DNA from: Escherichia phage ES12 | Reading direction: 5' to 3' (one strand) | Sequence record: MN508614.1 | Length of the DNA: 64,000 bases | In this document: positions 1-64,000 of the stretch, one piece after another | How positions within the stretch are numbered: the first letter of the stretch is position 1 | How the letters are laid out: every line of letters starts with the position of its first letter | The notes under the pieces: model-generated | The model's input: only the letters and a program-made list of their open reading frames with translations | The model's database searches: none | Told to the model about the DNA's origin: nothing | Position numbers and translations under genes: made by a program

Positions 1-2
1 AA

Positions 3-620
3 GTGGAAGCGCCAATATTCGTCGATCATGGTTATGTTGGACCAGATAGCTATTATCCAATTATTAAAGGAAGAAGTGTAATCACCAATCAAGGGTTTGT
101 AACTGCCGTCGATCTTGGTATTCGTCGTGTCAATAACAATTGGGGACAAGCAATTATTCGTGTTGGATCTGCGGAGGCATCGCCAGCGGCTGGACACCCT
201 AACGCGATATTTGAATTTCATTACGACGGTACTTTCTATTCTCCTGGTAATGGTAACTTTAACGATGTGTATATTCGTTCCGATGGTCGTCTTAAGATTA
301 ATAAAAAAGAGCTAGAAAACGGAGCACTTGAAAAAGTATGCCGACTGAAAGTTTATATTTACGATAAGGTTAAGTCTATTAAAGACCGTAGTGTTATTAA
401 ACGCGAAGTTGGTATTATTGCTCAGGACCTTGAAAAGGAATTACCGGAAGCTGTGTCTAAAGTTGAAGTTGATGGTTCTGATGTTCTGACAATTTCTAAC
501 TCCGCTGTAAATGCTCTTTTAATTAAGGCTATCCAAGAAATGAGCGAAGAAATTAAAGAATTAAAAACGCCTTTCTTCACTAAAATTGCTCGCAAAATTA
601 GTAATTATTTTAAATTCTAA
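3..620 (+). CDS. 37: Long tail fibre distal subunit gp37, C-terminal part (5' end lies outside the window)
   Basis: ORF runs in from the window edge, directly upstream of gp38 and holin t; C-terminal region resembles a tail-fibre intramolecular-chaperone module ([16 protein letters not shown]...[11 protein letters not shown]). Confidence 0.8.
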
Positions 621-624
621 CAAC

Positions 625-641
625 AAGGGGCTTTGCCCCTT
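625..641 (+). other. Intercistronic stem-loop between genes 37 and 38
   Basis: Inverted repeat AAGGGGC/GCCCCTT with TTT loop, immediately 5' of GGAG Shine-Dalgarno and the gene 38 ATG. Confidence 0.3.
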
Positions 642-652
642 TGGAGAAAATT

Positions 653-1453
653 ATGGCAGTAGTTGGTGTTCCTGGTTGGATTGGAAGTTCATCCGTAAAT
701 GAAACAGGACAACGATGGATGAGTCAAGCGGCTGGTCAATTAAGATTGGGTATTCCTTGCTGGATGAGTCAATTTGCAGGTCGCTCAAGAGAAATTATTC
801 ACACGCTTGGAGCAGACCATAACTTCAATGGTCAATGGTTCCGAGATAGATGTTTTGAGGCAGGTAGTGCACCTATAGTGTTTAATATCACAGGAAATTT
901 GGTATCATATTCTAGAGATGTTCCTTTATTCTTCATGTATGGAGATACACCAAATGAATATGTTCAGTTGAATATTAGCGGTGGAGCTCATATGTGGGGC
1001 AGAGGTGGACAAGGTGGATGGACTCATTCTGGTGGAGATGGTAATGGTCAACAGGGTGGACATTGTATTCAAAATGACATTGGTGGTCGGTTAAGAATTA
1101 ATAATGGTGGAGTAATTTGTGGCGGAGGAGGCGGTGGCGGCGGTATCGCTTATCGTCCTCACTCTGGTGCAAACTGGCAAGATATTGGTGGCGGTGGAGG
1201 AAGACCGTTTGGCCCAGGAGGTGGCGGTGGTTATTCAGGAGGTGCTGCTTCTTATGATGGCCCAGGAGGTGGTTATAATTATGGTAATGCTCACTCTGGT
1301 CAAGGTGGCGATGCTGGAGGAAATGGACAAAATGCCTGGCATGATGGTGGTAAAGTTCTAAAAGTTGGCGCTGGCGGGGCGGCAGGTTATGCTGTAATAG
1401 GGTCTGCTCCAACATGGCAAAATGTTGGAATAATATATGGTCCAAGAGTATAA
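653..1453 (+). CDS. 38: Tail-fibre adhesin gp38, T2/T6 type with glycine-rich motifs
   Basis: N-terminus [13 protein letters not shown]...[14 protein letters not shown] then several poly-Gly blocks separated by variable segments; ATG at 653 with GGAG SD (track ORF starts at upstream TTG 641). Confidence 0.85.
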
Positions 1454-1484
1454 TTTTGAATAAATACCCTTAAAAGGAGGGTCT

Positions 1485-2141
1485 ATGACAGCACCTAGAA
1501 TATCATTTTCGCCCTCTGGTATTCTGTTTGGTGTTCTAGATCGCTTGTTCAAAGATAACGCTACCGGGAAGGTTCTTGCTTCCCGGGTAGCTGTCGTAAT
1601 TCTTTTGTTTATAATGGCGATTGTTTGGTATAGGGGAGATAGTTTCTTTGAGTACTATAAGCAATCAAAGTATGAAACATACAGTGAAATTATTGAAAAG
1701 GAAAGAAATGCACGCTTTGAATCTGTCGCCCTGGAACAACTCCAGATAGTTCATATATCATCTGAGGCAGACTTTAGTGCGGTGTATTCTTTCCGCCCTA
1801 AAAACTTAAACTATTTTGTTGATATTATAGCATATGAAGGAAAATTACCTTCAACAATAAGTGAAAAATCACTTGGAGGATATCCTGTTGATAAAACTAT
1901 GGATGAATATGCAGTTCATTTAAATGGACGTCATTATTATTCAAACTCAAAATTTGCTTTTTTACCAACTAAAAAGCCTACTCCCGAAATAAATTACATG
2001 TACAGTTGTCCATATTTTAATTTGGATAATATCTATGCTGGAACAATAACCATGTACTGGTATAGAAATGATCATATAAGTAATGACCGCCTTGAATCAA
2101 TATGTGCTCAGGCGGCCAGAATATTAGGAAGGGCTAAATAA
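1485..2141 (+). CDS. t: Holin (gpt)
   Basis: 218 aa, MTAPRISFSPSGILFGVLDRLFKDNATGKVLASR... matches remembered T4 holin T almost residue for residue; AGGAGG SD. Confidence 0.97.
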   Translation: MTAPRISFSPSGILFGVLDRLFKDNATGKVLASRVAVVILLFIMAIVWYRGDSFFEYYKQSKYETYSEIIEKERNARFESVALEQLQIVHISSEADFSAVYSFRPKNLNYFVDIIAYEGKLPSTISEKSLGGYPVDKTMDEYAVHLNGRHYYSNSKFAFLPTKKPTPEINYMYSCPYFNLDNIYAGTITMYWYRNDHISNDRLESICAQAARILGRAK

Positions 2142-2414
2142 TTATTTGTTTGTATACATCTCTAGATATCGATATACACCCTCAAAACCCTCGTTGAATT
2201 CGTCGATGAGGGTTTTCTTATCTTCTTGAGTTAATTCAGAAACAATTTTACGGAATGAATTCTGATTTAACTTTCTACCTTCATGCGTTACTCCAATCTC
2301 ATTCAGAAATGCAATAAAATTAGCACGATTCTCAACAATATCTTCTCTGGAAAATTTAATCAAAATAGACGCAACAGTAATAATTTCACGAACTGTATCA
2401 ATATTTTTATTCAT
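2142..2414 (-). CDS. asiA: Anti-sigma70 factor AsiA
   Basis: 90 aa, MNKNIDTVREIITVASILIKFSREDIVENRANFIAFLNEIG... matches remembered T4 AsiA. Confidence 0.97.
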   Translation of the reverse strand: MNKNIDTVREIITVASILIKFSREDIVENRANFIAFLNEIGVTHEGRKLNQNSFRKIVSELTQEDKKTLIDEFNEGFEGVYRYLEMYTNK

Positions 2415-2575
2415 TAACTATACCACTCAATTAGTTGACTTTGCTATAATATCATCAGACGTTTGATTTGTAAACTGGTCTGTGGTATTTTCTTCAAAAA
2501 TTTTTTCTACGAATTCCTTGAACGACTTACGTTCCTGAGCTACATTATGCTCGATTACTTTTTCAAGATTATGAC

Positions 2576-2854
2576 TCATTCGAAATAATCTTCAATTTCA
2601 TAATCAAGGACATAAATCATTATAGTTTTTAATACATCATCAATACTTTTTCCTGGAGCTGGAATTACGTAAAAATATCCTGCTTTTGAGTTATCTTTAT
2701 AAGTTCCAATCAAGAAATCATTATTCCCAAGATGTAGTTCTTCAACTAATTCATTAACAATTGAGTGATATAAATTTGGTAGAAACTTGTATAGCTTTTC
2801 TAGAATATCAATTTTGATTGTGTATTGAACCACAGATTGAGAATCAATAATCAT
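2576..2854 (-). CDS. arn: Arn, anti-restriction protein (McrBC inhibitor), acidic DNA-mimic type
   Basis: 92 aa, strongly acidic, ATG with GGAAGG SD, next to asiA as in T4. Confidence 0.7.
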   Translation of the reverse strand: MIIDSQSVVQYTIKIDILEKLYKFLPNLYHSIVNELVEELHLGNNDFLIGTYKDNSKAGYFYVIPAPGKSIDDVLKTIMIYVLDYEIEDYFE

Positions 2855-2937
2855 AGACCTTCCCCTTATGTTTCTGTTTGCGATTAGATTCTTTAAACGC
2901 TTTCTTCTTATCCTTATGGACAGAAGCTTGATTAAAA

Positions 2938-3156
2938 TTATGTTTTGCGACTAAATTGTTCATAGTGCTGAATTACCTCTCTTAAACAATTGCATGTGAA
3001 TGAAAACTTTTTAGCTACACCACATTCAAATATATGTTCTCTTAAATCACGTGTGTCAGTATATCCCATCTCAACGATAAAATGTCTTATTAAATTTTTA
3101 TCTTTATCATTAAGAGAATTAAAATAATCAGATTTTGAATTAATTTCCCTGGCCAA
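2938..3156 (-). CDS. Hypothetical protein, 72 aa (arn-motA interval)
   Basis: Minus-strand ORF in the compact early operon between arn and motA; contains CGV...CNC cysteines. Confidence 0.5.
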   Translation of the reverse strand: MAREINSKSDYFNSLNDKDKNLIRHFIVEMGYTDTRDLREHIFECGVAKKFSFTCNCLREVIQHYEQFSRKT

Positions 3157-3436
3157 ATTGAATCACCTTCAGTTGACGTTTTAATTCTTTTATCATTTCT
3201 TCGTTCATCGCAATATAAAGATCGCGTAAAGCAGGTTTTAACATTCCATTTACTGGAGAACTAAATGGACACACATAATCTTTTCCTACGAGCTTTTTGG
3301 CGAATTCCATATTACAGAACTTAAATCCCGGCTCATTGGTATAAATTCCCCAATTAGTTGACATCATTTTATTAGCATATTCCAGTGCCTGGATTTGATT
3401 CATAATTCCATCGATTTGAAACTTTTTAATATTCAT
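3140..3436 (-). CDS. Hypothetical protein, 98 aa (arn-motA interval)
   Basis: Minus-strand ORF tightly packed with neighbours (stop/start overlaps). Confidence 0.55.
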   Translation of the reverse strand: MNIKKFQIDGIMNQIQALEYANKMMSTNWGIYTNEPGFKFCNMEFAKKLVGKDYVCPFSSPVNGMLKPALRDLYIAMNEEMIKELKRQLKVIQFGQGN

Positions 3437-3900
3437 TAGTAAAGGTCCTCAGAGTAAAGTTCTTTTTCACTACCACCACGTTCAATACGTACTTGTCCAG
3501 CGTAAGTTGCAATAATCATTGCTTCTTCACGCGTCCAATAATTACTATATTGGTCAATAAACCCTTGGTCATCATCACAAACTTGTTGAGTAACTAATTG
3601 AGGTTTAACTACATCTAAAACTTCTGCCATATCTTTAGAATAATGACGAGCACCTGGAATAATAAGAGTTCGTCCATCTTTTAATTTAAAACGGTTGGCT
3701 GCGCAAACAATTCGTCGTTGATACTTTTGGTTTTCATCCCAGTATGCAGACTGCCAGCAGATTTCAGGAACTTCTTTCAGAACATCTTCTTCCGTATAAT
3801 TAGTATAACCTGCTGATTTAAATTTTTCGGCTAAACTCTCTGGAGTCTCACGAGATAATGCAACGTTTAGCATTTCAAGTCTTTCTTCAAATGTTTTCAT
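3436..3900 (-). CDS. Hypothetical protein, 154 aa (arn-motA interval)
   Basis: Minus-strand ORF; stop/start overlap with flanking ORFs indicates translational coupling. Confidence 0.6.
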
Positions 3901-4226
3901 TTAAACCATCCTTTAATACGTTGCCATAAAGTTTTCTGTTGAGCTTTGTTAACACCAATTGAACGAATAACTGGTTGAGATTCCTGGAATTCTTTATAAT
4001 CAGCAAGGTAAATTTCGTAAGCTGCATCTGTAAATGAACTTATTGCTGCCATAAAATTATTGCGAATACCTACTGGAGCATCTTTACTTTCACGAATAAT
4101 CATGTATTTACCAGTCTTAATCTTTACAATAGTTCCAAGATAAGCTCCGTGGTACCAAATGTCCCAACCCTCTTGAGTAGGTTCTGCGCAACGACGAAGT
4201 TCATTAACAATTTCTAACTTGTTCAT
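3897..4226 (-). CDS. Hypothetical protein, 109 aa (arn-motA interval)
   Basis: Minus-strand ORF directly downstream of motA. Confidence 0.6.
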
Positions 4227-4236
4227 TATTTATTCC

Positions 4237-4872
4237 TCACAGTTCAGATGCTACAGTGATTACAGCTTCAATGTTTTCTGCCGAGCGTTTAATGTCAAGA
4301 TACACATTACCGTTTTTAGCGATTTTACATGACATTCCGATATCAGTAAATTTCTGAATATGATGTTCCATCATTTTGTATCCAAAAATTCGCATATTTC
4401 CATTATTGTTAATTTCAAAATTACGAATTCCGTGAGTGCGTTTTTCTAAAATAGCAAGATAGTTACTGCGGTAAGTTTCAACCTTTTTAAGAACAAATCC
4501 ATTTTCATCTAAAAGTTTTAGCATAAGGTCTTTATCTTCTTCCATATCGGAAGTAATCTCACGAGCTTTACGAGTTGCTCGTTTTTTCAGTAGTTCAGGA
4601 GCATTTTCCTGTGCGTATAAAGTTGCTGCATTTGAAATAATATCCTGAGCTTCACCAGTAATGATTAATCCATCACCAGATTTCTCCACCAGGCCTTTTT
4701 TAATCAATACCCCAATATTACTATTAACTACTGCGTTACCTAAATCTGGATGCACCTCACGAACTTCTGCGGCTGTAATGAAATCTTTCTTAGCAATGGT
4801 AATTAAAATCGCAGCAGTTTTTTCATTCAGAACATCGTTAGAAGCTTTGATGATGTAAGTTACTTTAGACAT
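4237..4872 (-). CDS. motA: MotA, activator of middle transcription
   Basis: 211 aa, MSKVTYIIKASNDVLNEKTAAILITIAKKDFITAAEVREV... matches remembered T4 MotA. Confidence 0.97.
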   Translation of the reverse strand: MSKVTYIIKASNDVLNEKTAAILITIAKKDFITAAEVREVHPDLGNAVVNSNIGVLIKKGLVEKSGDGLIITGEAQDIISNAATLYAQENAPELLKKRATRKAREITSDMEEDKDLMLKLLDENGFVLKKVETYRSNYLAILEKRTHGIRNFEINNNGNMRIFGYKMMEHHIQKFTDIGMSCKIAKNGNVYLDIKRSAENIEAVITVASEL

Positions 4873-4977
4873 TTTAATCTCCGTTTCAGTTCATTTATTT
4901 GATAGGTCTATAGTATCATGTTTAAAGCAGAAGTAAACACTTTTTTGCACTCTTTTTCAAGAGCTCTAATAAAGTAC

Positions 4978-5205
4978 TTACTTAATGTTCAGATTACGAA
5001 CTTCGATTTCGTCTTCATGGGCAAAATCAAACTGTTTGAATTCTGTGTCACCTTTAAATTTAAAAATCATTGTGAAGAAAGTCAGAACACCAGGTTTTTC
5101 TTCACGAACTCCACAGATATCATATTCAATACCATCTACAACCAGTTTGTTAGCAGTCAGAGCATTTTTAGCTTTAACGATTTCGTTTTCGATTTTAAAT
5201 TTCAT
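4978..5205 (-). CDS. Hypothetical protein, 75 aa (motA.1 position)
   Basis: ATG at 5205 with GGAG SD, immediately downstream of an early-promoter cassette. Confidence 0.6.
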   Translation of the reverse strand: MKFKIENEIVKAKNALTANKLVVDGIEYDICGVREEKPGVLTFFTMIFKFKGDTEFKQFDFAHEDEIEVRNLNIK

Positions 5206-5249
5206 TTTTTGTATCTCCGGGTTGTTTGTTTCAGTTCATTTATTTGATA

Positions 5250-5300
5250 GTTGTATAGTACCACAGTATGCTTTGGTTGTAAACCGTTTTGTGAAAAAAT
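5250..5300 (-). promoter_or_regulatory. Early sigma70 promoter cassette (GTTTAC -35, extended -10) with AT-rich UP element
   Basis: Minus-strand reading: AAAAATTTTTTCACAAAACGGTTTAC-(18 nt)-TGgTACTAT; near-identical copy at 61800-61850. Confidence 0.5.
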
Positions 5301-5307
5301 TTTTGAA

Positions 5308-5338
5308 ATAAAAAAGGGAGAGCCTCGGCTCTCCCTAA
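5308..5338 (-). terminator. Rho-independent terminator after the gene 52 unit
   Basis: GGGAGAGCC-tcgg-GGCTCTCCC hairpin followed by a U-run on the minus-strand transcript. Confidence 0.55.
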
Positions 5339-5340
5339 AA

Positions 5341-5490
5341 TTACTGCATGACTGTGATAACTGTCATGATAACACGTTGAATTCCGAACGCAAGAAGACC
5401 TCCTGCTACGGCAGGAACAACACCTAAACCCGCCAGTAAAATGCCACCAGATACTAATGCAGCGCTTGTGATACCAATGAATGGACTCAT
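5341..5490 (-). CDS. Hydrophobic microprotein, 49 aa
   Basis: Own translation: MSPFIGITSAALVSGGILLAGLGVVPAVAGGLLAFGIQRVIMTVITVMQ; its ATG overlaps the gene 52 stop (ATGA). Below the ORF-track size cutoff. Confidence 0.4.
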   Translation of the reverse strand: MSPFIGITSAALVSGGILLAGLGVVPAVAGGLLAFGIQRVIMTVITVMQ

Positions 5491-6815
5491 TTGATTTCCT
5501 CTAAATCTTTGGTGTATTCTGTAACTACATCAGTAGTTTTCCAATATTCGTTTTCTTCTTTTTTGGCTTTAGCTTCTTCAGCAAGTTTCTTTGCTTCGTC
5601 GGAAGTCATATGAAAAATATTCATTCCGACTAGTTTATCAACATAAGAAGAATACATCTCAATTTTAGAAAGTTCTTCGGTCAGTTCTTTACGAGTTTTA
5701 CCCTGCACAACAATTTCACCTGAAATTACTTTCTTAATGAAATGTGCCTTGGCAAAAGCTAAACGAAAAGCTGACTCAGTTTCTTTAATTTTATTATCAA
5801 TTCGTTTTTGGACATAAGTTTTACGAACTTCAACGAAGTCTTTGATTAAATCAACTACATTATCGTAAACTTGTAGTTTTCCTTTCTCATTAATAACCGT
5901 AATATTCTGAGAACGACGCTCAATCAACCCGAAGTCTTTCATAATTTTTGCATGGCGTTCTTCTTCGTTATCGCTCAAAGAGTATTCTTTGCGGAATTTA
6001 ACTTTGAAGCCAAAGCCATGCTCACCACAAGCATCATCCCATGTAATGAAGCCTTTATCTTCAAGCGGGTCTAAGATTTTACTCACATAAGTTTCACGAT
6101 CATACTTATATGGAATCTCAGTGATATGCATTTGAGTTCGTGAAGTAAACTTATATGTTCCACGAATTTCATATTGCCCATCAATTTCAACGACTTCACC
6201 ACGAAATTCTGGGAATTCTACCTTCGGTTTAGTTACTTTCTTTCCTTGAAGAGCTTGCAGTACAGCTTTCTTGACAGAAGAAACACTATGAGGAAGAATG
6301 TAAGTTGCATAACCAGTTGCAATACCGGAAACGCCATTAAGAAGAACAGTAGGAATAATAGGCAAATAGAAAGCAGGCGGAATGTGTTCTTTATCTTGAT
6401 GTACCGGAGCATATTCAGTATCTTTATATACGTTATAGAAATTTTTACTTACACGAGCAAAAATATAACGACTTGCTGCTGCCTTTTGGACAGTACGAGA
6501 ACCAAAGTTTCCTTGACCGTCTAACAGAGGAAAGTTATTATTCCAAGTGTTAGCCATCAAAGCACCTGCGTCTTGCGCAGAGTTTTCACCATGATGATAT
6601 CCAAGGTCCGCTACACCGCCTGCGATAGAAGCGAGTTTGTGAAACTTATCTTTATTTCCTCGTGCCAAATCAAGAGCTCGAGCAATAACAAATCGTTGAA
6701 CTGGCTTAAATCCGTCAATCATATTTGGGATAGCACGATTTTCAACCGTGTACATAGCATAAGCCAATGCTTCATTATCAATGATACTTTTTAAATCACG
6801 ATTATTCAGTTGCAT
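5487..6815 (-). CDS. 52: DNA topoisomerase II medium subunit gp52
   Basis: 442 aa, GyrA-like breakage-reunion domain; length matches T4 gp52. Confidence 0.97.
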   Translation of the reverse strand: MQLNNRDLKSIIDNEALAYAMYTVENRAIPNMIDGFKPVQRFVIARALDLARGNKDKFHKLASIAGGVADLGYHHGENSAQDAGALMANTWNNNFPLLDGQGNFGSRTVQKAAASRYIFARVSKNFYNVYKDTEYAPVHQDKEHIPPAFYLPIIPTVLLNGVSGIATGYATYILPHSVSSVKKAVLQALQGKKVTKPKVEFPEFRGEVVEIDGQYEIRGTYKFTSRTQMHITEIPYKYDRETYVSKILDPLEDKGFITWDDACGEHGFGFKVKFRKEYSLSDNEEERHAKIMKDFGLIERRSQNITVINEKGKLQVYDNVVDLIKDFVEVRKTYVQKRIDNKIKETESAFRLAFAKAHFIKKVISGEIVVQGKTRKELTEELSKIEMYSSYVDKLVGMNIFHMTSDEAKKLAEEAKAKKEENEYWKTTDVVTEYTKDLEEIK

Positions 6816-6819
6816 AAAT

Positions 6820-6960
6820 TTACCATACTAGTGAATGTAGTGCCATAATAACATCAGAAATGAAAAGCACGACTTGAATTAATCCGAACATTATTCCGTA
6901 ATATAATGCTATCAATAAAATAGCAAGGGCTAATGAATAGCCCAAGATTTTCTTAATCAT
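6820..6960 (-). CDS. Membrane microprotein, 46 aa (52.1 position)
   Basis: Own translation: MIKKILGYSLALAILLIALYYGIMFGLIQVVLFISDVIMALHSLVW; overlaps the next microgene by ATGA-type coupling. Confidence 0.4.
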   Translation of the reverse strand: MIKKILGYSLALAILLIALYYGIMFGLIQVVLFISDVIMALHSLVW

Positions 6961-7111
6961 TAGTAGATAACAACACAAATGTTAAATATGCACACATACC
7001 CTGAGCTAAAGCTTGCGAAAACACACTGCTGGCATCAATACAGATAGTTAAAACACATGCTACTATCCAACAAATAAATGAAATAACTCCTAATAATTTT
7101 GCAATATTCAT
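6953..7111 (-). CDS. ac: Membrane microprotein, 52 aa, Ac-like (acriflavine sensitivity) by position
   Basis: Own translation: MNIAKLLGVISFICWIVACVLTICIDASSVFSQALAQGMCAYLTFVLLSTND; sits between stp and 52 where T4 ac lies. Confidence 0.45.
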   Translation of the reverse strand: MNIAKLLGVISFICWIVACVLTICIDASSVFSQALAQGMCAYLTFVLLSTND

Positions 7112-7118
7112 ATTTTCC

Positions 7119-7199
7119 TCACTGGCGTCCGAAGACGCCTTTAGTTTTAAGATTATTACGATAGAACTGCATCACGTGTTCGTTGTGGAAATTACTCAT
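7119..7199 (-). CDS. stp: Stp peptide (26 aa), activator of the host PrrC anticodon nuclease
   Basis: Own translation gives [26 protein letters not shown], identical to the remembered T4 Stp; its ATG overlaps the ndd stop (TAATG). Confidence 0.85.
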
Positions 7200-7657
7200 T
7201 AATATGCCTGCAAAACGAATTTAAAGTTATCAGCCAACATACGGTTCATTTCTTCAAGTGTTTGATACTCGGAATGATGATTACGGGTAAACGCCAAAGC
7301 TAACTGACCTTTACCAAATCCTGTCGTCAGAGGTTTCATCTTAGAAGCAGGCAGATAAAATACTGTGTATACCATATTGTTATTTGCAATAGTACGTGCA
7401 AGCTGAGACCGACGTTGACGAATATGACTTAGAACTGCACTGAATCCTTGCTTAGAACGCTGATTACCTACATAAAATCGTGCAGACACACATGGATTAC
7501 TAAATGGACGACCATCTAATTTACTTACTAAAAAGTAAAATCCAGGTTTAGATAAAATATCTTTATGCGGAGTTCCTAAAAACCACTCACCACCCTTGAT
7601 TGTACCAATAACAGTAGCGCCTGCGTTGTTCAGATCAGTAACAGTCATGTATTTCAT
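7199..7657 (-). CDS. ndd: Ndd, nucleoid disruption protein
   Basis: 151 aa from [18 protein letters not shown]..., AGAGGA SD before this ATG; the track ORF extends 18 codons further upstream. Confidence 0.85.
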
Positions 7658-7715
7658 ATTAATTTCCTCTAAATTATTTTCTACTCCAAGGCCGCATGAA
7701 TACGCGGCCATTAAA

Positions 7716-7931
7716 TTAATCGTCGCAGTCGACGCTCAATTCCCAAAACTCTTCTACAGTATAAGTTTCAGTATCATTTTCAATACAGAAACGTTCATTA
7801 CTGTTATTTGCTAAAGTAGCATTAACTGTCGGTTTCTCGCTAGTGCTCTTAAGAGGTGAAATACGAATTAACTGATCACCGTTATCTAAACAGAAAATTT
7901 CACCAACTTTTACATCTTTAAAACTTTTCAT
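7716..7931 (-). CDS. Hypothetical protein, 71 aa (ndd.1 position)
   Basis: Minus-strand ORF in the ndd-denB small-gene array. Confidence 0.55.
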
Positions 7932-8046
7932 AATTCACCTCAAGGAGTATAAAATCCAAACGCAGTTGTTGACCATCCCATCCAATATGGAAAATTTGCA
8001 CCAATGTAAAACATAAGAATATAAAACCAACCGCTCAGCAAATTCA

Positions 8047-8265
8047 TCATTTTACACCATTCCAAATTGTTTCAACCACAGATTTTAAACCATTTTGATG
8101 AATATCAATTCCGACTACTGCCATCAAATAGATTCCAACTACAACTGAACCTAAGGCAAAAATCAGCATGAAAATGAATAAAGCCGGAAAAATATTATCG
8201 AAAAACCATTCAATAAATGTAAAAGCACTGCGTTTACGCTTCATATTTTCCTCACATAAATCCAA
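8047..8265 (-). CDS. Membrane protein, 72 aa
   Basis: Two predicted transmembrane helices (IFPALFIFMLIFALGSVVVGIYLMAVVGI). Confidence 0.55.
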   Translation of the reverse strand: MDLCEENMKRKRSAFTFIEWFFDNIFPALFIFMLIFALGSVVVGIYLMAVVGIDIHQNGLKSVVETIWNGVK

Positions 8266-8363
8266 AGTAAACGTTTAATACATCAATCATTAAAACGATT
8301 GGGAATATACTCAAAACTATTAGTATTATAACTACATTCCATATAGCTTTAATAATCTTTTTC
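8252..8363 (-). CDS. Membrane microprotein, 37 aa
   Basis: MKKIIKAIWNVVIILIVLSIFPIVLMIDVLNVYFGFM; the longer track ORF reads through the upstream promoter cassette, so the start was placed at the ATG after the leader. Confidence 0.35.
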
Positions 8364-8384
8364 ATTTTCTGTTCCTCCGTAGTT

Positions 8385-8440
8385 GATAGGGTAATAGTAC
8401 CACGGAAGAACAGTCTTGTAAACAACTTTTTTAAAAATAT
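8385..8440 (-). promoter_or_regulatory. Early promoter cassette
   Basis: Minus-strand GTTTAC-(18)-TGgTACTAT followed by a GGAGGAACAGAAAATG leader. Confidence 0.45.
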
Positions 8441-8608
8441 TCGTAATAAATGTGAATACCAACTACTACCGCTGAAACCTGTGCAACCCACCACGCACAA
8501 GCAATAAGTACAGAATTCAAAATTTTCATAATAACCTCATTACAAAAGTAAATGTTAAACAAATTACTGGAATACTAATTAACCAAACAAAACACCACCA
8601 TAATGAAC

Positions 8609-8872
8609 TCATAGTTCAATCTCAACGATTTCCAAGTGTTTTTGTTTTATTGCCTTTTTAACACAATCATGGACTAAATATGACCATGAATCATTATATT
8701 CTCCATTAACTAATCGTTGGAGATCTTCACGTGATGATAAGTAAGGTTGATCTGATTCCCATTTTGATAAAAATACTGCAGTAAAAATATCTCCTTCATC
8801 TGTAGTTGAAGTCGTAAATGCAATAAATTCACCGGTAATTTTATGTTTAACGTAAAAGAACTTAAATTTCAT
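8609..8872 (-). CDS. Hypothetical protein, 87 aa
   Basis: ATG at 8872 immediately after the GGAGGAACAGAAA leader of an early-promoter cassette. Confidence 0.6.
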   Translation of the reverse strand: MKFKFFYVKHKITGEFIAFTTSTTDEGDIFTAVFLSKWESDQPYLSSREDLQRLVNGEYNDSWSYLVHDCVKKAIKQKHLEIVEIEL

Positions 8873-8894
8873 TTTCTGTTCCTCCGTAGTTGAT

Positions 8895-8945
8895 AGTTGT
8901 ATAGTACCACGGTCCTTGTGATATGTAAACTGTTTTATGAAAATT
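8895..8945 (-). promoter_or_regulatory. Early promoter cassette
   Basis: Minus-strand GTTTAC-(18)-TGgTACTAT, AT-rich upstream, GGAGG leader. Confidence 0.45.
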
Positions 8946-8947
8946 TT

Positions 8948-9505
8948 TTAAATGGAAAGATACCATCCGCTGTAGTTGCTTTTTCTTACAACTTTACGAA
9001 GGTCTTCTCTGTCACCGATGAACTTCGGAGTGTACTGGATGACACCTGGATGAATTTCTTTAGTGTTGAATATAATTATACAGTCGGCGACTTGATAATT
9101 TAGAATGGGCCCTAGATTTATTCCAGAACCATATGGATACTCTCCGCTGCATCCTGTTGTTACAGAAATCCAACGTGAGTCAGTTTGATGTGTCTTAACT
9201 TCTACGCGAAGCCCACAGTATTTTGGATGTGCTAAAACATCCCATGCATATGTGTACGGATCATCGACATCTTCTTGGCCTTTATTGACATATCCGCTTA
9301 GCCAATCTGCCACAAAAAACTCTGCGTACACAGCGATACGGCATCTTTCGATAACTTCTGCCTTATCCTGATTTGGGTTTTGTTTTAAAGAGTATCTTGC
9401 AGTATCAGCAATTTTGACCTTCATTTCACTAGTCAAGTCACTGTTCGATAGGGTAAATGACGGAATCTGAAATAGTCTCTGCAAACCCGGATTCGTTTTC
9501 TGCAT
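8948..9505 (-). CDS. denB: DenB, endonuclease IV (cytosine-DNA specific)
   Basis: 185 aa, matching T4 DenB length and position next to rIIB. Confidence 0.9.
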   Translation of the reverse strand: MQKTNPGLQRLFQIPSFTLSNSDLTSEMKVKIADTARYSLKQNPNQDKAEVIERCRIAVYAEFFVADWLSGYVNKGQEDVDDPYTYAWDVLAHPKYCGLRVEVKTHQTDSRWISVTTGCSGEYPYGSGINLGPILNYQVADCIIIFNTKEIHPGVIQYTPKFIGDREDLRKVVRKSNYSGWYLSI

Positions 9506-9567
9506 TTAAACTTTCCTTTTATGTCTGAATCACTGGTATTCATATAATAAATCATAATTTCTCTTAA

Positions 9568-9592
9568 AACAAAAGGGCCGAAGCCCTTATTT
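9568..9592 (-). terminator. C(UUCG)G hairpin terminator
   Basis: Minus-strand RNA reads AAGGGC-UUCG-GCCCUU followed by UUGUUUU. Confidence 0.5.
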
Positions 9593-9786
9593 TATTTGAA
9601 TTGTGCAATTCTTTTCTCTAGACATTCAGCATAAGATTTCATTGAGATGAACTGTGAAAGTAGCAGTTCTTGCTCAACTGCACTAACTGTTAGAAACTTT
9701 GCGCTTTCTAAAAATTTGCTCAGTGCATTAATTTTGAGCATTAATTGATCGTATTCTTCTTTTACTCGTGCTTGATAACCTAACAT
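9592..9786 (-). CDS. Hypothetical protein, 64 aa (denB.1 position)
   Basis: Helical small protein flanked by two UUCG hairpins. Confidence 0.55.
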   Translation of the reverse strand: MLGYQARVKEEYDQLMLKINALSKFLESAKFLTVSAVEQELLLSQFISMKSYAECLEKRIAQFK

Positions 9787-9814
9787 AATTTTCCTTAGTT
9801 AAGGGCCGAAGCCC

Positions 9815-10753
9815 TTATTTAAATTGTTCAGTAACGTCTTCAACTACTTCGTATTGGCAGGTACGCATTTTAGCATCGTTGTAATCAATCGGAATTGATA
9901 CTACATCGCGAGGATGAACCTTAACTTTTACAACTCGGCTGGTTGAACTGCCAAAGTGACGAATATAAGATTTAGAACACACATGCAGACCACGAGAACA
10001 AGTTTGTGTATCATCGTCATTCACACGAGTACGTGGCATTTTAACTACTTTACCCGGACTGTTATCAAAGGTGTTTGAGTGACAGTCAAAGTAATTGCTG
10101 CGAACTACTTTCCAAGCATAGAAGTAGCCATCTTCTGTAATTTCAATATCATTTGCTACCAAGAAATCAAAGAGTCGAGATACCGCTTTTTGGCTTGGGT
10201 TTTCCAGCAGATTTTCCAAGAACGGAAAATAAAATTCAAAGTTTTCACCTTTTTCCATCGAGTCGAGAATACGATCAACCAAACCAGATCGCAATTCAAT
10301 ATTTTGATAGAACAAGCTTCCACCTTCAATTCGAACATCACCGGAAATATATTTTTCAACAGCGCGACGAACATTAATTTTTTGTGCCGCTTCTTCCAAC
10401 TTATCCGCTACAAGCAGATTAAGAATTTCCTGGAAGTTTGAATGAGTATTAGGAGTTGCGTTATAAGTTACACCATCAACAGTAATTGAAATGAATTTTT
10501 TAGATGCATTCCAAATAATGTCAGATTTAGCAACTGGAGCAATAACTGCATCGCTATTAACTTTAACTGTAATATCACCACTAATAGTAACTTTAGGGCG
10601 TTTAGCTTCTTCAGCATTTTTCAAAACACGACGGATTGTGTCAACCGATACATCCTTCCAATAAGCTAATTCCTGCTGAGTGTAATTACCACTTGAATAC
10701 AGTTTAACAATTTCAGCTTGTTCGTTTTTGGTCAGGCATTTAATATTGTACAT
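9815..10753 (-). CDS. rIIB: rIIB protein
   Basis: 312 aa, length and position match T4 rIIB. Confidence 0.97.
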   Translation of the reverse strand: MYNIKCLTKNEQAEIVKLYSSGNYTQQELAYWKDVSVDTIRRVLKNAEEAKRPKVTISGDITVKVNSDAVIAPVAKSDIIWNASKKFISITVDGVTYNATPNTHSNFQEILNLLVADKLEEAAQKINVRRAVEKYISGDVRIEGGSLFYQNIELRSGLVDRILDSMEKGENFEFYFPFLENLLENPSQKAVSRLFDFLVANDIEITEDGYFYAWKVVRSNYFDCHSNTFDNSPGKVVKMPRTRVNDDDTQTCSRGLHVCSKSYIRHFGSSTSRVVKVKVHPRDVVSIPIDYNDAKMRTCQYEVVEDVTEQFK

Positions 10754-10764
10754 AATTTTCCTTA

Positions 10765-12942
10765 TTAGGCCGCAAGGGCCTTCATAGTTTTAGCGATTTG
10801 AGAAACTTCATCATCACTTAAAGAGTTGCGATATCCGATGAAGTCGGAAACAATACGGAATTTCTTGGTAAACTCAGCAACCATTTTATCACTGTTTTTT
10901 GAAGCATTATGTGATAATTCATCAAAAAGATTAGTTACTGTCCAGATGTCATGACCGATGGTATCTTTTCCACCATTAAAATATACACCCTGTAATGAAC
11001 TAACCATATTAGCGAGTCGTGTATATTCTTCAGAAACTTCATCTACACTGAAGTACTTCATCATAAAATCTAACTCAGGATACTTGATAATTTTATCAAT
11101 ATATCGTTTAGCTGAACTTGAATAACCTACATACTTATCATAATCTACATCATCAAAAGCATCTACATATAAATCACGCAAAGCTTCAAAAATACATTGG
11201 CACTGACCGAGTTCTTTTACCTTTTTCTGTAAAAGCGGACGAATAACATAAAATTCATTAATGCCAATAAGATTAGCCATACGAATCAAAATATTCATAG
11301 ATGGATGACAAAGCGATGTAGTACCATCCATAGAGAAAATATCAGAACGATGCATATACGCTACATAACCAGTAATTTCATCTGCTTCTGATGTGAGCGT
11401 AAATAATTCCTCTTTTTCCCAGCGTCCGTCTTTAATTTCAAACTTAAATGCTGTAGCAGCTTTAGGACGAGGAGCTTTACTTTTAACTACCTTTGGAATA
11501 TAGCTTTTAACTAAAGCTTCAATTTCTGACAAATAATGAATGTTAACTTCATCACTTTCAAACATCGCCATAATATCAGGAAGTAAATCAATCTGTGATT
11601 CTACTTCTGGGTTAATAAACAGAAGGCGTTCGTTATGATGAATATTCAAAGTGTTATTAAATTCACTATCATCTAACGCACGTGCTAATCCACGGACAAT
11701 ATTAACACGATTTTTAATATTATCAATAACGATATTAATTTTTGTTGCATTAATACCAAACAGACGATAACTTGATGCAACGGCCGAAGTTTCATGGCTT
11801 TGTTTAATTCGTTTCAGTCGAGGGTCAAGATTTACTTCATACACAACCCCCGCGTTGCATAACTTACTATCAGGTTCAAACATGCTTTGCATCTTTTTAT
11901 ATGACAGATTTTTAGTCGTAAATTTGACTGAATTACTAATCATATAATCTCGAGCAGAATACCCCATCTTCATCAATTCACGATATGTGTGACGAGGAGA
12001 TGTAGATTCTTTAAATCGTTTTACATCTTCATTAAATGCTTTCTCACTGAGTTCTTTAACTCGTTCAATGATATTTTTACGAGTGCGATCATCTAGTGAA
12101 AGAGCCTCGCGAGATGGAGCAATATCAAGTGAACCCATTGGAAATTTAATGTAATTCACTTCATTGCGAATGCTTAGCCAGTTACGGTCTCTAATAACAC
12201 CATCGATAGGATAAACAATACCGCCATAGATAGCATATAATCCACCACGATCTGGCCAGTATCTTTCTGGATTTACACCGTAATAGTCATCAAAATCCGG
12301 AAAATAATCAATTTCGCGGTCAAGACCATTAATGATAGCCAAATCTTTGAATGGTCGCATGATATAAGAAACTTCATAAGCAAAGTTTCTAAAGTCTTTT
12401 TCTTCAACTGGAACTACGATTTCAATACCAGTTTTATCATTTGGACCCATTTCTTTTACGAATGTAGGTTTAATCTGTGGACCATCACCATCCATGTAAG
12501 CTACATAACCACGAATTTCACCTTTATGATACGAAGTAATACTAAACGTATCAGTATAACTAAACGGAGATTTAGAACCTAAACCAAATCCGCCAATGAA
12601 ATCGTTAGATTCAGCCTTAGATGAACTGAAGTATGAATTATACAGACCAGGAGAATTATCATCACCTTGAATATCAAAATCACTCATACCCGGACCAAAA
12701 TCTCGACAAACAAATCGTGGGTCTAAACGTCCTGGAACTTGTATGATAAATTTTTCAGGATTTCCATTGAGAGCATGGGCATCAATCATGTTAGTAATCA
12801 ATTCACGGACTACTGCGCGAATCTTGTTTGTATACAAATCAGATGATAGAATTTTAAATACTTTAGGAGATGCTGTGATGCTAAATGCTTTTGATTTAGA
12901 ACCATTGCCAAGAATTGTTTCTTTTTCAGTGGTGATAATCAT
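10765..12942 (-). CDS. rIIA: rIIA protein
   Basis: 725 aa with N-terminal GHKL-type ATPase motifs; length matches T4 rIIA. Confidence 0.97.
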
Positions 12943-12952
12943 AATTTCCTCA

Positions 12953-13156
12953 TTAATTCATATTACGTTTAATAACTTCGGCAACTTCTAGTAGTTCATC
13001 TTTAGTTGCGGTGTCGGATTGAATTTTATCTCTAATATCCTTAAAGCGGTTTTTAAATTCTTCGGCTTCTCCCATATCGAAAAAGCGTTGAATGATTCTA
13101 TATTCTCGATGAACTGCTTTATCAAAAAGTTCTAAATTTACTTTATATGATTTCAT
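12953..13156 (-). CDS. Hypothetical protein, 67 aa (rIIA.1 position)
   Basis: Small helical ORF between gene 39 and rIIA, downstream of a consensus early promoter. Confidence 0.6.
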
Positions 13157-13179
13157 TTCAATATCCTCATTTGCCCAAT

Positions 13180-13212
13180 TAATTATACCACATCCTTGTG
13201 GTAAAGTAAACT
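13180..13212 (-). promoter_or_regulatory. Early sigma70 promoter for the rIIA.1-rIIA-rIIB unit
   Basis: Minus-strand GTTTAC-(18 nt)-TGgTATAAT with a perfect TATAAT -10; a near-identical copy sits at 57390-57426. Confidence 0.55.
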
Positions 13213-15031
13213 ACTGGCTCATCCATTCTTTACGAAGGTCAGCATTATCTCCCATGAGCATTTCAAAAAGCTCTTTCCAATTCTCAGGAAGTTTAACAAC
13301 ATCATATACTGGGTTTTGAATCATCTCACGATATTCAGATTTTTCCAAAGAGCCAAGTCCCTTAATATAACGGATGCTATGTTTAGGTAGAGCATCTTTA
13401 GCACTCTCATATTCAGCGACTGTATAAAACCATTCTTGTTTTTTACCGACCTGAGCGATGATTACAGGAGTTTTGACGAAGCGAATTCTTCCTTGTTCAA
13501 ACAGTTCTGGCCAATTACTAAAAAATCCGAGCAGAGAAGGATAAATGCTTCCTAGACCATCATGGTCAGCATCAGTCATAATAGCGATATTATGATAATT
13601 CAAGTTTTCAGCTTTTTCACCGAGAACTAATCCAGTGATTGCGCAAATATCAAACAGTTCTTTGTTTTTAAGCATGTCAGCATATGACATACCCCAACTG
13701 TTGAGAACTTTACCACGTAATGGATAACCACCGTGAAGTTCTTTATCACGAACATCAATAAGATATCCGATAGCCGAATCACCCTCAGTCAAGAAAAGAG
13801 TAGTATCAGCATCTTTACCACAAAGATTCGCTTTAATATGTTTATGAACCTTAGCTTTAGAAGCCTTTTTAGCTGCTTTAGTTTCTGCTGCTTTTTCTGC
13901 CGCTAATTTACGAGCCAAAGCAGCTTCAATAATCGGCATTAGAATTGCTTCATTATTTAGAATAGCACGTGAAATCTTTTTAGCATCAAGTTGAATATGA
14001 CTACGGATTTCGCCAAATGGAGAAGTCAAACGCTCTTTAGTTTGAGAATCAAATCGCATGTTTTTCATATCACGGACAAACATAACGATAGTCAAACATT
14101 CTTTAACGCGTGCTTTAGTCACATCAATTTTGAACTTACGTTTGATTTGTGGAATAAGGTCTTCACAAATATCATCCATAACACAGTCAATGTGATGGCC
14201 ACCATTCTTAGTGTGAATGTTATTCACATAAGTTAATTGACGAAAACCATCCGGTGAACGACCAACCGCAATAGAGCAATTTTCTTGTTCTTGAACAATA
14301 GCATGCTCATCATATTGGCGTGCATATTTCTTAAAATTGCCCTGAACCTTTTTACCATTAAAGGTAAATTGAATATCAGGATAAACTACTGCAAGTGTCT
14401 GGAGACGATCTAGTGTAATGTCAAGATAAACTTGGGACAGCTCATTAGTTTCAAATGACATAAAATCAGGAATGAAAGTAACACGAGTTCCTTTCCATTT
14501 TCCAGGAATAGTTTCCCATGATTTATTTTCCATGCCATTTGAACAACGAACTACAATATTATTTTGACCATCACCAGTTTCACCAACAAACATCACAGAA
14601 AAAATGTTTGTCAAACTAGAACCAACACCATTCATACCGCCAGTGACACGTTCTTTATCATCGCCAAAGTTACCACCTGCTTTTGGAATAGTCCATGCAG
14701 CAACAGGACCAGGAATTTCTTCACCGGTAGGTGTTTTAACCATCGCCTGCGGAATACCACGACCGTTATCTTCAACTGTTACTTGATTGTTTTTAATAGT
14801 AACATTAATTTTATTTGCGAATTTAAACTTAGTACGAATACCTTCATCTACTGAGTTATCGATAATTTCATCAATAAGCTTAACAAGACCAGGTACATAC
14901 TGAACACTTTCCCATTTACCAAACAGAAAGCGCTCATGCATTTCATTAGCAGAAGAGCCAATATACATGCCGCTACGCTTTTTGATATGTTCAATATCGC
15001 TCAGAATTTTAATTTCATTCTTAATCATCAC
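13211..15031 (-). CDS. 39: DNA topoisomerase II large subunit, unsplit gene 39 (covers T4 gp39 plus gp60)
   Basis: 606 aa continuous ORF: N-terminal GHKL ATPase and C-terminal Toprim region ending ...LMGDNADLRKEWMSQ; no intervening ORF or bypass gap. Confidence 0.95.
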   Translation of the reverse strand: MMIKNEIKILSDIEHIKKRSGMYIGSSANEMHERFLFGKWESVQYVPGLVKLIDEIIDNSVDEGIRTKFKFANKINVTIKNNQVTVEDNGRGIPQAMVKTPTGEEIPGPVAAWTIPKAGGNFGDDKERVTGGMNGVGSSLTNIFSVMFVGETGDGQNNIVVRCSNGMENKSWETIPGKWKGTRVTFIPDFMSFETNELSQVYLDITLDRLQTLAVVYPDIQFTFNGKKVQGNFKKYARQYDEHAIVQEQENCSIAVGRSPDGFRQLTYVNNIHTKNGGHHIDCVMDDICEDLIPQIKRKFKIDVTKARVKECLTIVMFVRDMKNMRFDSQTKERLTSPFGEIRSHIQLDAKKISRAILNNEAILMPIIEAALARKLAAEKAAETKAAKKASKAKVHKHIKANLCGKDADTTLFLTEGDSAIGYLIDVRDKELHGGYPLRGKVLNSWGMSYADMLKNKELFDICAITGLVLGEKAENLNYHNIAIMTDADHDGLGSIYPSLLGFFSNWPELFEQGRIRFVKTPVIIAQVGKKQEWFYTVAEYESAKDALPKHSIRYIKGLGSLEKSEYREMIQNPVYDVVKLPENWKELFEMLMGDNADLRKEWMSQ

Positions 15032-15044
15032 TTATCCTCGTTTG

Positions 15045-15100
15045 GTTTCGGGAATATTATACTCCGGTAATCATAAAGCTAAAGGCCCGAAGGCCTTTTA
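15045..15100 (-). promoter_or_regulatory. MotA-box middle promoter with adjacent UUCG hairpin, upstream of gene 39
   Basis: Minus-strand AAGGCC-UUCG-GGCCUU hairpin then AGCTTTA-(12)-TATAAT. Confidence 0.4.
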
Positions 15101-15367
15101 TTTAAAACGGATAGTCGAATCTTTGAAGAATAGACCAGAACATACTGTTCCTTCTACTTTCTGCCCGGTAGGTCCAATAGCACGAAATCCAGTATGCTGG
15201 AAATCATTTTCAGAGCAACCGAACCAATTATATCCAGTGATTTCAATATTAGTAAAACCGCTTGATGACAAAATTTTGGTTGCATTATCAGTATCAGTAC
15301 ATCCTGCTAAAGACACTGCTAATACTAATGCTGCGATAGAACGATTAATATATTTCATAATTTTCAC
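15098..15367 (-). CDS. Lipoprotein, 89 aa (39.1 position)
   Basis: Signal peptide with lipobox LAGC (MKIMKYINRSIAALVLAVSLAGCTD). Confidence 0.6.
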   Translation of the reverse strand: MKIMKYINRSIAALVLAVSLAGCTDTDNATKILSSSGFTNIEITGYNWFGCSENDFQHTGFRAIGPTGQKVEGTVCSGLFFKDSTIRFK

Positions 15368-15735
15368 TCAAATTTAATGGCTTGAAGGAGACTAATAACT
15401 CTCAAGCGACTTCTTTCATCTTTAACTGTAAAAGAAAGAGGGTCACCAGATTTCATAGTAATAGTACATTCAAAATCAAAATCTTCGGAAACTTCTTTGA
15501 AGAAGTCAAATTCTTCATCATAAATTAGAACATTACTCTGACAACTATGAAGAATTTTTCCATCATTTCCAGATGCTGTACTAATCATTGTAACATTATG
15601 ACCTTTCATATCTTCAACGATAAATTCACTAGTCAATATTACAGCATTAATAGAACTATTCCTATTACTAGCAGAAAGTAGATATTTCTGTTCTTCACCT
15701 TCACGAATGCGATATTTCTTACCGATTTTAAACAT
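15364..15735 (-). CDS. Hypothetical protein, 123 aa
   Basis: Minus-strand ORF, stop/start coupled to neighbours. Confidence 0.6.
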   Translation of the reverse strand: MFKIGKKYRIREGEEQKYLLSASNRNSSINAVILTSEFIVEDMKGHNVTMISTASGNDGKILHSCQSNVLIYDEEFDFFKEVSEDFDFECTITMKSGDPLSFTVKDERSRLRVISLLQAIKFE

Positions 15736-15737
15736 AA

Positions 15738-15914
15738 TTACCCTTTAAGTAAGTCGTAAAATCCACCATTCACATGCTTAGGAGCGGAAACTAACCGAAT
15801 AGCAATCCGATGACAATCAGGACATACATCAGTATCTCTTTCAGAAATTTTCTTGATTTTTTCGTATTCTTTTGCACAGTCTTCGGATTGGCATTTATAA
15901 TCATAAAGCGGCAT
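15738..15914 (-). CDS. Zinc-ribbon microprotein, 58 aa
   Basis: Own translation: MPLYDYKCQSEDCAKEYEKIKKISERDTDVCPDCHRIAIRLVSAPKHVNGGFYDLLKG (CxxC...CxxC). Below the ORF-track cutoff. Confidence 0.4.
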   Translation of the reverse strand: MPLYDYKCQSEDCAKEYEKIKKISERDTDVCPDCHRIAIRLVSAPKHVNGGFYDLLKG

Positions 15915-15916
15915 AA

Positions 15917-16336
15917 TTATTCCTTAAAGTGAGCTTTCAACATCTGATACAAGGACCATGCTTGTTCATTATTTTCAATAGTAACTTTCATGATCGGGAA
16001 TTCTGTGAAATCTTCTATTTGTTCTTGCTCTTCCTGCTCTTGTTCTTCAGCTGCCTGATATGGATTTTCCACTTCATTAAAGAACTCAGCTTCGCTCGTT
16101 GAAAGCCAAATAAAATCTTCATCCAAAATATCTTTACCGGAGGATAACGCCAATCTTCCAGTAGATGTCACAATTTTAGTAGGACGACCAAGATGGTCAA
16201 TATCTATAACTTTAAAAGGTTCCATACCTAAACGCCGCGCATAGATTCCGTTATCAGTATGGTCTTTAATAAAATTTTCTTGAGCTTGTTTATTTTTAAA
16301 TTGATACCATTTATTAACTTCGAATTTAATAGCCAT
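15917..16336 (-). CDS. Hypothetical protein, 139 aa, acidic EQEQEEQEQ tract (goF position)
   Basis: Position corresponds to the T4 goF region; no motif evidence for function. Confidence 0.55.
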
Positions 16337-16563
16337 TAATAAATTTCCTTCCAGTAAGTTGTGCCGTCTTCAGTAATTTCACGAAATACACCGTAAATTG
16401 GTTGTTTATCACCGACTTTCTCATACACATAAACTGAAGTCAAGTGAGTAAACTTGACAGTGTGTTCCTTTTGAACTACTACCAAATTTGGATCAAATAA
16501 TACATCTTCAAATTCATCATTAGTGCAGTTCTGAACAATTTTGTGTTTCATTACATTCTCCAA
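16336..16563 (-). CDS. Hypothetical protein, 75 aa
   Basis: ATG at 16563 directly after a promoter-leader cassette. Confidence 0.55.
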
Positions 16564-16569
16564 GTTTCT

Positions 16570-16640
16570 GTATCAGTAGTTGATATTGATATAGTACCAT
16601 AATCAACTACTGATGTATATAGTTTTATGAAAAAATTTTA
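16570..16640 (-). promoter_or_regulatory. Degenerate early-promoter/leader cassette upstream of the 75-aa ORF
   Basis: Contains the conserved TGgTACTAT element and AT-rich upstream region but no clear GTTTAC -35. Confidence 0.3.
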
Positions 16641-16644
16641 AACT

Positions 16645-17136
16645 TTATGCATAGCGAGCTTTGCTGTAGTGTTTAATCCAGCTTTCAGGAATGACTTTGT
16701 ATGTTCCTAAAAATACAACGTTGTACAACTTAACGCCATCTTCTACCCATTGATCAGTAATGTATGCACACATAGCGCGAGTACGGCGAGGAAGGGGTTG
16801 TCCACCTTCGGTAAATTCAAACTCATAAGGAGCAACGAACTTAATAGCTTGACCGAGTTTCCACTTAAAGTCTACACCTACATGCGAAGTATCAATCGTT
16901 TCAATTCCTTTAGCGGGAACAGCTTTCAAAAACGCAGGCTCAAGAAATTTCCATCGAACATAACCAAACTGAGGTTTAGACATTCCATCTTTAGGAATGA
17001 TACGCACTTTTACTTCAGAATCTTCATCTTTAACACCGTGTTTAAGCTGAATGCTTACGACTTCAACCAATTTTCCTGCTGCTTTAGAACGGGATTTATC
17101 AGATACACGAGCCAATTCACCAATATTAATAATCAT
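16645..17136 (-). CDS. motB: MotB-like protein, 163 aa
   Basis: Length and position match T4 motB; C-terminal domain is paralogous to the next ORF (ITDQWVEDGVKLYNVV). Confidence 0.55.
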   Translation of the reverse strand: MIINIGELARVSDKSRSKAAGKLVEVVSIQLKHGVKDEDSEVKVRIIPKDGMSKPQFGYVRWKFLEPAFLKAVPAKGIETIDTSHVGVDFKWKLGQAIKFVAPYEFEFTEGGQPLPRRTRAMCAYITDQWVEDGVKLYNVVFLGTYKVIPESWIKHYSKARYA

Positions 17137-17174
17137 AGTTATCTCTCACTTGTTAAAAAGATTTTATACTCCAC

Positions 17175-17212
17175 AGGACCATTATACTCTGGTCCCAAGA
17201 GTTTGTAAACTA
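17175..17212 (-). promoter_or_regulatory. Early sigma70 promoter upstream of motB
   Basis: Minus-strand GTTTAC-(18)-TATAAT. Confidence 0.5.
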
Positions 17213-17758
17213 TTAATTCAAAATAGCTACCACCGCACTACGAGGTACTACGCTAAAATCACCTGCATGAACAACGTTCAGAAGTTCAACACCATCTTCA
17301 ATCCACTGGTCTGTTACCCAACCACAGATAGGATTATCAAAAGGACGATGGATAGACACAGCAGCACACAACAGGTCTGTAGGGTCTTGTTCTTCAACTT
17401 CTTGGAACAGGATGAACTCATCTTCATAAACCAGGTTTTTCTTTATTTTGTTATTATCTAACCGGCGACCGTGGATGACGTAAGATTTATCAAACCACTC
17501 ACTTTTGGCAAATTCTTCAACAATAAATTCGCCTTCGCCAAAAACATCAGTCAGAGTTTTATGACCAGAAATCAAGGCATTAGTTTTAATTTTAGGTTCA
17601 ACCAGTTTGTAGGTTTTGCCGATTTCAATAGCGGTAGTCATAGTAGGTTCCTTAATTTCCAGTGGTTTAACAGGGCATACATAAGTGCTTACAACATCAA
17701 AATCAATCAGTTTAGCTACCGGATTTGGTATGTATTCAGGATTATAATTAAATTTCAT
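17213..17758 (-). CDS. MotB paralogue, 181 aa (motB.1 position)
   Basis: C-terminal VTDQWIEDGVELLNVV block parallels the motB-like ORF. Confidence 0.6.
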   Translation of the reverse strand: MKFNYNPEYIPNPVAKLIDFDVVSTYVCPVKPLEIKEPTMTTAIEIGKTYKLVEPKIKTNALISGHKTLTDVFGEGEFIVEEFAKSEWFDKSYVIHGRRLDNNKIKKNLVYEDEFILFQEVEEQDPTDLLCAAVSIHRPFDNPICGWVTDQWIEDGVELLNVVHAGDFSVVPRSAVVAILN

Positions 17759-17760
17759 AA

Positions 17761-18261
17761 TTATCTCATTTCAATAAAATCTACGAGTTCAGCATGCGAT
17801 TTGCGGAACATTACTTGGTGCCCACCAATGATAACTTCATCTTCAGGAACTTCGTATACAGCGAGATAAAATCCTTTAGAAGATAATTCTTCCCGCTCTT
17901 CTCGTGTGAACCATCTCATCATATCATACTCACTAGCGAAAGCAAAATGATAAAGAGCTATAAACCATCCTGGAATATGATATTCTACTCCAACATAATC
18001 TTTCTTGAACTTAGTATTAATTACTATATTAGCGTTTTTAACTAATAGTTTATCTTCGTGTGGTAAAGGAATTCTTTTATTATTATCGCTATGATGCATA
18101 AAATTAGGTCTGTCATAACCTACGTGTAATAGCCACTCTTCGCTCCATGAATCTATTATACTCCTGTACGGCGTTATTTGAACACAAAGATTTCGACGTA
18201 TTGTTATAGCATCTTCATAATCAAGAATACTAAACGATGATTCAACACGATAAATTTTCAT
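17761..18261 (-). CDS. Hypothetical protein, 166 aa (motB.2 position)
   Basis: Minus-strand ORF downstream of an early promoter. Confidence 0.6.
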   Translation of the reverse strand: MKIYRVESSFSILDYEDAITIRRNLCVQITPYRSIIDSWSEEWLLHVGYDRPNFMHHSDNNKRIPLPHEDKLLVKNANIVINTKFKKDYVGVEYHIPGWFIALYHFAFASEYDMMRWFTREEREELSSKGFYLAVYEVPEDEVIIGGHQVMFRKSHAELVDFIEMR

Positions 18262-18284
18262 TTTATTATCCTCAGTAGCTATGG

Positions 18285-18320
18285 TGTTATAATACCATAA
18301 CTAACCGAGGAAGTAAACAA
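18285..18320 (-). promoter_or_regulatory. Early promoter
   Basis: Minus-strand GTTTAC-(18)-TATTAT. Confidence 0.45.
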
Positions 18321-18323
18321 CTT

Positions 18324-19007
18324 TTATCGTTTTGTTGGAAGAGATAGAGGATCGCACTCTTCCTCTGATGGAGCGTCTTCAAGACCCATAGCATATCGCA
18401 AAGCATACTTCATCATCAGAATGTCTTTCGCACAGTCATGAATAGAATCATGCGCAACGAATCCATCTAAAGTTCCCTTTGGAAGAGGACATGTGGTCAT
18501 ATCACGAACAAGCAGAAGTGCTTCAATTCTGGTACGAATATCACGCTGATTCCAAAATTTACATGGTTCTAACTTAAATGTGTCAAGCTCATTCTCAGAT
18601 ACACCATTAAGACGCTGAATATCACGAATGAGATCGACTAAAATTGGAAAATCAAATGACATTCCACGACACCAGCCTTGAGATTTCCAAGGATCGATAT
18701 TATGTGCATTAATGTAATCATTAAATTTTGCAATACCATCGATAGTGCTTACATCTTCATCGGATGGTGCAATATTTTTTCTAGCTTCAGGAGATTGATT
18801 CTTCCACCATTCGATAGTGCTTTTAGTAAAAAGACGATGTCCTTTTTGGCTTTTTAAATCAAACTTGATTTTAATGCCGCGTGAAACTAATTCATCAAAT
18901 GTTTCAACTACTTCTGGATTAGGGTCAAAGGCAATAACAGCCAAATCAATAACAGCTGCCTTTTCACCGCTTCCCATTGTTTCAAAATCTATAATAAAAT
19001 CAAACAT
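18324..19007 (-). CDS. dexA: Exonuclease A (DexA)
   Basis: 227 aa, DEDD-type exonuclease N-terminus (MFDFIIDFETMG); length matches T4 DexA. Confidence 0.9.
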   Translation of the reverse strand: MFDFIIDFETMGSGEKAAVIDLAVIAFDPNPEVVETFDELVSRGIKIKFDLKSQKGHRLFTKSTIEWWKNQSPEARKNIAPSDEDVSTIDGIAKFNDYINAHNIDPWKSQGWCRGMSFDFPILVDLIRDIQRLNGVSENELDTFKLEPCKFWNQRDIRTRIEALLLVRDMTTCPLPKGTLDGFVAHDSIHDCAKDILMMKYALRYAMGLEDAPSEEECDPLSLPTKR

Positions 19008-19249
19008 TAAATTTTCCTCGCTAAATCGCGAATTTGGCCTACAGTATAGTCTTGAATATAAACTTTATTAATAGGTTCATCAATAAATTTTGCCATAGAT
19101 TCAATATCTTTTTGCATCTCTTCAAGACTGTATATTATCTTTAAAGCTTTTTCGCGAATAGTAATATTTTCAGGACCAGAATTTTTCTCAATGACAGCTT
19201 TAACATTTGTCATAAGAGATTTAAACTGACACCAACTTAATTCAATCAT
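19007..19249 (-). CDS. Hypothetical protein, 80 aa
   Basis: Small helical ORF; weak paralogy to the next ORF (LEEMQKDI... / LEEIERDL...). Confidence 0.5.
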   Translation of the reverse strand: MIELSWCQFKSLMTNVKAVIEKNSGPENITIREKALKIIYSLEEMQKDIESMAKFIDEPINKVYIQDYTVGQIRDLARKI

Positions 19250-19502
19250 TAATAATCGCCTTATAAAGATAGCTAATTTCGCCTAAAATATAATCATTGA
19301 TTGTAACAGTTTTCACTTCACCGCAAAAGAATTCTAACGCAATCAAATCTCGTTCAATTTCTTCCAATTGAAGCATTAACTTGCCTGATTCAATTTTCAC
19401 GTTTTTGCGATTTTTACTATAAGCTATTTCATAAATTTCGCTCACTTTATCTTGAAGCAGATAAAACTGGTCTTTAGTTATTTCCACGAATAGCTTCCTC
19501 AA
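19242..19502 (-). CDS. Hypothetical protein, 86 aa
   Basis: Small helical ORF, tandem with the 80-aa ORF. Confidence 0.5.
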   Translation of the reverse strand: MRKLFVEITKDQFYLLQDKVSEIYEIAYSKNRKNVKIESGKLMLQLEEIERDLIALEFFCGEVKTVTINDYILGEISYLYKAIIND

Positions 19503-19734
19503 ATTTAATCAGCAGCTTACAGACACTTTCATCTAATGTAATTACCGTGTCTGTATTACTATGATATGATTGTTTTTCAATTCGTTTAATTGCTAGTATA
19601 GTATCACTTATAAGATTAAGTTTATAAAGGAGCTCAGCTCCTGTTACCATAACACTGAGGTTATCTTGCTTATCAGTATGCTTCTTTATACCATCTATTA
19701 GACGATTTAAATATTTTGAATTGATGTTAATCAT
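19474..19734 (-). CDS. Hypothetical protein, 86 aa
   Basis: Minus-strand ORF immediately downstream of dda. Confidence 0.5.
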   Translation of the reverse strand: MININSKYLNRLIDGIKKHTDKQDNLSVMVTGAELLYKLNLISDTILAIKRIEKQSYHSNTDTVITLDESVCKLLIKFEEAIRGNN

Positions 19735-19740
19735 ATATCC

Positions 19741-21060
19741 TCACACATAAAACACATCATAACGACCACGAGTAACACCAACATAAAGAAGCTGCTGAGC
19801 TAGTTCAGCGTCTGCATAATGAATACAAGGCGTATAAATGAAAGCACGGTCTACAGACATACCTTGAGCTTTATGGAATGTTGATGCAGGAAGTGCTTTC
19901 ACTTTACTAAACTGTGATTTAGCATCCCAAAAATCACTCCATGGAGCTTTTCCGCCTTTGTTCCAATTTTTATAAGTTTCTGCCGTTTTACCTAAAAATA
20001 GGTTAAACTTATATAACTCTTCATCAGATGAAATTATTTTAATCTTTTCACGATAATATTCATCATCGCCGTAAGTTTCTACTGTTAAATCCCAATGACG
20101 AATTAAGTATTCTCCAGGAACACCACGAGCTTTAACAAACGTCGATGTATACTCTGCTTCTATAATACGAACTAATTGTCCGTTATTAAAAATAATTTCT
20201 GACACAGGCTTTCCATCAATTTTATATGTTTTAATTAATGGTTCCTGCATTACAATAATTTCACCGACAATAAAATCTTTATCAGTTTCAAAAATCTTTT
20301 TACGAATAATGCTATTTAACTTGTCAACAGATTTATTTGTAAATGCCATTACGCGATTTTCAAACAAATCGTCTAGTGATTTTACGATTGAAAAATAATT
20401 TACCATAAAATCGCGTAAAGCGGTATCACCAGTAAATCCACGTACTCCATGGCCGTCAACAACTTTATCATAAATCCACTTACCGTTGCGAACATCAGTA
20501 GCTACATCAATAATAGGAGCATTACTGCGTTTAACTTCAGTGAGTTCACACTGATAAAAATCTTTATGTGTAAAGAATGGACTGATATAAGCAGTATTTT
20601 CTCCTGGGTCAACAGGTCTAATTTGCTTATTATCACCTATTCCAATTATAGTACACCACGGCGGGATAGTTGAAAGCAGAATTTTAAATAGCTTTCTATC
20701 ATACATTGACACTTCATCGCAGATTAATACTCTGCATTTAGCTAAATCCGGTACTTCCTTCTGCTCAAAGAGGACATTTTCTTCATATGTTACTGGGTTA
20801 ATTTTAAGAATGCTATGAATAGTACTTGCTTCTTTCCCTGATAGTTTTGAAAGAATCTTTTTAGCTGCATGAGTAGGAGCTGCTAAAATAATACCAGTTT
20901 CACCCGTAGATATTAAAGCTTCAATGATGAACTTAGTAAGAGTAGTCTTACCGGTACCAGCAGGTCCATTAATAGTTACATGATGTTTCTTTTCTTTAAT
21001 AGCCCTCATAACGATGTTAAAGGCATTTTTCTGGCCTTCTGTCAAATCATCAAATGTCAT
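19741..21060 (-). CDS. dda: Dda DNA helicase (SF1B)
   Basis: 439 aa, Walker A GPAGTGKT; length matches T4 Dda. Confidence 0.97.
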   Translation of the reverse strand: MTFDDLTEGQKNAFNIVMRAIKEKKHHVTINGPAGTGKTTLTKFIIEALISTGETGIILAAPTHAAKKILSKLSGKEASTIHSILKINPVTYEENVLFEQKEVPDLAKCRVLICDEVSMYDRKLFKILLSTIPPWCTIIGIGDNKQIRPVDPGENTAYISPFFTHKDFYQCELTEVKRSNAPIIDVATDVRNGKWIYDKVVDGHGVRGFTGDTALRDFMVNYFSIVKSLDDLFENRVMAFTNKSVDKLNSIIRKKIFETDKDFIVGEIIVMQEPLIKTYKIDGKPVSEIIFNNGQLVRIIEAEYTSTFVKARGVPGEYLIRHWDLTVETYGDDEYYREKIKIISSDEELYKFNLFLGKTAETYKNWNKGGKAPWSDFWDAKSQFSKVKALPASTFHKAQGMSVDRAFIYTPCIHYADAELAQQLLYVGVTRGRYDVFYV

Positions 21061-21368
21061 CGGAAAGTCCCTGCAATTGGAATACTAACAATACGCCCAG
21101 TATCTAGAATTCGTTGATATAATCTTTGTGTATCTACATCAGGCTTAACATGTTTAACTTCTATTTTATTAAACCAAAATTTACGTGGAGTCTCAACTAA
21201 TCTTGGAATTCCTTTACCTAAAGCTAGTCGATACTGCTCTTTAAGAGTGGTAAATACTTTATCAGCAATCTTCCATTCAAAAAATACAGCAGGACGATGT
21301 TCATCAAGCGGAACTGGCGCCGTAAATCCGTCTTTGTCTCGGTAAACTATCGCATATACATAAACCAT
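21057..21368 (-). CDS. Hypothetical protein, 103 aa (dda.1 position)
   Basis: Minus-strand ORF between srd and dda. Confidence 0.6.
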   Translation of the reverse strand: MVYVYAIVYRDKDGFTAPVPLDEHRPAVFFEWKIADKVFTTLKEQYRLALGKGIPRLVETPRKFWFNKIEVKHVKPDVDTQRLYQRILDTGRIVSIPIAGTFR

Positions 21369-21369
21369 A

Positions 21370-22116
21370 TTATCCTCGGATAAGTTTAAAAATTGAACAA
21401 TTTAGCGGGTATCCTCTTTTCAGTTTAAGTTTATCAATAAAAGACAAATTTTGATACCGCTCTACACCTTGAATAATTTTATCACACATATCATATTGCA
21501 TTTCTGCTTCTGACAGCTTTTTCACAATTTTCCAATCCGAGCCTTTAAGAAGAACGTTCAATTTAACAACTTCAGCGCCTTCTGCTATGCGAGAACCATC
21601 AATACGTGCTTTAAGTGCTATAATCCTTAGCTTAATGTCAGAGGTCTGTTTTGATTTAGAAAGCTGAGAAATGTGTTCAATTCGGTTTTCACGTTTTTTC
21701 TGTATAGCTTTAATTTGATTATAAGTCTTTTTGATTTTAGCCCATTTCTTTTCATCTAAATTTAGTTTATGAACTTTTTTCGCAGATGAACGACCAATTC
21801 GCAAAGCAAATAAATCACGCTTTTCAATCAACTCTTCTAAAGTATAATCAGAACGAAATGTATTATACTTTTTCTTTACTGCAATAACATTCCCTTTAAT
21901 GTATCCAACGTTATTATCAAAACGTTCTAATGATAATTTCTCTCCTTCAATACGATTATCAAAAGGTTCTCCCGAGTAAGCACAAACTTTTTGATCTAAA
22001 ATGTTCTTAATGTAATTGAAGTCTAAGTTAAAATCTTTAGAACGTCTTTTTGCAGATGCCTGAGTATGCTCTAGACGACGTTTAATTTTACGAATTTGGT
22101 TATTAGACAGCTTCAT
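21370..22116 (-). CDS. srd: Srd (sigma-70-like; reported RNase E activator)
   Basis: 248 aa basic protein at the T4 srd position between modA/B and dda. Confidence 0.7.
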   Translation of the reverse strand: MKLSNNQIRKIKRRLEHTQASAKRRSKDFNLDFNYIKNILDQKVCAYSGEPFDNRIEGEKLSLERFDNNVGYIKGNVIAVKKKYNTFRSDYTLEELIEKRDLFALRIGRSSAKKVHKLNLDEKKWAKIKKTYNQIKAIQKKRENRIEHISQLSKSKQTSDIKLRIIALKARIDGSRIAEGAEVVKLNVLLKGSDWKIVKKLSEAEMQYDMCDKIIQGVERYQNLSFIDKLKLKRGYPLNCSIFKLIRG

Positions 22117-22149
22117 ATTTTTCTCACATCTTACGGACGGTTAACTACT

Positions 22150-22185
22150 TATACTATAACATTTTTACCTTAACTTGTAAACAAC
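22150..22185 (-). promoter_or_regulatory. Early promoter upstream of srd
   Basis: Minus-strand GTTTAC-(18)-TATAGT with AT-rich UP region. Confidence 0.4.
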
Positions 22186-22238
22186 TTTATGAAAAATGCT
22201 TTAAAACTTTCATGGTATAATGAATCTAAGTCCTTCCA

Positions 22239-22841
22239 TTATAGATTAAATCCTTCAAAATCAAGAGTATAGATAGTGTATGTTGAATACTTTTTATACT
22301 CGTATCTATCCGCAATTCTAAATACACTTCCAGCTGGTATCATTACTTCTTGTTCATCTGAAACTAATTCCATATTACGATAGCGATGGCTATCCGGAAA
22401 CTTAAAGTTTGGATTGTATTCTTTACAGCGTAGAGCTTTTATAGCATACTCCTGGAAATTAAACACCATAGGAGCTTTGAATTCAAAAATAACTTGTGTG
22501 TTGTATTCTAATCCAGAAGCAAAATGTAGAGCTATATTTTTATCATATGAAGCTGATACTACTTTATCAAATGTAATAATATCAATTCCTTGATTTAACA
22601 CCTGTTTAGTCTCAACTGGAACACCTCTCCAAAGAGGTTTATCGTTTGGAACCAAACGAGATTTGACTATTTCATTTAACCAAGAATGATCGTCTGGTTT
22701 ATTAGTAATACAATGAATTAAAAGTTCAATTTCAGATAAATTAAATCCTTCAGAAAGTAATTCTTCACGAATAGAAGCACGCACCGATGCATCCATTGAT
22801 TTGATTTTAAAATCTTTTAATTGCATTGCTGAATATTTCAT
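22239..22841 (-). CDS. modA: ADP-ribosyltransferase ModA
   Basis: 200 aa with R (LWRG), S-x-S (SAS) and E-x-E (EQEVMIP) motifs; modA/modB assignment is by length only. Confidence 0.65.
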   Translation of the reverse strand: MKYSAMQLKDFKIKSMDASVRASIREELLSEGFNLSEIELLIHCITNKPDDHSWLNEIVKSRLVPNDKPLWRGVPVETKQVLNQGIDIITFDKVVSASYDKNIALHFASGLEYNTQVIFEFKAPMVFNFQEYAIKALRCKEYNPNFKFPDSHRYRNMELVSDEQEVMIPAGSVFRIADRYEYKKYSTYTIYTLDFEGFNL

Positions 22842-23461
22842 TCAACTACCTCAATATCATACACTTTAAATGTTCCAAATGAATCGTGTAATTTTTCTTT
22901 TGAAATAGAAGTTATTCTATACTTTCCAATTGGAATCATCCATTCTTGTTCACGCACAATCATCATTAAGTTATCAGTACGCTCTGAATCTAATCCATCA
23001 GTATCTTCATATGTATACTTAAATTCAGTATTAGGAGAAGAAAGTATAATATCGCTGATATGGTCAGAATAATTAAAAGCTTTATCAGTTTTTAAGCGAA
23101 ATATTATTTCAGTGAAATACTCAACATAAGAAAAACCACATGCTGTGTGCAAACTAGTAGTAAATGAATCTACTCTGTTCGTTGAAAACACTTCTCCGAC
23201 TTGTAAATCTTTAATGAGTTCTTTTGTCGATTTTGATATACCACGATATAGCTGATAAGGCGATTTAGTTAAATGCTTTTTAACGATTTTATTCAACTGC
23301 CGATGAAGAGCTTCATTCTTTTTGGCTTCTATACACTGCCAAAGAACTGACTGTTCAAAGTCAGTAAATTTTTCACAGACCTTTTTATACATATCATATT
23401 GAAAATCAACGCTTTCAGCTTTTATAGATAACTGTTCAACATCTGCAGGATTAATAATCAT
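22838..23461 (-). CDS. modB: ADP-ribosyltransferase ModB
   Basis: 207 aa paralogue with R (LYRG), STS-like and EQEWMIP motifs; overlaps the next gene by 4 nt. Confidence 0.65.
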   Translation of the reverse strand: MIINPADVEQLSIKAESVDFQYDMYKKVCEKFTDFEQSVLWQCIEAKKNEALHRQLNKIVKKHLTKSPYQLYRGISKSTKELIKDLQVGEVFSTNRVDSFTTSLHTACGFSYVEYFTEIIFRLKTDKAFNYSDHISDIILSSPNTEFKYTYEDTDGLDSERTDNLMMIVREQEWMIPIGKYRITSISKEKLHDSFGTFKVYDIEVVE

Positions 23462-23484
23462 GATAGCCTCCGTATACTTCAGAA

Positions 23485-23520
23485 GCTATCATATCATCGT
23501 TAGAAAGGAAAGTAAACAAC
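23485..23520 (-). promoter_or_regulatory. Early promoter upstream of the modB-modA unit
   Basis: Minus-strand GTTTAC-(18)-TATGAT. Confidence 0.4.
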
Positions 23521-23528
23521 TTTTTGAA

Positions 23529-23711
23529 TTATTTTGTCCAGGGAGCCCAAGGCGGAGGGTCAAGATGGTATGAAGCTAGTTCTTCTAGAAGAGCATCTGG
23601 GGCTTCAATTCCATAATTCTGTAATACTATACGGTACTCTTTCTTATAATCACTAGAATCATTCTGGATATTCGTAGAATGATTATCTTCTAACATCTCA
23701 AATAAATCCAT
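23529..23711 (-). CDS. Hypothetical acidic protein, 60 aa
   Basis: Minus-strand ORF in the modB-soc interval. Confidence 0.45.
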   Translation of the reverse strand: MDLFEMLEDNHSTNIQNDSSDYKKEYRIVLQNYGIEAPDALLEELASYHLDPPPWAPWTK

Positions 23712-23719
23712 ATTAATTC

Positions 23720-24190
23720 CTAGCGATAAAAACCAAATTGACGATTAGCTTCAATAATCTTTCTTTCTTCTTCGGACATTCTCCAGCGTAGTCCAACATC
23801 AAAATGAGCCCAGACCATCCTAACAAATGCATTTATATCTTTAATATCTTCAATAATGAATGTTTTACTTTTAGAAGGTTGACTCGCTAATTTAACTTTA
23901 TCGTCTTCAAACATGTCAAAAAGACCATATTCATGAGCTCTTTTATAGCCTTTAATAGTTAAAGCTTCAGAAGAAGAAAATGGTGAATCTGTATTCTGCA
24001 AAATATCTTCAGTATGCTTTATAATTAGAATAACATTTTCTGGATATTTTCTTTCTTTTATATCTTTAATTAAAATATCCGGATTTTCTGCTAAAGGAAT
24101 AATTAACGAGCATTTTTTATCAAGTGTATTTACTGATTTACCTTCTTTAGACATAAATCCTATTGAATACAGTTTTGCTACTTCAATCAT
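23720..24190 (-). CDS. Hypothetical protein, 156 aa
   Basis: Minus-strand ORF in the modB-soc interval. Confidence 0.55.
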
Positions 24191-24343
24191 GTGATTTCCT
24201 CTTGCCTACTAATGGACCATCAGGAATTTTGTTTTCCTGGATATATTTCTCATTTTCTTCCATCATTTTACTACCAATTTTAAGAAGCAAATCCATTGCT
24301 TCATTTGCTTTTGCTTTGGCCTCTTCTAACGTCATATCTTTGC

Positions 24344-24547
24344 TCATGATTTATCACCGTAAATATCTCTCATTAATTTAAGAGCTGAGCGCTCTAATTT
24401 CTTTTCTTTCTCAGCACTAATCATTGATTTCATCCATTCTTCCGATTCGTTCTGCATTTCTTTATTTGCCTGTTCAACCCAACCATCATCAATATACATT
24501 GAGTTTGGTCTATTGAACCATTCAAGCATTTTCTTCAGAACTTTCAT
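24344..24547 (-). CDS. Hypothetical protein, 67 aa
   Basis: Minus-strand ORF, charged helical. Confidence 0.45.
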
Positions 24548-25019
24548 TTGTTTTACCTAAAACAATAGTAGGAGCATCGTCAAATTCATGAATTTTTAGC
24601 AATTTTGGATTTAAATTATTCCATACATAATAAATAAAGTATGATAAAGCATCTTCACTCGCAATTATAAATTTATTTCCTTCATTTATTTTCCAGTCAT
24701 ATACTGAATCGTACGAATAAAAAGATAAAGGATTACCATTATATTGTTCTGCGCTAACATTAATGTATTCGGATTTAGTAAATGCTTCAATTGCTCTAAA
24801 CGGACTATTTGGCACAGTTTCAATAATTCCGATCTTTTTAAGTTTTATTTCAACATCTTCTGGAACTGGCATTGAAACGAAATTTTCTACGAGATACATA
24901 GGGTTACAATAACCCTTATCAATCACTACGGCTACAGTAATTGGAACATCTTTAGCAAACGACATGCTATTACTGCTAATATACATTTCAAACAAAATCG
25001 CTTCCATAATTTTCCTCAA
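24522..25019 (-). CDS. Hypothetical protein, 165 aa
   Basis: Minus-strand ORF in the modB-soc interval. Confidence 0.55.
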
Positions 25020-25357
25020 TCACAAGATGTAGATGAACAACTAGAATCACAAGAACTTCCACATGAATCACCTGCCCATACATGAACAGGAACATTGGTG
25101 TCATATGAATCAGAACTAGACTGTGTATTCTGTGCATTAGATGATGTAGTAGGTACTGACCAGCGCCAAGGATTTTTATAATATTCTTGGGCTTCTTCAT
25201 AAGTCATAGTAACTGCTTCTACTGTTCCATCTCCCATATAAACATATTCAACTACAGTTAAAGGAAGATAGTCATTTGAAATAGGAACTACACCTTCTCC
25301 CGGAGTTGTAGAGAAAAAATCTGTAAAGAAATTTTTAAACCAATTAAAGATAAACAT
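25016..25357 (-). CDS. Hypothetical protein, 113 aa, with Cys/Ser-rich C-terminal tail
   Basis: N-terminal hydrophobic segment; tail ...[20 protein letters not shown]. Confidence 0.55.
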
Positions 25358-25569
25358 TACAAAAAGCCTCTTTGAAATTCGACTCTTTGAAATCCACCCC
25401 AGTCAGTATATCGCATTTCAGCATTGAACTCGACTGAACCATCTGCATGCATCATGAATGAATGCGTGACGACATCACAATCCCAGCTTTTCATACCCCA
25501 TTTATCAGAGATAGCTTTATCAAGAACCTTCTGAAGGTCTTCATTTGGTTTAATCCAACGATTTAACAT
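25357..25569 (-). CDS. Hypothetical protein, 70 aa
   Basis: Minus-strand ORF upstream of soc. Confidence 0.5.
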   Translation of the reverse strand: MLNRWIKPNEDLQKVLDKAISDKWGMKSWDCDVVTHSFMMHADGSVEFNAEMRYTDWGGFQRVEFQRGFL

Positions 25570-25637
25570 AGTGTTCTCCTCTATAAGATATTTTTATTAT
25601 ACCACACTCATTTTGACATGTAAACCATAAAATGAAA

Positions 25638-25660
25638 AAAGGAATCCCGAAGGATTCCTT
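25638..25660 (-). terminator. Rho-independent terminator downstream of soc
   Basis: Minus-strand RNA AGGAAUCC-UUCG-GGAUUCCU followed by UUUUUUCAUUUU. Confidence 0.5.
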
Positions 25661-25667
25661 AAATTAT

Positions 25668-25925
25668 TTAACCACCTACACCAGGTGTAGGTGTAACAGT
25701 CCAAAGACCTTCATTAGCAGTGATCCATTCAGTACGCTGATTTTCTTCATATACTGTAGAATATGCTGCTTTTTCAGAAGGGAATGTCTGATAATGAGCA
25801 CCAGAAATTTTGTGAACATCAGAATAAAGAGGGAAAGCTACAGAAATTTCTTTACCCTGAATTGTACCACCATCAACTGCTTGGTCAAATGTTTTGATAT
25901 TAACATAACCGCGAGTACTAGCCAT
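25668..25925 (-). CDS. soc: Small outer capsid protein Soc
   Basis: MASTRGYVNIKTFDQ...ISVAFPLYSDVHKISGAHYQTFPSEKAAYSTVYEENQRTEWI... matches remembered T4 Soc; TATAAATA late promoter upstream. Confidence 0.85.
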   Translation of the reverse strand: MASTRGYVNIKTFDQAVDGGTIQGKEISVAFPLYSDVHKISGAHYQTFPSEKAAYSTVYEENQRTEWITANEGLWTVTPTPGVGG

Positions 25926-25941
25926 GTAATTCTCCTTTTAT

Positions 25942-26151
25942 TTAAATTACATGATTATTTATAATAAATTCTCGCGGAACGTTAAAATACCCGATTTTAG
26001 TTAATATAACAACATCGCCGTTAATAATTACCGGAGAATAATCTTCTGGAGCATTAAATTTCCAATGGGCTCTAATATTATATCCATCAGAACCAAATGC
26101 TCGCGTAGCTGGTCTCCCAGCTTTTTGCCATGCGTAGAAATCAAATTTCAT
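25942..26151 (-). CDS. Hypothetical protein, 69 aa
   Basis: Minus-strand ORF between gene 56 and soc. Confidence 0.5.
   Translation of the reverse strand: MKFDFYAWQKAGRPATRAFGSDGYNIRAHWKFNAPEDYSPVIINGDVVILTKIGYFNVPREFIINNHVI
25956..25963 (-). promoter_or_regulatory. Late promoter (TATAAATA) for soc
   Basis: Exact TATAAATA on the minus strand about 30 nt upstream of the soc ATG, followed by AAAGGAG SD. Confidence 0.5.
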
Positions 26152-26342
26152 TTTGAATGCTCTATAATTAATTTTAAAGCTTCTTCACTGACAAAAATTT
26201 CGTCAGGACCTTCTATAACTTCAACCATACGAAGTTGATTAGTTAAGAGCTCACATACGAGCTCCTTGTTATAATCTTTAAATAGCTGGTCAATACGTTT
26301 CTTGTGGGCTTTCTTAAGCTGGCGTTTATTTAAACGAGCCAT
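26148..26342 (-). CDS. Hypothetical basic protein, 64 aa
   Basis: Minus-strand ORF overlapping the gene 56 stop. Confidence 0.5.
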   Translation of the reverse strand: MARLNKRQLKKAHKKRIDQLFKDYNKELVCELLTNQLRMVEVIEGPDEIFVSEEALKLIIEHSK

Positions 26343-26860
26343 TAATAACCTCGGTCTTGACGAGCGAAGTTTTCAGCATTTTTCAGATAATAAAGTTTAA
26401 AGATTTCTTCAGCCGTAAGACCGAGGCCTTGGAACATGTTCAGAACGAAATGAAGAATATCAATCATTTCGAATTTAATTTCCAACTGGTCTTGTGGAGA
26501 CAAATCAGTAATCAGAGTTTCACGTCGTTCACCATGTTGAGCTTTCCAAGGCTTCCATACAGCAGATGCATCTTTTTCACCATTGCTCATACCACCAAGA
26601 GAAGTCAATAGTTCGCGGAATTCATCATCAATATAATCTTTCTGATTACGCAGCCAATCAACAACTTCACCCGCAGTAGCCAAATCATCAGGATGACGGT
26701 TATATTCAGGTTTATCTTTAGCTAAACGAACCTGCAGAGATTTCTGCATATCAAGCATAACTTGCAACGGGTCTTTTTCATCACCGAGAATATCCCAGTA
26801 TTCATTTTGAGCTTTATCAGCGCCTTCAATCAGTTGTGAACATTCATTAAAGTATGCCAT
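26342..26860 (-). CDS. 56: dCTP pyrophosphatase (dCTPase/dUTPase) gp56
   Basis: 172 aa from MAYFNECSQLIEGADKAQNEY..., MazG-like; the track ORF extends 31 codons upstream. Confidence 0.85.
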   Translation of the reverse strand: MAYFNECSQLIEGADKAQNEYWDILGDEKDPLQVMLDMQKSLQVRLAKDKPEYNRHPDDLATAGEVVDWLRNQKDYIDDEFRELLTSLGGMSNGEKDASAVWKPWKAQHGERRETLITDLSPQDQLEIKFEMIDILHFVLNMFQGLGLTAEEIFKLYYLKNAENFARQDRGY

Positions 26861-26931
26861 TATTTTTCCTTTCAATTCATGGGTTAGTAGATTAATTATA
26901 CAATAAATATATAAAGCAATAAGGAGGACAT

Positions 26932-27132
26932 ATGGTACAAAAATTAATGGCACTTGTTAATGCCATCAAAGGTAATAAAAAGCGTATAGCTTTTACTATT
27001 TCTGCTATGGTAGGAATTTTACTCTGGAACTTTATTTTATCACCTGTTGCAATTGCACATGGTATTAATATTCCAGTAGTTACTCTTGATACATTCGTAG
27101 ATTTAGCATTTGCTTTGGTTGGGTTAATTTAA
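26932..27132 (+). CDS. Membrane protein, 66 aa, plus strand, convergent with gene 61
   Basis: Strong SD AAGGAGG 5 nt before the ATG; two hydrophobic helices. Confidence 0.5.
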   Translation: MVQKLMALVNAIKGNKKRIAFTISAMVGILLWNFILSPVAIAHGINIPVVTLDTFVDLAFALVGLI

Positions 27133-28157
27133 ATCTTAGCATATTTAGATAGCCGCATTTTAGCCATCAACCCTTGGGCAATATTATTTTTCATATATTC
27201 CATAATTTGTTTAGGGGTTGCACCTTCCTTTCTAATCATATCATTAACATCTTTTGATTTCCAGGGAGATTTGTCCCAAAACATAACCCTTTCTCCTGCA
27301 TCAACCAATTTAGTCATTCGTTTAATAGTGTCAGGGTGACGAGGTTCATTATCTAAAACCCATACACGTCTATCTTTAAATGGAACAATTTCTAGGTCTA
27401 ATTGACCACCCGTAATAGCTATACCATTTTCAATAAAAAGTGAATCTATAGGTCCTTCTAGAACATATACATCACCATCTTTAACTCGTTCGACTCCATA
27501 GATTTTTGTTGCCTCAGGATAAGCTTTAATGGTGATATATTTTTGAGGAGCATTTTTCTTTAATGCACGTCCTTGAAAAGACTCAGCTTTTCCATTAGCA
27601 TTATAAATTGGAATAACAAGACGAGGCTCAGATATTTCCTTTTTATATGTTCCCGGTGCTATGCTATTAACCAATTTAGGCCATTCGGTTGTAAACCAAA
27701 GATATTTCCATTTATCCTTTGGAATACAACGAGCTTTTACATATTTTATAATTGGATGGTCTTCCGCCAGTTTATCTAATCTAACACATGACGGAAGAGA
27801 TTTAATTATTTTCTTCTCAGGTTGTTTAGGAAGTTCTTTAGGTTTTTCTACTGGACGACTTTTACCTTTTTCTTTTCTTATTTCAAAGATATACTCACGA
27901 TATAAATCGGGTTCAAACTCCTTTAAATATATTCCGATTGGTGCATGATAGTTACAGTTATAACAATGAATATTTCCTTCATTATTATCACCATAATACC
28001 ATCCACGGGCTTTATTCTGGTCGGTTTTTGAATCTCCACACACTGGGCATCTAAACCGTAATTTAAAAGTTGAACTATTATTTACTTGTGTGAATTTAGG
28101 TAAATGAGCTAATGCACGATACGCAAACTCATTATCAATCCAAGGTATTGATGACAT
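27129..28157 (-). CDS. 61: DNA primase gp61
   Basis: 342 aa, N-terminal zinc ribbon CPVCGDSK...CYNC and Toprim; length matches T4 gp61. Confidence 0.95.
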   Translation of the reverse strand: MSSIPWIDNEFAYRALAHLPKFTQVNNSSTFKLRFRCPVCGDSKTDQNKARGWYYGDNNEGNIHCYNCNYHAPIGIYLKEFEPDLYREYIFEIRKEKGKSRPVEKPKELPKQPEKKIIKSLPSCVRLDKLAEDHPIIKYVKARCIPKDKWKYLWFTTEWPKLVNSIAPGTYKKEISEPRLVIPIYNANGKAESFQGRALKKNAPQKYITIKAYPEATKIYGVERVKDGDVYVLEGPIDSLFIENGIAITGGQLDLEIVPFKDRRVWVLDNEPRHPDTIKRMTKLVDAGERVMFWDKSPWKSKDVNDMIRKEGATPKQIMEYMKNNIAQGLMAKMRLSKYAKI

Positions 28158-28325
28158 TTTTACTCTTCTTTTTCTTTAGATTCCTCTTTTTTCTTTTTAG
28201 AAATCTGTTCAGGGCCTTTATTTACTACAGCGCCTGACGCTGTTCCAGTAGAGATATTTTCAGGATTACCACCTGAATCTCCAGCAACCATATCTTCTTT
28301 GATAAATTCTTTATATGTTTTCATA

Positions 28326-28682
28326 TTAACCTCTATTCATAAAAGCATTAAAAATTTGGTCATCAATAGATGGAATAGCAACTTTTTCTGCATCATTTAG
28401 CAAATCATTAATTTCATCAGATAGCATAACACATGTACCTTTATTTCCTGTAATTGTTACTGCGCAATTACGAACGTTTTCTTTATTAAATTTTAGGTTA
28501 ATATTTTCGTAATGAAAATCCTTTAATGCTGAATATATTTTTAAAATAAAATTGTCTTTTACTACAATAAACCCAACCTCACTATTAAAACGTGGTTCAT
28601 GGAAACTGTAATAAACCTTTTCATCTATAAAATCGTATGAAATTTTTTCCATTTTTAAATATGAAAATTCAGAACTATACAT
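28326..28682 (-). CDS. Hypothetical protein, 118 aa (61.1 position)
   Basis: Minus-strand ORF between genes 41 and 61. Confidence 0.55.
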   Translation of the reverse strand: MYSSEFSYLKMEKISYDFIDEKVYYSFHEPRFNSEVGFIVVKDNFILKIYSALKDFHYENINLKFNKENVRNCAVTITGNKGTCVMLSDEINDLLNDAEKVAIPSIDDQIFNAFMNRG

Positions 28683-28694
28683 ATTAACCTCTAA

Positions 28695-28988
28695 TTACTC
28701 ACCTACCACTTCAGCGATGATATTTTTATTATTAAAGTTTTTATCGCAATACAGAACATAATTATACTGCATTACACCACCAGACTTAAGCTGTTTTTGC
28801 ACTTCAGCTTTCATTTCAGGGCGATCGCGCTCAACGATATTCATAATATCTGCTTCAATTTGAGTTTCAACCTCGGTTTGATCAGCAGTCATAGACCATT
28901 CGCACAAATCTTTATCATAACCTGCCATAGCAGGCTGAGCAGCACAAGAAGCTAAAGCAAAAATTGTGGCAAAGATAAATTTTTTCAT
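28695..28988 (-). CDS. sp: Spackle-like periplasmic protein (superinfection exclusion)
   Basis: 97 aa with cleavable signal peptide MKKFIFATIFALASCAAQPAMAGYD; length and locus match T4 sp. Confidence 0.6.
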   Translation of the reverse strand: MKKFIFATIFALASCAAQPAMAGYDKDLCEWSMTADQTEVETQIEADIMNIVERDRPEMKAEVQKQLKSGGVMQYNYVLYCDKNFNNKNIIAEVVGE

Positions 28989-29048
28989 GATAATCTCCTC
29001 GGTAGTTTATGTTTATATAGTATCTCAATTTCCAACAAAAGTAAATAG

Positions 29049-29306
29049 TTATTTTAAAACTTCTGCGTAATCACATGTTACAAACTGTTTCTCTAGCTTG
29101 ACGATTTTACGAAAGTATCTTTTGCATTGGCGAATCTGCCTCTTCGTAGGACGTACAGCAAACTTAATAAATTCCACTCGACCAAATGGAGGACTTTCTT
29201 CTGCTGGAATATCTAACACCAATTCCCATGTATCTGCAATAAGTGCTTTGAATTGCGTATTTTTCCTGACGTTATACGGAGTAGGTTTAAATAAAACAAT
29301 ATGCAT
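29049..29306 (-). CDS. Basic 85-aa protein (61.4 position; possible TifA-like anti-toxin factor)
   Basis: Start placed at the internal ATG 2 nt after the dmd stop; Lys/Arg-rich; the track ORF is 99 aa from an upstream start. Confidence 0.5.
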   Translation of the reverse strand: MHIVLFKPTPYNVRKNTQFKALIADTWELVLDIPAEESPPFGRVEFIKFAVRPTKRQIRQCKRYFRKIVKLEKQFVTCDYAEVLK

Positions 29307-29307
29307 A

Positions 29308-29490
29308 TTATCCTCGGCAATCCACTTCACATACTTTCTTGTCATCAATGAAAGCTTTAACTAGTGCTTTATTAACTTCAGCATATTGAGTAGTAGCCCA
29401 TTGAACGTCATCTTTCATCATTGTGATCTCTTTAGTAAACATGCTTTCATTCTTAAACCACCCCATAAAAACTACCTTTACCAATTCCAT
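29308..29490 (-). CDS. dmd: Dmd, inhibitor of host RnlA/LsoA toxins
   Basis: 60 aa, MELVKVVFMGWFKNESMFTKEI... matches remembered T4 Dmd, immediately upstream of gene 41. Confidence 0.8.
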   Translation of the reverse strand: MELVKVVFMGWFKNESMFTKEITMMKDDVQWATTQYAEVNKALVKAFIDDKKVCEVDCRG

Positions 29491-29548
29491 AACAATCTCC
29501 TCATTTAACCAACAAGACTACTATACCATAGTCTTGTCAGCTTGTAAA

Positions 29549-30976
29549 CTAAAATTTTAATTCATTTGCCAAAGCATCTAACTGAGCTCGAGTCGATTCG
29601 TTTCTTTGATAGCGATTCTGCTCAGCTTGTATCTGTTGTGAACCTGCTACCTCACTCACTTCAGTTGGAGTAGAATCTTGTTCAATTTCTACCCATTTCT
29701 GATTTCCTTTTTGAACACCCATCAAAAACTTATTCCATTTGTTCTTATCGCCATATCGTGATTTGATTTGCTTAATGAGTTGCTGTTCAGCAGCTGCTAA
29801 CTCCTCGGTTTCAATGACCGCAAGCATAAAATCGGCTGTTGCTGGAAGACCGGCAGATTCTGCGATATCACTCATGTTAACATCAGAAGAATCCCAAGCT
29901 TGTTTACCAACCTGTGCTGCGGTCCAAAGAACAGTTTCGGTTTCAACAGCCAGAGCACGCAATTCCTCTGCGATAGCTTTAACAGTTGTGTAACTATTTT
30001 CTGAATAAACTCTAATGCGGCAAGATTTACAAATACCCAGATAGTCAACAATAATGATTGTTGGAACAAAATTCTTCTTGAGCTTTAATTCATTTAAAAG
30101 TGATCGAAATGTATTAGCGTCTGCTCCACCAGTAGGATACTGTTTAACGATTAAACGACCAAGAGTAGATTTCTCACGCCATTTTTCCATTTTTCCTTTA
30201 TACTCAGCGTAAGAAATATGCCCATCATCAATGTCATCAAGAGAAACATCAAGCATATTAGCATCAATACGCTTAGCACAGACTTCTTCTGCCATTTCCA
30301 TGGAAATGTAAAGAACATTATGTCCGAGCTGCAAATAATCTGCTGCCAATGAACACAGACCTAATGACTTACCAACGTTAACGCCAGCCATTAAAACGTT
30401 CAGTGTTCCTGTCTCAGCTCCGCCTTTAGTAATTTTGTTTAGAATTCTGAGTTTAAATGGAACTTTACGAGCTTTATTCATATAAGATAGCCAGCGTGCT
30501 TCGTAGTCATCCATCCAATCATGACCAACGTAGCTATCAAATGAAATTGATAATGCTTGACGCATGATATCAGGAATAGCACCTACATCTGGCATTTTCT
30601 TATTTCGTTTTTCCGGAGGAAGTTCAGCATTAGTTTGGATTTCAATTATTTTAGACGTAGCATTAAACATCGCCCTTTGCTGAACATATTTTTCTGTTTC
30701 TTTTACTAACCAACTGTGGTCTTCCGGAGAATCAGCCAGTTTTGAAATAAGTGTTTTTACACCAGAATATTCTGTTTCAGTAAATGAACTATTTTCTAAT
30801 GCAACATTTAACGCATTAATAGATGGAACGCTATGATACTCATTAACATGAGATTTAATTAATTTGAATGTATTTTTAGCTGGACCACTTTCAAAATATT
30901 CTGAATCCATATATGGCCAAACTTTTGAAAAATAAGCTTGATCAAATATAAGATGAGAAAGAATAATTTCTACCAC
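29549..30976 (-). CDS. 41: Replicative helicase gp41 (DnaB-like)
   Basis: 475 aa; length and position match T4 gp41. Confidence 0.97.
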   Translation of the reverse strand: MVEIILSHLIFDQAYFSKVWPYMDSEYFESGPAKNTFKLIKSHVNEYHSVPSINALNVALENSSFTETEYSGVKTLISKLADSPEDHSWLVKETEKYVQQRAMFNATSKIIEIQTNAELPPEKRNKKMPDVGAIPDIMRQALSISFDSYVGHDWMDDYEARWLSYMNKARKVPFKLRILNKITKGGAETGTLNVLMAGVNVGKSLGLCSLAADYLQLGHNVLYISMEMAEEVCAKRIDANMLDVSLDDIDDGHISYAEYKGKMEKWREKSTLGRLIVKQYPTGGADANTFRSLLNELKLKKNFVPTIIIVDYLGICKSCRIRVYSENSYTTVKAIAEELRALAVETETVLWTAAQVGKQAWDSSDVNMSDIAESAGLPATADFMLAVIETEELAAAEQQLIKQIKSRYGDKNKWNKFLMGVQKGNQKWVEIEQDSTPTEVSEVAGSQQIQAEQNRYQRNESTRAQLDALANELKF

Positions 30977-30985
30977 ACTTACTCC

Positions 30986-31342
30986 TTAAAAGAATTTAAA
31001 CTTTTTCTTTGACCTTTTATTAAATGCATCTTGTAGTTGCATTGTAATACATTTTTCTACATGAGGAGCTAACTCAGCTTTTCTTTCTTGGTCAAGAACA
31101 GCAAAGTCCATTACGACTTTTCCATCAACCCAATCTAATTTTGTCACATACACAATGTGTGTAGAACCATCTTCTAGTTTAATGACAATCTCCTGGATAA
31201 CATTTTCCATAGCGGATTTAATTATCTTAAGAGACTTATTAAAAAGACGTTCTTTTCTTTCTTCTTCCCCCTCCGAAGAGGGGGATTCATCGATAATTTC
31301 TAAATCTAAATCATCTTTACTCATTAAATTCTTCCATATCAC
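30986..31342 (-). CDS. 40: Hypothetical protein, 118 aa (gene 40 position)
   Basis: Sits between uvsX and 41 where T4 gene 40 lies; assignment by position only. Confidence 0.5.
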   Translation of the reverse strand: MIWKNLMSKDDLDLEIIDESPSSEGEEERKERLFNKSLKIIKSAMENVIQEIVIKLEDGSTHIVYVTKLDWVDGKVVMDFAVLDQERKAELAPHVEKCITMQLQDAFNKRSKKKFKFF

Positions 31343-32498
31343 TTAACTGCTCGAGGTCAGTTTCTAAATCAGCTGCTGATTTACTTTTACTTTCTGGAGA
31401 TTTAAATTTTTCAACCTTTGAGTTAATCAATTCATCAACTTCAGCTTCAACAATTTCATTACTATCAATAGCACCTAACTGATAAGCACGTTTAATAGCA
31501 TCTCGGAATGGTTGATGCTTAAATAAAGGACCCCAGAATGTAGTGCAGTTGGTATCTTTTGCACGCCAAGATTTTTCTTCGCGAATCATCTCGCCGGTTT
31601 CTTCATCAAGAAATTCACGAGCATACCAACCATTTTTAGGTTTTACTACAAATCCTAATTCTAGAGCCATATCTAACAATCCAGAATAAGGATCAATACC
31701 ACCGTCAAATTTAACATCAATAAAGAATTTACTTTTTTCTTTAACGGTACGAGATTTTTCTACATTTAGAACAAATTGATACCCCTGAAGATCAGAACCA
31801 TCTTTAATCTGACGCTTACCGATAATGAATACAGTATCAGCCGAATACATTACGCCTGTACCACCTGTCATCACGGTTTTACTAAACATTTCAATTGTTT
31901 CAATTGTATGGTTAACCGCAACACATGGAATATTTTTAATGCTAAAGTAAGGAGTAACAATACGGAATAATGACTTCAGTGATTTAGCACGAGTCATATC
32001 TGCCACAGATTTTTCATTCAAGGCATCTTCCGTTTCTTTCTTAGAAGCCATATTACCGATTGAGTCGATGAATACAATAACTTTTTCACCACGCTCAATA
32101 GCTTCAAGCTGATTCACCATATCAATTTTCAGCTGTTCAACTGACTGGATTGGCGTATGAATTACTCGTTCCGGGTCAACTCCCATGGATCGCAAATAAG
32201 CTGGAGTAATACCAAATTCACTATCATAGAATAGACAAACCGCGTCAGGATATTTGTTCAAATATGCCGCAACCATAGTCAAAGACATATTTGATTTAAA
32301 GTGTTTAGAAGGCCCTGCGAAAATAGTTAAACCAGACTGCATACCGCCATCAATCGCACCAGAAATAGCAATATTCAGCATTGGAATTTTTGTACGGATT
32401 ACATCCTTTTCATTAAAGAATTTAGATGTAGTCAGTTCAGCAGTCATTTTAGAAGTGGAAGCTTTAATCAAACGGGATTTTAAATCTGCAATAGACAT
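31317..32498 (-). CDS. uvsX: UvsX recombinase (RecA-like)
   Basis: 393 aa, Walker A GPSKHFKS, acidic C-terminal tail; near-identical to remembered T4 UvsX. Confidence 0.97.
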   Translation of the reverse strand: MSIADLKSRLIKASTSKMTAELTTSKFFNEKDVIRTKIPMLNIAISGAIDGGMQSGLTIFAGPSKHFKSNMSLTMVAAYLNKYPDAVCLFYDSEFGITPAYLRSMGVDPERVIHTPIQSVEQLKIDMVNQLEAIERGEKVIVFIDSIGNMASKKETEDALNEKSVADMTRAKSLKSLFRIVTPYFSIKNIPCVAVNHTIETIEMFSKTVMTGGTGVMYSADTVFIIGKRQIKDGSDLQGYQFVLNVEKSRTVKEKSKFFIDVKFDGGIDPYSGLLDMALELGFVVKPKNGWYAREFLDEETGEMIREEKSWRAKDTNCTTFWGPLFKHQPFRDAIKRAYQLGAIDSNEIVEAEVDELINSKVEKFKSPESKSKSAADLETDLEQLSDMEEFNE

Positions 32499-32575
32499 TC
32501 ATTTTTTCCATAGGCATCATTATATTTTCCTCACTGGTTAAAGATAGAGTAATTATAACACAATAAATTTAGGCA

Positions 32576-33424
32576 TTAATCAACTGCTATTGGATGAATA
32601 GCATTAAACTTATGAAATGCTTCTGATTTTTCTTTACGTGAAACGCACATGCGAAGAACCTTTAATGGCTCGTCTTCTTCACCCAACGATTTTCGTTTTT
32701 CAATATTCGACGTTTTCCAACGAGCTTGCTCTGGAAACTCTCTATTGATTTGCTCAAGCGCTCTATTATGTTTAGAATTACTACGAATTGAACTACACCC
32801 ACCAGGAGCTTGCGCTTTTCCAGATACAACCAGATATTTGAACAAGGCCAAATGCGGATAACCTTGATTAATTAAATTGAGAAATGCATACATATCTTCG
32901 CACAAATCAATTTTTCCATACCCAATTTGTTCTGTCGTAAGTTTTCCGAGGTCATACCATGTATTCGTGAATCCATATGAATTTTCACGATAATTACCCC
33001 AAGATGAAGTAATTTTAAAAATTGGTAGACGAGCATGGCCATGATAATACCCGCAATCCATGGCATCCTCAACATATTGAATCAATTCATAGAACTGTTC
33101 ACGAGTCAATTGATTGACTTTATCTACACAACGACGGTCATCTCTTTTTCGCATTGAACTCATACGAATAGTAGTATCATCGTCAATCATCCAGATTCGT
33201 TGACCTGCATACATATCAGTAATTGCTTTACGAGTACCGGCAATTCCGTTTACATCATCAGGAATAGTTATAATTTTAGCTCTAGACCCATAGGCATCAT
33301 AATAAGCTTTTTCTTCATGTTCACGCACTATAATATGCGGTTCATAATCAGTCGGAAACATATCAAGGGCAGAAACTGCCCCTACACGCTGATAACTTGG
33401 AATTACGAATTGAATCATTTCCAC
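32576..33424 (-). CDS. DxD-motif glycosyltransferase at the beta-gt locus (candidate beta-glucosyl-HMC-alpha-glucosyltransferase)
   Basis: 282 aa with IWMIDDDTT; occupies the uvsX-42 interval where T4 has the 351-aa beta-gt. Confidence 0.6.
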   Translation of the reverse strand: MEMIQFVIPSYQRVGAVSALDMFPTDYEPHIIVREHEEKAYYDAYGSRAKIITIPDDVNGIAGTRKAITDMYAGQRIWMIDDDTTIRMSSMRKRDDRRCVDKVNQLTREQFYELIQYVEDAMDCGYYHGHARLPIFKITSSWGNYRENSYGFTNTWYDLGKLTTEQIGYGKIDLCEDMYAFLNLINQGYPHLALFKYLVVSGKAQAPGGCSSIRSNSKHNRALEQINREFPEQARWKTSNIEKRKSLGEEDEPLKVLRMCVSRKEKSEAFHKFNAIHPIAVD

Positions 33425-34155
33425 TCACCATTATAATCTTTTTTCACAATATGAGTTTCGCCAGTATTCCACCAATGATCAACCAAGTAAAAATGACGAG
33501 AATATACATGAAGACTTCCAACATTCCATATAATAGAACCTGCTTTATATTGACGAGTTGAATCGCCTGCATTCAAATCAGATACTAATTTATCTAATAC
33601 GTATTTTTGCCATGCATAATCATTACGGAATCCGAAGACCACATCATTTGAGCGCATGTTAACAACCGCATTGATTTTCTTGTCACGAATCAGGTATTGT
33701 ACTGTATTTGTACACATGAAATCTGACATGCCATCTTTATTGTAGTCAAACTGCATAGATGGACGAGTATAAATCATGATACCACGTCGAGAATCAGGAT
33801 TTTGACCAAGTTCAGCTAAACACATGTCATATTGAGCATAGTTATCTTCTGACCAGATAGCCCAACCATAATTCGAGTTAATTTCACCTTTAGAAGATGC
33901 TACTTGTTGCCAAATCTTCGGTGTTTCACCCGGAATATCTTTAACGAACAAGCTTTTAGATTTATACCATTCAAGTTCACGCTGAATGTATTCATCATTA
34001 AGAGCGCCAAAAATAAACGGTTCATCTGCTACAAATGATGCGCCAATAATTTCAATAGTTTTAACACCAGTTTTATCAACTACGAAATCTTTTTCTTTTA
34101 ATGCAAGCCCCAAATGAAGACGGATTTCTTCAACTGTCATAGAGTCACTAATCAT
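33415..34155 (-). CDS. 42: dCMP hydroxymethylase gp42
   Basis: 246 aa, thymidylate-synthase-like fold; length matches T4 gp42. Confidence 0.95.
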   Translation of the reverse strand: MISDSMTVEEIRLHLGLALKEKDFVVDKTGVKTIEIIGASFVADEPFIFGALNDEYIQRELEWYKSKSLFVKDIPGETPKIWQQVASSKGEINSNYGWAIWSEDNYAQYDMCLAELGQNPDSRRGIMIYTRPSMQFDYNKDGMSDFMCTNTVQYLIRDKKINAVVNMRSNDVVFGFRNDYAWQKYVLDKLVSDLNAGDSTRQYKAGSIIWNVGSLHVYSRHFYLVDHWWNTGETHIVKKDYNGEWK

Positions 34156-34162
34156 TTAAACC

Positions 34163-34312
34163 TCAATTGATACATTCATATTTAACTTGTAACAGTAATA
34201 AACCCCAACCTAAAATAATAGTTGGAATCATAAGAGGAACCGTTACACTATAGTATATACTTATTATAATCATCAAGATTAAAAGCAACACTGTTATAAT
34301 TTTGCTTTTCAT
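34163..34312 (-). CDS. Membrane microprotein, 49 aa
   Basis: Own translation: MKSKIITVLLLILMIIISIYYSVTVPLMIPTIILGWGLLLLQVKYECIN; its ATG overlaps the imm stop. Confidence 0.35.
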   Translation of the reverse strand: MKSKIITVLLLILMIIISIYYSVTVPLMIPTIILGWGLLLLQVKYECIN

Positions 34313-34560
34313 TCCTTCTCTCTGATGATAATTACCTGATTTGGCTGCGCAAACTTTTTAGTTTCACCTGCAATTGACCAAATAAATGTAATAAACCAAC
34401 CAATAATTGACCAGTTAAACAGTAAAGACGTGAAAAAGATTCCTACTGTCGATTTTGACCCACGCATCAAGGCGATAAACCATGGAAGCATGTATATAAT
34501 AATAGCCAACACGCCTGAAACTAAAACCATAAAAATTGAACCTGCTACTAAAGTTTCCAT
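34309..34560 (-). CDS. imm: Imm, superinfection immunity membrane protein
   Basis: 83 aa, two TM helices; length and position match T4 Imm. Confidence 0.9.
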   Translation of the reverse strand: METLVAGSIFMVLVSGVLAIIIYMLPWFIALMRGSKSTVGIFFTSLLFNWSIIGWFITFIWSIAGETKKFAQPNQVIIIREKE

Positions 34561-34567
34561 GTTTTCC

Positions 34568-34948
34568 TCACTTAGTCAAATTTTTTACGCATGAATTATA
34601 AGAATTCACTACATACTCCATCGGAGCATTTTTACCAGTACGCCATTGGTAATTATTAGCCCAATTAGCCCAAATTTCGGCGCAGTAGTTTTCAATTTTT
34701 TCTTCGCGTGTAATTACATCAGAATTACGATATGCTTGAGCAGATTCATCTGGACGAATAGCTTCGTCAAAATTCGCCTGCATTTGTTCGACTGTTTGCT
34801 TTGGAGCTTCTTTATAACACTTGACATTAGGATTATAAAATTTGCTTGAACAGTTTACAATTTTTCCTACATCAGACTGATTTACTACCGGTCCTTGAGC
34901 TACACAACCAGTAAGACCTAATGCAATAACCAAAATAGCGATTTTCAT
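34568..34948 (-). CDS. Lipoprotein, 126 aa (imm.1 position)
   Basis: Signal peptide with lipobox LTGC (MKIAILVIALGLTGCVAQ). Confidence 0.6.
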   Translation of the reverse strand: MKIAILVIALGLTGCVAQGPVVNQSDVGKIVNCSSKFYNPNVKCYKEAPKQTVEQMQANFDEAIRPDESAQAYRNSDVITREEKIENYCAEIWANWANNYQWRTGKNAPMEYVVNSYNSCVKNLTK

Positions 34949-34958
34949 AATAATTTCC

Positions 34959-35195
34959 TCAAATGCAAGTAGTAATTACTCCAGTAGTGCTTATGCAGGT
35001 ATTACCCATTTGCACACCTAAAGATCCATTTGTATTCACATGAAGATTATCATCAATTTTAACTGATATTTTACCATTAGTGTGAATAACGGTGCTAGAT
35101 TCAATCACAGGTTGAGTATCATTTTCAACACTAACAAATGGAACTGCTGCTAATGCAACTAAACAAACTGCTAAGCATCCCATAACAATTTTCAT
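34959..35195 (-). CDS. Secreted small protein, 78 aa
   Basis: Start at MKIVMGCLAVCLVALAAVPF (signal peptide) after an early-promoter leader; the track ORF reads through the promoter. Confidence 0.55.
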   Translation of the reverse strand: MKIVMGCLAVCLVALAAVPFVSVENDTQPVIESSTVIHTNGKISVKIDDNLHVNTNGSLGVQMGNTCISTTGVITTCI

Positions 35196-35227
35196 TTCAT
35201 TCTCCAAATCCGTATCAGTAGTTGATA

Positions 35228-35290
35228 GTTGTATAGTACCATAGAAGAACAGGGATGTAAACCGTTTTGTGAAAAAATTTTTAATGAATT
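35228..35290 (-). promoter_or_regulatory. Early promoter cassette
   Basis: Minus-strand GTTTAC-(18)-TGgTACTAT, AT-rich UP, conserved leader. Confidence 0.5.
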
Positions 35291-35348
35291 CTAGAGGTCC
35301 AGAATCATCTATTTTTCCTAAGTATAGATTTATATTACTTGTATGAAA

Positions 35349-35368
35349 AAGGGACCCGGAGGTCCCTA
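35349..35368 (-). terminator. Rho-independent terminator downstream of gene 43
   Basis: Minus-strand RNA GGGACC-UCCG-GGUCCC followed by UUUUUCAU. Confidence 0.55.
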
Positions 35369-35379
35369 GATTTATTCTA

Positions 35380-38076
35380 TCAGCCAAACAGGAAGTCTAA
35401 CGAAGCTTTTTCTTCATAGTCCATACCTGCCGATTCACACATACCAGCAAGCGGTTTAACAAACGATTTTTGGAACAAAGTTGAGTAGTCAATCCAAGAC
35501 AGTACATCAGAACGAATTTCTTTTGGAAGTTCTGTACCCGACGGCCAAGCAATGCACTTATCACCAAATGGATTTCCTTCACGCAATGGAAGAACCATTA
35601 CCTTATTTCCATCCAAAATTGGAGCTACACCTAAACCGCTAACAGCTCGACGATAAGTTAGCACACCACGAATATGGAACGGACATTTAAATCCTGGCCA
35701 ACCTTTATCATCATATTTCGCTATATCGTTCGCAGTTTTTACTTCAGCAATAACTTTATAGTCAAGTTGACGATATTCTTTCTCGAAGTTCTTGTAATAT
35801 TCTTGGACAGACTCTTCACCTTCCTGAAGAATACGACGAATACTTTCTTCGAGAGCTTCTTGGACCGCTTTAGGCGTTGAACTCTGCTGAGTTTCCATAC
35901 CCATGATTTTTAGATGCGGTTCAGCAAATCGCTTATCTTCCATATCATAAACGTTCAGAGCATAACGCTTTTTCGCTTTCCAAAATCCACCAACGCCCTT
36001 TGAACCAAGTGGAGGGCAAGAAATAGCTTCACGGTCCATATGCATCAGATGCTCGCGGTTATTCATATAATCACATAACTCACGATATGCAACATCAATC
36101 ATAGGTTCCATCTTTTTCTTACCGAACTGATTCATGAATTCAACTAAATCGTTCTGCTCTTTGAATCGGTCAAGACCAACTTTTTCAATAACTTTATCTA
36201 CACAAACATATACCGAATCAGTATCACCTGCTGCGATGAAATCTTCGCCATTAGTTCCACATACTTTATTCAGATACTCATTAATTTTACGAGCAATCCA
36301 CTGAATACCGACTTGACCAAAAATTGTAATAGCAGTAGCATTTCGCAAATCATAGTAACGGAAATGAATATTACCAAGAGCACCATAAAGACTGTTAATA
36401 AGAATTTTACGGTTCAGCTGATTTGTGTTAGCAAGTGTAGCTGCTTTTTCACATTCTTCGATCAGACTATTAAGAACAGATTCAGTATAATTCGATAGTT
36501 CATTTAAGAAATCATCACTGAACTTAACATATCGTTCAACTTCTGGTTTAGTTGAACAAGACCCTGCGCCTTTCATAATAATCTTTTTAATAGCTTCGGC
36601 ATTCATTTCTTCAGCGAACATTTTCTTTTTCCAGTCTTTACGCTGGAAAAATACTTTAGCGATTTCCTTTGGAATGATACCTTCTTGATGCTTATCATAC
36701 ATCCATCCATTCGGAGAACAAGAATATTCATCACTCGGTTTAGGAGCTGTTCCTGCGATATATTCATGAATTGGATGAACTTTAAATTGTCCACGAATAG
36801 TTTCAGGACTAATGTTAACCTGACGAATAATGCTCGGATACAGAGACGTCAAGTCAAAACTCATAATATATCGACGAGCAATTGGTTTAGGTTCAAATAC
36901 AAATGCACCCGGAAAACTTTGTTTAACGTGCGAACCTTGTTGAGGAATAACCTTATGTTCACCTTTCAATGAGTTAAAAATAATAGCATCCCAAGTTTTA
37001 ATAGGACTCATTACACCAGAAAAAGGCATTTTAGCATAATAAGACATACTTAAAACTAGATCGATAAACCCGCGAATTTTATCAATTGCTTGAACTGATT
37101 CTACGTCAATGATGTTATAACTAATGTATCGTTGATGATTAGTCTCACGGAGTTTATTAATAGGACCGTCGTATGGTAATTTACCTTTTTTGGTTTCATG
37201 TTGAGCAACTGATTCCAAAGAGAATGACGGCAAATTAGTAAAAGCGAATTTCTTGTACAAATCTAAATAATCAAGAATAGATACGCCATCAATAGAATAA
37301 ATTTCTTTGCTACCGTACATATTTTGAATTAGTTTAGATTTTACCCGACCGATTGGAGAGAAACGTTTCATACTACGTTCACCTAGAATCATTTTAACGC
37401 GATTCATGATATACGGAACGTCAAATCCCTCAATATTCCAACCAGTAAAAATAGCAGGTCGTTTCTGTTCCCAGAGATTGATATATTCCATGAGCATATC
37501 ACGCTCATTATCGAATGGCATATAAATTACTCGGTCAAGAATTTCTTGAGGAACTTCATCACCACCTTCACAGTCAAGCTTAGCAGCTAACTTTGCATCC
37601 CATTTTGATACTGAACCGTACATTGAATTCAAAAGGTCGAAAACATAAAAACGATCATCAATTGAATCGTAATGAGTGATAGCATCAATTTCATATTCAG
37701 CTTTCATTGGGTCAGGAAATTTATCACCAGTAACCTCAATGTCACAGTTAGCTACACGAACAAATTTTCGGTCATAAACAATTTCTGAACCGTATGTATC
37801 ACTGATATAAGCGAGTTTAAAATCGTTCATACCGAGAGCTTCGAGACCGATGTCTTCCATTCGTTTCATCCAATCTCGAGCATCTTTCATTGATGGAAAT
37901 TTTTGAGGAGCACAATTTTTACCATAGATGTCTTTGTACTTTGACTCTTCCTTACAATGCCTAAACATAGTCGGAAGATATTCTACTTCACGAGTACGTT
38001 CCTTTCCGTTTTCATCAATATAACGTTCAACAATGTTATTTCCGACTGTTTCAATAGAGATATAAAATTCTTTCAT
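35380..38076 (-). CDS. 43: DNA polymerase gp43 (family B)
   Basis: 898 aa; length and N-terminus MKEFYISIETVGNNIVERYID match T4 gp43. Confidence 0.97.
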   Translation of the reverse strand: MKEFYISIETVGNNIVERYIDENGKERTREVEYLPTMFRHCKEESKYKDIYGKNCAPQKFPSMKDARDWMKRMEDIGLEALGMNDFKLAYISDTYGSEIVYDRKFVRVANCDIEVTGDKFPDPMKAEYEIDAITHYDSIDDRFYVFDLLNSMYGSVSKWDAKLAAKLDCEGGDEVPQEILDRVIYMPFDNERDMLMEYINLWEQKRPAIFTGWNIEGFDVPYIMNRVKMILGERSMKRFSPIGRVKSKLIQNMYGSKEIYSIDGVSILDYLDLYKKFAFTNLPSFSLESVAQHETKKGKLPYDGPINKLRETNHQRYISYNIIDVESVQAIDKIRGFIDLVLSMSYYAKMPFSGVMSPIKTWDAIIFNSLKGEHKVIPQQGSHVKQSFPGAFVFEPKPIARRYIMSFDLTSLYPSIIRQVNISPETIRGQFKVHPIHEYIAGTAPKPSDEYSCSPNGWMYDKHQEGIIPKEIAKVFFQRKDWKKKMFAEEMNAEAIKKIIMKGAGSCSTKPEVERYVKFSDDFLNELSNYTESVLNSLIEECEKAATLANTNQLNRKILINSLYGALGNIHFRYYDLRNATAITIFGQVGIQWIARKINEYLNKVCGTNGEDFIAAGDTDSVYVCVDKVIEKVGLDRFKEQNDLVEFMNQFGKKKMEPMIDVAYRELCDYMNNREHLMHMDREAISCPPLGSKGVGGFWKAKKRYALNVYDMEDKRFAEPHLKIMGMETQQSSTPKAVQEALEESIRRILQEGEESVQEYYKNFEKEYRQLDYKVIAEVKTANDIAKYDDKGWPGFKCPFHIRGVLTYRRAVSGLGVAPILDGNKVMVLPLREGNPFGDKCIAWPSGTELPKEIRSDVLSWIDYSTLFQKSFVKPLAGMCESAGMDYEEKASLDFLFG

Positions 38077-38118
38077 AGATATTCCTTAGTTTATAGCCCG
38101 AGTTATTAGGCTCTTGAT
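38077..38118 (-). promoter_or_regulatory. Gene 43 translational operator (autoregulatory RNA hairpin plus SD)
   Basis: Minus-strand RNA CAAGAGCC-UAAUAACU-CGGGCUAUAAACUAAGGAAUAUCUAUG matches the remembered T4 gp43 operator hairpin. Confidence 0.6.
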
Positions 38119-38127
38119 ATATTATAC

Positions 38128-38150
38128 TCCAAATAAGGGGCCGAAGCCCC
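38128..38150 (-). other. C(UUCG)G hairpin upstream of gene 43
   Basis: Minus-strand RNA AAGGGGC-UUCG-GCCCCUU followed by AUUUGGAGUAUAAU. Confidence 0.4.
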
Positions 38151-38154
38151 TTGC

Positions 38155-38376
38155 TTAAATTAGTACTATTTGCCGGGTGAAAATTATCATTCCATCTGCA
38201 TTAATTGACTTAACGACTGCAGTAAAATGTTTTTGTTCTGGGTGAACTAATTTTTGAAATTCTACCTGAAATTTTAATTGGAGGTTTTCTGGTAAATCAA
38301 AAAGTGTTTCTGTTGCAGAAAGATTATATTTTTCTTTAAGAGACGCCATGTATTCTTGTGGAGTTATAGCAGTCAT
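38155..38376 (-). CDS. Hypothetical protein, 73 aa, between regA and gene 43
   Basis: Start at the ATG 2 nt after the regA stop (MTAITPQEYMASLKEKY...); the track ORF extends 14 codons into regA. Confidence 0.45.
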   Translation of the reverse strand: MTAITPQEYMASLKEKYNLSATETLFDLPENLQLKFQVEFQKLVHPEQKHFTAVVKSINADGMIIFTRQIVLI

Positions 38377-38377
38377 A

Positions 38378-38746
38378 TTAATTACCAATCGTATATTTAG
38401 GAACGAGTTTCCATTCATGTTTTTGTTTAAAAGAAATAACTCGGAAGTTATTAGTTAAATCTTTCATAAAAGTTCTTTGACCAGGAACGATTTCAATCAG
38501 TCCCCAATCTTCTAACAGCCATGCAATCGAATCACGACGAACTTCATCTTCTTCTGTCATTTCAACTTGACGGCCATCCATACGAAGCATTTCTTTAAAA
38601 TGAACGATATAGTATAGTCCTTTTTTCTGAAGAATATGACAGGACTGATACAGAACTTTATCTTTATTATTAGCAATTCCCATACGAGTCAAAGTTTCTT
38701 TTACTTTCAGAAAATCTTCAGGTTTTTTAAGAGTAATTTCAATCAT
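38378..38746 (-). CDS. regA: RegA translational repressor
   Basis: 122 aa, MIEITLKKPEDFLKVKETLTRMGIANNKDKVLYQSCHI...; matches T4 RegA. Confidence 0.95.
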   Translation of the reverse strand: MIEITLKKPEDFLKVKETLTRMGIANNKDKVLYQSCHILQKKGLYYIVHFKEMLRMDGRQVEMTEEDEVRRDSIAWLLEDWGLIEIVPGQRTFMKDLTNNFRVISFKQKHEWKLVPKYTIGN

Positions 38747-38747
38747 T

Positions 38748-39311
38748 TTACCATTCCAATGCTAGTTTTTTGAGTTGTTTCTGTTCTTTTACGTTCTTAG
38801 TCACTTCTTTCAAAAAATCATCCGTGACTAAACCTTTTAGTTCTTTTAATACTAAAGGAAGTTTTCCATTTTTAGTAAGAATTGATTTATAGTTAATTGC
38901 ATCATTTGTATTAACTTGATACCGCTTAGCAAGTAACTTAATAATCAATACTTCGGTGGAATCTTCAACCAGTTTTGCCCATTTACCATATCTTTTACCA
39001 CGAGGAACTGCAGCCATTAGATAATTAAAATGAGCTTCATCACTTAATCCAGAACCGATTAAATTCATAGCATATACAGCTGGCATGCACTCTGGAAATT
39101 GTGATAATGCATTTTCAACCATGAATTTTGAATAATCTTTTTGAGCAATAGAGCATTTAGTTTTATTATTAATAGCTCCAATTATTTCAAAAAATTCATT
39201 TTCAGCTTTTTCTTTAAAAGAATCAGCAGCGGATTGGACAGCTGTCCAATCTTTTGAATACCAAGCAACTTGATGCTCGTTTAATTGAATATCATCTTCA
39301 AATAAGCTCAT
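38748..39311 (-). CDS. 62: Clamp-loader subunit gp62
   Basis: 187 aa; length and position match T4 gp62. Confidence 0.95.
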
Positions 39312-39312
39312 A

Positions 39313-40272
39313 TCACTTCCACTGCATTTCGCATGCTAATTGAATGAAAAGATAAGCTAAATGCAATTCAGTATTAGCTGCAATACCATGATACTGATTA
39401 TTTTCGCCTACAATTTCGTACATACGAATAATACTCTGCGGAGTTACACGTGAATAGATTTCTTCGGCAAGTTTACCAACGAACCACGAATAATCAGCTG
39501 CATATTTTGGTGCTAAAGCTCTGAGTTGTTTAACATCTTTATTTTTGAGAGACTCAAGAACATCATCAATAGCACCACGATCGTTAGTAACCAGTGATAA
39601 AATACCAGCATCCAAAACACCTTTAGATGAATAACTATCGAGCTCGCCAATAGTTTTACGAAAATCAGGAAAATTCTTTTTAACCAAAGCTGCTACAACT
39701 TTCATATCAGCTATAGCAATTCCTTCATGCTTACAGATTTCAGTCAATCGACGAATCATCTGCTTCATCATTTCAATTTTATCTTCATCGGTCGGTTGAC
39801 CGAACGTAATAACTCGGCAGCGTGACTGAAGTGGTTTAATAATACCATCAATATTGTTAGCAGTAATAATAATACTACAGTTTGAACTATAAGCTTCCAT
39901 AAAGGAACGAAGATGTCGCTGAGACTCTGCTAATCCTGAACGGTCAAATTCATCAATAACGATTACCTTTTGACGACCGTCAAATGAAGCTGCACTGGCA
40001 AAATTAGTCAAAGGACCACGAACGAAATCAATTTTACAATCTGATCCATTCACAAACATCATATCAGCATTTACATCATGACACAATGCTTTTGCTACAG
40101 TTGTTTTACCTGTTCCTGGAGAAGGAGAATGAAGAATAATATGTGGAATTTTACCTTTACTTGTAATAGATTTAAAGGTTTCTTTATCAAAGGCGGGAAG
40201 AATACATTCATCGATAGTAGATGGACGATATTTCTGTTCAAGAATGTGTTCTTTTTCATTTACAGTAATCAT
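39313..40272 (-). CDS. 44: Clamp-loader ATPase gp44
   Basis: 319 aa from MITVNEKEH... with GAGG SD; Walker A GTGKTT; the track ORF starts at an upstream TTG. Confidence 0.95.
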
Positions 40273-40299
40273 AATTTCCTCATTCAAGTTTTAGTGTAA

Positions 40300-40322
40300 A
40301 TTATAAAGGGCCGAAGCCCTTT
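40300..40322 (-). other. C(UUCG)G intercistronic hairpin between genes 45 and 44
   Basis: Minus-strand RNA AAGGGC-UUCG-GCCCUU. Confidence 0.4.
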
Positions 40323-40323
40323 A

Positions 40324-41010
40324 TTAAAAATCGTGAGTAGAATCAGCTTCAAGAGCTACTACATAATTCGCATGTTCACCTTCAAATTTAGCAGCACCTT
40401 GTTTACCTTTTGCCCAGAGCAGAAGTTTATAATTTCCTGGTTGCATTTTCATATTTGCCATATTGATAATGAAATTAAATGTATTTTCACCATCATAATC
40501 ACCAAGAGTCAAAGAATATTTAACACGGGTCAGAGCAGAATCTTCTACTTTATTAAAACCGTTAATTACGATTTTACCTTCTTTTACCGTGATAGCAATT
40601 GTATCAATTTGCAGACCACGAGATACGCGCAACAGTTGTTGAAGGTCTTCAGCTTTAATTTCGGTAACAACAGATGCTACCGGGAATGGAATTGGTTTAT
40701 TAGGAGCAACTACTGTACTCGGATCGGCTGCTGGCCAAAAAATTGTTGAGCGGGCATCAGCAATTTTAATATTTCCATCTTCTGACTGGGAAATTTCTGC
40801 ATCATCATTAACTAGAGACAGAATACCGAGAAAACCGTTCAAATCGTAAATTGCTACATCAAAATCAATAACGTCAGAAATATTTGCTTCCGCATAAGTT
40901 GTACCATTAACCGCGCGAGTCATAATAAATTGACCGGATTTAAGCATAATGCCAGAGTTAATAGTAGCGAAATTTTTCAAAATATTCAGTGTATCTTTAG
41001 ACAGTTTCAT
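40324..41010 (-). CDS. 45: Sliding clamp gp45
   Basis: 228 aa; matches T4 gp45 length and N-terminus MKLSKDTLNILK. Confidence 0.97.
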   Translation of the reverse strand: MKLSKDTLNILKNFATINSGIMLKSGQFIMTRAVNGTTYAEANISDVIDFDVAIYDLNGFLGILSLVNDDAEISQSEDGNIKIADARSTIFWPAADPSTVVAPNKPIPFPVASVVTEIKAEDLQQLLRVSRGLQIDTIAITVKEGKIVINGFNKVEDSALTRVKYSLTLGDYDGENTFNFIINMANMKMQPGNYKLLLWAKGKQGAAKFEGEHANYVVALEADSTHDF

Positions 41011-41065
41011 GTAATTTCCTTCAATTCAAATGAGATTTAATTTTATAACTAATTTAATAAAGCAA

Positions 41066-41455
41066 TTAACGATTAAAATCAGCCGCAATTGTTTCGGCAA
41101 CAATTTGAGCGGCAACAATCAGACGTTCATCTGCATTGCCACAATATTCATCTTCAAGGCGTTCACCACATGAAGTCATAATAAATTTAGCACCAGCGTT
41201 TAGGGATTCTGTAGTATGTTTGCGCATTAGTTCAATCCATTTATTACTTACTTCACGATCGATAGCTTCATAATACGCATGACGAGCAGGTGCAGATTTA
41301 ATTTTGTTCTGAATAACTTCCATTGCGTTATCAGAAAGAGACAAAACCCATGCTCGACGAATTTTATTTTGGTTTTGTGGATTTGATTCAGAACGCACGT
41401 GTTTTGGCTGAATATCTTTTACATCAACAGTATAATTCACAGTAATTTTAGTCAT
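41066..41455 (-). CDS. rpbA: RNA polymerase binding protein RpbA
   Basis: 129 aa at the T4 rpbA position between 45 and 46. Confidence 0.9.
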
Positions 41456-41464
41456 AATACACCT

Positions 41465-41653
41465 TTAGTCATAATAATCAGTAACAGTCCAAGCTTCATT
41501 TCTATTGGACATTATTTTTGTATATTCTGCTTTAAATGCATTCCTAAGCATAGATTCAGTAACTATATGCTCTTCATTAGAAAAATTATTTCTCAGAATA
41601 TATCGTTTTATTTCAGGAATAGTTAATAGATGCTGTCCAGTTGAATATTCCAT
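41465..41653 (-). CDS. Hypothetical protein, 62 aa (45.2 position)
   Basis: Minus-strand ORF between 46 and rpbA. Confidence 0.6.
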   Translation of the reverse strand: MEYSTGQHLLTIPEIKRYILRNNFSNEEHIVTESMLRNAFKAEYTKIMSNRNEAWTVTDYYD

Positions 41654-41708
41654 GTTTTTCCTCCATAGAGATTATACTCTAATAAATTAAAGCATAATCT
41701 CTTATAAA

Positions 41709-43391
41709 TTAAACCATTACAGTAAATCGACCAACTTTCTTCATTTGAAGATGCTGACCGTATTCTTGCGGGTCATGGTCTTTATGCGAAATTATAAAAA
41801 CATTAGTGTTTTTCATTGAATTTATAATATTAGCTACACCTTTAATACCTTCGGCATCAAATGACCCATCAAACACTTCATCGAGTATTAATGTACTAAT
41901 ACTAACACCAGATACAATAGAAGCAATATCACGCCAAGTAAATAAAAGAGCAATATCAATTCGCGCTTTTTCACCTTCACTAAATGAAGCATAACTAAAA
42001 TCTTCGCGACCACGGGATTTAATTGTCTCATTAAATTCTTCATCTAATGTAAACACATAATCCGCTTCCATTATTTTAAGATAATGGTTAATCTGCTTAT
42101 TAAATAATGGAATGTACTTTTTAATAATAGCACCTTTAATACCAGAATCTTTGAGCATATCAGTCAAAATTCCTCGGTGGTATTTTTCCATTACTAAATT
42201 AGTTTTTGTCTTAACAATTTTATCAAGTTCTTCTTGAAGCAGTGCTATTTCATCAGCATGGTCAATAAACTCAGAAGATGCTTTTTCTATAGCCGCTTTA
42301 ACTTTTTTAGCTTTATCTACCGTCGTGATTAGAGATTGCTTTTTATTGCGGATATCATTTGCCAACGACTGTTGGGTTTTAATATTATCTCGGTATTCAT
42401 CAACAAGAACTTTTAAATTATCACGATGCGTTGAAAGCTGTTCAAATGAATGTGTGCATTCAGAAACTTTATCTTTAATTTTAGAAACAACTTTATCACC
42501 GGAACTTAATTGTGACAAACAGGTTGGGCATAATCCACCTTCGTGATACATATTAATGACTTTATTATACGAGTCAATTTTTGATTTAATTAAAACTGCT
42601 TCTTGACCGATTTTATTAAATGCATCAGTCGGGTCTTCGTCTAAAACAATATTAACTAATCTTTCATTAGCTTCTTCTATTTCCGATTTTAGCGTTCTAG
42701 CTTCTTTTGCCAAATCATCATACATATTTTGCAGACGAGTAAGGTTGTCACCCGTTAATTTTTTCTGGCGTTCAACGTTATCATTATATATTTTAATTTG
42801 TTGGATAATACTATCTTTTTTAACATCAAGCACTTGGTTTTGTGAATTTAATTCACGTATTAGTGCTTTATTAAGCTTATCCATTTCAGCTAATGTTCCT
42901 ACCTCAAGCAGGTCTTCCACAAGCTTTCTTCGCGCAGGGGTCGACAAACCCATGAAAGGGGTATACCCTGCTGTACCAAGGACAACAATCTGCTTGAAAC
43001 TGGCATATGACATTCCGATAAGCTGTTCAAATTCTGCTTGGAAATCTTTACTGCTGGCAGATTCATTAAGACGTGTACCGTTAACGGTGATTTCGAAAAC
43101 GTTTGGTTTTTGTCCTCTTTTGATATAGTACTTTTTCTCATCATATTCCATCCACAGTTCAACTAAAAGTTCTTTCTTATTTGTGCTGTTTATTAATTGG
43201 CCTTTCTTTACATCACGAAATGGCTTGCCAAAAAGCCCAAATGTGATGGCTTCTAACATAGTAGACTTACCACCGCCATTTCGTCCAGTAATAAGAGTTT
43301 TTTGAACCTTATCTAATTGAATGTCAATCCCATTTTGACCAACTGACATTATATTTTTATATTTTACTCTATTAAGTTTAAAATTCTTCAC
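41709..43391 (-). CDS. 46: Recombination nuclease subunit gp46 (Rad50/SbcC-like)
   Basis: 560 aa, Walker A GRNGGGKST, central coiled coil, signature/Walker B at the C-terminus. Confidence 0.95.
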   Translation of the reverse strand: MKNFKLNRVKYKNIMSVGQNGIDIQLDKVQKTLITGRNGGGKSTMLEAITFGLFGKPFRDVKKGQLINSTNKKELLVELWMEYDEKKYYIKRGQKPNVFEITVNGTRLNESASSKDFQAEFEQLIGMSYASFKQIVVLGTAGYTPFMGLSTPARRKLVEDLLEVGTLAEMDKLNKALIRELNSQNQVLDVKKDSIIQQIKIYNDNVERQKKLTGDNLTRLQNMYDDLAKEARTLKSEIEEANERLVNIVLDEDPTDAFNKIGQEAVLIKSKIDSYNKVINMYHEGGLCPTCLSQLSSGDKVVSKIKDKVSECTHSFEQLSTHRDNLKVLVDEYRDNIKTQQSLANDIRNKKQSLITTVDKAKKVKAAIEKASSEFIDHADEIALLQEELDKIVKTKTNLVMEKYHRGILTDMLKDSGIKGAIIKKYIPLFNKQINHYLKIMEADYVFTLDEEFNETIKSRGREDFSYASFSEGEKARIDIALLFTWRDIASIVSGVSISTLILDEVFDGSFDAEGIKGVANIINSMKNTNVFIISHKDHDPQEYGQHLQMKKVGRFTVMV

Positions 43392-43651
43392 AAAAGATTC
43401 CTTTTAATGTATCTTTTAGACCATTCTATCATATCATCATAATCTAAAAAGTATTCATCAAATTCAGCCATGCAAACAACACCTTGTGCTGTTTTTGATG
43501 TAATATAAATTATTCCAACATATCTAGAATCTTCTTCGGTATAATCAATGTTTGCTATGAATTCATCATTAATGTCAAATGTCGAAAACTTCACAGTATG
43601 CATCCTTAATACAAGATACAGCCATATCTTGTAATGATTTAGGTGTGTCAT
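43388..43651 (-). CDS. Hypothetical protein, 87 aa (46.1 position)
   Basis: Minus-strand ORF, 4-nt overlap with the gene 46 start. Confidence 0.55.
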   Translation of the reverse strand: MTHLNHYKIWLYLVLRMHTVKFSTFDINDEFIANIDYTEEDSRYVGIIYITSKTAQGVVCMAEFDEYFLDYDDMIEWSKRYIKRNLL

Positions 43652-43838
43652 TATCTAAAATGTTGAAGTTAAAAGATACAGCCCAGTCAGTGCAGACTGT
43701 AACCTTTTTAATACAATTATCTTCAACCTCTAACGGTTCAAACCAATATTCAATAATTTCTTTATGCCCAATATCATCTTTTACTTCGCATTCAAAATGC
43801 TGACTCATCATAACATTTTTAAATTCATCAAAAGTCAT
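43575..43838 (-). CDS. Hypothetical protein, 87 aa (46.2 position)
   Basis: Minus-strand ORF overlapping the gene 47 stop. Confidence 0.5.
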   Translation of the reverse strand: MTFDEFKNVMMSQHFECEVKDDIGHKEIIEYWFEPLEVEDNCIKKVTVCTDWAVSFNFNILDNDTPKSLQDMAVSCIKDAYCEVFDI

Positions 43839-44854
43839 TGTGTTGCCTCTACATATAGCTGATTTGCATATTGAATAAGTGCTTCACGATCAGAATCAGT
43901 GATGTCTGGAATTGCATTAATATACTCTTCCATTAATGTCTGAAGCGATTGAACTTCAACTTCTTCACTGTCATCTGACTCGACAGAGTTATCAATCTTT
44001 GACACAACTCGTAACGAATGCACAACTTTCTCTAGTTCAGATTCGAACTTCGTCAGATTTTTGTCTACTTCAGTTACTATAACACGTACTGATAGATTTG
44101 TAAAATCTTTATAGTCAATTTTTCCTTTAAATGGATAATGAATTCTACGATGCCAGGTAGTATTGTTTGGAATAAATTCCATTCGTTCTGTTTCTGTATC
44201 AAACATCCAGAACCCACGAGGGTCATTCTCGTCACCTGCAGTTAGTGTCCATGGTGTCCCAATATATCTGACGTTTGCAGCCTCAGAGATAGTATGGAAG
44301 TGACCAGACCACACTTCTTTATAAGTCTTAAGGAAATCAGGTTCAAGACCGTGAGATTTCATTCCTTTATAAAAATAAAATCCGTTCAGTTCCCAGTGAC
44401 CAACGCAAAAAGAAGCAGATGAAGTTTTGATGTGTTCAAGAATTTCACCAGTATTTTCTTCACACATCCAAGGAATTAAATCAATTAAACATCCGTCAAA
44501 ATCTACTGTAGTAGGCTTATCATATACTTTAACATTAGGATATTTAGCCAAAAGCTCAGTAGAGGCATTTGGAGTTAAAGTATTTTTAAAGTGCATATCA
44601 TGGTTTCCTACAACAGTATGTAGGGTAATACCAGCATCATCAAGCATTTGAACTATTTCACGAGCGAACTCCATAGTTTTATGCGTGATTGCTTTTCGCA
44701 CATCAAAAATATCGCCGTATTGAATCCAGGTAGTAATTCCATTTTTCTTAGAATATTCTATTGCTTGTTTAATTCCATCCAACTGAATGGATTGAACCCA
44801 CTCATCATCGGCTTTAACGCCTAAATGCCAATCACCTAAATTTAAAATTTTCAT
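43835..44854 (-). CDS. 47: Recombination nuclease subunit gp47 (Mre11/SbcD-like)
   Basis: 339 aa, calcineurin-like phosphoesterase motifs (GDWHLG, GNHD). Confidence 0.95.
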   Translation of the reverse strand: MKILNLGDWHLGVKADDEWVQSIQLDGIKQAIEYSKKNGITTWIQYGDIFDVRKAITHKTMEFAREIVQMLDDAGITLHTVVGNHDMHFKNTLTPNASTELLAKYPNVKVYDKPTTVDFDGCLIDLIPWMCEENTGEILEHIKTSSASFCVGHWELNGFYFYKGMKSHGLEPDFLKTYKEVWSGHFHTISEAANVRYIGTPWTLTAGDENDPRGFWMFDTETERMEFIPNNTTWHRRIHYPFKGKIDYKDFTNLSVRVIVTEVDKNLTKFESELEKVVHSLRVVSKIDNSVESDDSEEVEVQSLQTLMEEYINAIPDITDSDREALIQYANQLYVEATQ

Positions 44855-44984
44855 ATATCAAGAACCGTCATTGAAATGCAAAATAAAATTATTGAAATAA
44901 ACCCATCTGGCGTGCTAAAGAACCCAATCCAACATGCTCTAGTGAATAGATAAAATGCAAGAAAAAGTATCACATATCCAAGAA

Positions 44985-45028
44985 ATATCATTATATCAAA
45001 CTCCGTATAAAGCTAAAGGGCCGAAGCC
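44985..45028 (-). promoter_or_regulatory. UUCG hairpin plus MotA-box middle promoter upstream of gene 47
   Basis: Minus-strand RNA AAGGGC-UUCG-GCCCUU then AGCTTTA-(12)-TATAAT. Confidence 0.4.
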
Positions 45029-45030
45029 CT

Positions 45031-46233
45031 TTATTTTGTAATAATGTCAAACTGTTCTTTAAAGCAGAAGCTTGAATCTTGATGCTGATACAAAAATTCA
45101 TAAGCTTTTTCGCGTTCACGGTCATAAAGAGTTCGGTCAGATGACAGTTCTTTAATACGTTCAAATGTTGATTCCATGTCATTTTCATCAAACCAAATGA
45201 TACCGCTATCATGTGAGGTCAAAGGAGTATTATCAACACGGAATTTTAAATTTTCGCCAGTAGATTTCCAAAATACCGGAATTGTTCCACATGCACCAAG
45301 CTCGAGATGAGTATATTCTAAAGAACGTTGTAGATATTTTTTGTCCAACTTACTCAGCTGATAACCAAATCCGGATTTACTCATGCGTTCAAGCATTTCG
45401 CTATTTACATAACGGTCAAGAATTTGCGTTGGCAAATTAGGAGCAATTTTAATTTGGTCTACTTGATGAAGACGATAATACTCGTATGGAATTCCTTTTT
45501 CTTTAATAGGAATGAACGCTGGAGAACGTTCCAGACCTTCCATAATAGTACTTAGTCCTGCAGGTTTAAGATGTTTTTCGTGAAAATCAAACATCTGATA
45601 AAAACCTTTCCATGTAGTCGTACGACCAATCCAACGGTTGACATTCATGTTAATTTCAGAAACATCTTTCCAGTAGGTTGACCGAACCTTCGCAATATCC
45701 ATAGGAGGCTGAAAGTTATATACTGTCGGTGCTTCTTCAATATCATCAAACAGAGAAACAGTTTCTGGATACCATTCTTTCATCAGAACTTTATTAAAAT
45801 CACCATTATCAGAATGGCTAAAAATAACATCAGCTCGACGAACAGTTTCTTCTAATCCCAAATTTCGACGCAAAGAAAGAGAAGAATGGTCATGCTGATA
45901 AACTACAACACGAACCGAAGGTTTAATGTTATCAATAATTTTTTTATAGTTATTAATAGTGTCTTCTTCAACCGAAGTAGCAGGAACTGAATTGATAATT
46001 AGAATATCACAATCATTTACCAGCTTAAGTGTTTTATCATATTCTTTTGCCAATAAAACCGGAATTGAAAATGATTTATAATCATGCGCGCAATTACGAG
46101 TAAATGATTTATCTTTAGCATAAACCAAAGTCACTTCATGACCATTTTTAATAAACCAATCACGTTGCTCGAGTGAGAATTTTGTTACACCACAACCTTC
46201 AAGACCTCGAGCCATAAAAATACATACTTTCAT
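45031..46233 (-). CDS. a-gt: DNA alpha-glucosyltransferase
   Basis: 400 aa, ...CIFMARGLEGCGVTKFSLEQRDWFIKNGHEVTLVYAKDKSF... matches remembered T4 AGT. Confidence 0.95.
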   Translation of the reverse strand: MKVCIFMARGLEGCGVTKFSLEQRDWFIKNGHEVTLVYAKDKSFTRNCAHDYKSFSIPVLLAKEYDKTLKLVNDCDILIINSVPATSVEEDTINNYKKIIDNIKPSVRVVVYQHDHSSLSLRRNLGLEETVRRADVIFSHSDNGDFNKVLMKEWYPETVSLFDDIEEAPTVYNFQPPMDIAKVRSTYWKDVSEINMNVNRWIGRTTTWKGFYQMFDFHEKHLKPAGLSTIMEGLERSPAFIPIKEKGIPYEYYRLHQVDQIKIAPNLPTQILDRYVNSEMLERMSKSGFGYQLSKLDKKYLQRSLEYTHLELGACGTIPVFWKSTGENLKFRVDNTPLTSHDSGIIWFDENDMESTFERIKELSSDRTLYDREREKAYEFLYQHQDSSFCFKEQFDIITK

Positions 46234-46244
46234 TTAATATCCTC

Positions 46245-46296
46245 TTTGTTTTGGTTTATTTTACCAAAAATTTATAAAGCAATATAGGAGCCGAAG
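46245..46296 (-). promoter_or_regulatory. Terminator hairpin plus MotA-box middle promoter for a-gt
   Basis: Minus-strand RNA UAGGAGC-UUCG-GCUCCUA, then TTGCTTTA-(12)-TAAAAT and SD AAGAGGA. Confidence 0.45.
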
Positions 46297-46476
46297 CTCC
46301 TATCCGCATAATACGCCATACAGAGGCTCGTTAGAACTTTTAAATTTTATGCGCTTATATTTTATAGTTCCTTCTGCTTTAGCTTTATCATGAGACTCTT
46401 TAAAGCGTCTCATCATTTCCTCTTTAGAGGAACGAATTTTATTATAATCTATTTCAGAAGTCTGGGTGTTCATCTT

Positions 46477-46683
46477 TCATAGTTGCCACCATTTTTTGAC
46501 TTGATAGGAATCAACCCACACTTTCATATTAGGGTCTGCTCTTACAATAGGAGGATTAACTTCTTTAATTGAACTATCATGGTATTCTTTTTCAGAAATT
46601 TTCACACAAAGATGACCATTCAAAGATTCAGTAAATCCTGCATTAATTTTAAGACGCTTGAATTTTACGTGTGTAAGCATCAA
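46477..46683 (-). CDS. Hypothetical protein, 68 aa
   Basis: Minus-strand ORF between gene 55 and a-gt. Confidence 0.45.
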   Translation of the reverse strand: MMLTHVKFKRLKINAGFTESLNGHLCVKISEKEYHDSSIKEVNPPIVRADPNMKVWVDSYQVKKWWQL

Positions 46684-46966
46684 TCATATCCTCAATTTGC
46701 GATCTAGTAGTCTTCCAAAGAATACTGATGAGTTCATCGTTATATGGCTGTTTTAGAATATCCCGACTTTTCTTGATAGCATATTCGTATTGAGCAAAAT
46801 TATTGTTTTCAGCTGCGATCTGAGCGTGCTTATAAAGACGATTCAGTTCGCGTTTGTTTTTAGACAATAACTTATTTGCTTTTCTTTCTGCTTCAAGACG
46901 GTTCTTTTCTTCAATAGAAGAAATAAGCTTTTCCACTTCATCATTAATTTCGGGTTTATCAGTCAT
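46649..46966 (-). CDS. Hypothetical protein, 105 aa
   Basis: Charged helical ORF, minus strand. Confidence 0.55.
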   Translation of the reverse strand: MTDKPEINDEVEKLISSIEEKNRLEAERKANKLLSKNKRELNRLYKHAQIAAENNNFAQYEYAIKKSRDILKQPYNDELISILWKTTRSQIEDMIDAYTRKIQAS

Positions 46967-46967
46967 A

Positions 46968-47186
46968 TTATTTCTCTAATATAAAATAAAAATCATCATC
47001 TGTTAAATGATACCGATAGTTTAATTCTACACCATTAGATTTAAAAGCGGTATCATACGGATTTTCTGGATCAATATCAATGTCAAGAGCTAAAACTTCC
47101 CTGAGATACATTTTAAGTAAATAGGGAATAGCTTCAACTTCAGGTATTTCTTCCAAGAATCCGGAGAGGTTAATCGTTAGCCTCAT
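46968..47186 (-). CDS. Hypothetical protein, 72 aa
   Basis: Minus-strand ORF overlapping the gene 55 stop. Confidence 0.55.
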
Positions 47187-47733
47187 ATAAAAAATCCAAA
47201 CTAGGAGAATCGTCTACAACACTTTTCTTTTCAGCCCCCGGTGTTCTATAGGTTGATTCTTCGTAATGCGTCATTTTATCGTAGATGTCTTGAATAAAAG
47301 TTTCATCTACTAACGCAACCATATCGTCGTCACGACTGTCATAGACATTGTGAACGAAGTAACTATATTTCTTTGCAACTTCCTTACGTTCTTTTTTAAT
47401 ACGCTGGACGAATGCATTAAAACAAGCTTGAGTTATATACGCATGTGGGTTTTTATATTTCGTTTCATCAAAATTATGAAGCCCCTTAATAGAAGCTTCT
47501 ATACCATCTGCAATCATTTCTTGTTTCCAAGACTGGGTGTATCCTGAAAAGTTGAAACGTTTAGATAAGCCTTCTGCAATAAGCATAATGGCTAATCCGA
47601 TAGTATCATTCTGACGAACTACTTTATTTGGGTCTTTATTATTTGCTAATTCTGTTTTCCAATCAATAATAGCTTGTAAAAGCTCTTTATTGTTTACGTA
47701 ATTATATTTAGGCTTAGTTTCTGACATTTTCAC
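47170..47733 (-). CDS. 55: Late sigma factor gp55
   Basis: Sequence after the first two residues ([23 protein letters not shown]...) matches T4 gp55 (185 aa); the track ORF starts at an upstream alternative codon; exact start uncertain by a few nt. Confidence 0.9.
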
Positions 47734-47805
47734 CTCTTAGCTCAATTCATAGATCTATTATATCATAATATTTGAAGATCTATCTTAAAGCATAGAGGAT
47801 ATCAG

Positions 47806-48075
47806 TTATCTAAGTAAACAGTATGCTTGGAACACTTTTTCCATCATCTTTTTAAATTCATGAATATCTATGTAATGACTAGTTAAATCAGCATGATATA
47901 AAAAGTCTAAAAACTTTTCATGTGTACTAACATATTCACTTTCATTTAATTCAGAAACATGGCTTTCCCAATATCCAACACCAGTCTTATTTGGGAAAAA
48001 TGAAATTTTCATGTATTGGTCAACATAGAAAATGCCATAATTTTCAATAGTAATAGAAATATTAATAAATTTCAT
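47806..48075 (-). CDS. Hypothetical protein, 89 aa
   Basis: Minus-strand ORF in the gene 55-nrdH interval. Confidence 0.55.
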   Translation of the reverse strand: MKFINISITIENYGIFYVDQYMKISFFPNKTGVGYWESHVSELNESEYVSTHEKFLDFLYHADLTSHYIDIHEFKKMMEKVFQAYCLLR

Positions 48076-48287
48076 ACATTCATCAACTTAGCCGCTTCAA
48101 GAGCTGCATCTAATGAATCAAATTGATCAACATATTCAATCAATTCGCCGTAATTGGCATATAACCACCATTGGCTAAATTCATACTCAAGGATGAATCC
48201 GTTTCCTTCAATTTGAGTTAAACCAATGCCATTTGTATTTACTTCATACCCAGCAAGACGTAAATCGTTAATAAGAGCTTCGTTCAT
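48072..48287 (-). CDS. Hypothetical protein, 71 aa
   Basis: Minus-strand ORF, 4-nt overlap with the downstream gene. Confidence 0.55.
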   Translation of the reverse strand: MNEALINDLRLAGYEVNTNGIGLTQIEGNGFILEYEFSQWWLYANYGELIEYVDQFDSLDAALEAAKLMNV

Positions 48288-48289
48288 AA

Positions 48290-48616
48290 TTATACCTTAG
48301 TAATTTTCAGGTCTGCAAATTTTTTCTTGCGTTGATTTTTCATGCGACGAATAGTTTTATCGGAAATTTCATGCTTTTGATAAGCTTTAGATTCTACGCC
48401 AAAAGCTTTAACATCAAATTCCGACAAGATATATTGAACCAGCAATTCACGGACAGTATTACGTCCAATCTTCTGATCATTCTGTTTCATCGTCTGATGA
48501 AGCTCTTTTTCCCATTTATCCAAAATTTGAGGAGTTACAATATCGCCTTTTTCTAGCAAAGAAACTACTTTATCATATGCGTAAGAATTAATGACGTTTT
48601 TAATTTGAATAGTCAT
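48290..48616 (-). CDS. Hypothetical protein, 108 aa, basic C-terminus
   Basis: C-terminal RRMKNQRKKKFADLK suggests nucleic-acid binding. Confidence 0.55.
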   Translation of the reverse strand: MTIQIKNVINSYAYDKVVSLLEKGDIVTPQILDKWEKELHQTMKQNDQKIGRNTVRELLVQYILSEFDVKAFGVESKAYQKHEISDKTIRRMKNQRKKKFADLKITKV

Positions 48617-48651
48617 ACATTATCCTCAATTACGTTAAAATTTTATTATCC

Positions 48652-48670
48652 AAAAAGGGCCGAAGCCCTT
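48652..48670 (-). terminator. C(UUCG)G hairpin terminator
   Basis: Minus-strand RNA AAGGGC-UUCG-GCCCUU followed by UUUUGG. Confidence 0.45.
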
Positions 48671-48869
48671 AGCTAAACTTTTTGGCACCCTTCCAGCCTT
48701 CATACATCATTGCGGCTGATATTAATATTGCTCCTGAGCAACTTGAATATTTGTGATTCCAAAACCAGTTTAGAAAAACTTCGTCATCAATACCTTGTGC
48801 TATCATATTTTCAAAGAACTGACGACGAGCTTCGGCAATTCGCTGCGATAATTTAGATTCAGGATTCAT
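48669..48869 (-). CDS. Hypothetical protein, 66 aa
   Basis: Minus-strand ORF. Confidence 0.5.
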   Translation of the reverse strand: MNPESKLSQRIAEARRQFFENMIAQGIDDEVFLNWFWNHKYSSCSGAILISAAMMYEGWKGAKKFS

Positions 48870-49085
48870 TTAAATTTCCCAATTACCATTTTCATCAATG
48901 AATTTAATCCAGTCATTTACTGACCACTTAGTTGTATCGCCTTTTGGAGTAACATTTAAAGTATATAGCCCTTGCTTAAAAAGCATTCGTTTGATATTCA
49001 TAATTTCCTCAGCTGTAACGATAACACTCGTTTGATTTACGTTTAGCAACTCGTTGAGAAGTATTATAATCAAAATCATCGTCAA
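48870..49085 (-). CDS. Hypothetical protein, 71 aa
   Basis: Hydrophobic N-terminus (MTMILIIILLNELL); overlaps the upstream ORF, so the true start is uncertain. Confidence 0.45.
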   Translation of the reverse strand: MTMILIIILLNELLNVNQTSVIVTAEEIMNIKRMLFKQGLYTLNVTPKGDTTKWSVNDWIKFIDENGNWEI

Positions 49086-49341
49086 TGTAAACTGATTTTT
49101 TCAACTTTCTTACTTCACCACGTAATTGGCGATTTAGCTCATCTTTAACTTCTGAATCAATACCTTTCATTCTACGCCATTTATCTGAGCGAAAAATGTT
49201 TTCAACCATATCTTTATGACTTACACCATCAGGAGCTTTACGCTTTCCGAAATAGTCATAATCACGCACTTTTAAGTCTTTACGACGATACGTTTTACCC
49301 ATGGAGTTTAATTTCCTTAGCAACTGAACTAAATGCAGCAC
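49009..49341 (-). CDS. Hypothetical basic protein, about 100 aa
   Basis: Very Lys/Arg-rich (KTYRRKDLKVRDYDYFGKRKAP...); start ambiguous. Confidence 0.5.
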   Translation of the reverse strand: MLHLVQLLRKLNSMGKTYRRKDLKVRDYDYFGKRKAPDGVSHKDMVENIFRSDKWRRMKGIDSEVKDELNRQLRGEVRKLKKSVYIDDDFDYNTSQRVAKRKSNECYRYS

Positions 49342-49477
49342 GATCGCAAATCATGCGTTTATGTAACTTGAGTATAATATAGCAAACTTCAAAACTATTT
49401 ACATGAGTAACACGAACAGCATTACCATTAATGAGATAATACTGTCCCTTTTTAATTTCTTTATCAACCACAACCAT
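49295..49477 (-). CDS. Hypothetical protein, 60 aa
   Basis: ATG after an early-promoter cassette. Confidence 0.45.
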   Translation of the reverse strand: MVVVDKEIKKGQYYLINGNAVRVTHVNSFEVCYIILKLHKRMICDRAAFSSVAKEIKLHG

Positions 49478-49504
49478 ATCAATTCCTCAAAGGTAATTCA
49501 TATG

Positions 49505-49540
49505 TTAATAATACCACGGTTTGAACTTGTTGTAAACAAC
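49505..49540 (-). promoter_or_regulatory. Early promoter
   Basis: Minus-strand GTTTAC-(18)-TGgTATTAT. Confidence 0.45.
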
Positions 49541-49616
49541 TTTGTGAAAAATATTTTAGGGAATGACAAGAAGGGAACGATAGCTTAGAATGGTAATATA
49601 CAGAATGTAAGAAAGA

Positions 49617-49634
49617 AAGGCCCAGAGGGCCCGT
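49617..49634 (-). terminator. Rho-independent terminator after nrdH
   Basis: Minus-strand RNA GGGCC-CUCU-GGGCC followed by UUUCUUUCUU. Confidence 0.45.
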
Positions 49635-49635
49635 C

Positions 49636-49959
49636 TTAGTCTTCTATGATATCTCTATCATATCCAAGTGAAATGAGAGTTTCTTTGAAGTGTTTAATGT
49701 TCTTTTGTCTAGAATCATTGATGAAAATGACTGGATAACGAATGTTAAGAGATGTGAATCCAGCGCGTTTAGCAAGAGATACAATCAGTGGACGATCATA
49801 CTCAATCTTACCATTATTTGTAAGAACTTTATAGAAAGTAAAAGGAGCATTAAGCTCCTTTAGAAGTTTTGTAACTGATTGACATCCAGGACAACGACCT
49901 ACTTCATCTGGAATTCCATAGACTTCAATCTTATTCTTTAAGTTCGAGTTTTGTTCCAC
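49636..49959 (-). CDS. nrdH: Glutaredoxin-like NrdH
   Basis: CPGC redox motif (YGIPDEVGRCPGCQSV); start tentatively at a GTG, since the track's longer ORF overlaps the upstream gene. Confidence 0.5.
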   Translation of the reverse strand: MEQNSNLKNKIEVYGIPDEVGRCPGCQSVTKLLKELNAPFTFYKVLTNNGKIEYDRPLIVSLAKRAGFTSLNIRYPVIFINDSRQKNIKHFKETLISLGYDRDIIED

Positions 49960-50242
49960 GAGAAATAATTCCTTGATAAGCCCAGTATGGCGGGTTAACA
50001 GAATCATCGCCAGAATTTTCTTCAGGAAAATAAACCTGGATAACAAATCCAGATGCATCAAAGGTAAAATAAACCGTAGGTAATTCACCTAACAATTCAG
50101 CGCGGTTATTAATTTCTTCAAGTTCTCGTTCTCGTCCAGCCCAAAAACTAGGATTTAGACTACATTCATAGAAATAATAGTCATTACCGAACATATCAAA
50201 ACCCTTCCAACTCTCTACCACATATCGCTCAAAACTAATCAT
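49931..50242 (-). CDS. Hypothetical acidic protein, 103 aa
   Basis: Minus-strand ORF upstream of nrdH. Confidence 0.5.
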   Translation of the reverse strand: MISFERYVVESWKGFDMFGNDYYFYECSLNPSFWAGRERELEEINNRAELLGELPTVYFTFDASGFVIQVYFPEENSGDDSVNPPYWAYQGIISRGTKLELKE

Positions 50243-50244
50243 AA

Positions 50245-50460
50245 TTAGGCCTTTTTATCAAGAACAGCATTCAGTTTGTTAGTAATTTTATCCAGACGCT
50301 CATTGAACTCGCTAGAAGATAAGCCTTTTTCTGGAGAAATTAAGCTAATCACGAAAAATATAGCAATAAAAGGAATAAGAAAAATAGCACCAACTGCCAT
50401 AAACAAAAAGAACGTTACAGTTGTAAGAAAATCAGCTAAACCTTTACGAAATTTATACAT
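50245..50460 (-). CDS. Membrane protein, 71 aa
   Basis: Two TM helices (FLTTVTFFLFMAVGAIFLIPFIAIFFVISLI). Confidence 0.5.
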   Translation of the reverse strand: MYKFRKGLADFLTTVTFFLFMAVGAIFLIPFIAIFFVISLISPEKGLSSSEFNERLDKITNKLNAVLDKKA

Positions 50461-50575
50461 ATTTTACCCTTAATTGATTAACCAAGCATTGATAAGCACT
50501 AAACTATATTGCGAATAAAATTCTGGACCAAAATGAAAAATCATATCATTTATAGTATCCATAATGTAATTCAAT

Positions 50576-51046
50576 TTAATCATGTGTCCACACCCCATCG
50601 GTATTTGACCAAAGTCGCTGATTATCTGATCCTCGCCACAGCTTTTTGGTCGGAAGATTTTTCTCATACTTCCCATCAATAATAACATCAACATATTTAA
50701 GCATTTCTAGTTGTTTAATATCTTCAAACTTATATCCTGTCCACAACCAAATGCTTTTATTGGGATAAAGATTTTTAATAGTTTGAACCACAGAGTGAAT
50801 CACGTCTCTGTTATCAGGATAGAGAGGGTCACCTCCGGTTATAGTCAATCCTTCTATATAATCATTATTCAAACATTCAATTAATTGTTCTAGTGTTTCA
50901 CCAGTGAATGGAACACCATTTCTAGCATTCCATGTTGATTTATTATAACACCCTTCACATTTATGCAAACAACCTGTAACGAAAAGAACGGTCCTGCAGC
51001 CAGGACCATTAACAAAATCGCAAGGATAAAATCTATCATAATTCAT
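50576..51046 (-). CDS. nrdG: Anaerobic ribonucleotide reductase activase NrdG (radical SAM)
   Basis: 156 aa, CxxxCxxC cluster (GCLHKCEGCYNK). Confidence 0.9.
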   Translation of the reverse strand: MNYDRFYPCDFVNGPGCRTVLFVTGCLHKCEGCYNKSTWNARNGVPFTGETLEQLIECLNNDYIEGLTITGGDPLYPDNRDVIHSVVQTIKNLYPNKSIWLWTGYKFEDIKQLEMLKYVDVIIDGKYEKNLPTKKLWRGSDNQRLWSNTDGVWTHD

Positions 51047-52860
51047 TGGTGCTTAACCCTATGCATGATTTCTTTATTTTTGCCGAGATTAAATCCGCGT
51101 TCGTTCGGATTTCCCAAATAACCACATGTTCTTCTTATTGTGTTCATCTTTTTAGGATCAGTTTCTCCACAAATAGAACAAACAAATCCGTTTTCAGTAG
51201 GAGTCATTTCATGGGTACTTCCACATGTAAAACATTTATCTACTGGCATATTAACACCAAAATAATCTAAATGTTGTGCAGCATAATCCCAGACAGCCTC
51301 AAGACCTTTTAGGTTATTTTTCATATCAGGAAGTTCAACATAAGAAATGTGACCACCTGTCGCAATGAAATGATATGGGGCTTCGCGAGAAATCTTTTCA
51401 AACGGAGTAATATTTTCTTCTACTGAAACATGGAAACTATTAGTGTACCAGCCTTTATCAGTAACATCTTTTACACTTCCATATTTTTCAGTATCAAGTT
51501 TACAGAAGCGATAACAAAGGTTTTCAGCGGGAGTAGAATACAAGCTAAAAGCAAAACCGGTTCTTTCAGTCCACTGTTTAAGACGAGCATTCATTTTAGT
51601 TAAAATTTCCTGTCCAATATCACGACCGACAAGAATATTCAATTCGTGAATACCAATGTATCCTAGGGACACTGAACTTCTACCGTTTTTAAATAACTCA
51701 ATTATGTCGTCATCAGGTTTAAGACGAACCCCGAATGCACCTTCTTGGTAAAGAATAGGAGCAACAGTCGCTTTAACTCCTTTTAATGAACTAATTCTAC
51801 ACATCAAAGCTTCAAAACATAAATCCATTCGCTCATTGAACAATTCGATAAATTTCTGTTCATTGAACTGTGTTCCAATATAAGAATCTAATGCGATACG
51901 AGGAAGATTCAGTGTTACAACACCAAGATTATTACGTCCATCAAGAATTTCATTACCAGTCGAATCTTTCCATACGCTCAAGAAACTACGGCAACCCATC
52001 GGAGAAACAGGAATAGATGAACCGGTGATAGCTTTATTGTTCTTAGCTGAAATAATATCAGGATACATTCTTTTGCTTGCGCACTCTAGAGCAAGCTGCT
52101 TAATATCATAGTTCGGATCGTCTTTATAAAGATTAACACCTTCTTCAACAAACATAACAAGCTTAGGGAAAATAGGAGTTATCCCATCACGACCAAGACC
52201 TTTAATACGATTTTTCAGAATTGCTTTCTGAATCATTCGTTCAGTCCAGTCAGTTCCCGTACCAAATGTAATTGTTACAAAAGGCGTTTGTCCGTTTGAA
52301 CTAAAGAGAGTGTTTACTTCATATTCATAAGCTTGAAATGCATCGTATACGTCTTTTTCTGTTTTAGATTGAGCATAATTCAACGCATCAGCGATTTGCC
52401 ATTTTTCTGCATCCTCAATATGTTTTGCATAGGTGCGTTTAACATAAGGAGAAAGTACTTTATCTACATTCGCAAAAGTCGTTCCGCCGTATTGATGGGA
52501 AGCAACTTGCGCAGTAATTTGCGCCATAATTGCAGTAGCAACGCCAATTGATTTAGGAGTTTCAATCTGTGCATTACCAAGCTTAAATCCGTTTTCAAGC
52601 ATTCCTTTTAAATCTACTAAACAACAATTAGTAAATGGAAGAGCAGGGGAATAATCAATATCATGGAAATGAATAATTCCGCTTTCATGCGCTTTCATAA
52701 TAAAAGACGGGACCATATTTTTGGCAATGTGTTTAGACACAATACCAGCCATAAGGTCCCGTTGAGTTGGAAAAACACGAGAATCTTTATTAGCATTCTC
52801 GTTTAAAAGGTCTTTATTAGTTTTATGAATCAATCCTTCAATTTCTTTTTCAATTGTCAT
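51043..52860 (-). CDS. nrdD: Anaerobic ribonucleotide reductase NrdD, uninterrupted
   Basis: 605 aa continuous ORF with C-terminal glycyl-radical motif RRTCGYLGNP and a Cys zinc site. Confidence 0.95.
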   Translation of the reverse strand: MTIEKEIEGLIHKTNKDLLNENANKDSRVFPTQRDLMAGIVSKHIAKNMVPSFIMKAHESGIIHFHDIDYSPALPFTNCCLVDLKGMLENGFKLGNAQIETPKSIGVATAIMAQITAQVASHQYGGTTFANVDKVLSPYVKRTYAKHIEDAEKWQIADALNYAQSKTEKDVYDAFQAYEYEVNTLFSSNGQTPFVTITFGTGTDWTERMIQKAILKNRIKGLGRDGITPIFPKLVMFVEEGVNLYKDDPNYDIKQLALECASKRMYPDIISAKNNKAITGSSIPVSPMGCRSFLSVWKDSTGNEILDGRNNLGVVTLNLPRIALDSYIGTQFNEQKFIELFNERMDLCFEALMCRISSLKGVKATVAPILYQEGAFGVRLKPDDDIIELFKNGRSSVSLGYIGIHELNILVGRDIGQEILTKMNARLKQWTERTGFAFSLYSTPAENLCYRFCKLDTEKYGSVKDVTDKGWYTNSFHVSVEENITPFEKISREAPYHFIATGGHISYVELPDMKNNLKGLEAVWDYAAQHLDYFGVNMPVDKCFTCGSTHEMTPTENGFVCSICGETDPKKMNTIRRTCGYLGNPNERGFNLGKNKEIMHRVKHQ

Positions 52861-53330
52861 TTTAAACTCTTTCTAAGCTGCTTCTTAAATGAAGCTATTA
52901 ACTGTGTTTTGGTGTCAGATTCATTATATTCAAATCCTCTTTGAAGCATCTCGGCCATCATTTCCTCTTTTCCTAAACGAGAAAATTCCTTTGATTTATC
53001 TCCAACAAAGTTAGGGTGAATATTATTTTGGGTGTAATCGGATTTTAAATAAGTAAGTAAATTTTCTAACCATTCAAGATAATCAACACCTTGTCCCTTT
53101 AATCCAGAACGATTAAATTTATGCTTCATTTGACCTTCTGCGGCATTGCAGAGATTACAAAGCAATCCACGTACCTTTCCTGCTTTTGGTCCATTTAATT
53201 CATGGTCATGATCAAGATGATTAGCTTGAACATCAGGATTTAGTTCTCGTTGGCAAATTAAACATTTACCGTTTTGTGCATCATAAAATTTCTGTTTTTC
53301 TTCTTTATATAATTTGCCAGTCAATAACAT
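52857..53330 (-). CDS. 49: Endonuclease VII gp49 (Holliday-junction resolvase)
   Basis: 157 aa, zinc-binding CLIC...HLDHDH...CNLCN; matches T4 endo VII. Confidence 0.95.
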   Translation of the reverse strand: MLLTGKLYKEEKQKFYDAQNGKCLICQRELNPDVQANHLDHDHELNGPKAGKVRGLLCNLCNAAEGQMKHKFNRSGLKGQGVDYLEWLENLLTYLKSDYTQNNIHPNFVGDKSKEFSRLGKEEMMAEMLQRGFEYNESDTKTQLIASFKKQLRKSLK

Positions 53331-53372
53331 AATAAAACCCTTACCTTAAATAGATAAGGGTATTTATTATTT

Positions 53373-53549
53373 TTAAGTATTGTAAAACATTCGATGCAAT
53401 CGTTTATACTGTCGAATCATCTTTTTAGTAGGACGAGAATAGGTTCCTACGCAAGTGGTCATATGAGGGTCCGTAGAATGTCCTTTAATAAAAAGTTTCC
53501 AAACCTTACCGCCATTTAACTTTTCAGTATAAACCAATTCGGTTTTCAT
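53373..53549 (-). CDS. 58-aa ORF whose C-terminus duplicates the Pin C-terminus
   Basis: Own translation: MKTELVYTEKLNGGKVWKLFIKGHSTDPHMTTCVGTYSRPTKKMIRQYKRLHRMFYNT; the last 15 residues parallel Pin's ...QMIRQYKRLHQMFYNT. Confidence 0.4.
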   Translation of the reverse strand: MKTELVYTEKLNGGKVWKLFIKGHSTDPHMTTCVGTYSRPTKKMIRQYKRLHRMFYNT

Positions 53550-53585
53550 TAAAATGCCTTGTCAGAAAAAGAATTTTGAGTTTTT

Positions 53586-54071
53586 TCAAGTATTATAAAA
53601 CATTTGATGCAATCGCTTATATTGCCGAATCATTTGGTCAGAAAAAGAATTTTGTGTTTCAAGCCATTCAATATATTCTGCCGCAGCTTGCATCAGGTTA
53701 CCTTCATAATCATCAATATCTTTTTTCAATGCCACTTTAGCTAATGCATATGAAATACGTTCACCTTGAAAAGCGGCTTTAGGCTTCTGAACATCTTGGC
53801 TAGTTCTCTCTACAACTTCTTCAATTTCGCCATTTTCAACGGATTCAGTATTCCACAAGCACCAATACGTAATTGGCTTATCATAGATGTTAATAATCTT
53901 TCCGTCGGAAAGTTCAATTTCAATAATTCCAGTATCAGGCTCTATATCATCTTCACATTCTTTTGTAAGTTCACGAACTTTAAAGACAGTACCTGCACTA
54001 AGTTCCGGCCAGTAATTACATAGCCCTGTATCAACACGATTAATTCTAAACCACTTATCTACTGTAATCAT
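53586..54071 (-). CDS. pin: Pin (inhibitor of host Lon protease)
   Basis: 161 aa from MITVDKWFRINRVD...; length and locus between 49 and nrdC match T4 pin. Confidence 0.7.
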   Translation of the reverse strand: MITVDKWFRINRVDTGLCNYWPELSAGTVFKVRELTKECEDDIEPDTGIIEIELSDGKIINIYDKPITYWCLWNTESVENGEIEEVVERTSQDVQKPKAAFQGERISYALAKVALKKDIDDYEGNLMQAAAEYIEWLETQNSFSDQMIRQYKRLHQMFYNT

Positions 54072-54193
54072 GTCCCATCTCCATATCAATTAAGTCATTT
54101 ATCGTTGGTTCATTATATACTGTTTCTTCATCAGTGTAAACCGGTTCTTCCGGCTCTGGCTCTACAGTTTCCCATCTAGCCGCCCACCAGGGT

Positions 54194-54403
54194 TTAACCC
54201 CGAAGCTTATTAAGTTCTTCATAATCAATCCAGGATTCTAGTCCTGATGGCAAATCAGATTCAATTTCCCAAAGAAGCTCTTCAATTTTCTGAAGACGAT
54301 CTAGTTCTTCAGCTGGAATAGTAACCATTGATGGAGTTCTTGATACACTAATATCGTAAATCATATTTACCCCAGTTTGACCATGCAATCGCCGTATTTC
54401 CAC
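54194..54403 (-). CDS. Hypothetical acidic protein, 69 aa
   Basis: Minus-strand ORF between pin and nrdC. Confidence 0.5.
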   Translation of the reverse strand: MEIRRLHGQTGVNMIYDISVSRTPSMVTIPAEELDRLQKIEELLWEIESDLPSGLESWIDYEELNKLRG

Positions 54404-54582
54404 TTAGAAATAGACTTTTCGCCATTAGAATAATAAACTTCGAGTTTAGCACGGTTATTTTTAATTTGAATAACCTTGGCTGTCATTAAAGTTCCATACC
54501 CATAGTAAACTGCAACTTCATCACCTACATATACCGCGCTTCCGCGGTAATCATGGATATAATCAGTTCCTTCGAGCATCAT
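54367..54582 (-). CDS. Hypothetical protein, 71 aa
   Basis: Minus-strand ORF, 4-nt overlap with nrdC. Confidence 0.5.
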   Translation of the reverse strand: MMLEGTDYIHDYRGSAVYVGDEVAVYYGYGTLMTAKVIQIKNNRAKLEVYYSNGEKSISKWKYGDCMVKLG

Positions 54583-54842
54583 TTAAAGTATTCCCGCAAT
54601 TGGTCAAATCCACCAATATGACTTCCATCAGGAGCAAATACCTGAGGCACTGTTAAGCCGATTTGAGTATCACGACCTAGTTTAGTCAGAAGCTCAGCGA
54701 TTTTCTCATCATCAAAAACACCTTTTTCCGGCATAATGTTGATAAATTCAAACGGCTGTTTCTTCACGGTCAAAAGACGTTTTGCATTATCGCAATACAC
54801 GCATTTATGAATGTTGCTATCATAACCATATACTTTAAACAT
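54579..54842 (-). CDS. nrdC: Thioredoxin/glutaredoxin NrdC
   Basis: 87 aa, CVYC active site; MFKVYGYDSNIHKCVYCDNAKRLL matches T4 thioredoxin. Confidence 0.9.
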   Translation of the reverse strand: MFKVYGYDSNIHKCVYCDNAKRLLTVKKQPFEFINIMPEKGVFDDEKIAELLTKLGRDTQIGLTVPQVFAPDGSHIGGFDQLREYFK

Positions 54843-54843
54843 A

Positions 54844-55086
54844 TTATTCCTTAATTCCTAATACTTGTTTAAAAGTCTCGTCGTAATCAAGACTTTGGCC
54901 TGTTTGTTCTTTATGTTTGTATATAATATCACTTACTTCTGATAGCATATTTTTATATGAACGAGTTAAAGCAGATTTAAGCACGCTGTATCTATCAGGA
55001 AATTTACCGTGTTCATTATAATAAGCTATTGCTAATTCACGGACTGCCTTTTCAGCAGCCTCCATATATTCTTTACGCTTTGTCAT
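54844..55086 (-). CDS. Hypothetical protein, about 80 aa
   Basis: Start placed at the internal ATG ([15 protein letters not shown]...) to avoid overlap with the upstream zinc-ribbon ORF. Confidence 0.45.
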
Positions 55087-55387
55087 TTTCTTCTCGGTCA
55101 AATCGGTGTTTACAATGGCGACATTTATAACGAAGATTACTAGTCTGCCAATGGACCAATTGCACCTGTTCAGTTCCACATTCAGGGCAATTAGGAACGT
55201 TTTTAGAAGCACGTTCGCGGCGTTCAACCATGACCGTTACAGAATCCCAATTAATAGGGCTGCTATAATCATCACAACCATGAATCTTTCCACGCATTTC
55301 CAAATCGTCTTCTTCACCGGCCATAATAATTTTAATTAAACTGGAATTACTTGAAGCTGCAATGTCTTCTAATAGACGCTTTTTCAT
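55073..55387 (-). CDS. Zinc-ribbon protein, 104 aa
   Basis: C-terminal CPECG...CRHCKH four-Cys ribbon, acidic N-terminus. Confidence 0.55.
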
Positions 55388-56313
55388 TTCAATACCTCAA
55401 TAGCATTACGTAAACCATTTGCTTTTGCATTAAGAGCTTTTAACAATTTGGTGTGTTCTGCAATTTGGGCTTCAACTTCAATCAAACGAGCATTGAGATA
55501 TTCGCGTTCTTCACTCAGATTATCAGCCTTTTCTGCTTTAGGTTCTTTTACAACTTGCTTATATGTATTAGGGTTCTTCAGTTTAATTAGAATGCGTGAA
55601 CTGTACAGCATTGAACCATTATCTTCGGTTTCGTCATACATTTCCACTACGTCCATCATCTCCACCATCGTGCAGAGTTTATAAGACAACGAACGAATAA
55701 TTTTGTTGTGCTTATTAATTTCTCTAGCTGTCATGGTGCCGAGATTACGTGAGTAATAATAAGGAACCTGGATATTAATTAATACTGATGAACCACCTGG
55801 CTTGTGTGTTACTTCATCAGCAATAACCCAATCCTTAACATGAACTGTATTTGTACGGTCATCGCCCGCGGTAAATAGTTTACGAGCATGCTTAAAAAGC
55901 ATATTCACTTGGTCATTGAATTGACAAGCGAATTTATCAGCAAATTTAGTTTCGGGAATGGTAGATAACCAATCAGCCAAATGAGTCTTTTTAACATCGT
56001 TAACAATAGTAAATTCAACCAAATCGGTTATAGATGTCTCAGATTTAATGAAGCTCGGCTTCATAAAGTTTTTAATGTTATCGCGAGCTACAGTAGAAGA
56101 TAACATACGAGAACGTTTAAACCATTCAAGCAAATTGCCTAACGAATGAGAATAAGCGTTTTGAGTATCTTTACAGATATGATTTTCCTGGCCAACATAT
56201 TGAAGGAAATCACGAAGAATATTATTGATTACTGCTCTGTGTCCTATCTGATAATTACGATGTTTAGTAATAAGACTGTCAAAATAATCAATATAATGTT
56301 TACGAGTTTTCAT
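55384..56313 (-). CDS. Paralogue A of a four-member tandem family with coiled-coil C-terminus, 309 aa
   Basis: Shares a central helix (MLFKHARKL) with the next three ORFs; heptad-like tail ...EEREYLNARLIEVEAQIAEHTKLLKALNAKANGL. Confidence 0.6.
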   Translation of the reverse strand: MKTRKHYIDYFDSLITKHRNYQIGHRAVINNILRDFLQYVGQENHICKDTQNAYSHSLGNLLEWFKRSRMLSSTVARDNIKNFMKPSFIKSETSITDLVEFTIVNDVKKTHLADWLSTIPETKFADKFACQFNDQVNMLFKHARKLFTAGDDRTNTVHVKDWVIADEVTHKPGGSSVLINIQVPYYYSRNLGTMTAREINKHNKIIRSLSYKLCTMVEMMDVVEMYDETEDNGSMLYSSRILIKLKNPNTYKQVVKEPKAEKADNLSEEREYLNARLIEVEAQIAEHTKLLKALNAKANGLRNAIEVLK

Positions 56314-56365
56314 GTTCTTCTCACTTGGTTAATGATTTATACTCCGAGCCATCCTTGGCTTTAAA

Positions 56366-57367
56366 TTACTTAATTAACTGTAAAGCTTGTTCAAGACGAT
56401 CCAGGCGATTAACAGATTCTTCCCAAATCCTTTTAGCCTGCTCATATTCTTTCTGCGCTTTATTAGAAATTTCTAGAACTTCTTTATAAGCTTTTTCTAG
56501 TGCAATAACTTCTGGACGAATTTCTACCGGTTCAGGTGAATCATCAAGACATTCCATTAGTTCCTCAAGGGTAGTTTCTTCTTTAGGAGTATTCACAATT
56601 TCATCACATTTTTGTTGGTAAATTTCTTTACTAGTAGGTGAATAAGTACATTTCACTTCACGAAGACTAACTACAATTTTATATCCTTCCCAACCGCATA
56701 TATTCTTAAAAGGATATGTATGAATATTTTCTACTGTTTCCATACAAAGTAATGCGGTCTCTAATTGACGAGTTATAGTGCTAGCAATTGAGAAAAATTT
56801 ATTAATGTTCTTTTGGTTAGTTTCTGGTGTAAAAAATCCATAATTCACAAAAATAGCTACTTTATTTTTATCAAGTTCATATTCTTTTATGATAATCATA
56901 TCAGAAGCCAAAGGATGAATTTGACGATAATCGCCATAACATAATTTAGAAGCTGATTTTAGAATTTGCTTCTTGAAAAGTCTGAAATTACTAATCCAAC
57001 GACGAGTAAAAATATTCTCAGGGTCTTCTTTATTATTGAGATGATAAGAATTAACATCACCGAACCAATTATATCCTACTACATCTTTAGTTCGTTTAAT
57101 TTCTTTCCCAAAATTACCAAGAATATCCCGATTAACCAAATATGAAAGAAGACGAGACTCTTTAAAGGTTTTCTTGATAACATCTTTATCTACACGGCTA
57201 GAAATTTTACGAATTTCATGAATAAATTTAGTAGAAGAAACAATACTTGCATCAACACTATTGAGCCATTGATTGATAATAGAAAGAACGATATTTTGAC
57301 CAAACATCGGTATAGCTTTATCATCAATAACGCTATTGAATGATTTGATATATTCGTTACGAGTCAT
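56366..57367 (-). CDS. Paralogue B of the four-member tandem family, about 333 aa
   Basis: Start at MTRNEYIKSF with GAGGAG SD; central FRLFKKQILKSASKL helix; coiled-coil tail. Confidence 0.6.
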   Translation of the reverse strand: MTRNEYIKSFNSVIDDKAIPMFGQNIVLSIINQWLNSVDASIVSSTKFIHEIRKISSRVDKDVIKKTFKESRLLSYLVNRDILGNFGKEIKRTKDVVGYNWFGDVNSYHLNNKEDPENIFTRRWISNFRLFKKQILKSASKLCYGDYRQIHPLASDMIIIKEYELDKNKVAIFVNYGFFTPETNQKNINKFFSIASTITRQLETALLCMETVENIHTYPFKNICGWEGYKIVVSLREVKCTYSPTSKEIYQQKCDEIVNTPKEETTLEELMECLDDSPEPVEIRPEVIALEKAYKEVLEISNKAQKEYEQAKRIWEESVNRLDRLEQALQLIK

Positions 57368-57389
57368 AATAATCTCCTCAGTAGAAAGT

Positions 57390-57426
57390 AAGAACATTAT
57401 ACCACATCCTTGTGGTAAAGTAAACT
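57390..57426 (-). promoter_or_regulatory. Early sigma70 promoter between paralogues C and B
   Basis: Minus-strand GTTTAC-(18)-TGgTATAAT, near-identical to the copy at 13180-13212. Confidence 0.5.
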
Positions 57427-58444
57427 AGTTCAGTGCATTTAATGCATTGTTCAGTTTAGAACGTTGCTTCGTGAGATTTTTGACTTTTTCTTGTGCTTTT
57501 TCTAGCATCTTTTCAGCTTCTAACACTTCATTGGTCGCTTTAACGAGTTCATCATCTACTGCCTTAAGGGACTTCTCAATCGCATCCGCGTGCCATTTTT
57601 CAACAGGTTTAAGACTCGGATTTTCAATAGGAAGAAAATTCACTTTATTGAATTTCCATGCATCTTTATTACCTGAACTATACATCCAAAATTTAGGATC
57701 ATTTGACGAGTAATTAGATAAATTTAAGGTATCTTGTACTTCCTGCTTTTTCTCTTGTGTAACTTCGTCCTTTCTCAAAAAATCGTATTTAAATGAAACG
57801 ATCATATCAAGTTCATATGTTGTTGTGTCTAATTTAAATCGTTCGAAATGCTGTGAAATCTTAGACTGAACTGCAGCAACAACATCCATATACTTAAATG
57901 CTTCTGTCAGCTGTGATTTAAGGCATTCACAAATTGAAAGAGAATTTTTTGTATTAGGTTTAAAGCTAATTCGTGCAGTTCTATTATTTTCTTTTAATGG
58001 TCTTACTTCCATCTGAAGAGTATAACCATCAAATTTCAGATTCTTTAAGTTAATATCAGAGCCTTTTAATCGACTAGCCGTCGACAAAATTTGCTTTAAT
58101 TGTTTACGGAATAGAGCAATAAATCTCCACTCAAGACGATAATGATTTGGATTAAAAAATCCAGATGATAAATCGACCTTACTCTGACCAACACCTTGAA
58201 CAAACAGAGGATTTTTATAATCAATAGTTTTACAGAAATCGGTGAGCTGCTCACGAGCAGTCATTTGTGTAATATACCCCGCTTTACTAAAATGACGTAA
58301 CCATTCACTGCTATTCATATATTTAAAGTGAATATCACGATTAACTTTATCAGGGTCTAAATTATTTTCACACAAAAATGTCATAACATCACGAGTATAG
58401 CTGGCATTACGAACCATATCTTCAATTTGAGAACGAGTTTTCAT
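57425..58444 (-). CDS. Paralogue C of the four-member tandem family, 339 aa
   Basis: Central FIALFRKQLKQILSTASRLK helix; tail ...ATNEVLEAEKMLEKAQEKVKNLTKQRSKLNNALNALN. Confidence 0.6.
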   Translation of the reverse strand: MKTRSQIEDMVRNASYTRDVMTFLCENNLDPDKVNRDIHFKYMNSSEWLRHFSKAGYITQMTAREQLTDFCKTIDYKNPLFVQGVGQSKVDLSSGFFNPNHYRLEWRFIALFRKQLKQILSTASRLKGSDINLKNLKFDGYTLQMEVRPLKENNRTARISFKPNTKNSLSICECLKSQLTEAFKYMDVVAAVQSKISQHFERFKLDTTTYELDMIVSFKYDFLRKDEVTQEKKQEVQDTLNLSNYSSNDPKFWMYSSGNKDAWKFNKVNFLPIENPSLKPVEKWHADAIEKSLKAVDDELVKATNEVLEAEKMLEKAQEKVKNLTKQRSKLNNALNALN

Positions 58445-58452
58445 GGTGTTCC

Positions 58453-59361
58453 TTAAGATTTAAGTAAATCAACAATTTTAATTAACTTTTCACGCTCAGA
58501 TTTAGCTTTACTACTCAATCCAGATAGTCTGAAAATTTCATCATCATATTGTTGAATAGAAATATTCAGCTCTTCAATTTGCTCATTAAAATAATCAATT
58601 TGCTCAGAATGTTTTTCGTTACTACGAACTGGTACAGGTTTTGTAGGTAATTTAGATGAACTGGATTCATCCGGGCGATAAATTAAAATACAACTTGAAC
58701 CAATTGGACATTTTGCACCAGATGAATATTCTAACGTTCCAGCTTCTTTTAAAACTTCAAAAGCTAAACAGAGATGATGCCCCATATTAACATAATCTGT
58801 AGAGCGAGCTCTGATATAATAATCATCGCCGCGAATACTAAATTTAAAGCATTTAAGGTCTTCTGTATTATTGGTCTTAAAAATCATTTGTTTATCTAGA
58901 CCTTTAGCTAATCGAGCGCCTAATGCTAATAATCGTCGTTGATTTTCCCACAAATCTGCGATCATTTGGTCAAATGATAATTTCGGCATTAATCGACCAT
59001 AAAGGTCATATCCTTTATTATAATTGCGAAGGATTTCACTCGCATTAATACGAGACAACGCTCCAATTTTATTAAGGGCTTTCATGATGCGATTAGATAA
59101 ACCCATTCCAGACCCGTTTGTTCGTTGTAAATGTTTATCTAATCCAAACCCAATATCAACTTTAAATTTATCTAAAATTTCAGCATGAACATCTCTGTCA
59201 ATAACATTCAAATCCAAAGTTGGGTTAAATCTATGAAAAAATTTATCTGGCTCTCCACGACGAAGTACAGTCCATTCATTCAATTTTTTATTAACTAAAG
59301 ATTTAATTACTGCATTGACATTATTAATTACTACTGACATATTTTCCTCACTCAATTTCAA
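58453..59361 (-). CDS. Paralogue D of the four-member tandem family, 302 aa
   Basis: Central RRLLALGARLAKGL helix; tail ...EQIEELNISIQQYDDEIFRL...EREKLIKIVDLLKS. Confidence 0.6.
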   Translation of the reverse strand: MKLSEENMSVVINNVNAVIKSLVNKKLNEWTVLRRGEPDKFFHRFNPTLDLNVIDRDVHAEILDKFKVDIGFGLDKHLQRTNGSGMGLSNRIMKALNKIGALSRINASEILRNYNKGYDLYGRLMPKLSFDQMIADLWENQRRLLALGARLAKGLDKQMIFKTNNTEDLKCFKFSIRGDDYYIRARSTDYVNMGHHLCLAFEVLKEAGTLEYSSGAKCPIGSSCILIYRPDESSSSKLPTKPVPVRSNEKHSEQIDYFNEQIEELNISIQQYDDEIFRLSGLSSKAKSEREKLIKIVDLLKS

Positions 59362-59755
59362 TTTTACTAAATATACAGAATAAGATGGAACAGACTATAT
59401 AAACACCACACACAGATTGAACTAATACCATTCCAAAGAACCAAACAATATTATCAAACAATGTCTGTTTTACGTCGAAAGGACGTAAACTTACAGTAAT
59501 ATTATCGCCTTTTTCTATTGATGAATACATCTCTGGTGAAATATATTCGCTAAATCTATAACCGTCTTTGAGTTCATATACAGCAATAAACGATAAACTA
59601 GACCCCTTTCCTTGAGTTCCTGTAAAGGTATTAACTACAGTAACATCATAATCTTTATAATGCATATAATCATTAATTGCGTAATAACCATATGCAACTA
59701 CTACACATAAACAACATATCAATAAATTCAATCTTTTAATTATCAACTGTTTCAT
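59348..59755 (-). CDS. Membrane protein, 135 aa
   Basis: N- and C-terminal TM helices; overlaps the paralogue D start by 14 nt. Confidence 0.55.
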   Translation of the reverse strand: MKQLIIKRLNLLICCLCVVVAYGYYAINDYMHYKDYDVTVVNTFTGTQGKGSSLSFIAVYELKDGYRFSEYISPEMYSSIEKGDNITVSLRPFDVKQTLFDNIVWFFGMVLVQSVCGVYIVCSILFCIFSKIEIE

Positions 59756-59769
59756 AATAATCTCAATTA

Positions 59770-59805
59770 AAAGGGCTTAGAACCATTATACCATCCTTGG
59801 TATAA
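59770..59805 (-). promoter_or_regulatory. MotA-box middle promoter
   Basis: Minus-strand CGCTTTA-(12)-TGgTATAAT. Confidence 0.4.
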
Positions 59806-59810
59806 AGCGG

Positions 59811-60338
59811 TTATGCGAGTACCGTCTTTAACCGTTCTTCAAACTTCCGAAGAGTATTTTGGCGTTCAGCTCTTTGCTTTTTGTAAGTTTCAATACGCTC
59901 TGAAATGAGAGTGTATCGTTCATTTACTGATTCTTTCATAAAATCAGGAATTTCACGAGAAGCTTTAATCTCATCAAATTTATCAATAACAGCTTGCTCT
60001 TCAGCAATTAAGTTATCATACATCAAAATATCTTTCTTGATGAACTCAATATCTTCTTGAGTTACACGAGATAATTTAGATGCTTTATCCTTTTTGTACT
60101 GTTCGTTAGTATCACGAGACCAGTGTAATGTACGATTTTTATTCGTATTCTTGTAAATTTCTACAATACCAATCTCATCGATAATAACGATCCAATTCCA
60201 ACGAGATTTGTAAATTTGTCCTCCGTCAACCACGATTTCACCTCCGATTGAGATGTCATTAAAGAACTTGCTTTGTGCTTCAGATTTAAATTTACCATCA
60301 TTGTAGTTTACCAAGTTGAAAATATCTTTAGCATTCAT
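59811..60338 (-). CDS. Hypothetical protein, about 175 aa
   Basis: Start at MNAKDIFNLVNYND after the promoter leader; the track ORF reads through the promoter. Confidence 0.55.
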   Translation of the reverse strand: MNAKDIFNLVNYNDGKFKSEAQSKFFNDISIGGEIVVDGGQIYKSRWNWIVIIDEIGIVEIYKNTNKNRTLHWSRDTNEQYKKDKASKLSRVTQEDIEFIKKDILMYDNLIAEEQAVIDKFDEIKASREIPDFMKESVNERYTLISERIETYKKQRAERQNTLRKFEERLKTVLA

Positions 60339-60359
60339 TTTTGTTCCTCCGTAGTTGAT

Positions 60360-60397
60360 AGTTGTATAGTACCACAGAGGAATGGTCTTGTAAACCA
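60360..60397 (-). promoter_or_regulatory. Early promoter cassette
   Basis: Minus-strand GTTTAC-(18)-TGgTACTAT with GGAGGAACAAAAATG leader. Confidence 0.5.
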
Positions 60398-60712
60398 CTA
60401 AAAGAAACTTCTTTCACAATTTTTTCCACTGAACCAAGCGCTCACTGCTTTCTTAGTCTCAGGAGCAGTGTTATCCATAAACCATTCAAAAGCAGCCTTT
60501 TTATGATTCTGGAGGGCTTCTCGGGCTTTAATCTGCTCACGGTCTATTAACACTAACATATGAGCCTTTCTTGTCACCAAGGGCTTCTTATGATTCTTGG
60601 AGTATTCCCAGTCATTTGTCCAACGCATTGTCGTTGCGAACTGATGAACCGCGTCTTTAATTTTAGTTTCGTAAATTTCACGAGCCTTTGAGTATAACAT
60701 CACTACCTCCAT
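60398..60712 (-). CDS. Hypothetical protein, 104 aa
   Basis: Minus-strand ORF downstream of the AAA+ ATPase gene. Confidence 0.55.
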   Translation of the reverse strand: MEVVMLYSKAREIYETKIKDAVHQFATTMRWTNDWEYSKNHKKPLVTRKAHMLVLIDREQIKAREALQNHKKAAFEWFMDNTAPETKKAVSAWFSGKNCERSFF

Positions 60713-60801
60713 TTACCAGTTTAATTCTAATCATCTTTTTGATGGCAGTCCATATAATCTATTTCTGAACTGCCTTTTTGTCATAGAAGGCCTCTTATGA
60801 A

Positions 60802-61770
60802 TTATTTCAGAAGAGTAACCTCAGCGATTTCTTCCCAACCGTTTTTGTCGGTCATAATAAAGTCAGCAAGATAAAGTGCAGTACGCAGTGAAACATTGCG
60901 TAAACGATTAACATTGACTTTCATCCATGATAATGCTTTATAAGTTTCTTCATCAGAAAGACCGCGTTTTTGCATCATGTCAGTTGAAAGAATAACATCT
61001 TCAACCCTGACCATAATTTCTTCATTAGTGTGAACACCCAAATCTAAATAAACTGAGCGGGACACTAATGCTTGTAAATGTGGAGCAAGTTTAGTACCAC
61101 GGTCTAATTCGCGGTCAATGTCAACGTTTGTGATAAAAACAATCGTTCCTTTAAATTCAAACTCACGCTCAATGCCTTTTTCTTCTAAGTAAGAAGATGC
61201 AGTGCTCCAGCAGACTTTACGGGTCTCTCCAGTGTCCAGAGCAGCTTTCAGAAGATTAAGAATGTCCATATCAGAGAAAACATCCACATCATCAATCAAA
61301 AGGACAGAATTCTCTTCACGATTATTCCAAAGCTGCTCATAAAGACCAATACCAGAGATTTTACCATTAATGCTTTTATATTCAATGTATCCAATATCAT
61401 TTGCTTTATTTAAAGCTTTATCTAAAGAATACGTTTTACCAATACCTGCTGCGCCAGAGATAATTAATGAACGAATATTTCCGTTAATAATACCATTCGT
61501 CATCATTCCCATAACATTAAATCTTTTATTAATGCGGGTTTTCATATCTTCATACGATTCTTTAACTTCTTCAACTTTTACACCATCATATGAAATGTCT
61601 GATTTGTAAACCCAAACACCGCGACGCTTACCGTCAATTTCAACAAAAACTTTACCATCTCCTTGTGCATCTACCGGAGCATTATCTGGGAACCATTCAC
61701 CTAAGAGCTCAAAAGTTCCAGAGATTTCTTTACCGAAGTAGATACCCTTATTGATAGTTACAGTTTTCAT
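60802..61770 (-). CDS. AAA+/P-loop ATPase, about 322 aa
   Basis: Start at MKTVTINKGIYFGK after the promoter leader; Walker A GAAGIGKT, Walker B VLLIDDVD, sensor-1-like FITNVD. Confidence 0.65.
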   Translation of the reverse strand: MKTVTINKGIYFGKEISGTFELLGEWFPDNAPVDAQGDGKVFVEIDGKRRGVWVYKSDISYDGVKVEEVKESYEDMKTRINKRFNVMGMMTNGIINGNIRSLIISGAAGIGKTYSLDKALNKANDIGYIEYKSINGKISGIGLYEQLWNNREENSVLLIDDVDVFSDMDILNLLKAALDTGETRKVCWSTASSYLEEKGIEREFEFKGTIVFITNVDIDRELDRGTKLAPHLQALVSRSVYLDLGVHTNEEIMVRVEDVILSTDMMQKRGLSDEETYKALSWMKVNVNRLRNVSLRTALYLADFIMTDKNGWEEIAEVTLLK

Positions 61771-61799
61771 TTTATTCTCCAAATCCGTATCAGTTGATA

Positions 61800-61850
61800 G
61801 TTGTATAGTACCACAGTATGCTTTGGTTGTAAACCGTTTTGTGAAAAAAA
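61800..61850 (-). promoter_or_regulatory. Early promoter cassette
   Basis: Minus-strand AAAAATTTTTTTCACAAAACGGTTTAC-(18)-TGgTACTAT; about 60 nt near-identical to 5250-5300. Confidence 0.5.
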
Positions 61851-61866
61851 TTTTTGAAATAAAAAA

Positions 61867-61885
61867 GGGAGCCCGAAGGCTCCCT
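61867..61885 (-). terminator. Rho-independent terminator after the NTase-fold gene
   Basis: Minus-strand RNA GGGAGCC-UUCG-GGCUCCC followed by UUUUUUAUUU. Confidence 0.55.
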
Positions 61886-61886
61886 A

Positions 61887-62900
61887 TCATTTATAATAAC
61901 TTCGGTGGTTTTCAAGATAAACCCTCTCAAGGAAGTCATCCCAGAAACCCATGTCTACTTTTTGCTGCATACCGTTCTTAGAAGCTTCAATGGATGCTGC
62001 TTCTACTTGATCGACCACATCTTCCAAAAACTCTTGAACAGTTTTAAATGGATGTTTACCCAACTTCACGTCGAGAATAAATGGAGCGTCTTGAAGTGGA
62101 TAGACTAAGTCACCAGTTTTGTAAATTTCCAATAGTTGGAGTCCACCACGGCAAGCATGACTCAGAGCTTTCCAGTCAATGCCCTCATTCGCTTCAGCCT
62201 TACGAGCACGTTCGCCGTATTCAGCATCAAGTTTATTCAAAGATTGCTTAAGCTCAATAAGAGAAAGTGTTGTTTGATATTTACGACCCAACACAGTGTA
62301 GAACGTTTGTGGGCCTGTTTTCTCATGATTATGGAATACCCATTCACAGAATTCGTTCTCTGGAAGACGATGCTTAATATCTTCAACTTTAGTTCGACGC
62401 TGCTTAATGGAACCGTCTTCTTGGTAATCAACCCATTGCTCAGGGATTTGATTAACTACTTTCAATACATCACGTAATGCGGCCAAACGAGAACCCTTAA
62501 CACCGTATTTAGAAGCTTGCTTGCGAACATATCCTAAATAGGATTTCATGTTAGTCGTATAAAAACGAGAACGATTATCTTGGATAAACTTCCATACATC
62601 AGGCAAATCAGATTTAACCACTAGTTCAGGCGGAGTGTGAAGCATATCCAATGCTACAGTTTCACCATCTGCCGCTAATTTAAAGAAATACTTAAGACTG
62701 TATAGTTCATGGTCAATATCATCTTTAGTGTTTTTAGATGATGTGTTGTTAGTGTTTTTGCTCATATGCTCTTTAACATTTCCGATAAGAATATCGCGAG
62801 CAGGAGGAACAAAAATTTCTTTAAAATCTACATCAGATTCTGGAGTAGAAGTTCCATAAAGATGACTACCAAAATAGCTTTTCATTACTGTTTTCATCAT
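61887..62900 (-). CDS. Nucleotidyltransferase-fold protein (Pol-beta-type GS...D.D motif), 337 aa
   Basis: N-terminal YFGSHLYGTSTPESDVDF fits the G[SG]x(9-13)DhD NTase signature; helical C-terminal domain. Confidence 0.6.
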   Translation of the reverse strand: MMKTVMKSYFGSHLYGTSTPESDVDFKEIFVPPARDILIGNVKEHMSKNTNNTSSKNTKDDIDHELYSLKYFFKLAADGETVALDMLHTPPELVVKSDLPDVWKFIQDNRSRFYTTNMKSYLGYVRKQASKYGVKGSRLAALRDVLKVVNQIPEQWVDYQEDGSIKQRRTKVEDIKHRLPENEFCEWVFHNHEKTGPQTFYTVLGRKYQTTLSLIELKQSLNKLDAEYGERARKAEANEGIDWKALSHACRGGLQLLEIYKTGDLVYPLQDAPFILDVKLGKHPFKTVQEFLEDVVDQVEAASIEASKNGMQQKVDMGFWDDFLERVYLENHRSYYK

Positions 62901-63358
62901 TCAGCCTTATATTCAATAACAGGACATACTTTAGCTTTACGAGCTTTTAAAAATTCAACGATAACCGATTTCTTTGGTTGAATAGGAGGTAAACCTTTAT
63001 ACGCCCTATCAATATTTTCTACGTGTAAAGCATAATCCTTTTTCCATTTATAATCTTTATATTTTTCACGCAAATGTGCAGGAATAACAAATGAACCGAT
63101 AATAAGTAAAACAACCAAAAGTGCAAGTATAAATGCTGATGGAATAAGAGTCCATAAACTACCAAAAATAAGCCATTTCTGTATGATTTCTGCACAGATA
63201 ATAGTTAGACCTGCGAGTATAGTACATCCGAAAAAAGAAACGAAAAATGTAGGGATAACAATAGACCAAAAGTATGCACACAGTGTCTTAGGTCGTTTCC
63301 ATTCGTCGTTAAACAGTTTGAATAATTTATAGTGCCAAGAGTTTTCATTAATAATCAT
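62897..63358 (-). CDS. Membrane protein, 153 aa
   Basis: Multiple TM helices; 4-nt overlap with the NTase-fold gene start. Confidence 0.55.
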   Translation of the reverse strand: MIINENSWHYKLFKLFNDEWKRPKTLCAYFWSIVIPTFFVSFFGCTILAGLTIICAEIIQKWLIFGSLWTLIPSAFILALLVVLLIIGSFVIPAHLREKYKDYKWKKDYALHVENIDRAYKGLPPIQPKKSVIVEFLKARKAKVCPVIEYKAE

Positions 63359-63360
63359 AA

Positions 63361-63882
63361 TTATCCTTTCATTGAAGGTGTAACAGTTGTTAAATACTTA
63401 ATCATAGCTTCAGCTTCTGATTTTGATAATGAAATTTCTTCATTGTTTTGACGAATAGAAATAAAATCCGGATGACGGTCACCACCAGCTTTTAAAACAC
63501 ACATATAAGTATCAGTTTCATCTTCAATATCTGAAATGATTGAAGCAGTTCCACATGAATGTGGTTTTTGATAAATCAATACAGCTTTTCTTCCACCGTT
63601 TGACTGTTCATAAACTTTTAACACATCAAACAAATCGCTTCTTTTATCAATAGCTAAGATGTTGTTTTCATCTTCAATATTAAATCCTTCGGATACTTCA
63701 TAAAGTGTCACCCATAAATCACCAATATCAATAACAGCGTTCACTTTTCCATGACTTTCAAGAGCATTACAAATTTTCTTAATTTCATCATAACTCATTT
63801 TAATAATATCATCTCCTTGAATAAGGAAGATGTCATTTTTAAATTCAACACGAATTAAACCACTTCCACTTGAAATAAACAT
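63361..63882 (-). CDS. Hypothetical protein, 173 aa
   Basis: Minus-strand ORF near the window end. Confidence 0.55.
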   Translation of the reverse strand: MFISSGSGLIRVEFKNDIFLIQGDDIIKMSYDEIKKICNALESHGKVNAVIDIGDLWVTLYEVSEGFNIEDENNILAIDKRSDLFDVLKVYEQSNGGRKAVLIYQKPHSCGTASIISDIEDETDTYMCVLKAGGDRHPDFISIRQNNEEISLSKSEAEAMIKYLTTVTPSMKG

Positions 63883-63888
63883 ATTTCC

Positions 63889-64000
63889 TCACTTTGAAAT
63901 CATAGTTGGAATGACAGAATCGAGATAAGTCTTTAGCGCAATAGCTTCGTCTTTGGTAAATGTGACAATATACGATCGAAAATCATCAATTTGACGAATA
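63889..64000 (-). CDS. C-terminal fragment of a minus-strand ORF running out of the window
   Basis: Open frame ...DFRSYIVTFTKDEAIALKTYLDSVIPTMISK ending at a TGA 7 nt before the next gene's start. Confidence 0.3.
   Translation of the reverse strand, partial: IRQIDDFRSYIVTFTKDEAIALKTYLDSVIPTMISK

Follow-up and report, generated by a model that had tools for sequence, protein, structure and literature searches.

The large, GyrB-like subunit of the type IIA DNA topoisomerase, gp39, is almost certainly made as one unsplit chain in Escherichia phage ES12 (MN508614.1), of which a stretch of 64,000 nucleotides, referred to here as the window, was analysed. On this reading gp39 is the partner of gp52, its gene carries no MobA cassette and represents the common parental state, and the phage is predicted to be susceptible to MobA. 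The locus is the Tequatrovirus gene 39, with the ATPase, transducer and Toprim domains and the tail encoded in a single chain (Table 1). The feature is already known: it is a common and structurally characterised gene arrangement to which T4 itself is the exception. Indeed, the topoisomerase II of T2 and T6 has been described as a two-subunit enzyme and the three-subunit enzyme of T4 as a singular exception (PMC11461880), and the unsplit form has been termed the parental Topo2L (bioRxiv 10.1101/2022.08.31.505936).

Table 1. Coordinates of gene 39, its signals and motifs, and related genes in the window.
Feature	Coordinates	Strand	Basis
Gene 39, unsplit large (GyrB-like) subunit of phage type IIA DNA topoisomerase	13211..15028	minus	605 aa plus stop; ORF, Pfam, PHROGs and PDB 8ylu chain C match
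Shine–Dalgarno motif GAGGA	15035..15039	minus	6 nt before ATG (15028..15026), 3 nt before GTG (15031..15029)
Toprim motif EGDSA, residues 415-419	13772..13786	minus	Motif search; gp39 side of the T4 split
Toprim DxDxD motif DADHDG, residues 486-491	13556..13573	minus	Motif search and gp60 alignment; gp60 side of the T4 split
Parental gene 39 stretch of 64 nt, replaced in T4 by the MobA/bypass cassette	13547..13610	minus	blastn breakpoints against T4
Position equivalent to the T4 bypass: Gly491 GGT (13558..13556), then Leu492 CTA	13555..13558	minus	Codon listing, T4 gene 60 alignment
rIIA.1, directly downstream of gene 39	12953..13156	minus	Pfam T4_RIIA1, 1.4e-33
rIIA, downstream of gene 39	10765..12942		Neighbour of gene 39
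Gene 52, GyrA-like DNA breakage-reunion subunit	5487..6815	minus	442-aa ORF; Pfam DNA_topoisoIV, 1e-76

Between 13211 and 15031 the minus strand holds a single open reading frame of 606 codons if read from a GTG, and the probability of 606 codons without a stop at the base composition of the window is ~6e-22. The listing of reading frames and the alignments with T4, T2 and T6 thus bear out an earlier reading made from the sequence alone (hereafter the sequence-only reading), in which an unsplit topoisomerase gene 39 in one reading frame had been described. The length of 606 amino acids given there has, however, to be corrected. The second codon of this frame is an ATG (15028..15026), and the sequence 5' of the gene start reads cGAGGAtaaGTGATG. 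The annotated gene 39 products of T4, T2 and T6 all start with MIKNEIK. The ATG start and a product of 605 aa are preferred because of the spacing to the Shine–Dalgarno motif and this annotated start, while the GTG start was rejected since it lies too close to the motif and the three annotations agree with the ATG.

The domain content of the product is that of a complete GyrB-like subunit. The GHKL ATPase domain is present, with the Pfam model HATPase_c matching residues 48-150 (38.4 bits, cutoff 26.4), and a motif search located all of the ATPase motifs EIIDNSVDE, DNGRGIP and GGMNGVG. The transducer, the second GyrB domain, is recognised by DNA_gyraseB (51.1 bits, cutoff 27) and carries its QTK loop at residues 329-331, and the Toprim-associated tail is recognised by TOPRIM_C (30.7 bits, cutoff 29). 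The Toprim model itself covers residues 410-492 with 17.5 bits, under its cutoff of 23.1; scores under the cutoff are commonly obtained with this divergent phage family, and the match to the solved T6 structure over the full length, described below, carries more weight. EGDSA and DADHDG, the two parts of the metal-binding site of Toprim, lie in one polypeptide and make up a complete Toprim domain, and every catalytic motif sought in gp39 is intact. Further, the whole protein matches the PHROGs family phrog_543, 'DNA topoisomerase II large subunit', at 1.6e-295. Bacterial GyrB and ParE and the N-terminal half of eukaryotic Topo II have the same architecture of GHKL ATPase, transducer and Toprim, and phmmer gave full-length matches to human Topo II alpha and beta (~1e-59) and to ParE (~4e-48), although gp39 is much shorter than these bacterial and eukaryotic counterparts. 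T-even topoisomerases are not known to have a GyrA-box/C-terminal wrapping domain, and they relax DNA and do not supercoil it.

The closest characterised counterparts are the gp39 proteins of T2 and T6, which share the length, the domain order, the genomic position and the partner gp52. In both phages a gene 39 of 605 aa lies in this place, with 39.1 on one side and rIIA.1 on the other, and in an alignment of the three proteins 602 of the 605 columns are invariant, so that the comparison with T2 and T6 proposed in the sequence-only reading returned the same unsplit form. Two residues differ from T2 gp39 (F70L and T173D), with 95.8% nucleotide identity over the gene, and one residue differs from T6 gp39; what separates the window from T2 and T6 is only synonymous-level divergence and nothing functional. 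All 605 residues are also matched by chain C of PDB entry 8ylu, with 604 identical and Q526H as the sole substitution. The database entry names no organism, and we assign the chain to T6 gp39 because of its length of 605 residues, the mention of 8YLU in a study on the T4 and T6 enzymes (PMC11461880) and the fact that column 526 is variable in the T2/T6 alignment. Cryo-EM structures of T6 gp39 have been solved, and the T6 enzyme is a heterotetramer of gp39 and gp52 with DNA relaxation activity (PMC11461880).

In T4, the same enzyme is encoded by genes 39 and 60 between the same flanking genes, with proteins that are 98% and 96% identical in the common parts. By blastp, residues 1-473 of the window protein (2-474 in the 606-aa numbering) align with residues 1-473 of T4 gp39, with 465 of 473 identical, and residues 472-605 (473-606 in the 606-aa numbering) align without gaps with residues 27-160 of T4 gp60, with 128 of 134 identical. 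The reading frame therefore includes the gp60-equivalent region, as had been supposed. The alignment to T4 gp39 ends at residue 473 of 516, leaving the final 43 residues of the T4 protein without a counterpart in the window, and that to gp60 begins at residue 27, leaving its first ~26 residues likewise unmatched. It was also claimed that the single frame spans both the ATPase and the Toprim parts, which is correct; the split of T4, however, is not between the two. The split at 473/474 falls inside Toprim, between EGDSA and DADHDG, and it is therefore the Toprim domain itself that T4 divides over two polypeptides; in the window protein the domain is whole. Judged from these alignments, the labels 'the ATPase' for T4 gene 39 and 'the Toprim' for gene 60 would both be wrong. 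The same statement, that the T4 split lies within the Toprim domain, has been made before (bioRxiv 10.1101/2022.08.31.505936). A local difference between the two proteins was also seen in the transducer. At residues 324-331 (14036..14053, minus strand), MRFDSQTK is read in the window, in both T2 and T6 and in the solved chain ascribed to T6, and MRLIRQTK in the reference T4 gp39. The difference sits directly before the conserved QTK loop; either T4 has truly diverged here or its old reference contains an error.

At the DNA level the window is collinear with T4 on both sides of a single replacement. Positions 15360-13611 match T4 5661-3911 at 96.1% and positions 13546-12903 match T4 2793-2150 at 98.3% (blastn), and the two blocks are separated by 64 nt in the window (13547-13610) versus 1,117 nt in T4 (2794-3910). 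The 1,117 nt of T4 hold the 43-aa C-terminal extension of gp39, the mobA pseudogene, gene 60.1, the N-terminal extension of gp60 and the 50-nt gap. These breakpoints agree with what has been published on the structure of the MobA element: it is ~1.1 kb long, deletes 64 nt of Topo2L in the worked example and replaces the deleted stretch by homR, a diverged copy encoded in the insert with 67-81% DNA identity (bioRxiv 10.1101/2022.08.31.505936). When the peptides and DNA of the T4 insert (MobA and the C- and N-terminal extensions) were searched against the 64 kb by tblastn and blastn, no match was found save at the homR-equivalent stretch. This sole match is a coding stretch within 13556-13615, with 78% identity over the 46 nt from 13557 to 13602.

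Similarly, the bypass has no counterpart at this locus. In T4, GAT GGA is followed by UAG and a hairpin-bearing 50-nt gap that ends in GGA, after which UUA GGU is read; the window has GAT GGT CTA GGA AGC. The glycine codon at the bypass position is thus GGT, versus the take-off codon GGA of T4, with neither a stop nor a gap behind it, and in the alignment with T4 gene 60 the window sequence has a clean gap of 50 nt. The take-off and hairpin pattern, searched with up to 3 mismatches, had no match in the window. The breakpoints and the searches together uphold the statement of the sequence-only reading that gene 60, the bypass element and a mobile insertion are all missing here, and the remnants of the take-off and landing sites that it suggested looking for are absent from the window by pattern search, tblastn and blastn.

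The same 64 nt carry the prediction of susceptibility. In T2, the nick made by MobA falls in the homR-equivalent region, and invaded genomes are protected only by the bypass insert (bioRxiv 10.1101/2022.08.31.505936). The homing site, where MobA nicks the DNA of naive phages, probably lies within the stretch from 13547 to 13610. A single synonymous nucleotide separates this stretch from T2, and another one from T6. Because this target is intact and hardly differs from the one in T2, the phage would be susceptible, as the recipient, to MobA homing when a MobA-positive phage infects the same cell.

Gene 39 was found in 513 phage records and the T4-type insert in 43 of them, a proportion that is approximate since a good share of the 43 are T4 isolates, laboratory derivatives and RefSeq/GenBank duplicates. 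This leaves ~470 of the 513 records without a T4-type insert, so that about nine in ten sequenced relatives are unsplit. The sequence-only reading had taken the unsplit gene to mark the phage as T2/T6-like at this locus. The form is indeed the one found in T2 and T6; however, it does not discriminate, since the unsplit state is the norm and therefore says little on affinity to T2 or T6, and the gene is about equally close to T2 (95.8% nucleotide identity) and to the T4 flanks (96% and 98%). Escherichia phage ES26 (MN508618.1) is 100% identical to the window over the 24 kb tested, and its record has no annotation in the collection searched. Another record, that of Shigella phage CT01 (OK018184.1), has ~600 nt of E. 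coli chromosomal DNA from the ycaO region within gene 39 (4030..4790), followed by a duplicated gene 39 segment of ~290 nt. A second type of mobile element in gene 39 was considered for this record and rejected; with chromosomal DNA next to a duplicated gene 39 segment, it is most likely an assembly chimera.

From this distribution and from the absence of a scar we infer that the unsplit state is ancestral. It could instead be secondary, if the MobA/bypass cassette was once present in an ancestor and was then removed, either through recombination with a relative that had not been invaded or through a precise deletion. Recombination among T-even phages is free and would be easy at this site, where the flanks share 96-98% identity with T4, and a stepwise erosion of the MobA element has been described, with the split reading frames re-fused in one clade (bioRxiv 10.1101/2022.08.31.505936). 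Such a loss is nevertheless very unlikely, and a locus that was never invaded is favoured on four grounds. There is no scar, because the 64-nt target is parental sequence, one nucleotide away from T2 and from T6, and not homR (78%). Further, the remnants of the C- and N-terminal extensions are absent, although the published secondary fusions keep them (bioRxiv 10.1101/2022.08.31.505936). The unsplit form also predominates, being found in ~90% of relatives. Finally, in the published view the insertions are recent and arose independently within clades (bioRxiv 10.1101/2022.08.31.505936). There is little chance that gene 39 is a scar-free revertant from a lineage that was once invaded and regained the parental sequence by recombination. 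If true, this would point to an ongoing cycle of gain and loss of the MobA element in natural Tequatrovirus populations, a possibility already raised in the published work on the element (bioRxiv 10.1101/2022.08.31.505936).

That the continuous reading frame is an assembly or sequencing artefact collapsing a real insertion, or else an open but inactive pseudogene, has a negligible probability: assembly problems do occur at the gene 39 locus, as in the record of Shigella phage CT01, but the window retains the very 64 nt that an insertion would delete, the same continuous gene of 1,821 nt is present in hundreds of independently sequenced phages, and the product has intact catalytic motifs throughout and is identical at 604 of 605 positions to the subunit of an enzyme with proven activity and solved structures.

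For the uninvaded, unsplit gene 39, the function can be proposed from analogy because of the near-identity of its product to the characterised T6 enzyme. The protein would pair with gp52, whose gene lies in the same window, to form an A2B2 heterotetramer that is expected to move one DNA duplex, driven by ATP, through a double-strand break opened transiently in a second. The complex would relax DNA and thereby probably support phage DNA replication. Since the MobA homing-endonuclease cassette is missing from the locus, the gene is not divided into 39 and 60, its product bears no additional extensions at the termini, and a translational bypass of 50 nt does not occur.

Beyond correct annotation the importance of the locus is small, and no open question becomes newly testable through it. 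A fitting label would be 'DNA topoisomerase II large subunit, gp39 (unsplit)', with 605 aa and an ATG start, which would serve equally for the unannotated record of ES26. The locus provides a textbook contrast to T4 in that it is an uninvaded target of the MobA homing endonuclease. Phages with an uninvaded gene 39 are used as recipients in homing experiments, and the T6 form of gp39 has already been characterised in structure and biochemistry.

The neighbourhood of gene 39 follows T4 as well. Upstream are homologues of T4 39.1, 39.2, goF, cef and motB, as judged from the list of reading frames and the T4 gene order, and the order as a whole is that of T4 minus gene 60, gene 60.1 and mobA, which in T4 lie between gene 39 and rIIA.1. 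Directly upstream of gene 39 is the homologue of T4 39.1, an 86-aa reading frame (15098..15358, minus strand; phrog_902) that starts with a lipoprotein-type signal, MKYINRSIAALVLAVSLAGC, with the lipobox LAGC. The intact form is common to T2 and T6. In the T4 reference the lipobox is altered (LINS) and there is a 1-nt insertion, and only a 65-aa product is annotated. From these features the homologue is predicted to be a small phage lipoprotein that looks degraded in T4, unless the old reference was mis-sequenced. Between 39.1 and 39.2 a further reading frame of 123 aa (15364..15735, minus strand) belongs to phrog_622, a family of unknown function, and weakly resembles goF-type proteins in their N-terminal part (phrog_13003, 3.5e-07). 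At this place T6 has an annotated reading frame of the same size and T2 a shorter one; in T4 the interval is just ~106 nt of intergenic sequence.

Several candidate signals were noted around the gene on the minus strand. A scan of 12900-15450 with promoter and terminator consensus sequences gave site counts not above the shuffled expectation, and it did not call the hairpin and the TATAAT described next. Between 39.1 and gene 39 is a GC-rich hairpin, AAAGGCC-TTCG-GGCCTTT (15098..15081). On its 3' side, GCTTTA is followed after 12 nt by TATAAT (15061..15056), without a sigma-70 -35 element, an arrangement that we take to resemble a MotA-dependent middle promoter of T4 more than a sigma-70 promoter. 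On the other side of the gene, immediately behind its stop codon and in front of rIIA.1, the scan found a sigma-70-like site at 13210..13182, in which TTTACT and TG-TATAAT are separated by 17 nt.

Follow-up and report, generated by a model that had tools for sequence, protein, structure and literature searches.

In Tequatrovirus, the early genes motB and motB.1 are paralogues whose products share one homologous C-terminal small β-barrel of 55–75 residues, a reading that we consider very probably correct. The genes were studied in a 64,000-nucleotide stretch of Escherichia phage ES12 (MN508614.1), hereafter called the window. A first-pass annotation of this DNA had described a MotB-like gene and a tandem paralogue sharing a C-terminal domain, and had read the pair as a duplicated domain with swapped N-terminal modules. 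Both statements were borne out. The Pfam family PF17613 covers one product over its full length and only residues 143–176 of the other, which belongs to phrog_2333; a bridging family spans the whole of the C-terminal domain (C-domain), and the N-terminal modules belong to different families. This main finding is correct and adds nothing to the literature, as the shared C-domain and its reading as duplication and module swap were published in 2021, and the N-terminal domain (N-domain) of MotB.1 in 2025. Specifically, Patterson-West et al. (2021) described a conserved C-terminal domain common to MotB and MotB.1 behind differing N-terminal domains, and noted that one gene may derive from duplication of the other and that categories of homologues exist with alternative N-domains (PMC7827196). 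An insertion in the reference T4 sequence, a DxDvxxxY motif and the apparent SH3-like character of the C-domain were not found in the two papers retrieved by a full-text search for motB.1 (PMC7827196, PMC12152347). The reference-sequence insertion, the domain charges with the order of events, and the motif as a docking-site candidate are of modest practical value.

The window belongs to a T4-like coliphage, a Tequatrovirus. Positions 16300–18300 show 100% identity to Escherichia phage ES26, and 97–98% to many other T4-like genomes, mostly from Escherichia and some from Shigella or Yersinia. All genes around motB and motB.1 lie on the minus strand, as do all features whose coordinates are given here. 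By increasing coordinate they are gene 39 (13211–15031), an 89-aa ORF, ORF123 (15364..15735; phrog_622 at 1.2e-29, phrog_2333 at 7e-4), a 39.2-like zinc ribbon, goF (15917..16336; phrog_622 at 1.6e-40), cef (16336–16563), motB (16645..17136; 163 aa plus stop), motB.1 (17213..17758; 181 aa plus stop), motB.2 (17761–18261), and dexA (18324–19007). The two ORFs of 163 and 181 aa, located from the ORF list, are therefore found exactly where the annotation had placed them. The T4 reference has the same order (39, 39.1, 39.2, goF, cef, motB, motB.1, motB.2, dexA); between gene 39 and cef its annotation holds only 39.1, 39.2, and goF, and ORF123 is without an annotated T4 counterpart. The start of motB.1 is 2 nt downstream of the motB.2 stop codon, and its translation may be coupled to that of motB.2. 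As a candidate third paralogue, motB.2 was rejected because it matches neither PF17613 nor a MotB-type PHROG. The GenBank label ‘transcriptional regulator (x3)’ is probably the result of name propagation.

The 163-aa ORF is MotB. It is covered over its full length by PF17613 (residues 1–163 against positions 1–162 of the 162-position model; 1.1e-96, 321.6 bits, cut-off 25), matches phrog_1671 at 7.7e-76, and is 89% identical to T4 MotB from end to end. Its position is also that of MotB, with cef on one side and motB.1, motB.2, and dexA on the other. T4 MotB is its orthologue, likewise located between cef and motB.1 and with the same two-domain layout; it differs mostly at residues 101–117, in a hairpin specific to the MotB C-domain, and by a few scattered substitutions elsewhere. 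The window protein is basic, with a pI of 9.4 and a net charge of +7. Its AF2 model (mean pLDDT 79) contains a five-stranded N-domain (residues 1–67) and a five-stranded C-domain (97–157). The N-terminal KOW/SH3-like barrel (16936..17136, residues 1–67), for which the comparison with a KOW sequence model gave no match, is joined by a linker predicted to be disordered (16873..16935, residues 68–88; pLDDT < 50 at residues 70–83) to the C-terminal barrel (16648..16872, residues 89–163), which is homologous to the C-domain of MotB.1. Among MotB homologues, the linker is the site of an insertion or deletion of 20–30 residues.

The 181-aa ORF is MotB.1, a protein that contains the MotB C-domain and is not a MotB orthologue. 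phrog_2333 covers it over its full length (residues 1–181 against positions 1–210 of the 210-position profile, E 1.3e-88), and the PF17613 match to residues 143–176 corresponds to model positions 120–153 (34.1 bits, cut-off 25). NCBIfam holds no model for MotB, MotB.1, or MotB.2. At E ≤ 0.001 we found 232 homologues of MotB.1, with 73–95% identity among the 120 listed. In contrast to MotB, the protein is acidic, with a pI of 4.8 and a net charge of −11. The comparison with T4 that the first-pass annotation had proposed was also carried out for this protein. T4 MotB.1 (phrog_2333; UniProt P39415, ‘13.8 kDa protein’) occupies the same slot in the order motB.2, motB.1, motB, but its overall identity to the window protein is 38%, nearly all of it in the C-terminal part. 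C-domain residues 125–153 are almost identical and the N-domain is of the same class, whereas the window protein has an additional N-terminal extension of 41 residues, in which the DxDvxxxY motif lies, and its N-domain allele is strongly diverged.

The annotation had quoted two peptides as a conserved C-terminal block, and both are present: ITDQWVEDGVKLYNVV is MotB 126–141 and VTDQWIEDGVELLNVV is MotB.1 148–163. By BLASTP the block extends over MotB residues 120–152 (16681..16779) and MotB.1 residues 142–174 (17237..17335), with 17 of 33 positions identical and 24 of 33 positive, without gaps, at E 2e-11. The local Smith-Waterman score was 108, compared with 29.6 ± 4.8 (maximum 57) in 2000 shuffles (z = 16), and hhalign paired the MotB family with the MotB.1 family at 98.7% (E 4.5e-16, 37 columns). 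A MotB-type C-terminal domain is thus present in the 181-aa ORF. The N-terminal halves, which had been described as different, gave a Smith-Waterman score of 29 compared with 26.3 ± 4.6 for shuffles, 26% of which scored as high, and show no detectable similarity in this comparison. As judged from these alignments, the similarity of the C-terminal parts is far beyond chance and the difference between the N-terminal halves is real.

The AF2 models agree with the alignment. With the MotB numbering shifted by +22 residues, as in the sequence alignment, the two C-domains have identical limits for strands 3 and 4 and also agree in strand 5 and in the C-terminal end of strand 2, the start of which lies five residues later in MotB.1. 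The predicted C-domain strands are 97–108, 117–132, 135–142, 145–150, and, after a 3-10 turn, 154–157 in MotB, and 133–136, 144–154, 157–164, 167–172, and, again after a 3-10 turn, 176–178 in MotB.1. In both models, the shared block makes up strands 2–5 of a five-stranded barrel, and the C-domain of MotB contains an extra hairpin of ~17 residues at about 104–120. Pairwise alignment and structure prediction, the checks that had been suggested, therefore yielded significant similarity and congruent C-domain strands. In these predicted structures, MotB and MotB.1 are each a tandem of two small barrels.

A bridging family extends the homology well beyond the short motif, the point on which the first-pass reading could have failed. 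With MotB.1 as the query, only 17 clusters were returned from 1.84 billion representative proteins, so the family is small, and searches of phage collections placed it in T4-like phages. Several of the clusters join a MotB-like N-domain (MKIGSRVYVS.LS.SKVAGE) to a MotB.1-type C-domain (DPTDLLC...GWVTDQWIEDGVELLNVVH). An alignment of ten such proteins, each with a KOW-like N-domain and a MotB.1-type C-domain, matched the MotB family over 132 columns and both domains (hhalign, 99.8%, E 1.8e-27) and MotB.1 residues 124–180 over 56 columns (99.9%, E 4.8e-33). In the C-domain alignment, the extra hairpin of ~17 residues is found in MotB and a few of the bridge proteins. Because the bridge family aligns across both C-domains, the common element is a complete folded domain, comprising MotB ~89–159 and MotB.1 124–180, and not a motif of 16–33 residues. 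Direct BLASTP and the family-level hhalign span just 33–37 residues, as would be expected if the block were only a short motif, such as a binding peptide or a product of chance or convergence, and not a duplicated folded domain. However, the bridge family extends the alignment at >99% probability, the strand boundaries match in both AF2 models, and the shuffle z is 16, which makes a mere short motif highly improbable.

As for its fold, the shared C-domain looks SH3-like rather than like the OB-fold of a published proposal. The combination expected of an OB-fold, a five-stranded barrel in which a helix separates the third strand from the fourth and whose structural neighbours are OB-folds, was not found for it. 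The domain resembles the small SH3-like β-barrels (Tudor, KOW, PWWP, chromo, and Hfq-like), although with only 8–22% sequence identity and without a sequence-level relative in the PDB; none of the sequences in the PDB matched a C-domain profile even at E ≤ 10.

MotB.1 consists of three parts: an N-terminal extension (17636..17758, residues 1–41), which is predicted to be disordered (pLDDT about 30) and is absent from T4 MotB.1; an N-domain (17390..17635, residues 42–123), a small barrel of the GoF/Frd.2 ‘LSm-like’ type; and the acidic C-terminal barrel (17216..17389, residues 124–181; net charge −6). The AF2 model (mean pLDDT 63.5) places the C-domain at 133–178 and the N-domain at 49–121, with block-mean pLDDT values of 67–82 in the latter. 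Its order of strand (49–52), helix (60–73), and four strands (77–85, 92–99, 108–111, and 118–121, with a helix at 112–117) fits the published description of the GoF/Frd.2 LSm-like family of the Tevenvirinae, and it shows the bent five-stranded antiparallel sheet by which that family is recognized. Kim et al. (2025) assigned the N-domains of MotB.1, GoF, and Frd.2 to this LSm-like fold family (PMC12152347). The sequence relationship with the GoF family is weak but reciprocal: MotB.1 residues 44–125 match phrog_622 (E 3.1e-4), the MotB.1 family matches ORF123 of the window by hhalign (75%, E 2.5e-5, 80 columns), and ORF123 in turn matches phrog_2333 (7e-4). ORF123 is the closest paralogue of the MotB.1 N-domain within the window. 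When the MotB.1 family was compared directly with GoF of the window, hhalign returned nothing (probability 0.2%), and BLASTP of GoF with ORF123 gave no match. Therefore, the link between GoF and MotB.1 rests on the PHROG profile and on the published fold assignment (PMC12152347). Unlike MotB.1, neither GoF nor ORF123 has a MotB-type C-domain. Variants of MotB.1 with 246–250 aa were also observed, which contain either an extra N-terminal module of ~83 residues or a second GoF-type barrel, and in which the N-terminal peptide of the window MotB.1 is an internal linker; PHROG profiles did not recognize the extra 83-residue module of the 248-aa variants, whose kinship with the GoF type is only suspected.

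The likely history of the pair is suggested by Klebsiella T4-like phages of the genera Kanagawavirus and Marfavirus, in which a single gene lies between dexA and cef and encodes a KOW N-domain, a linker, and an acidic C-domain. These proteins resemble MotB in their N-domain and the window MotB.1 in their C-domain and in the DxDvxxxY motif of their linker, and their slot is syntenic; they differ in being encoded by a single gene, where the window has two, and in having no LSm-type barrel. They are probably ‘Category 4’ of Patterson-West et al. (2021). On this basis, one ancestral gene would have encoded a KOW-like N-domain, an acidic DxDvxxxY linker, and an acidic C-domain, a form that is still present as a single copy in the dexA-to-cef slot of the Klebsiella phages. 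In the Tequatrovirus lineage, the gene would then have been duplicated. The motB copy may have kept the KOW-like N-domain, while its C-domain acquired the hairpin and became net positive; in the motB.1 copy, the ancestral-looking acidic C-domain may have been kept and the N-domain replaced by a GoF-type ‘LSm-like’ barrel. The putative donor family of this barrel has other copies in the same cluster, goF and ORF123.

Two distant genomes and patterns of similarity, rather than a rooted tree, suggest the direction of these events. In the reverse direction, an LSm-type gene resembling motB.1 would be ancestral, and MotB and the KOW-type proteins would have arisen by a later capture of the KOW domain. 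This order would suit two observations: in every category other than MotB, the C-domain is more similar to that of MotB.1 than to that of MotB, and the gene cluster is rich in GoF-type barrels. However, the single-copy syntenic gene of the more distant Kanagawavirus and Marfavirus has a KOW N-domain, the full-length alignment that pairs the bridge proteins with MotB includes the KOW domains of both, and the combination of KOW and C-domain is shared across genera. We therefore regard the reverse direction as unlikely, and favour a KOW-type ancestor.

The comparison with T4 also brought to light a peculiarity of its reference sequence. NC_000866.4, which is identical to AF158101.6, reads TGGATTGGAAGATGG, whereas T4T and MT984581 read TGGATTGAAGATGG. 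The extra G ends the annotated reference MotB.1 at 119 aa (13.8 kDa), and the remaining 28 codons (EDGVELLNVVHAGEYSVVPRSAVVAILN) are intact in the next frame, within DNA annotated as intergenic; in the annotations of T4T and MT984581, MotB.1 has 143 aa. Among the tblastn matches listed, only the two reference T4 records are split into two pieces, and the other T4-named records, RB55, and RB59 match in one piece. Programmed frameshifting in the reference motB.1 was considered and rejected, as the other listed T4 records lack the extra G. No mention of the frameshift was found in PMC7827196 or PMC12152347. The mass that Kim et al. give for the MotB.1 monomer, 13.8 kDa (PMC12152347), is also the one computed for the 119-aa form, and for this reason the C-domain of their protein was probably missing its final three strands. 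Both the T4 reference record and UniProt, whose entry likewise has 119 aa, describe a shortened MotB.1, and experiments that used this sequence may have been performed on a protein without half of its C-domain.

The frameshift in the reference T4 copy could also be taken as a sign that motB.1 is a decaying, functionless remnant of the duplication. Deletion of T4 motB.1 gives a wild-type-like burst size and latent period, and an amber mutant plates normally (PMC12152347). In addition, the RB69 copy is fragmented and was matched in 3 pieces, and P0245, representing one lineage, contains a fusion by a 43-aa deletion. Selection on the gene does not agree with decay. For eight motB.1 alleles analysed by the Nei-Gojobori method, pooled pN/pS was 0.40 in codons 1–39, 0.41 in the N-domain, and 0.24 in the C-domain, with dS of up to 0.9. 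Purifying selection is therefore seen in all parts of MotB.1, including the extension that T4 lacks. In comparisons with the most divergent alleles, dS in the extension was 0.65–0.69 and omega about 0.3; together with its pN/pS, this value argues that the extension is translated and constrained. A second possible start codon, that of Met40, has AAGGA ahead of it with a 7-nt spacer. Many C-domain residues are invariant, and among the matches listed, which include ~20 other T4 or T4-like records, motB.1 is intact except in the two reference T4 records. Taken together, these data make decay into a remnant quite improbable and favour a gene maintained by selection. Between PhiZZ30 and the window, dS is 0 in codons 1–39 and 0.64 in the N-domain; such a difference between segments of one allele pair points to recombination at module boundaries.

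What the shared barrel does is approached here through the known properties of MotB. DNA compaction by this protein is reportedly described in a 2021 paper in Nucleic Acids Research. From its 89% identity to T4 MotB and its pI, the window MotB may be credited, indirectly and by analogy, with nonspecific DNA binding, compaction, and an effect on H-NS. T4 MotB is a tight, sequence-nonspecific DNA binder of the nucleoid-associated type that copurifies with H-NS/StpA and alters H-NS footprints; its overexpression up-regulates or de-represses H-NS-silenced genes, and it improves burst size (PMC7827196, PMC6070864). The T4 transcriptome is unaltered by MotB, which is not a true transcription factor (PMC7827196, PMC6070864). 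In a reporter assay, MotB.1 had a much smaller effect than GoF(D25Y), and for an Sm/LSm-type ring AF3 gave no confident multimers in the published work (PMC12152347). MotB.1 may be too acidic to coat DNA, and the N-domain of each protein could set its ligand, which would be DNA for MotB and possibly RNA for MotB.1.

In the bridge proteins, a basic KOW domain adjoins the conserved acidic C-domain. Because the acidic C-domain was kept beside the basic KOW domain in these ancestral-type proteins, we suggest, with low confidence, that the barrel common to both proteins serves protein-protein interaction or self-association and is not the DNA-binding part. The net charges of the C-domains, +3 in MotB and opposite in sign in MotB.1, together with the single-copy KOW gene, provide a testable order of events and argue against a simple DNA-binding barrel. 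A more specific proposal, which we regard as doubtful, is that the barrel is an SH3/Tudor-like interaction module, accompanied by the DxDvxxxY motif in its ancestral acidic form, through which the acidic MotB.1 engages a partner of MotB (MotB itself or H-NS/StpA) and so modulates or antagonizes nucleoid remodelling. If this were true, the negative results published for T4 MotB.1 might not be informative, as the 119-aa form is without the last three barrel strands.

The linear motif of MotB.1, LIDFDVVSTYVCPVKPL (17660..17710, residues 17–33), has the core DxD[VILT]xxx[YF], which in the window reads DFDVVSTY (residues 19–26) and lies in predicted disorder. As a regular expression, it was found in 12 of 16 distinct proteins with a MotB.1-type C-domain and in none of 40 MotB proteins (0/40). 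Its position varies, being N-terminal in the window MotB.1 and directly before the C-domain in the KOW-type relatives. From this distribution, the motif appears to be a marker of acidic C-domains, and it is a candidate for a docking site.

A promoter-like site between motB.1 and motB (17181..17209) contains TTTACA, a 17-nt spacer, and TATAAT, with 11 of 12 matches to the consensus, and its sequence is kept in T4. We infer an early promoter of the T4 type here, which would give motB an early-type promoter of its own. The 79-nt intergenic RNA has a folding energy of −22.1 kcal/mol (z = −3.2), and none of 200 shuffles was as stable. Its stable hairpin (17168..17202) is formed around the −10 hexamer and lies where the motB.2-motB.1 message has its 3′ end. 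The 76-nt gap between motB.1 and motB holds both the promoter-like site and the hairpin.

The 41-residue N-terminal extension of MotB.1 in the window (17636-17758, minus strand) corresponds to an internal linker in 246-251 aa variants of the protein (P0037, P0072, P0084, P0233 and P0235). At their N-terminus the longer variants have either an additional module, about 83 residues long, or another GoF-type barrel. The MotB.1 protein of the window looks like a shortened form of a three-module protein. The ATG of its 181-aa form lies 2 nt past the motB.2 stop codon. Within the extension, Met40 is invariant across the family and is preceded in the sequence by AAGGA with a 7-nt spacer (window 17639-17656, minus strand), and the start of T4 MotB.1 falls near the same position. 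It is possible that internal initiation would yield a 142-aa MotB.1 isoform beside the 181-aa form.

The extension also contains a conserved linear motif with the core DxD[VILT]xxx[YF], usually with a proline-rich stretch after it, which occupies MotB.1 residues 17-33 (window 17660-17710, minus strand) within predicted disorder. The motif was found in 12 of 16 distinct proteins with an acidic MotB.1-type C-domain, where it occurs independently of the type of N-domain and at variable positions, whereas all 40 MotB proteins lack it. It is a candidate docking peptide.

Base-by-base alignment revealed an extra G (TGGATTGGAAGATGG) in motB.1 of the T4 reference (NC_000866.4 locus L001, 3720-3810, minus strand; window equivalent approximately 17290-17300) relative to two re-sequenced T4 records. 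The reference product is consequently annotated as a protein of 119 aa and 13.8 kDa, a size repeated in the name of UniProt entry P39415, and the final 28 motB.1 codons lie intact in what is annotated as an intergenic region. In T4T and MT984581, motB.1 is annotated as 143 aa, and among the matches listed, the other T4-named records, RB55 and RB59 each give motB.1 as one tblastn piece. The 13.8 kDa given for T4 MotB.1 in published work (PMC12152347) is the mass of the truncated form.

Comparison of dS along motB.1 (window 17213-17758, minus strand) with loci L007-L013 of other phages showed that synonymous divergence is uneven along the gene. Against phage CE1, dS is 0.02 in the N-extension, 0.31 in the N-domain and 0.05 in the C-domain; against PhiZZ30, the corresponding values are 0, 0.64 and 0.33. 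This mosaic pattern suggests that motB.1 alleles in circulation recombine at module boundaries. Most of motB.1 is gone in some phages. P0245 is a 43-aa ORF in which the motB.2 start (MKIYRVESSFSILDYED) is joined to the final 28 MotB.1 residues, and in RB69 (AY303349 8379-8551) the C-domain match comes in three tblastn pieces, in agreement with the "29-aa peptide" of a 2021 paper (PMC7827196).

Within the window, the closest relative of the MotB.1 N-domain is ORF123 (15364-15735, minus strand; hhalign E 2.5e-5), a GoF-family barrel protein (phrog_622, 1e-29); the T4 reference annotates no counterpart of it in the interval from gene 39 to goF. Gene 39 itself (topoisomerase II large subunit; 13211-15031, minus strand) is a single 606-aa ORF, whereas the T4 reference gene encodes 516 aa of a split subunit; the window phage apparently does not have the T4 gene 39/60 split. 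The 166-aa motB.2 (17761-18261, minus strand; phrog_1106) shows no relationship at the sequence level to either MotB or MotB.1, yet in many GenBank records all three genes are labelled "transcriptional regulator", which probably reflects name propagation.

The 76-nt motB.1-motB spacer (window 17137-17212, minus strand) combines a promoter-like site with 11 of 12 matches (TTTACA, 17-nt spacer, TATAAT) and a stable hairpin; the 79-nt stretch folds at -22.1 kcal/mol (z = -3.2). In the predicted fold, the -10 hexamer sits in the hairpin loop, and the ribosome-binding region of motB lies within another predicted stem.

Follow-up and report, generated by a model that had tools for sequence, protein, structure and literature searches.

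The modA-modB locus

The window analysed here comprises 64,000 nucleotides of Escherichia phage ES12 (MN508614.1). At 22239 to 23461 the initial annotation had placed two adjacent genes encoding proteins of 200 and 207 aa, and both ORFs can indeed be found there on the minus strand. The features of the locus are as follows:

22239..22841, minus strand: modA coding sequence (200 aa; predicted NAD+--arginine ADP-ribosyltransferase)
22838..23461, minus strand: modB coding sequence (207 aa; predicted NAD+--arginine ADP-ribosyltransferase)
22838..22841, minus strand: ATGA shared by the modB stop and the modA start (from ORF coordinates and sequence)
22153..22181, minus strand: candidate early-type promoter before srd (TTTACA, 17 nt, TG-TATAGT), in the 122-bp gap 3' of modA
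23488..23516, minus strand: candidate sigma-70 promoter of the T4 early type before modB (TTTACT, 17 nt, TG-TATGAT), identical in T4
23459..23493, minus strand: predicted RNA hairpin, with the -10 box region as its 5' arm and the modB Shine-Dalgarno sequence GGAGG plus ATG as its 3' arm

A GAGG motif can be read from the sequence inside modB, 8 nt 5' of the modA ATG. Together with the ATGA overlap, it is compatible with putative translational coupling of modB and modA, for which this arrangement is typical. The gene order in the window (dda, dda.1, srd, modA, modB, modA.2, modA.3, modA.4, srh, mrh) is that of T4, and the ORF sizes near the pair (dda, 439 aa; dda.1, 103 aa; srd, 248 aa; modA.2, 60 aa; modA.3, 156 aa) also match T4. 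In the T4 annotation, modA (200 aa) lies between srd and modB, and modB (207 aa) lies between modA and modA.2, which are the positions occupied here; modA and modB are annotated in the same way in Shigella phage Sf21.

The region from 22100 to 23600 is 100% identical to that of Escherichia phage ES26 and shares at least 90% identity with 502 phage records, nearly all of them from T4-like phages of Escherichia, Shigella and Yersinia. Sequence similarity thus places the window in a Tequatrovirus (T2/T4-like) genome.

Differences from T4 elsewhere in the window

We compared the window with T4 up to the start of its last 7.5 kb (56453-64000). The large subunit of topoisomerase II is encoded by a single 606-aa ORF (13211-15031, minus strand). 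The T4 split of genes 39 and 60, with its 50-nt translational bypass, is absent, as are 60.1 and mobA, and T4 positions 2794-3910 correspond to 64 bp here. The homing-endonuclease genes mobB and mobC (46224-46249 and 51026-51046, respectively) and, at 52322-52325, the nrdD group I intron with I-TevII do not occur at the sites that they occupy in T4, and the 64-kb stretch carries fewer mobile elements than T4. The gene segF is also absent at 25942-26342 (minus strand), where two small ORFs (69 and 64 aa, matching PHROG head/virion proteins) lie between soc and gene 56. In the interval between gene 56 and gene 61 (26900-26921), there is no counterpart of T4 dam, and T4 16825-17725 is reduced to approximately 20 bp.

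A 282-aa beta-glucosyl-HMC-alpha-glucosyltransferase (PHROG 842, E 7e-89) is encoded at 32576-33424 (minus strand), where T4 instead has segA and beta-glucosyltransferase; this gene implies that DNA glucosylation is probably of the T2/T6 (gentiobiosyl) type and not of the T4 type. Positions 1-1459, which precede the holin gene t and correspond to the site of the tail-fibre genes 37 and 38 in T4, gave no blastn match to the T4 stretches compared, among them T4 genes 34-38, and this region likely holds a divergent receptor-binding module.

Assignment of the two ORFs to ModA and ModB

The 200-aa protein is identical to T4 ModA (NP_049635) at 196 of 200 positions (98%, full length), and the 207-aa protein to T4 ModB (NP_049636, UniProt P39423) at 196 of 207 positions (95%). 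The identity between the 200-aa protein and T4 ModB is only 27%. The initial annotation had assigned the names by length only, which left room for a swap in which the 200-aa protein would be ModB and the 207-aa protein ModA. The chance of such a swap is negligible, since the T4 comparisons (98% and 95% against 27%) refute it and the positions of the two genes relative to srd and modA.2 are those of T4. The length-based naming is therefore correct. The two window proteins are 29% identical to each other over 182 aa with an E value of 2e-17, so that they are genuine paralogues and not similar by chance, in agreement with their earlier description as tandem paralogues.

Four substitutions separate T4 ModA from the protein encoded here (V5A, I59V, A76V and C185Y); R72, S96-A97-S98 and E163-Q164-E165 are kept. 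The 11 substitutions from T4 ModB are L5P, M44I, K54R, H55Q, E58K, I60V, S109G, A113V, T119I, L121F and K182R, and the T4 residues R73/G74, S99 and E171-Q172-E173 are all retained. The alignment with T4 ModA and ModB that had been proposed as a check on the annotation thus involves no loss of the catalytic Glu or Arg residues.

A tblastn search with ModB found relatives in 1009 phage records. Among the 40 records listed, each Tequatrovirus record has two matching places, which is consistent with a modA-modB pair; in more distant Straboviridae (phages of Klebsiella, Enterobacter, Salmonella and Aeromonas) there are one or two copies, and their identity is 30-38%. We also observed a recurrent public protein cluster of 40 members (P0005) that consists of a C-terminally truncated, 157-aa ModA without the E-x-E region; in one source it is entered as a hypothetical protein of E. 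coli. This cluster could reflect a naturally occurring knockout allele of modA, or a bacterial assembly contaminated with phage sequence.

Family membership and catalytic residues

Both proteins match PHROG 832, 'RNA polymerase ADP-ribosylase' (E 4e-33 for ModA and 1.5e-41 for ModB). In Pfam-A, neither protein matched an ADP-ribosyltransferase model, PF03496 included, even at E<=1, and neither reached the gathering threshold of PF03496 (ADPrib_exo_Tox). The only Pfam-A match was that of ModB to PF10436, a chance match (E 0.075; 13.3 bits against a 24-bit cutoff). NCBIfam returned zero matches for the two proteins, and single-sequence searches of PDB sequences returned zero relatives. Because of these results from Pfam-A, NCBIfam and PDB sequences, we turned to predicted structures and to a profile built for the family.

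A word-indexed homologue search yielded three and then nine relatives, and an exhaustive HMMER profile search of 1.84 billion representatives retrieved 54 clusters (50% identity) at E<=0.001, a number that points to a narrow, phage-restricted family. The weakest profile matches are giant polyvalent proteins and small proteins with Pfam ADPrib_exo_Tox and ART domains. The Mod proteins form a family of their own, represented by PHROG 832 and by PF26816, which is a precomputed database annotation on all cluster members. The pair is placed in this family by its matches to PHROG 832, by the profile and by its predicted fold rather than by a curated Pfam threshold.

In the family alignment (n=47 members, with identities down to approximately 20%), the only invariant columns, the start Met aside, are R73, G74, S99, E171 and E173 in ModB numbering, which are equivalent to R72, G73, S96, E163 and E165 in ModA. 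These columns are untouched by any of the four ModA or 11 ModB substitutions, and the entire catalytic apparatus is intact in both proteins. The initial annotation had described an R / S-x-S / E-x-E triad in each of them. All of the strings that it quoted are present: LWRG (aa 70-73), SAS (96-98) and EQEVMIP (163-169) in ModA, and LYRG (71-74), STNRVDSFTTS (93-103) and EQEWMIP (171-177) in ModB. The S-x-S description holds for ModA, but the ModB motif is S-x-T. The invariant S96/S99 columns settle the motif Ser as that of S96-A97-S98 in ModA and S99-F100-T101 in ModB. We rejected S93-T94-N95 as the ModB motif, since its columns are not conserved and S99 is invariant.

The codons of the key residues, which were read by hand against the window DNA, are all on the minus strand:

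ModA: R72, 22626-22628; S96-A97-S98, 22548-22556; E163-Q164-E165, 22347-22355 (E163, 22353-22355; E165, 22347-22349)
ModB: R73, 23243-23245; S99-F100-T101, 23159-23167 (S99, 23165-23167); E171-Q172-E173, 22943-22951 (E171, 22949-22951; E173, 22943-22945)

A degenerate copy is frequent among tandem paralogues, and the truncated ModA of cluster P0005 is a public example of a Mod protein that lacks the E-x-E region. One of the two window genes could on these grounds be regarded as catalytically dead, a decayed paralogue whose only role would be that of a decoy or binding protein. We consider this very improbable. Both ORFs are full length and retain R, G, S, E and E, and the proteins share 95-98% identity with the T4 pair, each member of which shows enzyme activity in vitro.

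The 47-member profile also aligned with the NAD+--arginine ADP-ribosyltransferase Vis (E 2.4e-4), with YRG placed over YRG, tSfS over TSTS and dEkEwm over KEAEVL. Weaker profile alignments covered the E-x-E regions of XopAI, Lmo0066, ExoT, SpvB and a PAAR-linked ADP-ribosyltransferase toxin.

Predicted fold and relationship to R-S-E toxins

AlphaFold2 models computed from 11-sequence alignments were confident, with a pLDDT of 91.9 and a pTM of 0.84 for ModA, and a pLDDT of 88.4 and a pTM of 0.83 for ModB. Each model begins with four helices, after which comes a mixed core. The catalytic Arg lies in the first core strand, predicted at 70-73 in ModA (R72) and 71-74 in ModB (R73). The Ser motif is in a predicted strand (95-98 in ModA, 98-101 in ModB) that is followed by a helix, and the E-x-E of the ARTT loop is at the entry to a later core strand in both models. 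Relative to ModA, ModB has an acidic insertion of seven residues (approximately aa 149-156), which is the sole low-confidence part of its model.

In Foldseek comparisons with the PDB, the best 50 matches listed for each model were exclusively ADP-ribosyltransferase toxins and effectors of the R-S-E clade, namely Plx2A, Vis, iota Ia, CDTa, C2-I, Certhrax, C3 exoenzymes, VIP2, HopU1, XopAI and Tre1-like toxins. The E values were approximately 1e-5 (down to 5.5e-6) with a probability of 1.00, and the TM scores of approximately 0.4-0.55 are moderate, with a high full-length rmsd. As modelled, ModA and ModB both have the features by which the R-S-E clade is recognised: the beta-1 Arg, an S-T-S-type motif, the E-x-E and the fold. 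The conserved residues, the Vis motif alignment and the predicted folds agree in supporting the earlier view that both proteins are ADP-ribosyltransferases.

The predicted fold and the order and register of the motifs are shared with Vis, C3, iota Ia/CDTa/C2-I/VIP2, Certhrax and Plx2A, although sequence identity to these toxins is only 10-19% and the relation to PF03496 is visible only at the profile and fold level. Vis is described in the literature as arginine-specific, like the Mod enzymes. The toxins are secreted, whereas the Mod proteins are intracellular early phage proteins directed at host transcription and translation, and they have no translocation or binding domain.

Predicted activities of ModA and ModB in ES12

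T4 ModA and ModB have been characterised since the 1990s. The pair described here is almost certainly orthologous to T4 modA and modB, and encodes two mono-ADP-ribosyltransferases with arginine specificity, which are small (approximately 23-24 kDa) and belong to the R-S-E (cholera-toxin/C3-like) clade. This assignment is based on synteny, sequence identity, the conserved motifs and the predicted fold, and the activities and targets in ES12 are those that would be expected by analogy with T4.

Early promoters of the sigma-70 type would direct the synthesis of both enzymes early in infection. The beta-1 Arg (R72 in ModA, R73 in ModB) would bind NAD, and catalysis would also depend on S96 or S99 in the S-x-S/T motif and on the Glu pair of the E-x-E in the ARTT loop (E163/E165, E171/E173). 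T4 ModA brings the ADP-ribosylation of Arg265 to completion on the two RNA polymerase alpha subunits, and its expression is toxic (PMC2988021, PMC3014915); its ES12 orthologue would likewise use NAD+ to modify Arg265 of both subunits. T4 ModB targets the translation proteins S1, EF-Tu and trigger factor (PMC3014915), and, with NAD-capped RNA as its substrate, it links RNA chains to S1 and L2 (PMC10468400). By analogy, ES12 ModB would ADP-ribosylate S1, EF-Tu and trigger factor, and would also accept NAD-capped RNA, such that whole RNA chains are joined to S1 and L2 (RNAylation).

The requirement for these residues in T4 is documented by published mutants. The ModB R73A/G74A double mutation abolishes both ADP-ribosylation and RNAylation, and phage carrying it have a smaller burst and delayed lysis (PMC10468400), while ModA E165A is inactive in vivo (PMC11404850). 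A passage in a preprint, citing Tiemann 2004, calls ModB R73 (NAD-binding) and E173 essential (bioRxiv 10.1101/2025.07.11.664405). The residues concerned (ModA E165; ModB R73, G74 and E173) are all present in the window proteins. A third T4 ADP-ribosyltransferase, Alt, belongs to the same class as ModA and shares its main target, Arg265 of RNA polymerase alpha (PMC3014915, PMC2988021), but is injected with the DNA. Alt also differs from ModA and ModB in being much larger and packaged in the head, and in having its gene elsewhere in the genome.

The ModB proteins of ES12 and T4 could be true orthologues that nonetheless differ in function, if the 11 substitutions shift the target range or the preference for NAD-RNA. 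The substitutions cluster in the N-terminal helices (aa 44-60) and past the S-x-T motif (aa 109-121), and ModB is less conserved relative to T4 than ModA is (95% against 98%). What determines efficient RNAylation by ModB and not by ModA is, moreover, treated as an open question in the discussion of PMC10468400. We nevertheless consider such a shift very unlikely. Most of the substitutions are conservative (K/R, I/V, L/F, A/V), none falls in an invariant column, and the same variants are common among approximately 500 Tequatrovirus records, in which best-match ModB identities range from 90 to 99%.

Candidate promoters and a predicted hairpin at the modB ribosome-binding site

The candidate promoter before srd delimits the modB-modA pair on its downstream side, and the 122-bp gap in which it lies differs from T4 by a single base. 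A promoter consensus scan was not enriched over shuffled sequences (13 observed against 10.1 expected), and we therefore infer promoter function only from position and conservation. We accepted both candidates only because of where they lie, their TG extension and how closely they match T4.

The RNA hairpin predicted at the start of modB has 14 pairs and a folding energy of -22.3 kcal/mol (z -3.3), and only one of 200 shuffles was as stable. An RNA that starts at approximately 23481, about 7 nt past the -10 box, would be without the 5' arm; its folding energy is -3.2 kcal/mol, which leaves it with almost no structure there, and its ribosome-binding site is predicted to be open. T4 has the identical hairpin, and Sf21 has G-U in place of G-C at one pair of the stem.

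These observations raise the possibility, about which we have more doubt than confidence, that the hairpin gates translation: the ribosome-binding site would be open, and translation efficient, only on transcripts from the modB promoter itself, while those reading through from early promoters further upstream would leave modB silent. If modA is coupled to modB via the ATGA overlap, it would be silenced in the same way on read-through transcripts. Our literature search on the modB hairpin returned general reviews only, and we found no description of modB gating in the papers searched. Hairpins arranged in this manner at ribosome-binding sites are a classic T4 theme for other genes. If gating does occur, the hairpin would restrict how much of these two cell-toxic enzymes is made, and when.

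Implications

The modA-modB pair is already known; these are textbook phage genes, and a near-identical allele is present in hundreds of sequenced Tequatroviruses. The analysis fixes the annotation of the locus as to which ORF encodes ModA, which one encodes ModB and where the motif Ser lies. ModB is of current interest since it joins NAD-capped RNAs to ribosomal proteins, and natural ModB variants, such as the one described here with its 11 substitutions, could help to map the determinants of this RNA attachment activity.

Follow-up and report, generated by a model that had tools for sequence, protein, structure and literature searches.

Organization of the gene 56-61 interval in a T4-like Escherichia phage: a dam-less arrangement with a conserved, probably late-transcribed microprotein gene

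Gene organization

The window, that is, the whole 64,000-nucleotide stretch analyzed here (Escherichia phage ES12, MN508614.1), is an exact copy of positions 96352-160351 of Escherichia phage ES26 (MN508618.1, Tequatrovirus gee9062), and a 1.9-kb query around the 56-61 locus gave a 100% match to ES26. The ES26 genome (166,756 bp), reconstructed from the window and the sequences L003-L005, was used for genome-wide searches. Gene identities in the window were assigned by comparison with the annotation of T4 and T6, and the following features were recognized.

26342-26860, minus strand: gene 56 (dCTPase/dUTPase), homologous to and colinear with T4 gene 56 and the annotated gp56 of T6
26895-26920, minus strand: MotA-type middle promoter of gene 56, placed by alignment to the T4 upstream region, its function assigned by homology
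26902-26909, plus strand: late-promoter-like motif AATAAATA, the A(-13) variant of T4 TATAAATA, activity predicted
26921-26927, plus strand: Shine-Dalgarno sequence AAGGAGG
26932-27132, plus strand: 66-aa microprotein ORF, called "Dam.1" in the T6 record and matching PHROG 2024 over its full length (E 1.4e-31)
26934-26969, minus strand: intrinsic-terminator-like hairpin and U-run, from a terminator scan (RNA fold z = -3.6)
27129-28157, minus strand: gene 61 (DNA primase), its protein nearly identical to T4 gp61
29549-30976, following gene 61: gene 41, from comparison with T4 and T6 annotation

The gap between genes 56 and 61 extends from 26861 to 27128 (268 bp), and the microprotein ORF is the only one of at least 30 aa in it. 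The ORF listing and the sequence confirmed what a preliminary description of this DNA had reported here, namely an interval of about 270 bp with a single plus-strand ORF of 66 aa, preceded by an AAGGAGG Shine-Dalgarno sequence and convergent with gene 61. The Shine-Dalgarno sequence lies 4 nt 5' of the ATG, and the stop codons of the two convergent genes overlap by 4 nt within the palindrome ATTTAAAT. The ORF listing contained no minus-strand ORF covering 26954-27128. The true start of gene 56 is the ATG at 26860-26858 (minus strand); a 203-aa GTG-started ORF in the same frame was rejected as a merely open upstream extension. Signals are crowded in the interval; on the opposite strand, the same 110 bp holds the middle promoter of gene 56 (oriA) and the terminator of gene 61.

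Absence of dam

The preliminary description had placed dam between genes 56 and 61 in T4 and, provided that this order was correct, had concluded that the gene is missing from this canonical site. The T4 order was right; in NC_000866 gene 56 occupies 16270-16785, dam 16846-17625 and gene 61 17935-18963. The conclusion held as well, as the gap contains the microprotein ORF only and a search with T4 Dam came back empty. Using tblastn, no homologue of T4 Dam was found in the 64-kb window (best E 0.68) or in the whole ES26 genome of 166,756 bp (best E 1.0). A profile HMM built from three Dam proteins and run on every six-frame segment of ES26 reached no better than E 0.11, as compared with 4.5e-170 for the T4 locus that served as positive control. 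The statement that the window shows no methyltransferase motifs was borne out by this tblastn result and by the lack of any window ORF of at least 100 aa with both a DPPY-type and an FxGxG motif. The whole-genome motif search that had been proposed gave the same picture: no ES26 ORF of at least 100 aa combined [DNS]PP[YFW] with FxGxG, and the five matches to the former in ORFs of this size fell in the neck protein, a GIY-YIG endonuclease and small T4-type ORFs, none of them methyltransferase-like. ES26 is without dam at the 56-61 site and anywhere in its genome, so that no phage Dam is made and the virion DNA should carry no phage-made GATC N6-methyladenine. Neither finding named beforehand as refuting was obtained, since dam of T4 does sit between 56 and 61 and ES26 has no dam homologue elsewhere.

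The Dam target GATC was counted 206 times in the ES26 genome, against about 543 expected from base composition.

Comparison with T4 and boundaries of the dam site

The dam-61 gap of T4 measures 309 bp and holds the same plus-strand ORF of 66 aa, 64/66 identical and behind the same Shine-Dalgarno sequence (NC_000866 17738-17938; 4739-4939 of the extracted T4 locus, L001). Relative to the ES26 junction, T4 has 878 bp of extra DNA (L001 3848-4725), made up of the 780-bp dam coding sequence with its own leader and promoter. Based on the early-strand alignment, this unit sits exactly between the MotA box of gene 56 (ATTGCTT) and the Shine-Dalgarno sequence of the microprotein; T4 homology to the window ends at about 26900 on the left and restarts at 26921 on the right. 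In ES26 the MotA box and the Shine-Dalgarno sequence abut, and the empty dam site is at 26920/26921. The T4 56-dam-61 region (NC_000866 16270-18963; X01416) thus resembles that of ES26 in its colinear genes 56 and 61, MotA-type promoter, microprotein ORF and minus-strand hairpin, and differs in the presence of the 878-bp dam unit, in the late-promoter-like motif (GATAAATA in T4, AATAAATA in ES26) and in the ORF being unannotated in RefSeq.

Both dam and the microprotein ORF are also found together in phage G9062, the exemplar of Tequatrovirus gee9062, the species of ES26. The preliminary description had placed the microprotein there "instead" of dam. This was wrong; the microprotein is not a dam substitute, because T4 and G9062 carry both. 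Judged from these alignments, the microprotein gene is the fixed part of the locus, and it is dam that varies.

Between soc and gene 56 (window 25942-26342, minus strand) two small ORFs of 69 and 64 aa were noted, which are T6ORF029 and soc.2 in the T6 record. T4 has the SegF homing endonuclease where ES26 has these ORFs beside gene 56. As small ORFs stand in the place of segF and the dam site is empty, both of these T4-specific neighbours of gene 56 are missing in ES26.

Distribution and history of the dam-less arrangement

A query with the 272-bp interval matched 506 phage records, and 336 of these align over at least 80% of its length as a single match. Such an alignment is impossible with an insertion, so these records are dam-less. 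At an identity of at least 90%, the microprotein ORF was present in 502 records and T4-type Dam in 182. By this count roughly two thirds of the sequenced Tequatroviruses, T6 included, appear to be dam-less. The dam-less order of gene 56, ORF and gene 61 was likewise found in all five other genera of Tevenvirinae that were compared, namely Mosigvirus, Kanagawavirus, Dhakavirus JS98, Jiaodavirus and Gelderlandvirus, and in T6 and three metagenomic lineages; the position of the microprotein between 56 and 61 is kept in six genera. In classical work T2 and T4, but not T6, reportedly induce DNA adenine methylase. The presence/absence polymorphism of dam at 56-61 has already been published (PMC13390438). 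The arrangement in ES26 is ordinary and already known for T-even phages, and the oddity implied by the preliminary description disappears, the dam-less state being that of the majority in Tequatrovirus, shared by T6 and five other genera and on record in the literature.

G9062, which belongs to the same species as ES26, and the Durham phages Geo, EL and BGP use the same insertion site but, unlike ES26, have two extra genes there, one restriction-enzyme-like and the other dam (PMC13390438). No restriction-enzyme-like gene was found anywhere in ES26. That the same-species exemplar carries both genes at this point, and that the ES26 junction is precise, could be taken to mean that the dam-less state of ES26 is derived, a dam-carrying ancestor having undergone a recent deletion. 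We consider this unlikely, as the ES26 junction is essentially identical to that of T6 and of hundreds of other phages, dam is missing here in all five outgroup genera, and a Klebsiella T4-like phage has related Dam genes at another locus. By parsimony over the outgroup genera without dam, the dam-less state would be ancestral and dam an insertion; the outgroups, the common junction and the other locus, taken together, indicate that dam is an inserted mobile element whose alleles are swapped by recombination. Still less probable, to a degree that makes it almost negligible, is that ES26 compensates through an unrelated DNA methyltransferase elsewhere in its genome. The domain-library scans covered only part of the ES26 ORFs, which speaks for keeping it in mind, and a non-homologous enzyme is excluded at the motif level only. 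Nevertheless, neither tblastn nor the profile gave a Dam match, [DNS]PP[YFW] occurs only in the neck protein, the GIY-YIG endonuclease and small T4-type ORFs and never with FxGxG, and the ES26 genome is that of a typical Tequatrovirus. The 56-61 interval of ES26 is best explained as the allele without dam at a cassette site already known to vary among T-even phages. The full explanation, a dam-less allele together with a separate, conserved and probably late inner-membrane microprotein gene, is one that we hold with good confidence.

Directly upstream of dam, an ORF of 186-190 aa was observed in G9062 (L009 1441-2001) and in Klebsiella phage SmallBear (L028 1935-2507). It contains a PD...ExK-like motif (FDIVI...IIEIKHQ) and matches PADLOC REase_II (E 9e-5) and, weakly and below the cutoff, Pfam DpnII (E 0.0045). 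The two ORFs are 42% identical (E 2e-44), yet their loci differ, being 56-61 in G9062 and denB-ndd in SmallBear. These similarities point to a mobile two-gene cassette, resembling a GATC restriction-modification system and composed of the restriction-enzyme-like ORF and dam, of which T4 would keep dam alone. In Yersinia phage fPS-90 (L027 1-330) a homing endonuclease gene with a predicted middle promoter adjoins the microprotein ORF; this adds another variant to the same hyperplastic site.

As an accessory-gene polymorphism, the lack of dam is routine, and at most it helps in predicting how the phage copes with host defences. Carrying dam would be favoured by defences that cut unmethylated GATC, and lacking it by those that recognize N6-methyladenine or a phage methyltransferase; a retron activated by a phage methyltransferase is mentioned in a preprint (PMC12871103).

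Conservation of the microprotein gene

The microprotein of ES26 aligned to the PHROG 2024 profile (phrog_2024) with residues 2-66 on positions 1-65 of 65. Its ORF shares 97% identity with the T4 copy and 55% with that of Mosigvirus. HMMER, run exhaustively against 1.84 billion representative proteins, recovered 13 clusters of 57-70 aa with one architecture, consisting of a basic stretch, a hydrophobic helix with W-N-[FY]...P...A...G, and LP..(T/P)(L/I)(D/E). By tblastn, these proteins are encoded next to the primase gene in T4-like phages of Klebsiella, Salmonella, Citrobacter and Enterobacter as well.

The substitution pattern is that of a coding sequence. In close pairs dN/dS was 0.10-0.22, and ES26 differs from L013 by 9 synonymous and 4 non-synonymous changes. 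Between genera, synonymous sites are saturated (pS 0.7-0.8) and protein identity is still 50-67%. Substitutions were most frequent at the third codon position and least frequent at the second (ES26 versus moskry, 29/12/39 at positions 1/2/3), and the indels in the family are in frame, of 3 aa. On these comparative grounds, the ORF is judged to be a real gene under purifying selection, and we are strongly inclined to regard its product as a real, expressed membrane protein. Literature searches, T4 small proteins and transcript maps included, returned no report of a transcript or protein from this ORF in any phage.

The ORF might conceivably not be a gene at all, the 200 bp being conserved only as gene 61 3' UTR, terminator and promoter sequences with an incidental frame. 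In keeping with such a view, the minus-strand terminator hairpin lies within the 5' end of the ORF, the RefSeq records of T4 and JS98 do not annotate it, and its first codon in T6 is ATA. It is nonetheless highly improbable, as the frame stays open for 57-70 codons in every lineage despite saturated synonymous sites and AT-rich DNA, dN/dS is 0.1-0.2 with codon positions changing in the order 3>1>2 and with in-frame indels, a strong and correctly spaced Shine-Dalgarno sequence is present in every lineage, and the conserved GNK, WNF, P38, G44 and P48 are sensible only at the protein level. The substitution pattern led us to reject the ORF as a 3' UTR artefact of gene 61.

The T6 protein 'Dam.1' (AXN58073.1, MH550421) is encoded by the same gene, in the same position and orientation at a dam-less junction, and is identical in 65/66 residues over the full frame. 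T6 differs from ES26, which has ATG behind the Shine-Dalgarno sequence, in that codon 1 is ATA (L002 4072-4074); for this reason the protein was annotated from Met6, which has no Shine-Dalgarno sequence nearby. The ATA may represent reduced expression, a non-canonical start or a sequencing difference. As in T4, the ORF is missing from the RefSeq annotation of JS98 (L023 1774-1974); it is annotated in most newer T4-like genomes.

Transcription signals

On the minus strand, the promoter of gene 56 has its -10 sequence TATAAT at 26900-26895 and its MotA box ATTGCTT at 26920-26914. The T4 record X01416 annotates the same elements, with the mot-box ATTGCTT at 1487-1493 and the -10 sequence TATAAT at 1508-1513. 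The T4 counterpart of this promoter is P(M)16.53, the source of the oriA primer transcript.

The hairpin occupies 26969-26944 with 11 pairs and is followed by a U-run at 26943-26934 (UUUUUGU), antisense to codons 1-13 of the microprotein ORF. T4 has this hairpin too, the record of Yersinia phage fPS-90 labels the same element a terminator, and some of the other genera, though not all, possess similar ones. The hairpin probably ends the early gene 61 transcript. Since the terminator lies inside the 5' end of the ORF, the 3' UTR of gene 61 (about 190 nt) would be wholly antisense to the microprotein ORF.

Early and middle transcripts of T4 share one polarity, and the other strand yields only late transcripts (PMC2988020). 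T4 late promoters consist of an 8-bp TATAAATA box, in which A(-13) replaces T at 9 of the 50 sites listed by Geiduschek and Kassavetis (PMC2988020) and which spans -13 to -6 (PMC1524935). The motif AATAAATA of the window ends 22 nt 5' of the microprotein ATG, on the strand that is used by late transcripts only, and ATAAATA occurs just three times on the plus strand of the 64-kb window. From the position of the box, a start site at about 26915 and a leader of 17 nt are predicted. A NATAAATA motif was found 20-30 nt 5' of the start codon in nine of eleven lineages, in surroundings that cannot be aligned. It reads AATAAATA in ES26/T6, moskry, the P0042 lineage and JS98, GATAAATA in T4 and G9062, TATAAATA in both Kanagawaviruses, and CATAAATA in JD18 and in front of the tandem pair of L021; the remaining two, the P0039 lineage and Melville, have no clean NATAAATA. 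The GATAAATA of T4 is a rarer type of deviation and counts against a late promoter. No convincing match to a sigma-70-type promoter was found for the microprotein ORF.

Based on these signals, the microprotein is probably transcribed late. Late in infection, RNA polymerase carrying gp55 would start at AATAAATA, and the 17-nt leader with its strong Shine-Dalgarno sequence would direct synthesis of the 66-aa product. The putative late transcript would be antisense to the gene 61 3' UTR and, as no plus-strand terminator was found after the microprotein ORF (fold z about 0), probably also to the 3' end of the primase coding sequence.

Two further observations concern promoter sequences. The divergent promoters overlap, the plus-strand AATAAATA lying within the spacer between the MotA box and the -10 sequence of the minus-strand gene 56 promoter (26895-26920). 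The exact TATAAATA occurs once on both strands of the 64-kb window, upstream of soc (25956-25963, minus strand), as compared with 10.3 occurrences expected from shuffled sequences, which suggests that the late-promoter box is strongly avoided in the early region.

Properties and possible function of the microprotein

The predicted product has a mass of 7.1 kDa, a pI of 10 and a GRAVY of 1.25. Kyte-Doolittle analysis revealed two hydrophobic stretches, at about residues 19-42 and 45-66, with a peak of 2.0 over 19-41. AlphaFold2, run on a 13-sequence alignment, returned helices at 2-12, 16-42 and 52-63 with a mean pLDDT of 78, which corresponds to a basic N-terminal helix, a transmembrane helix at about 19-42 with the conserved WNF...P...G, and a short hydrophobic, acidic C-terminal helix. 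All five positive charges (K4, K13, K16, K17 and R18) precede the long helix, which, under the positive-inside rule, places the N-terminus in the cytoplasm.

The preliminary description had called the ORF a two-helix membrane protein. With two hydrophobic stretches this is plausible, although the second of them is perhaps not long enough to cross the membrane. The C-terminal 22 residues have transmembrane-level hydropathy in Tequatrovirus but include two conserved acidic residues, and distant family members have only about 10 hydrophobic residues after the conserved acidic pair. The AlphaFold helix in this segment is only 12 residues long, in contrast to its transmembrane-level hydropathy. The topology is ambiguous; on the predicted model we favour one transmembrane helix with an interfacial or periplasmic helix over a two-helix hairpin. 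Once the microprotein is inserted in the inner membrane, its WNF helix would span it, leaving the basic N-terminus in the cytoplasm and the short acidic-hydrophobic C-terminal helix on or past the periplasmic surface.

No informative match to the microprotein was obtained with Pfam, NCBIfam, PADLOC or Foldseek against BFVD, and a word-indexed search of 5.8 billion proteins and HMMER against 1.84 billion representatives found only its own family. Members are named 'hypothetical', 'putative membrane protein' or, automatically, 'holin' in the databases, and PHROG 2024 has no function assigned.

The label 'Holin' or 'putative holin' that some members bear in UniProt and GenBank, the small size with one or two hydrophobic helices, and the probable late expression agree with a holin or pinholin forming membrane lesions for lysis. 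We regard this as quite unlikely. The protein lacks a charged hydrophilic C-terminal tail, ending in ...DLAFALVGLI with all positive charge at the N-terminus; there is no endolysin or spanin neighbour, dCTPase and primase genes flanking it in all lineages examined; no Pfam holin matched and the fold search returned its own family only; and T-even phages already have holin T. It is also unlikely that the N-terminal 42 residues are a cleavable signal peptide or releasable signal anchor that gives rise to a periplasmic peptide of about 24 aa (HGINIPVVTLDTFVDLAFALVGLI). A basic n-region and a hydrophobic core are followed by P38-V-A-I-A42|H43-G, where P-x-A-x-A|H-G after the helix resembles a signal-peptidase site, and the small residues at -3 and -1 and the Pro at -5 recur across the family. 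The core of about 24 residues is, however, long for a cleaved signal, and the invariant W32-N33-F34 within it is unusual for a mere targeting sequence; its place inside the helix indicates that the helix is part of the functional protein. A signal anchor would find a loose parallel in FVLSPSIEA of the T4 RI signal-anchor-release domain, but the similarity is not significant, and the likeness of NFILSPVAIA to SFVLSPSIEA of T4 RI was dropped (BLASTP E 0.32, hhalign E 0.12).

The T4 RI antiholin and the class II holins and pinholins resemble the microprotein in size class, in an N-terminal or hairpin hydrophobic helix and in presumed late timing, which makes them a possible functional parallel only. 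The microprotein differs from RI in having no periplasmic globular domain, and from holins in having no charged C-terminal tail and no lysis-cassette context. As a guess, it may be a late-made inner-membrane accessory protein that acts on the envelope or on lysis timing, an assignment that we consider doubtful. Equally tentative is the broader proposal that T4 and most enterobacterial T-even-type phages share in this ORF an inner-membrane protein that is made late, has been overlooked, is functionally important and plays its own part in lysis timing, envelope integrity or superinfection exclusion; if so, the primase mRNA would, at its 3' end, also face the transcript of the ORF as an antisense RNA. 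The value that remains is one of annotation, in that a strongly conserved, apparently late membrane-protein gene is unannotated in the T4 and JS98 references, and the gene is a reasonable candidate for a knockout study.

No paralogue of the microprotein was found elsewhere in ES26. In a metagenomic T4-like contig (L021 2805-3198), two tandem, overlapping paralogues were observed behind a single CATAAATA box, one of the 'MGTVFYQIWKL...' type known from Dhakavirus and Kanagawavirus and the other of the 'MLKLPALL...AIKGNKK' type of Tequatrovirus and Mosigvirus.

Follow-up and report, generated by a model that had tools for sequence, protein, structure and literature searches.

Introduction

In bacteriophage T4, a region harbouring dmd, tifA and adfA (61.2) has been proposed as an 'anti-TA island' (Srikant et al. 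2022, PMC9391042). In this phage, dmd and tifA form a two-gene operon that is expressed from an early promoter located upstream of dmd (PMC9391042). Gene 61.4 was renamed tifA, and its product was shown to inhibit ToxN (Srikant et al. [quoted passage not shown] TifA binds RNA via a basic C-terminal helix, comprising a P53-T54 cap, K55, R56 and R59, and RNA binding is required for both the binding and the inhibition of ToxN (Guegler et al., PMC10853763). The strength of inhibition is tuned by residue 41 (T4 F41 weak, S or H stronger), and the TifA proteins of T2 and T6 (>96% identity to that of T4) inhibit ToxN as well (PMC10853763). AdfA, or anti-DarT factor A, is the product of T4 61.2 (PMC9391042, PMC11825919). 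T4 AdfA is dispensable for DarTG1 resistance (PMC11825919), and T2 has been described as a phage that naturally has no adfA homolog and yet resists DarTG1, owing to AdfN (LeRoux lab, PMC11825919). Spackle inhibits the gp5 tail lysozyme of superinfecting T-even phages, as described for the Spackle-gp5 complex (PMC7677548).

The corresponding block was analysed in the window, the whole 64,000-nt stretch of DNA under study. As judged by sequence comparison, it is very probably the T2/RB14-type version of the T-even 'anti-TA island', in which Dmd, TifA and Spackle would act as in T4 and a 118-aa protein (p118) occupies the adfA slot.

Results

Layout and conservation of the locus

According to the ORF list and the sequence, every gene of this section lies on the minus strand, and the order of transcription is gene 41, the 60-, 85-, 97-, 118- and 54-aa ORFs and gene 61 (Table 1). 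Positions 28326-29490 enclose exactly four small minus-strand ORFs (118, 97, 85 and 60 aa), as stated in an earlier note on this DNA; between genes 61 and 41, however, there are five in all, the 54-aa gene 61.1 having been omitted there. In the same order, the short spacers measure 58 nt (gene 41 to the 60-aa ORF, dmd), 1 nt (dmd to the 85-aa ORF), 60 nt (85- to 97-aa ORF), 12 nt (97- to 118-aa ORF), 1 nt (118- to 54-aa ORF) and 2 nt (54-aa ORF to gene 61). The dmd stop codon occupies 29310-29308 and the next ATG 29306-29304, in agreement with the description of the 85-aa ORF as starting 2 nt past the dmd stop (ATG two positions beyond the last stop base).

Table 1. Positions of genes and sequence elements at the locus (window coordinates).
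Feature	Position	Strand	Description
gene 61 (primase)	27129-28157	-	last in transcription direction, after the 54-aa ORF
gene 61.1	28160..28324	-	54 aa; putatively translationally coupled to p118 upstream and gene 61 downstream
p118 3' end, shared tail SIDDQIFNAFMNRG	28326..28370	-	high DNA identity to T4 resumes here
p118 (RB32ORF033c type)	28326..28682	-	118 aa; T4 61.2/adfA slot; probable short AdfA relative
sp (spackle, T4 61.3)	28695..28988	-	97 aa; predicted secreted periplasmic inhibitor of superinfecting-phage gp5 tail lysozyme
tifA-sp spacer	28989..29048	-	60 nt; second conserved predicted early promoter and sp ribosome-binding site
tifA (T4 61.4)	29049..29306	-	85 aa; predicted basic RNA-binding inhibitor of ToxN endoribonuclease
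dmd (T4 61.5)	29308..29490	-	60 aa; predicted antitoxin-like inhibitor of RnlA and LsoA RNase toxins
promoter-like site	29520..29548	-	TTTACA, 17-nt spacer, TATAGT, extended TG
gene 41 (helicase)	29549-30976	-	first in transcription direction

In a megablast search, 509 phage records matched 28100-29600 at ≥90% identity, nearly all of them Tequatroviruses (phages of Escherichia, Shigella or Yersinia). Escherichia phage ES26 (MN508618) alone matched at 100%. The window is a Tequatrovirus. Because as many as 509 records match at this level, the small ORFs are taken as real conserved genes and not as chance ORFs. Each of dmd, tifA, sp, p118 and 61.1 has a dedicated Pfam or PHROG family; NCBIfam holds no model for any of the five small proteins. 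The locus is syntenic with those of T4, RB14, AR1 and fPS-65, and pairwise alignment with T4 (NC_000866) gave 337 of 342 identical residues for gp61 and 474 of 475 for gp41. Searches of the whole window with the locus (tblastn and blastn) did not find a second copy of dmd-tifA, and segmental amplification of this operon in the window is ruled out by its single copy.

The promoter-like site upstream of dmd lies directly past the gene 41 stop codon. It reached the top score in a promoter scan of the region (10/12, 29548-29520), and a predicted early promoter is annotated at the equivalent place in the fPS-65 record. It is the counterpart of the early promoter from which dmd-tifA is said to be expressed in T4. 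The tifA-sp gap, with a mean column identity of 99% to T4 and fPS-65, likewise carries a predicted early promoter in the fPS-65 annotation, with a -35 element that reads ATTTAC in ES26 and GTTTAC in T4; this promoter was missed by the simple promoter scan. Judging from the promoter-like sites, the block is probably transcribed early, and several of its genes are tightly coupled through spacers of 1-2 nt.

Dmd, TifA and Spackle

The earlier note had identified the 60-aa ORF as Dmd, the 97-aa ORF as Spackle with an N-terminal signal peptide and, from position and composition, the 85-aa ORF as T4 61.4/TifA; all three assignments hold. Dmd is identical to its T4 counterpart at 60 of 60 positions (pairwise alignment), scores 156.9 bits against Pfam PF17587 and matches the solved structure PDB 5hy3_B ('Antitoxin Dmd') with an E-value of 1.8e-37.

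For the 85-aa protein, the ORF caller gave a longer, 99-aa ORF that starts with TTG and overlaps dmd, and the ATG at 29306 yields 85 aa, as in the T4 annotation. The product is basic (pI 9.83; 17 K+R versus 9 D+E), differs from T4 gp61.4 at a single position (84/85 identical, I83V) and scores 72.7 bits against Pfam DUF7279 (PF23945, the TifA family; cut-off 24.5). Since 84 of 85 residues are identical to gp61.4, the gene is named TifA by sequence and not by position alone, and this name can safely be used. F41, P53, T54, K55, R56 and R59 are all present, and the gene follows immediately downstream of dmd and its upstream promoter-like site. No solved structure matches TifA by sequence. In every feature tested at the sequence level, the window protein is a T4-type TifA.

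TifA-family (DUF7279) genes can occupy two positions in Gapriverviruses. One lies at the usual post-dmd position in MN01 (L003 470-709), and a 73-aa DUF7279 gene is found downstream of the p118 homolog in SP18 (L004 1859-2080) and VR20 (L005 1811-2032); JS98 and IME08 have two TifA-like places per genome. These second TifA-family genes look like natural paralogues of the gene that T4 amplifies under toxIN selection.

Spackle is identical to T4 Sp at 96 of 97 positions (pairwise alignment) and matches both Pfam T4_Spackle (PF25676, 151.1 bits) and PDB 6x6o_A (E 8e-62). Chain 7cn6_A, the mature form, begins at residue 23, as would be expected if the signal peptide is cleaved after A22. Mosigviruses carry imm and imm.1 between tifA and sp, as in RB69 (L010 3012-3690) and Mizar (L009 704-1442), so that two exclusion systems lie side by side. 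In T4, imm and imm.1 lie elsewhere, near gene 43.

The 118-aa protein in the adfA slot

The 118-aa ORF had been listed as an unknown in the earlier note, a description that does not hold: it encodes a recognisable AdfA relative, scoring 34.4 bits against the Pfam AdfA model (PF23813, cut-off 27) and sharing its C-terminal peptide. It also matches PHROG 4122 with 242 bits. The Pfam match covers only profile positions 113-211 of 211, T4 AdfA aligning to positions 1-211, and residues 1-103 of p118 (last 15 aa removed) gave no AdfA Pfam match at E≤1. The p118 homolog of MN01 reached only 20.5 bits against the AdfA profile, all in the tail. Profile-profile comparison (hhalign) of p118 and AdfA gave 98% probability with the tail. 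Without it, the matches were marginal (AdfA 31-73, E 0.0014, 18% probability; AdfA 123-167, E 0.008, 5%) and ambiguous between the two AdfA halves, both being centred on the 'hhVKDNxI' strand motif.

An AlphaFold2 model of p118, built from an alignment of 8 sequences, had a pLDDT of 83, with values >90 for residues 8-100 and of about 50 for residues 101-118, where the tail is modelled as a low-confidence tethered helix. In Foldseek searches, the top match was the protein's own Gaprivervirus homolog, followed by AdfA-type and 145-aa proteins with TMq values of 0.51-0.55, among them the fPS-65 g037c AdfA fragment (TMq 0.51, E 1.5e-4), a 212-aa protein of AdfA length (TMq 0.51) and the 145-aa family (TMq 0.55). 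No solved structure matches p118 by sequence. Cys73 is invariant across the p118 family and aligns with the AdfA residue that decides on DarT1 binding (RB69 R164H, T4 H165); p118 has Cys and not the His that enables this binding at the position equivalent to RB69 164. Sequence and model together suggest, without proving it, that p118 is a distant paralogue of the C-terminal half of AdfA, and the gene can be labelled AdfA-related.

At ≥90% identity, p118 is found in about 294 phage records, and the T2 protein is 94.9% identical. Members from other genera share 41-48% identity, with 34 invariant columns. The family is narrow: an exhaustive HMMER search of 1.84 billion representatives gave 3 clusters at 50% identity, and a word-indexed search for relatives only 5 close clusters. 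Two long repetitive proteins in the HMMER search were treated as compositional matches. Both the 85-aa and the 118-aa gene still appear as 'hypothetical protein' in the annotation of this phage and of hundreds of records like it.

A shared C-terminal tail

In a blastn comparison with T4, 26921-28370 aligned at 97.4%, whereas 28371-28693 did not align. The left junction falls inside the p118 ORF, so its last 45 nt are common with T4 adfA. The corresponding tail positions are 3133-3177 in T4 (L001), 1455-1499 and 1825-1869 in MN01 (L003) and 2789-2833 in AR1 (L007). The C-terminal peptide DDQIFNAFM is invariant in 13 genes from three genera, attached to three types of body: AdfA (~210 aa), p118 (~118 aa) and a 145-aa Gaprivervirus protein. 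Its codons show synonymous differences at ≥6 positions, which differ between genera, and this combination of synonymous differences with an invariant peptide indicates that the peptide itself is under purifying selection. Every junction of the array reads AGAGGTTAATATG or a near variant thereof, composed of a ribosome-binding site, the stop codon, 1 nt and ATG.

The content of the slot differs between relatives: T4 has only adfA, ES26, RB14 and T2 have only p118, and AR1 has both, in the tandem order sp-adfA-p118-61.1 (L007 2201-3191). Because both genes sit side by side in AR1, p118 is regarded as a paralogue and not an allele of AdfA, and the arrangements of T4 and of ES26/T2 seem to have arisen by loss of one or the other gene from an array of two. 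Loss of p118 could be mediated by the repeated tails of ~50 nt. Places matching p118 exceed the matching records by 83, which suggests that about a quarter of the carriers also have adfA. Extra p118 copies in phiD1 (L008 2501-4037) coincided with N-filled sequence and were set aside, since the assembly has probably gone wrong across the tail repeats.

The adfA-slot gene of fPS-65 (L011 2036-2661) is annotated with 157 aa, equivalent to T4 AdfA 52-208, and 152 nt upstream of it are unannotated; from its sequence, this adfA is probably frameshifted or truncated. A gene shortened in this way indicates that decay of the slot occurs as well, in some lineages.

Gene 61.1 and the dam/gene 56 side

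The 54-aa gp61.1 is identical to the T4 protein at 50 of 54 positions (pairwise alignment) and matches PHROG 1823 (110 bits), with no Pfam or NCBIfam match. It has a Gly/Ser-rich middle and a KKKKEESKEKEE tail. Its Mosigvirus counterpart is longer (~155 aa) and has only the C-terminal part in common with it (PHROG 2086). In T4, genes 56 and 61 flank dam (DNA adenine methyltransferase), whereas the window lacks dam at this place, and a tblastn search did not find it anywhere in the window. The place of dam holds a hydrophobic 66-aa plus-strand ORF of the RB32ORF030w type (26932-27132), whose end overlaps that of gene 61. Gene 56 (dCTPase) has 77% DNA identity to T4 and its neighbours have 96-97%.

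Discussion

The locus is a series of small, dispensable genes flanked by two essential ones, gene 41 for the helicase and gene 61 for the primase, and the functions of Dmd, TifA and Spackle are transferred here from T4 on the strength of near-identity. By this likeness, Dmd would bind and neutralise the RnlA and LsoA RNase toxins once their own labile antitoxins decay after infection, and its presence predicts that it is needed on rnlAB+ hosts. TifA would bind RNA through the basic C-terminal helix (P53, T54, K55, R56, R59) and also ToxN via a predicted interface including the residue-41 loop; it may trap the nuclease on abundant cellular RNA, with phage transcripts being spared. F41 marks the weaker, T4-type variant, which should therefore defeat toxIN at chromosomal level and not toxIN on high-copy plasmids. 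Allele content at this residue predicts behaviour toward toxIN and is of relevance to phage biology and therapy. Spackle would be exported to the periplasm and there block the gp5 lysozyme of T-even phages arriving later; this is superinfection exclusion, directed by phage against phage, and not an action against host defence.

The description of the block as a counter-defence cluster stands insofar as it matches the published 'anti-TA island'; it does not fit Spackle, a phage exclusion protein, and the 118-aa gene belongs in it as an AdfA relative. It is possible, though we consider it rather doubtful, that the grouping marks a hyperplastic spot between essential replication genes, which could take up any non-essential early gene and in which co-location reflects tolerated insertion and not a common role. 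Spackle serves superinfection exclusion and not anti-defence (PMC7677548), imm and imm.1 have been inserted into the same block in the Mosigviruses RB69 and Mizar, Gapriverviruses carry extra 145-aa, 63-aa and 73-aa genes at the locus, and the content of the adfA slot varies between close relatives. Two of the genes, however, encode experimentally shown inhibitors of TA toxins and p118 is related to another, AdfA (PMC9391042); moreover, dmd and tifA are co-transcribed and amplified together under selection (PMC9391042). The hyperplastic-spot and counter-defence views are not mutually exclusive. Given the exclusion role of Spackle and the presence of imm/imm.1 in RB69 and Mizar, the block is better called a set of variable early accessory genes, enriched in anti-toxin factors. 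As for TifA, selection for toxIN has repeatedly amplified its gene (PMC9391042), and the protein inhibits specific ToxN proteins, from which ToxN-interface mutations escape (PMC10853763). These observations make it unlikely that TifA acts chiefly as a general regulator or RNA-binding protein early in infection, with ToxN inhibition as a side effect, despite its binding of RNA, ssDNA and dsDNA without ToxN, its co-purification with cellular RNA and the many homologs that inhibit none of the tested ToxN proteins (PMC10853763). The two DUF7279 paralogs in Gapriverviruses would also fit such a general factor.

An explanation of p118 as a decaying adfA remnant, a pseudogene-like truncation with no function of its own, would account for its shorter length (118 versus 208 aa) and for its matching the Pfam AdfA model at the C-terminal end only, and truncated adfA forms do exist (fPS-65 g037c, AdfA residues 52-208). 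We judge it highly improbable, because an intact p118 gene is carried by about 294 records and retained in other genera, and its product folds confidently in the AlphaFold2 model (pLDDT 83). A simple truncation of adfA is ruled out: the p118 body shows no DNA match to T4 adfA, and full-length adfA coexists with p118 in AR1. A working guess, held tentatively, is that p118 inhibits by binding a toxin, as AdfA does, and differs from AdfA in its target. Speculatively, the sp-61.1 slot might house a modular family (AdfA, p118 and the 145-aa protein) whose interchangeable bodies set target specificity and whose flexibly tethered tail helix provides a common activity or partner, with p118 as an inhibitor of some toxin or defence system of bacteria and the repeated 45-50-nt tail as a recombination point at which cassettes are gained or lost. 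If true, phages like T2, which have been treated as lacking adfA, would possess such an inhibitor in p118. p118 is the only part of the locus without an explanation in the published accounts found, and the single advance on published work is the presence, in phages called 'adfA-less', of this conserved, putatively paralogous gene with the same C-terminal peptide. The p118/shared-tail family offers a starting point for experiments and is not in itself a discovery; as a specific candidate, p118 could be added at little cost to the next anti-defence screen.

Comparison with known systems

The anti-toxin biology of the block is already published for T4, of which the window is a near-identical relative. 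The T4 'anti-TA island' (PMC9391042) has the same position between genes 41 and 61, the same strand and the same order; its Dmd, TifA, Sp and gp61.1 proteins are 93-100% identical to those of the window, and the DNA is 96-97% identical on both sides of the adfA slot. Within the slot, the T4 adfA body (580 nt, L001 3178-3757) is replaced here by an unrelated 323-nt segment, 28371-28693, which encodes the p118 body.

AdfA proteins (PF23813; T4 gp61.2, RB69 gp61.2) have the slot, the C-terminal SIDDQIFNAFMNRG and the 'hhVKDNxI' motif in common with p118, with a Foldseek TMq of about 0.5. They differ from it in length and composition: AdfA has ~208-216 aa and both halves, whereas p118 is about half as long and lacks the N-terminal half, and the specificity residue is His or Arg in AdfA and Cys73 in p118. 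Once the tail is removed, the similarity between the AdfA and p118 bodies is marginal. The 145-aa family of the Gapriverviruses MN01, SP18, VR20 and VR25 lies in this slot too, with its gene immediately upstream of that for the p118 homolog, and ends in DDQIFNAFMKRD; its body has no detectable sequence similarity to p118 (hhalign E 0.06), and it has no Pfam family. RB14, RB32 and T2, in which p118 corresponds to RB32ORF033c, are identical to the window in gene content (dmd-61.4-sp-RB32ORF033c-61.1-61) and show point differences only.
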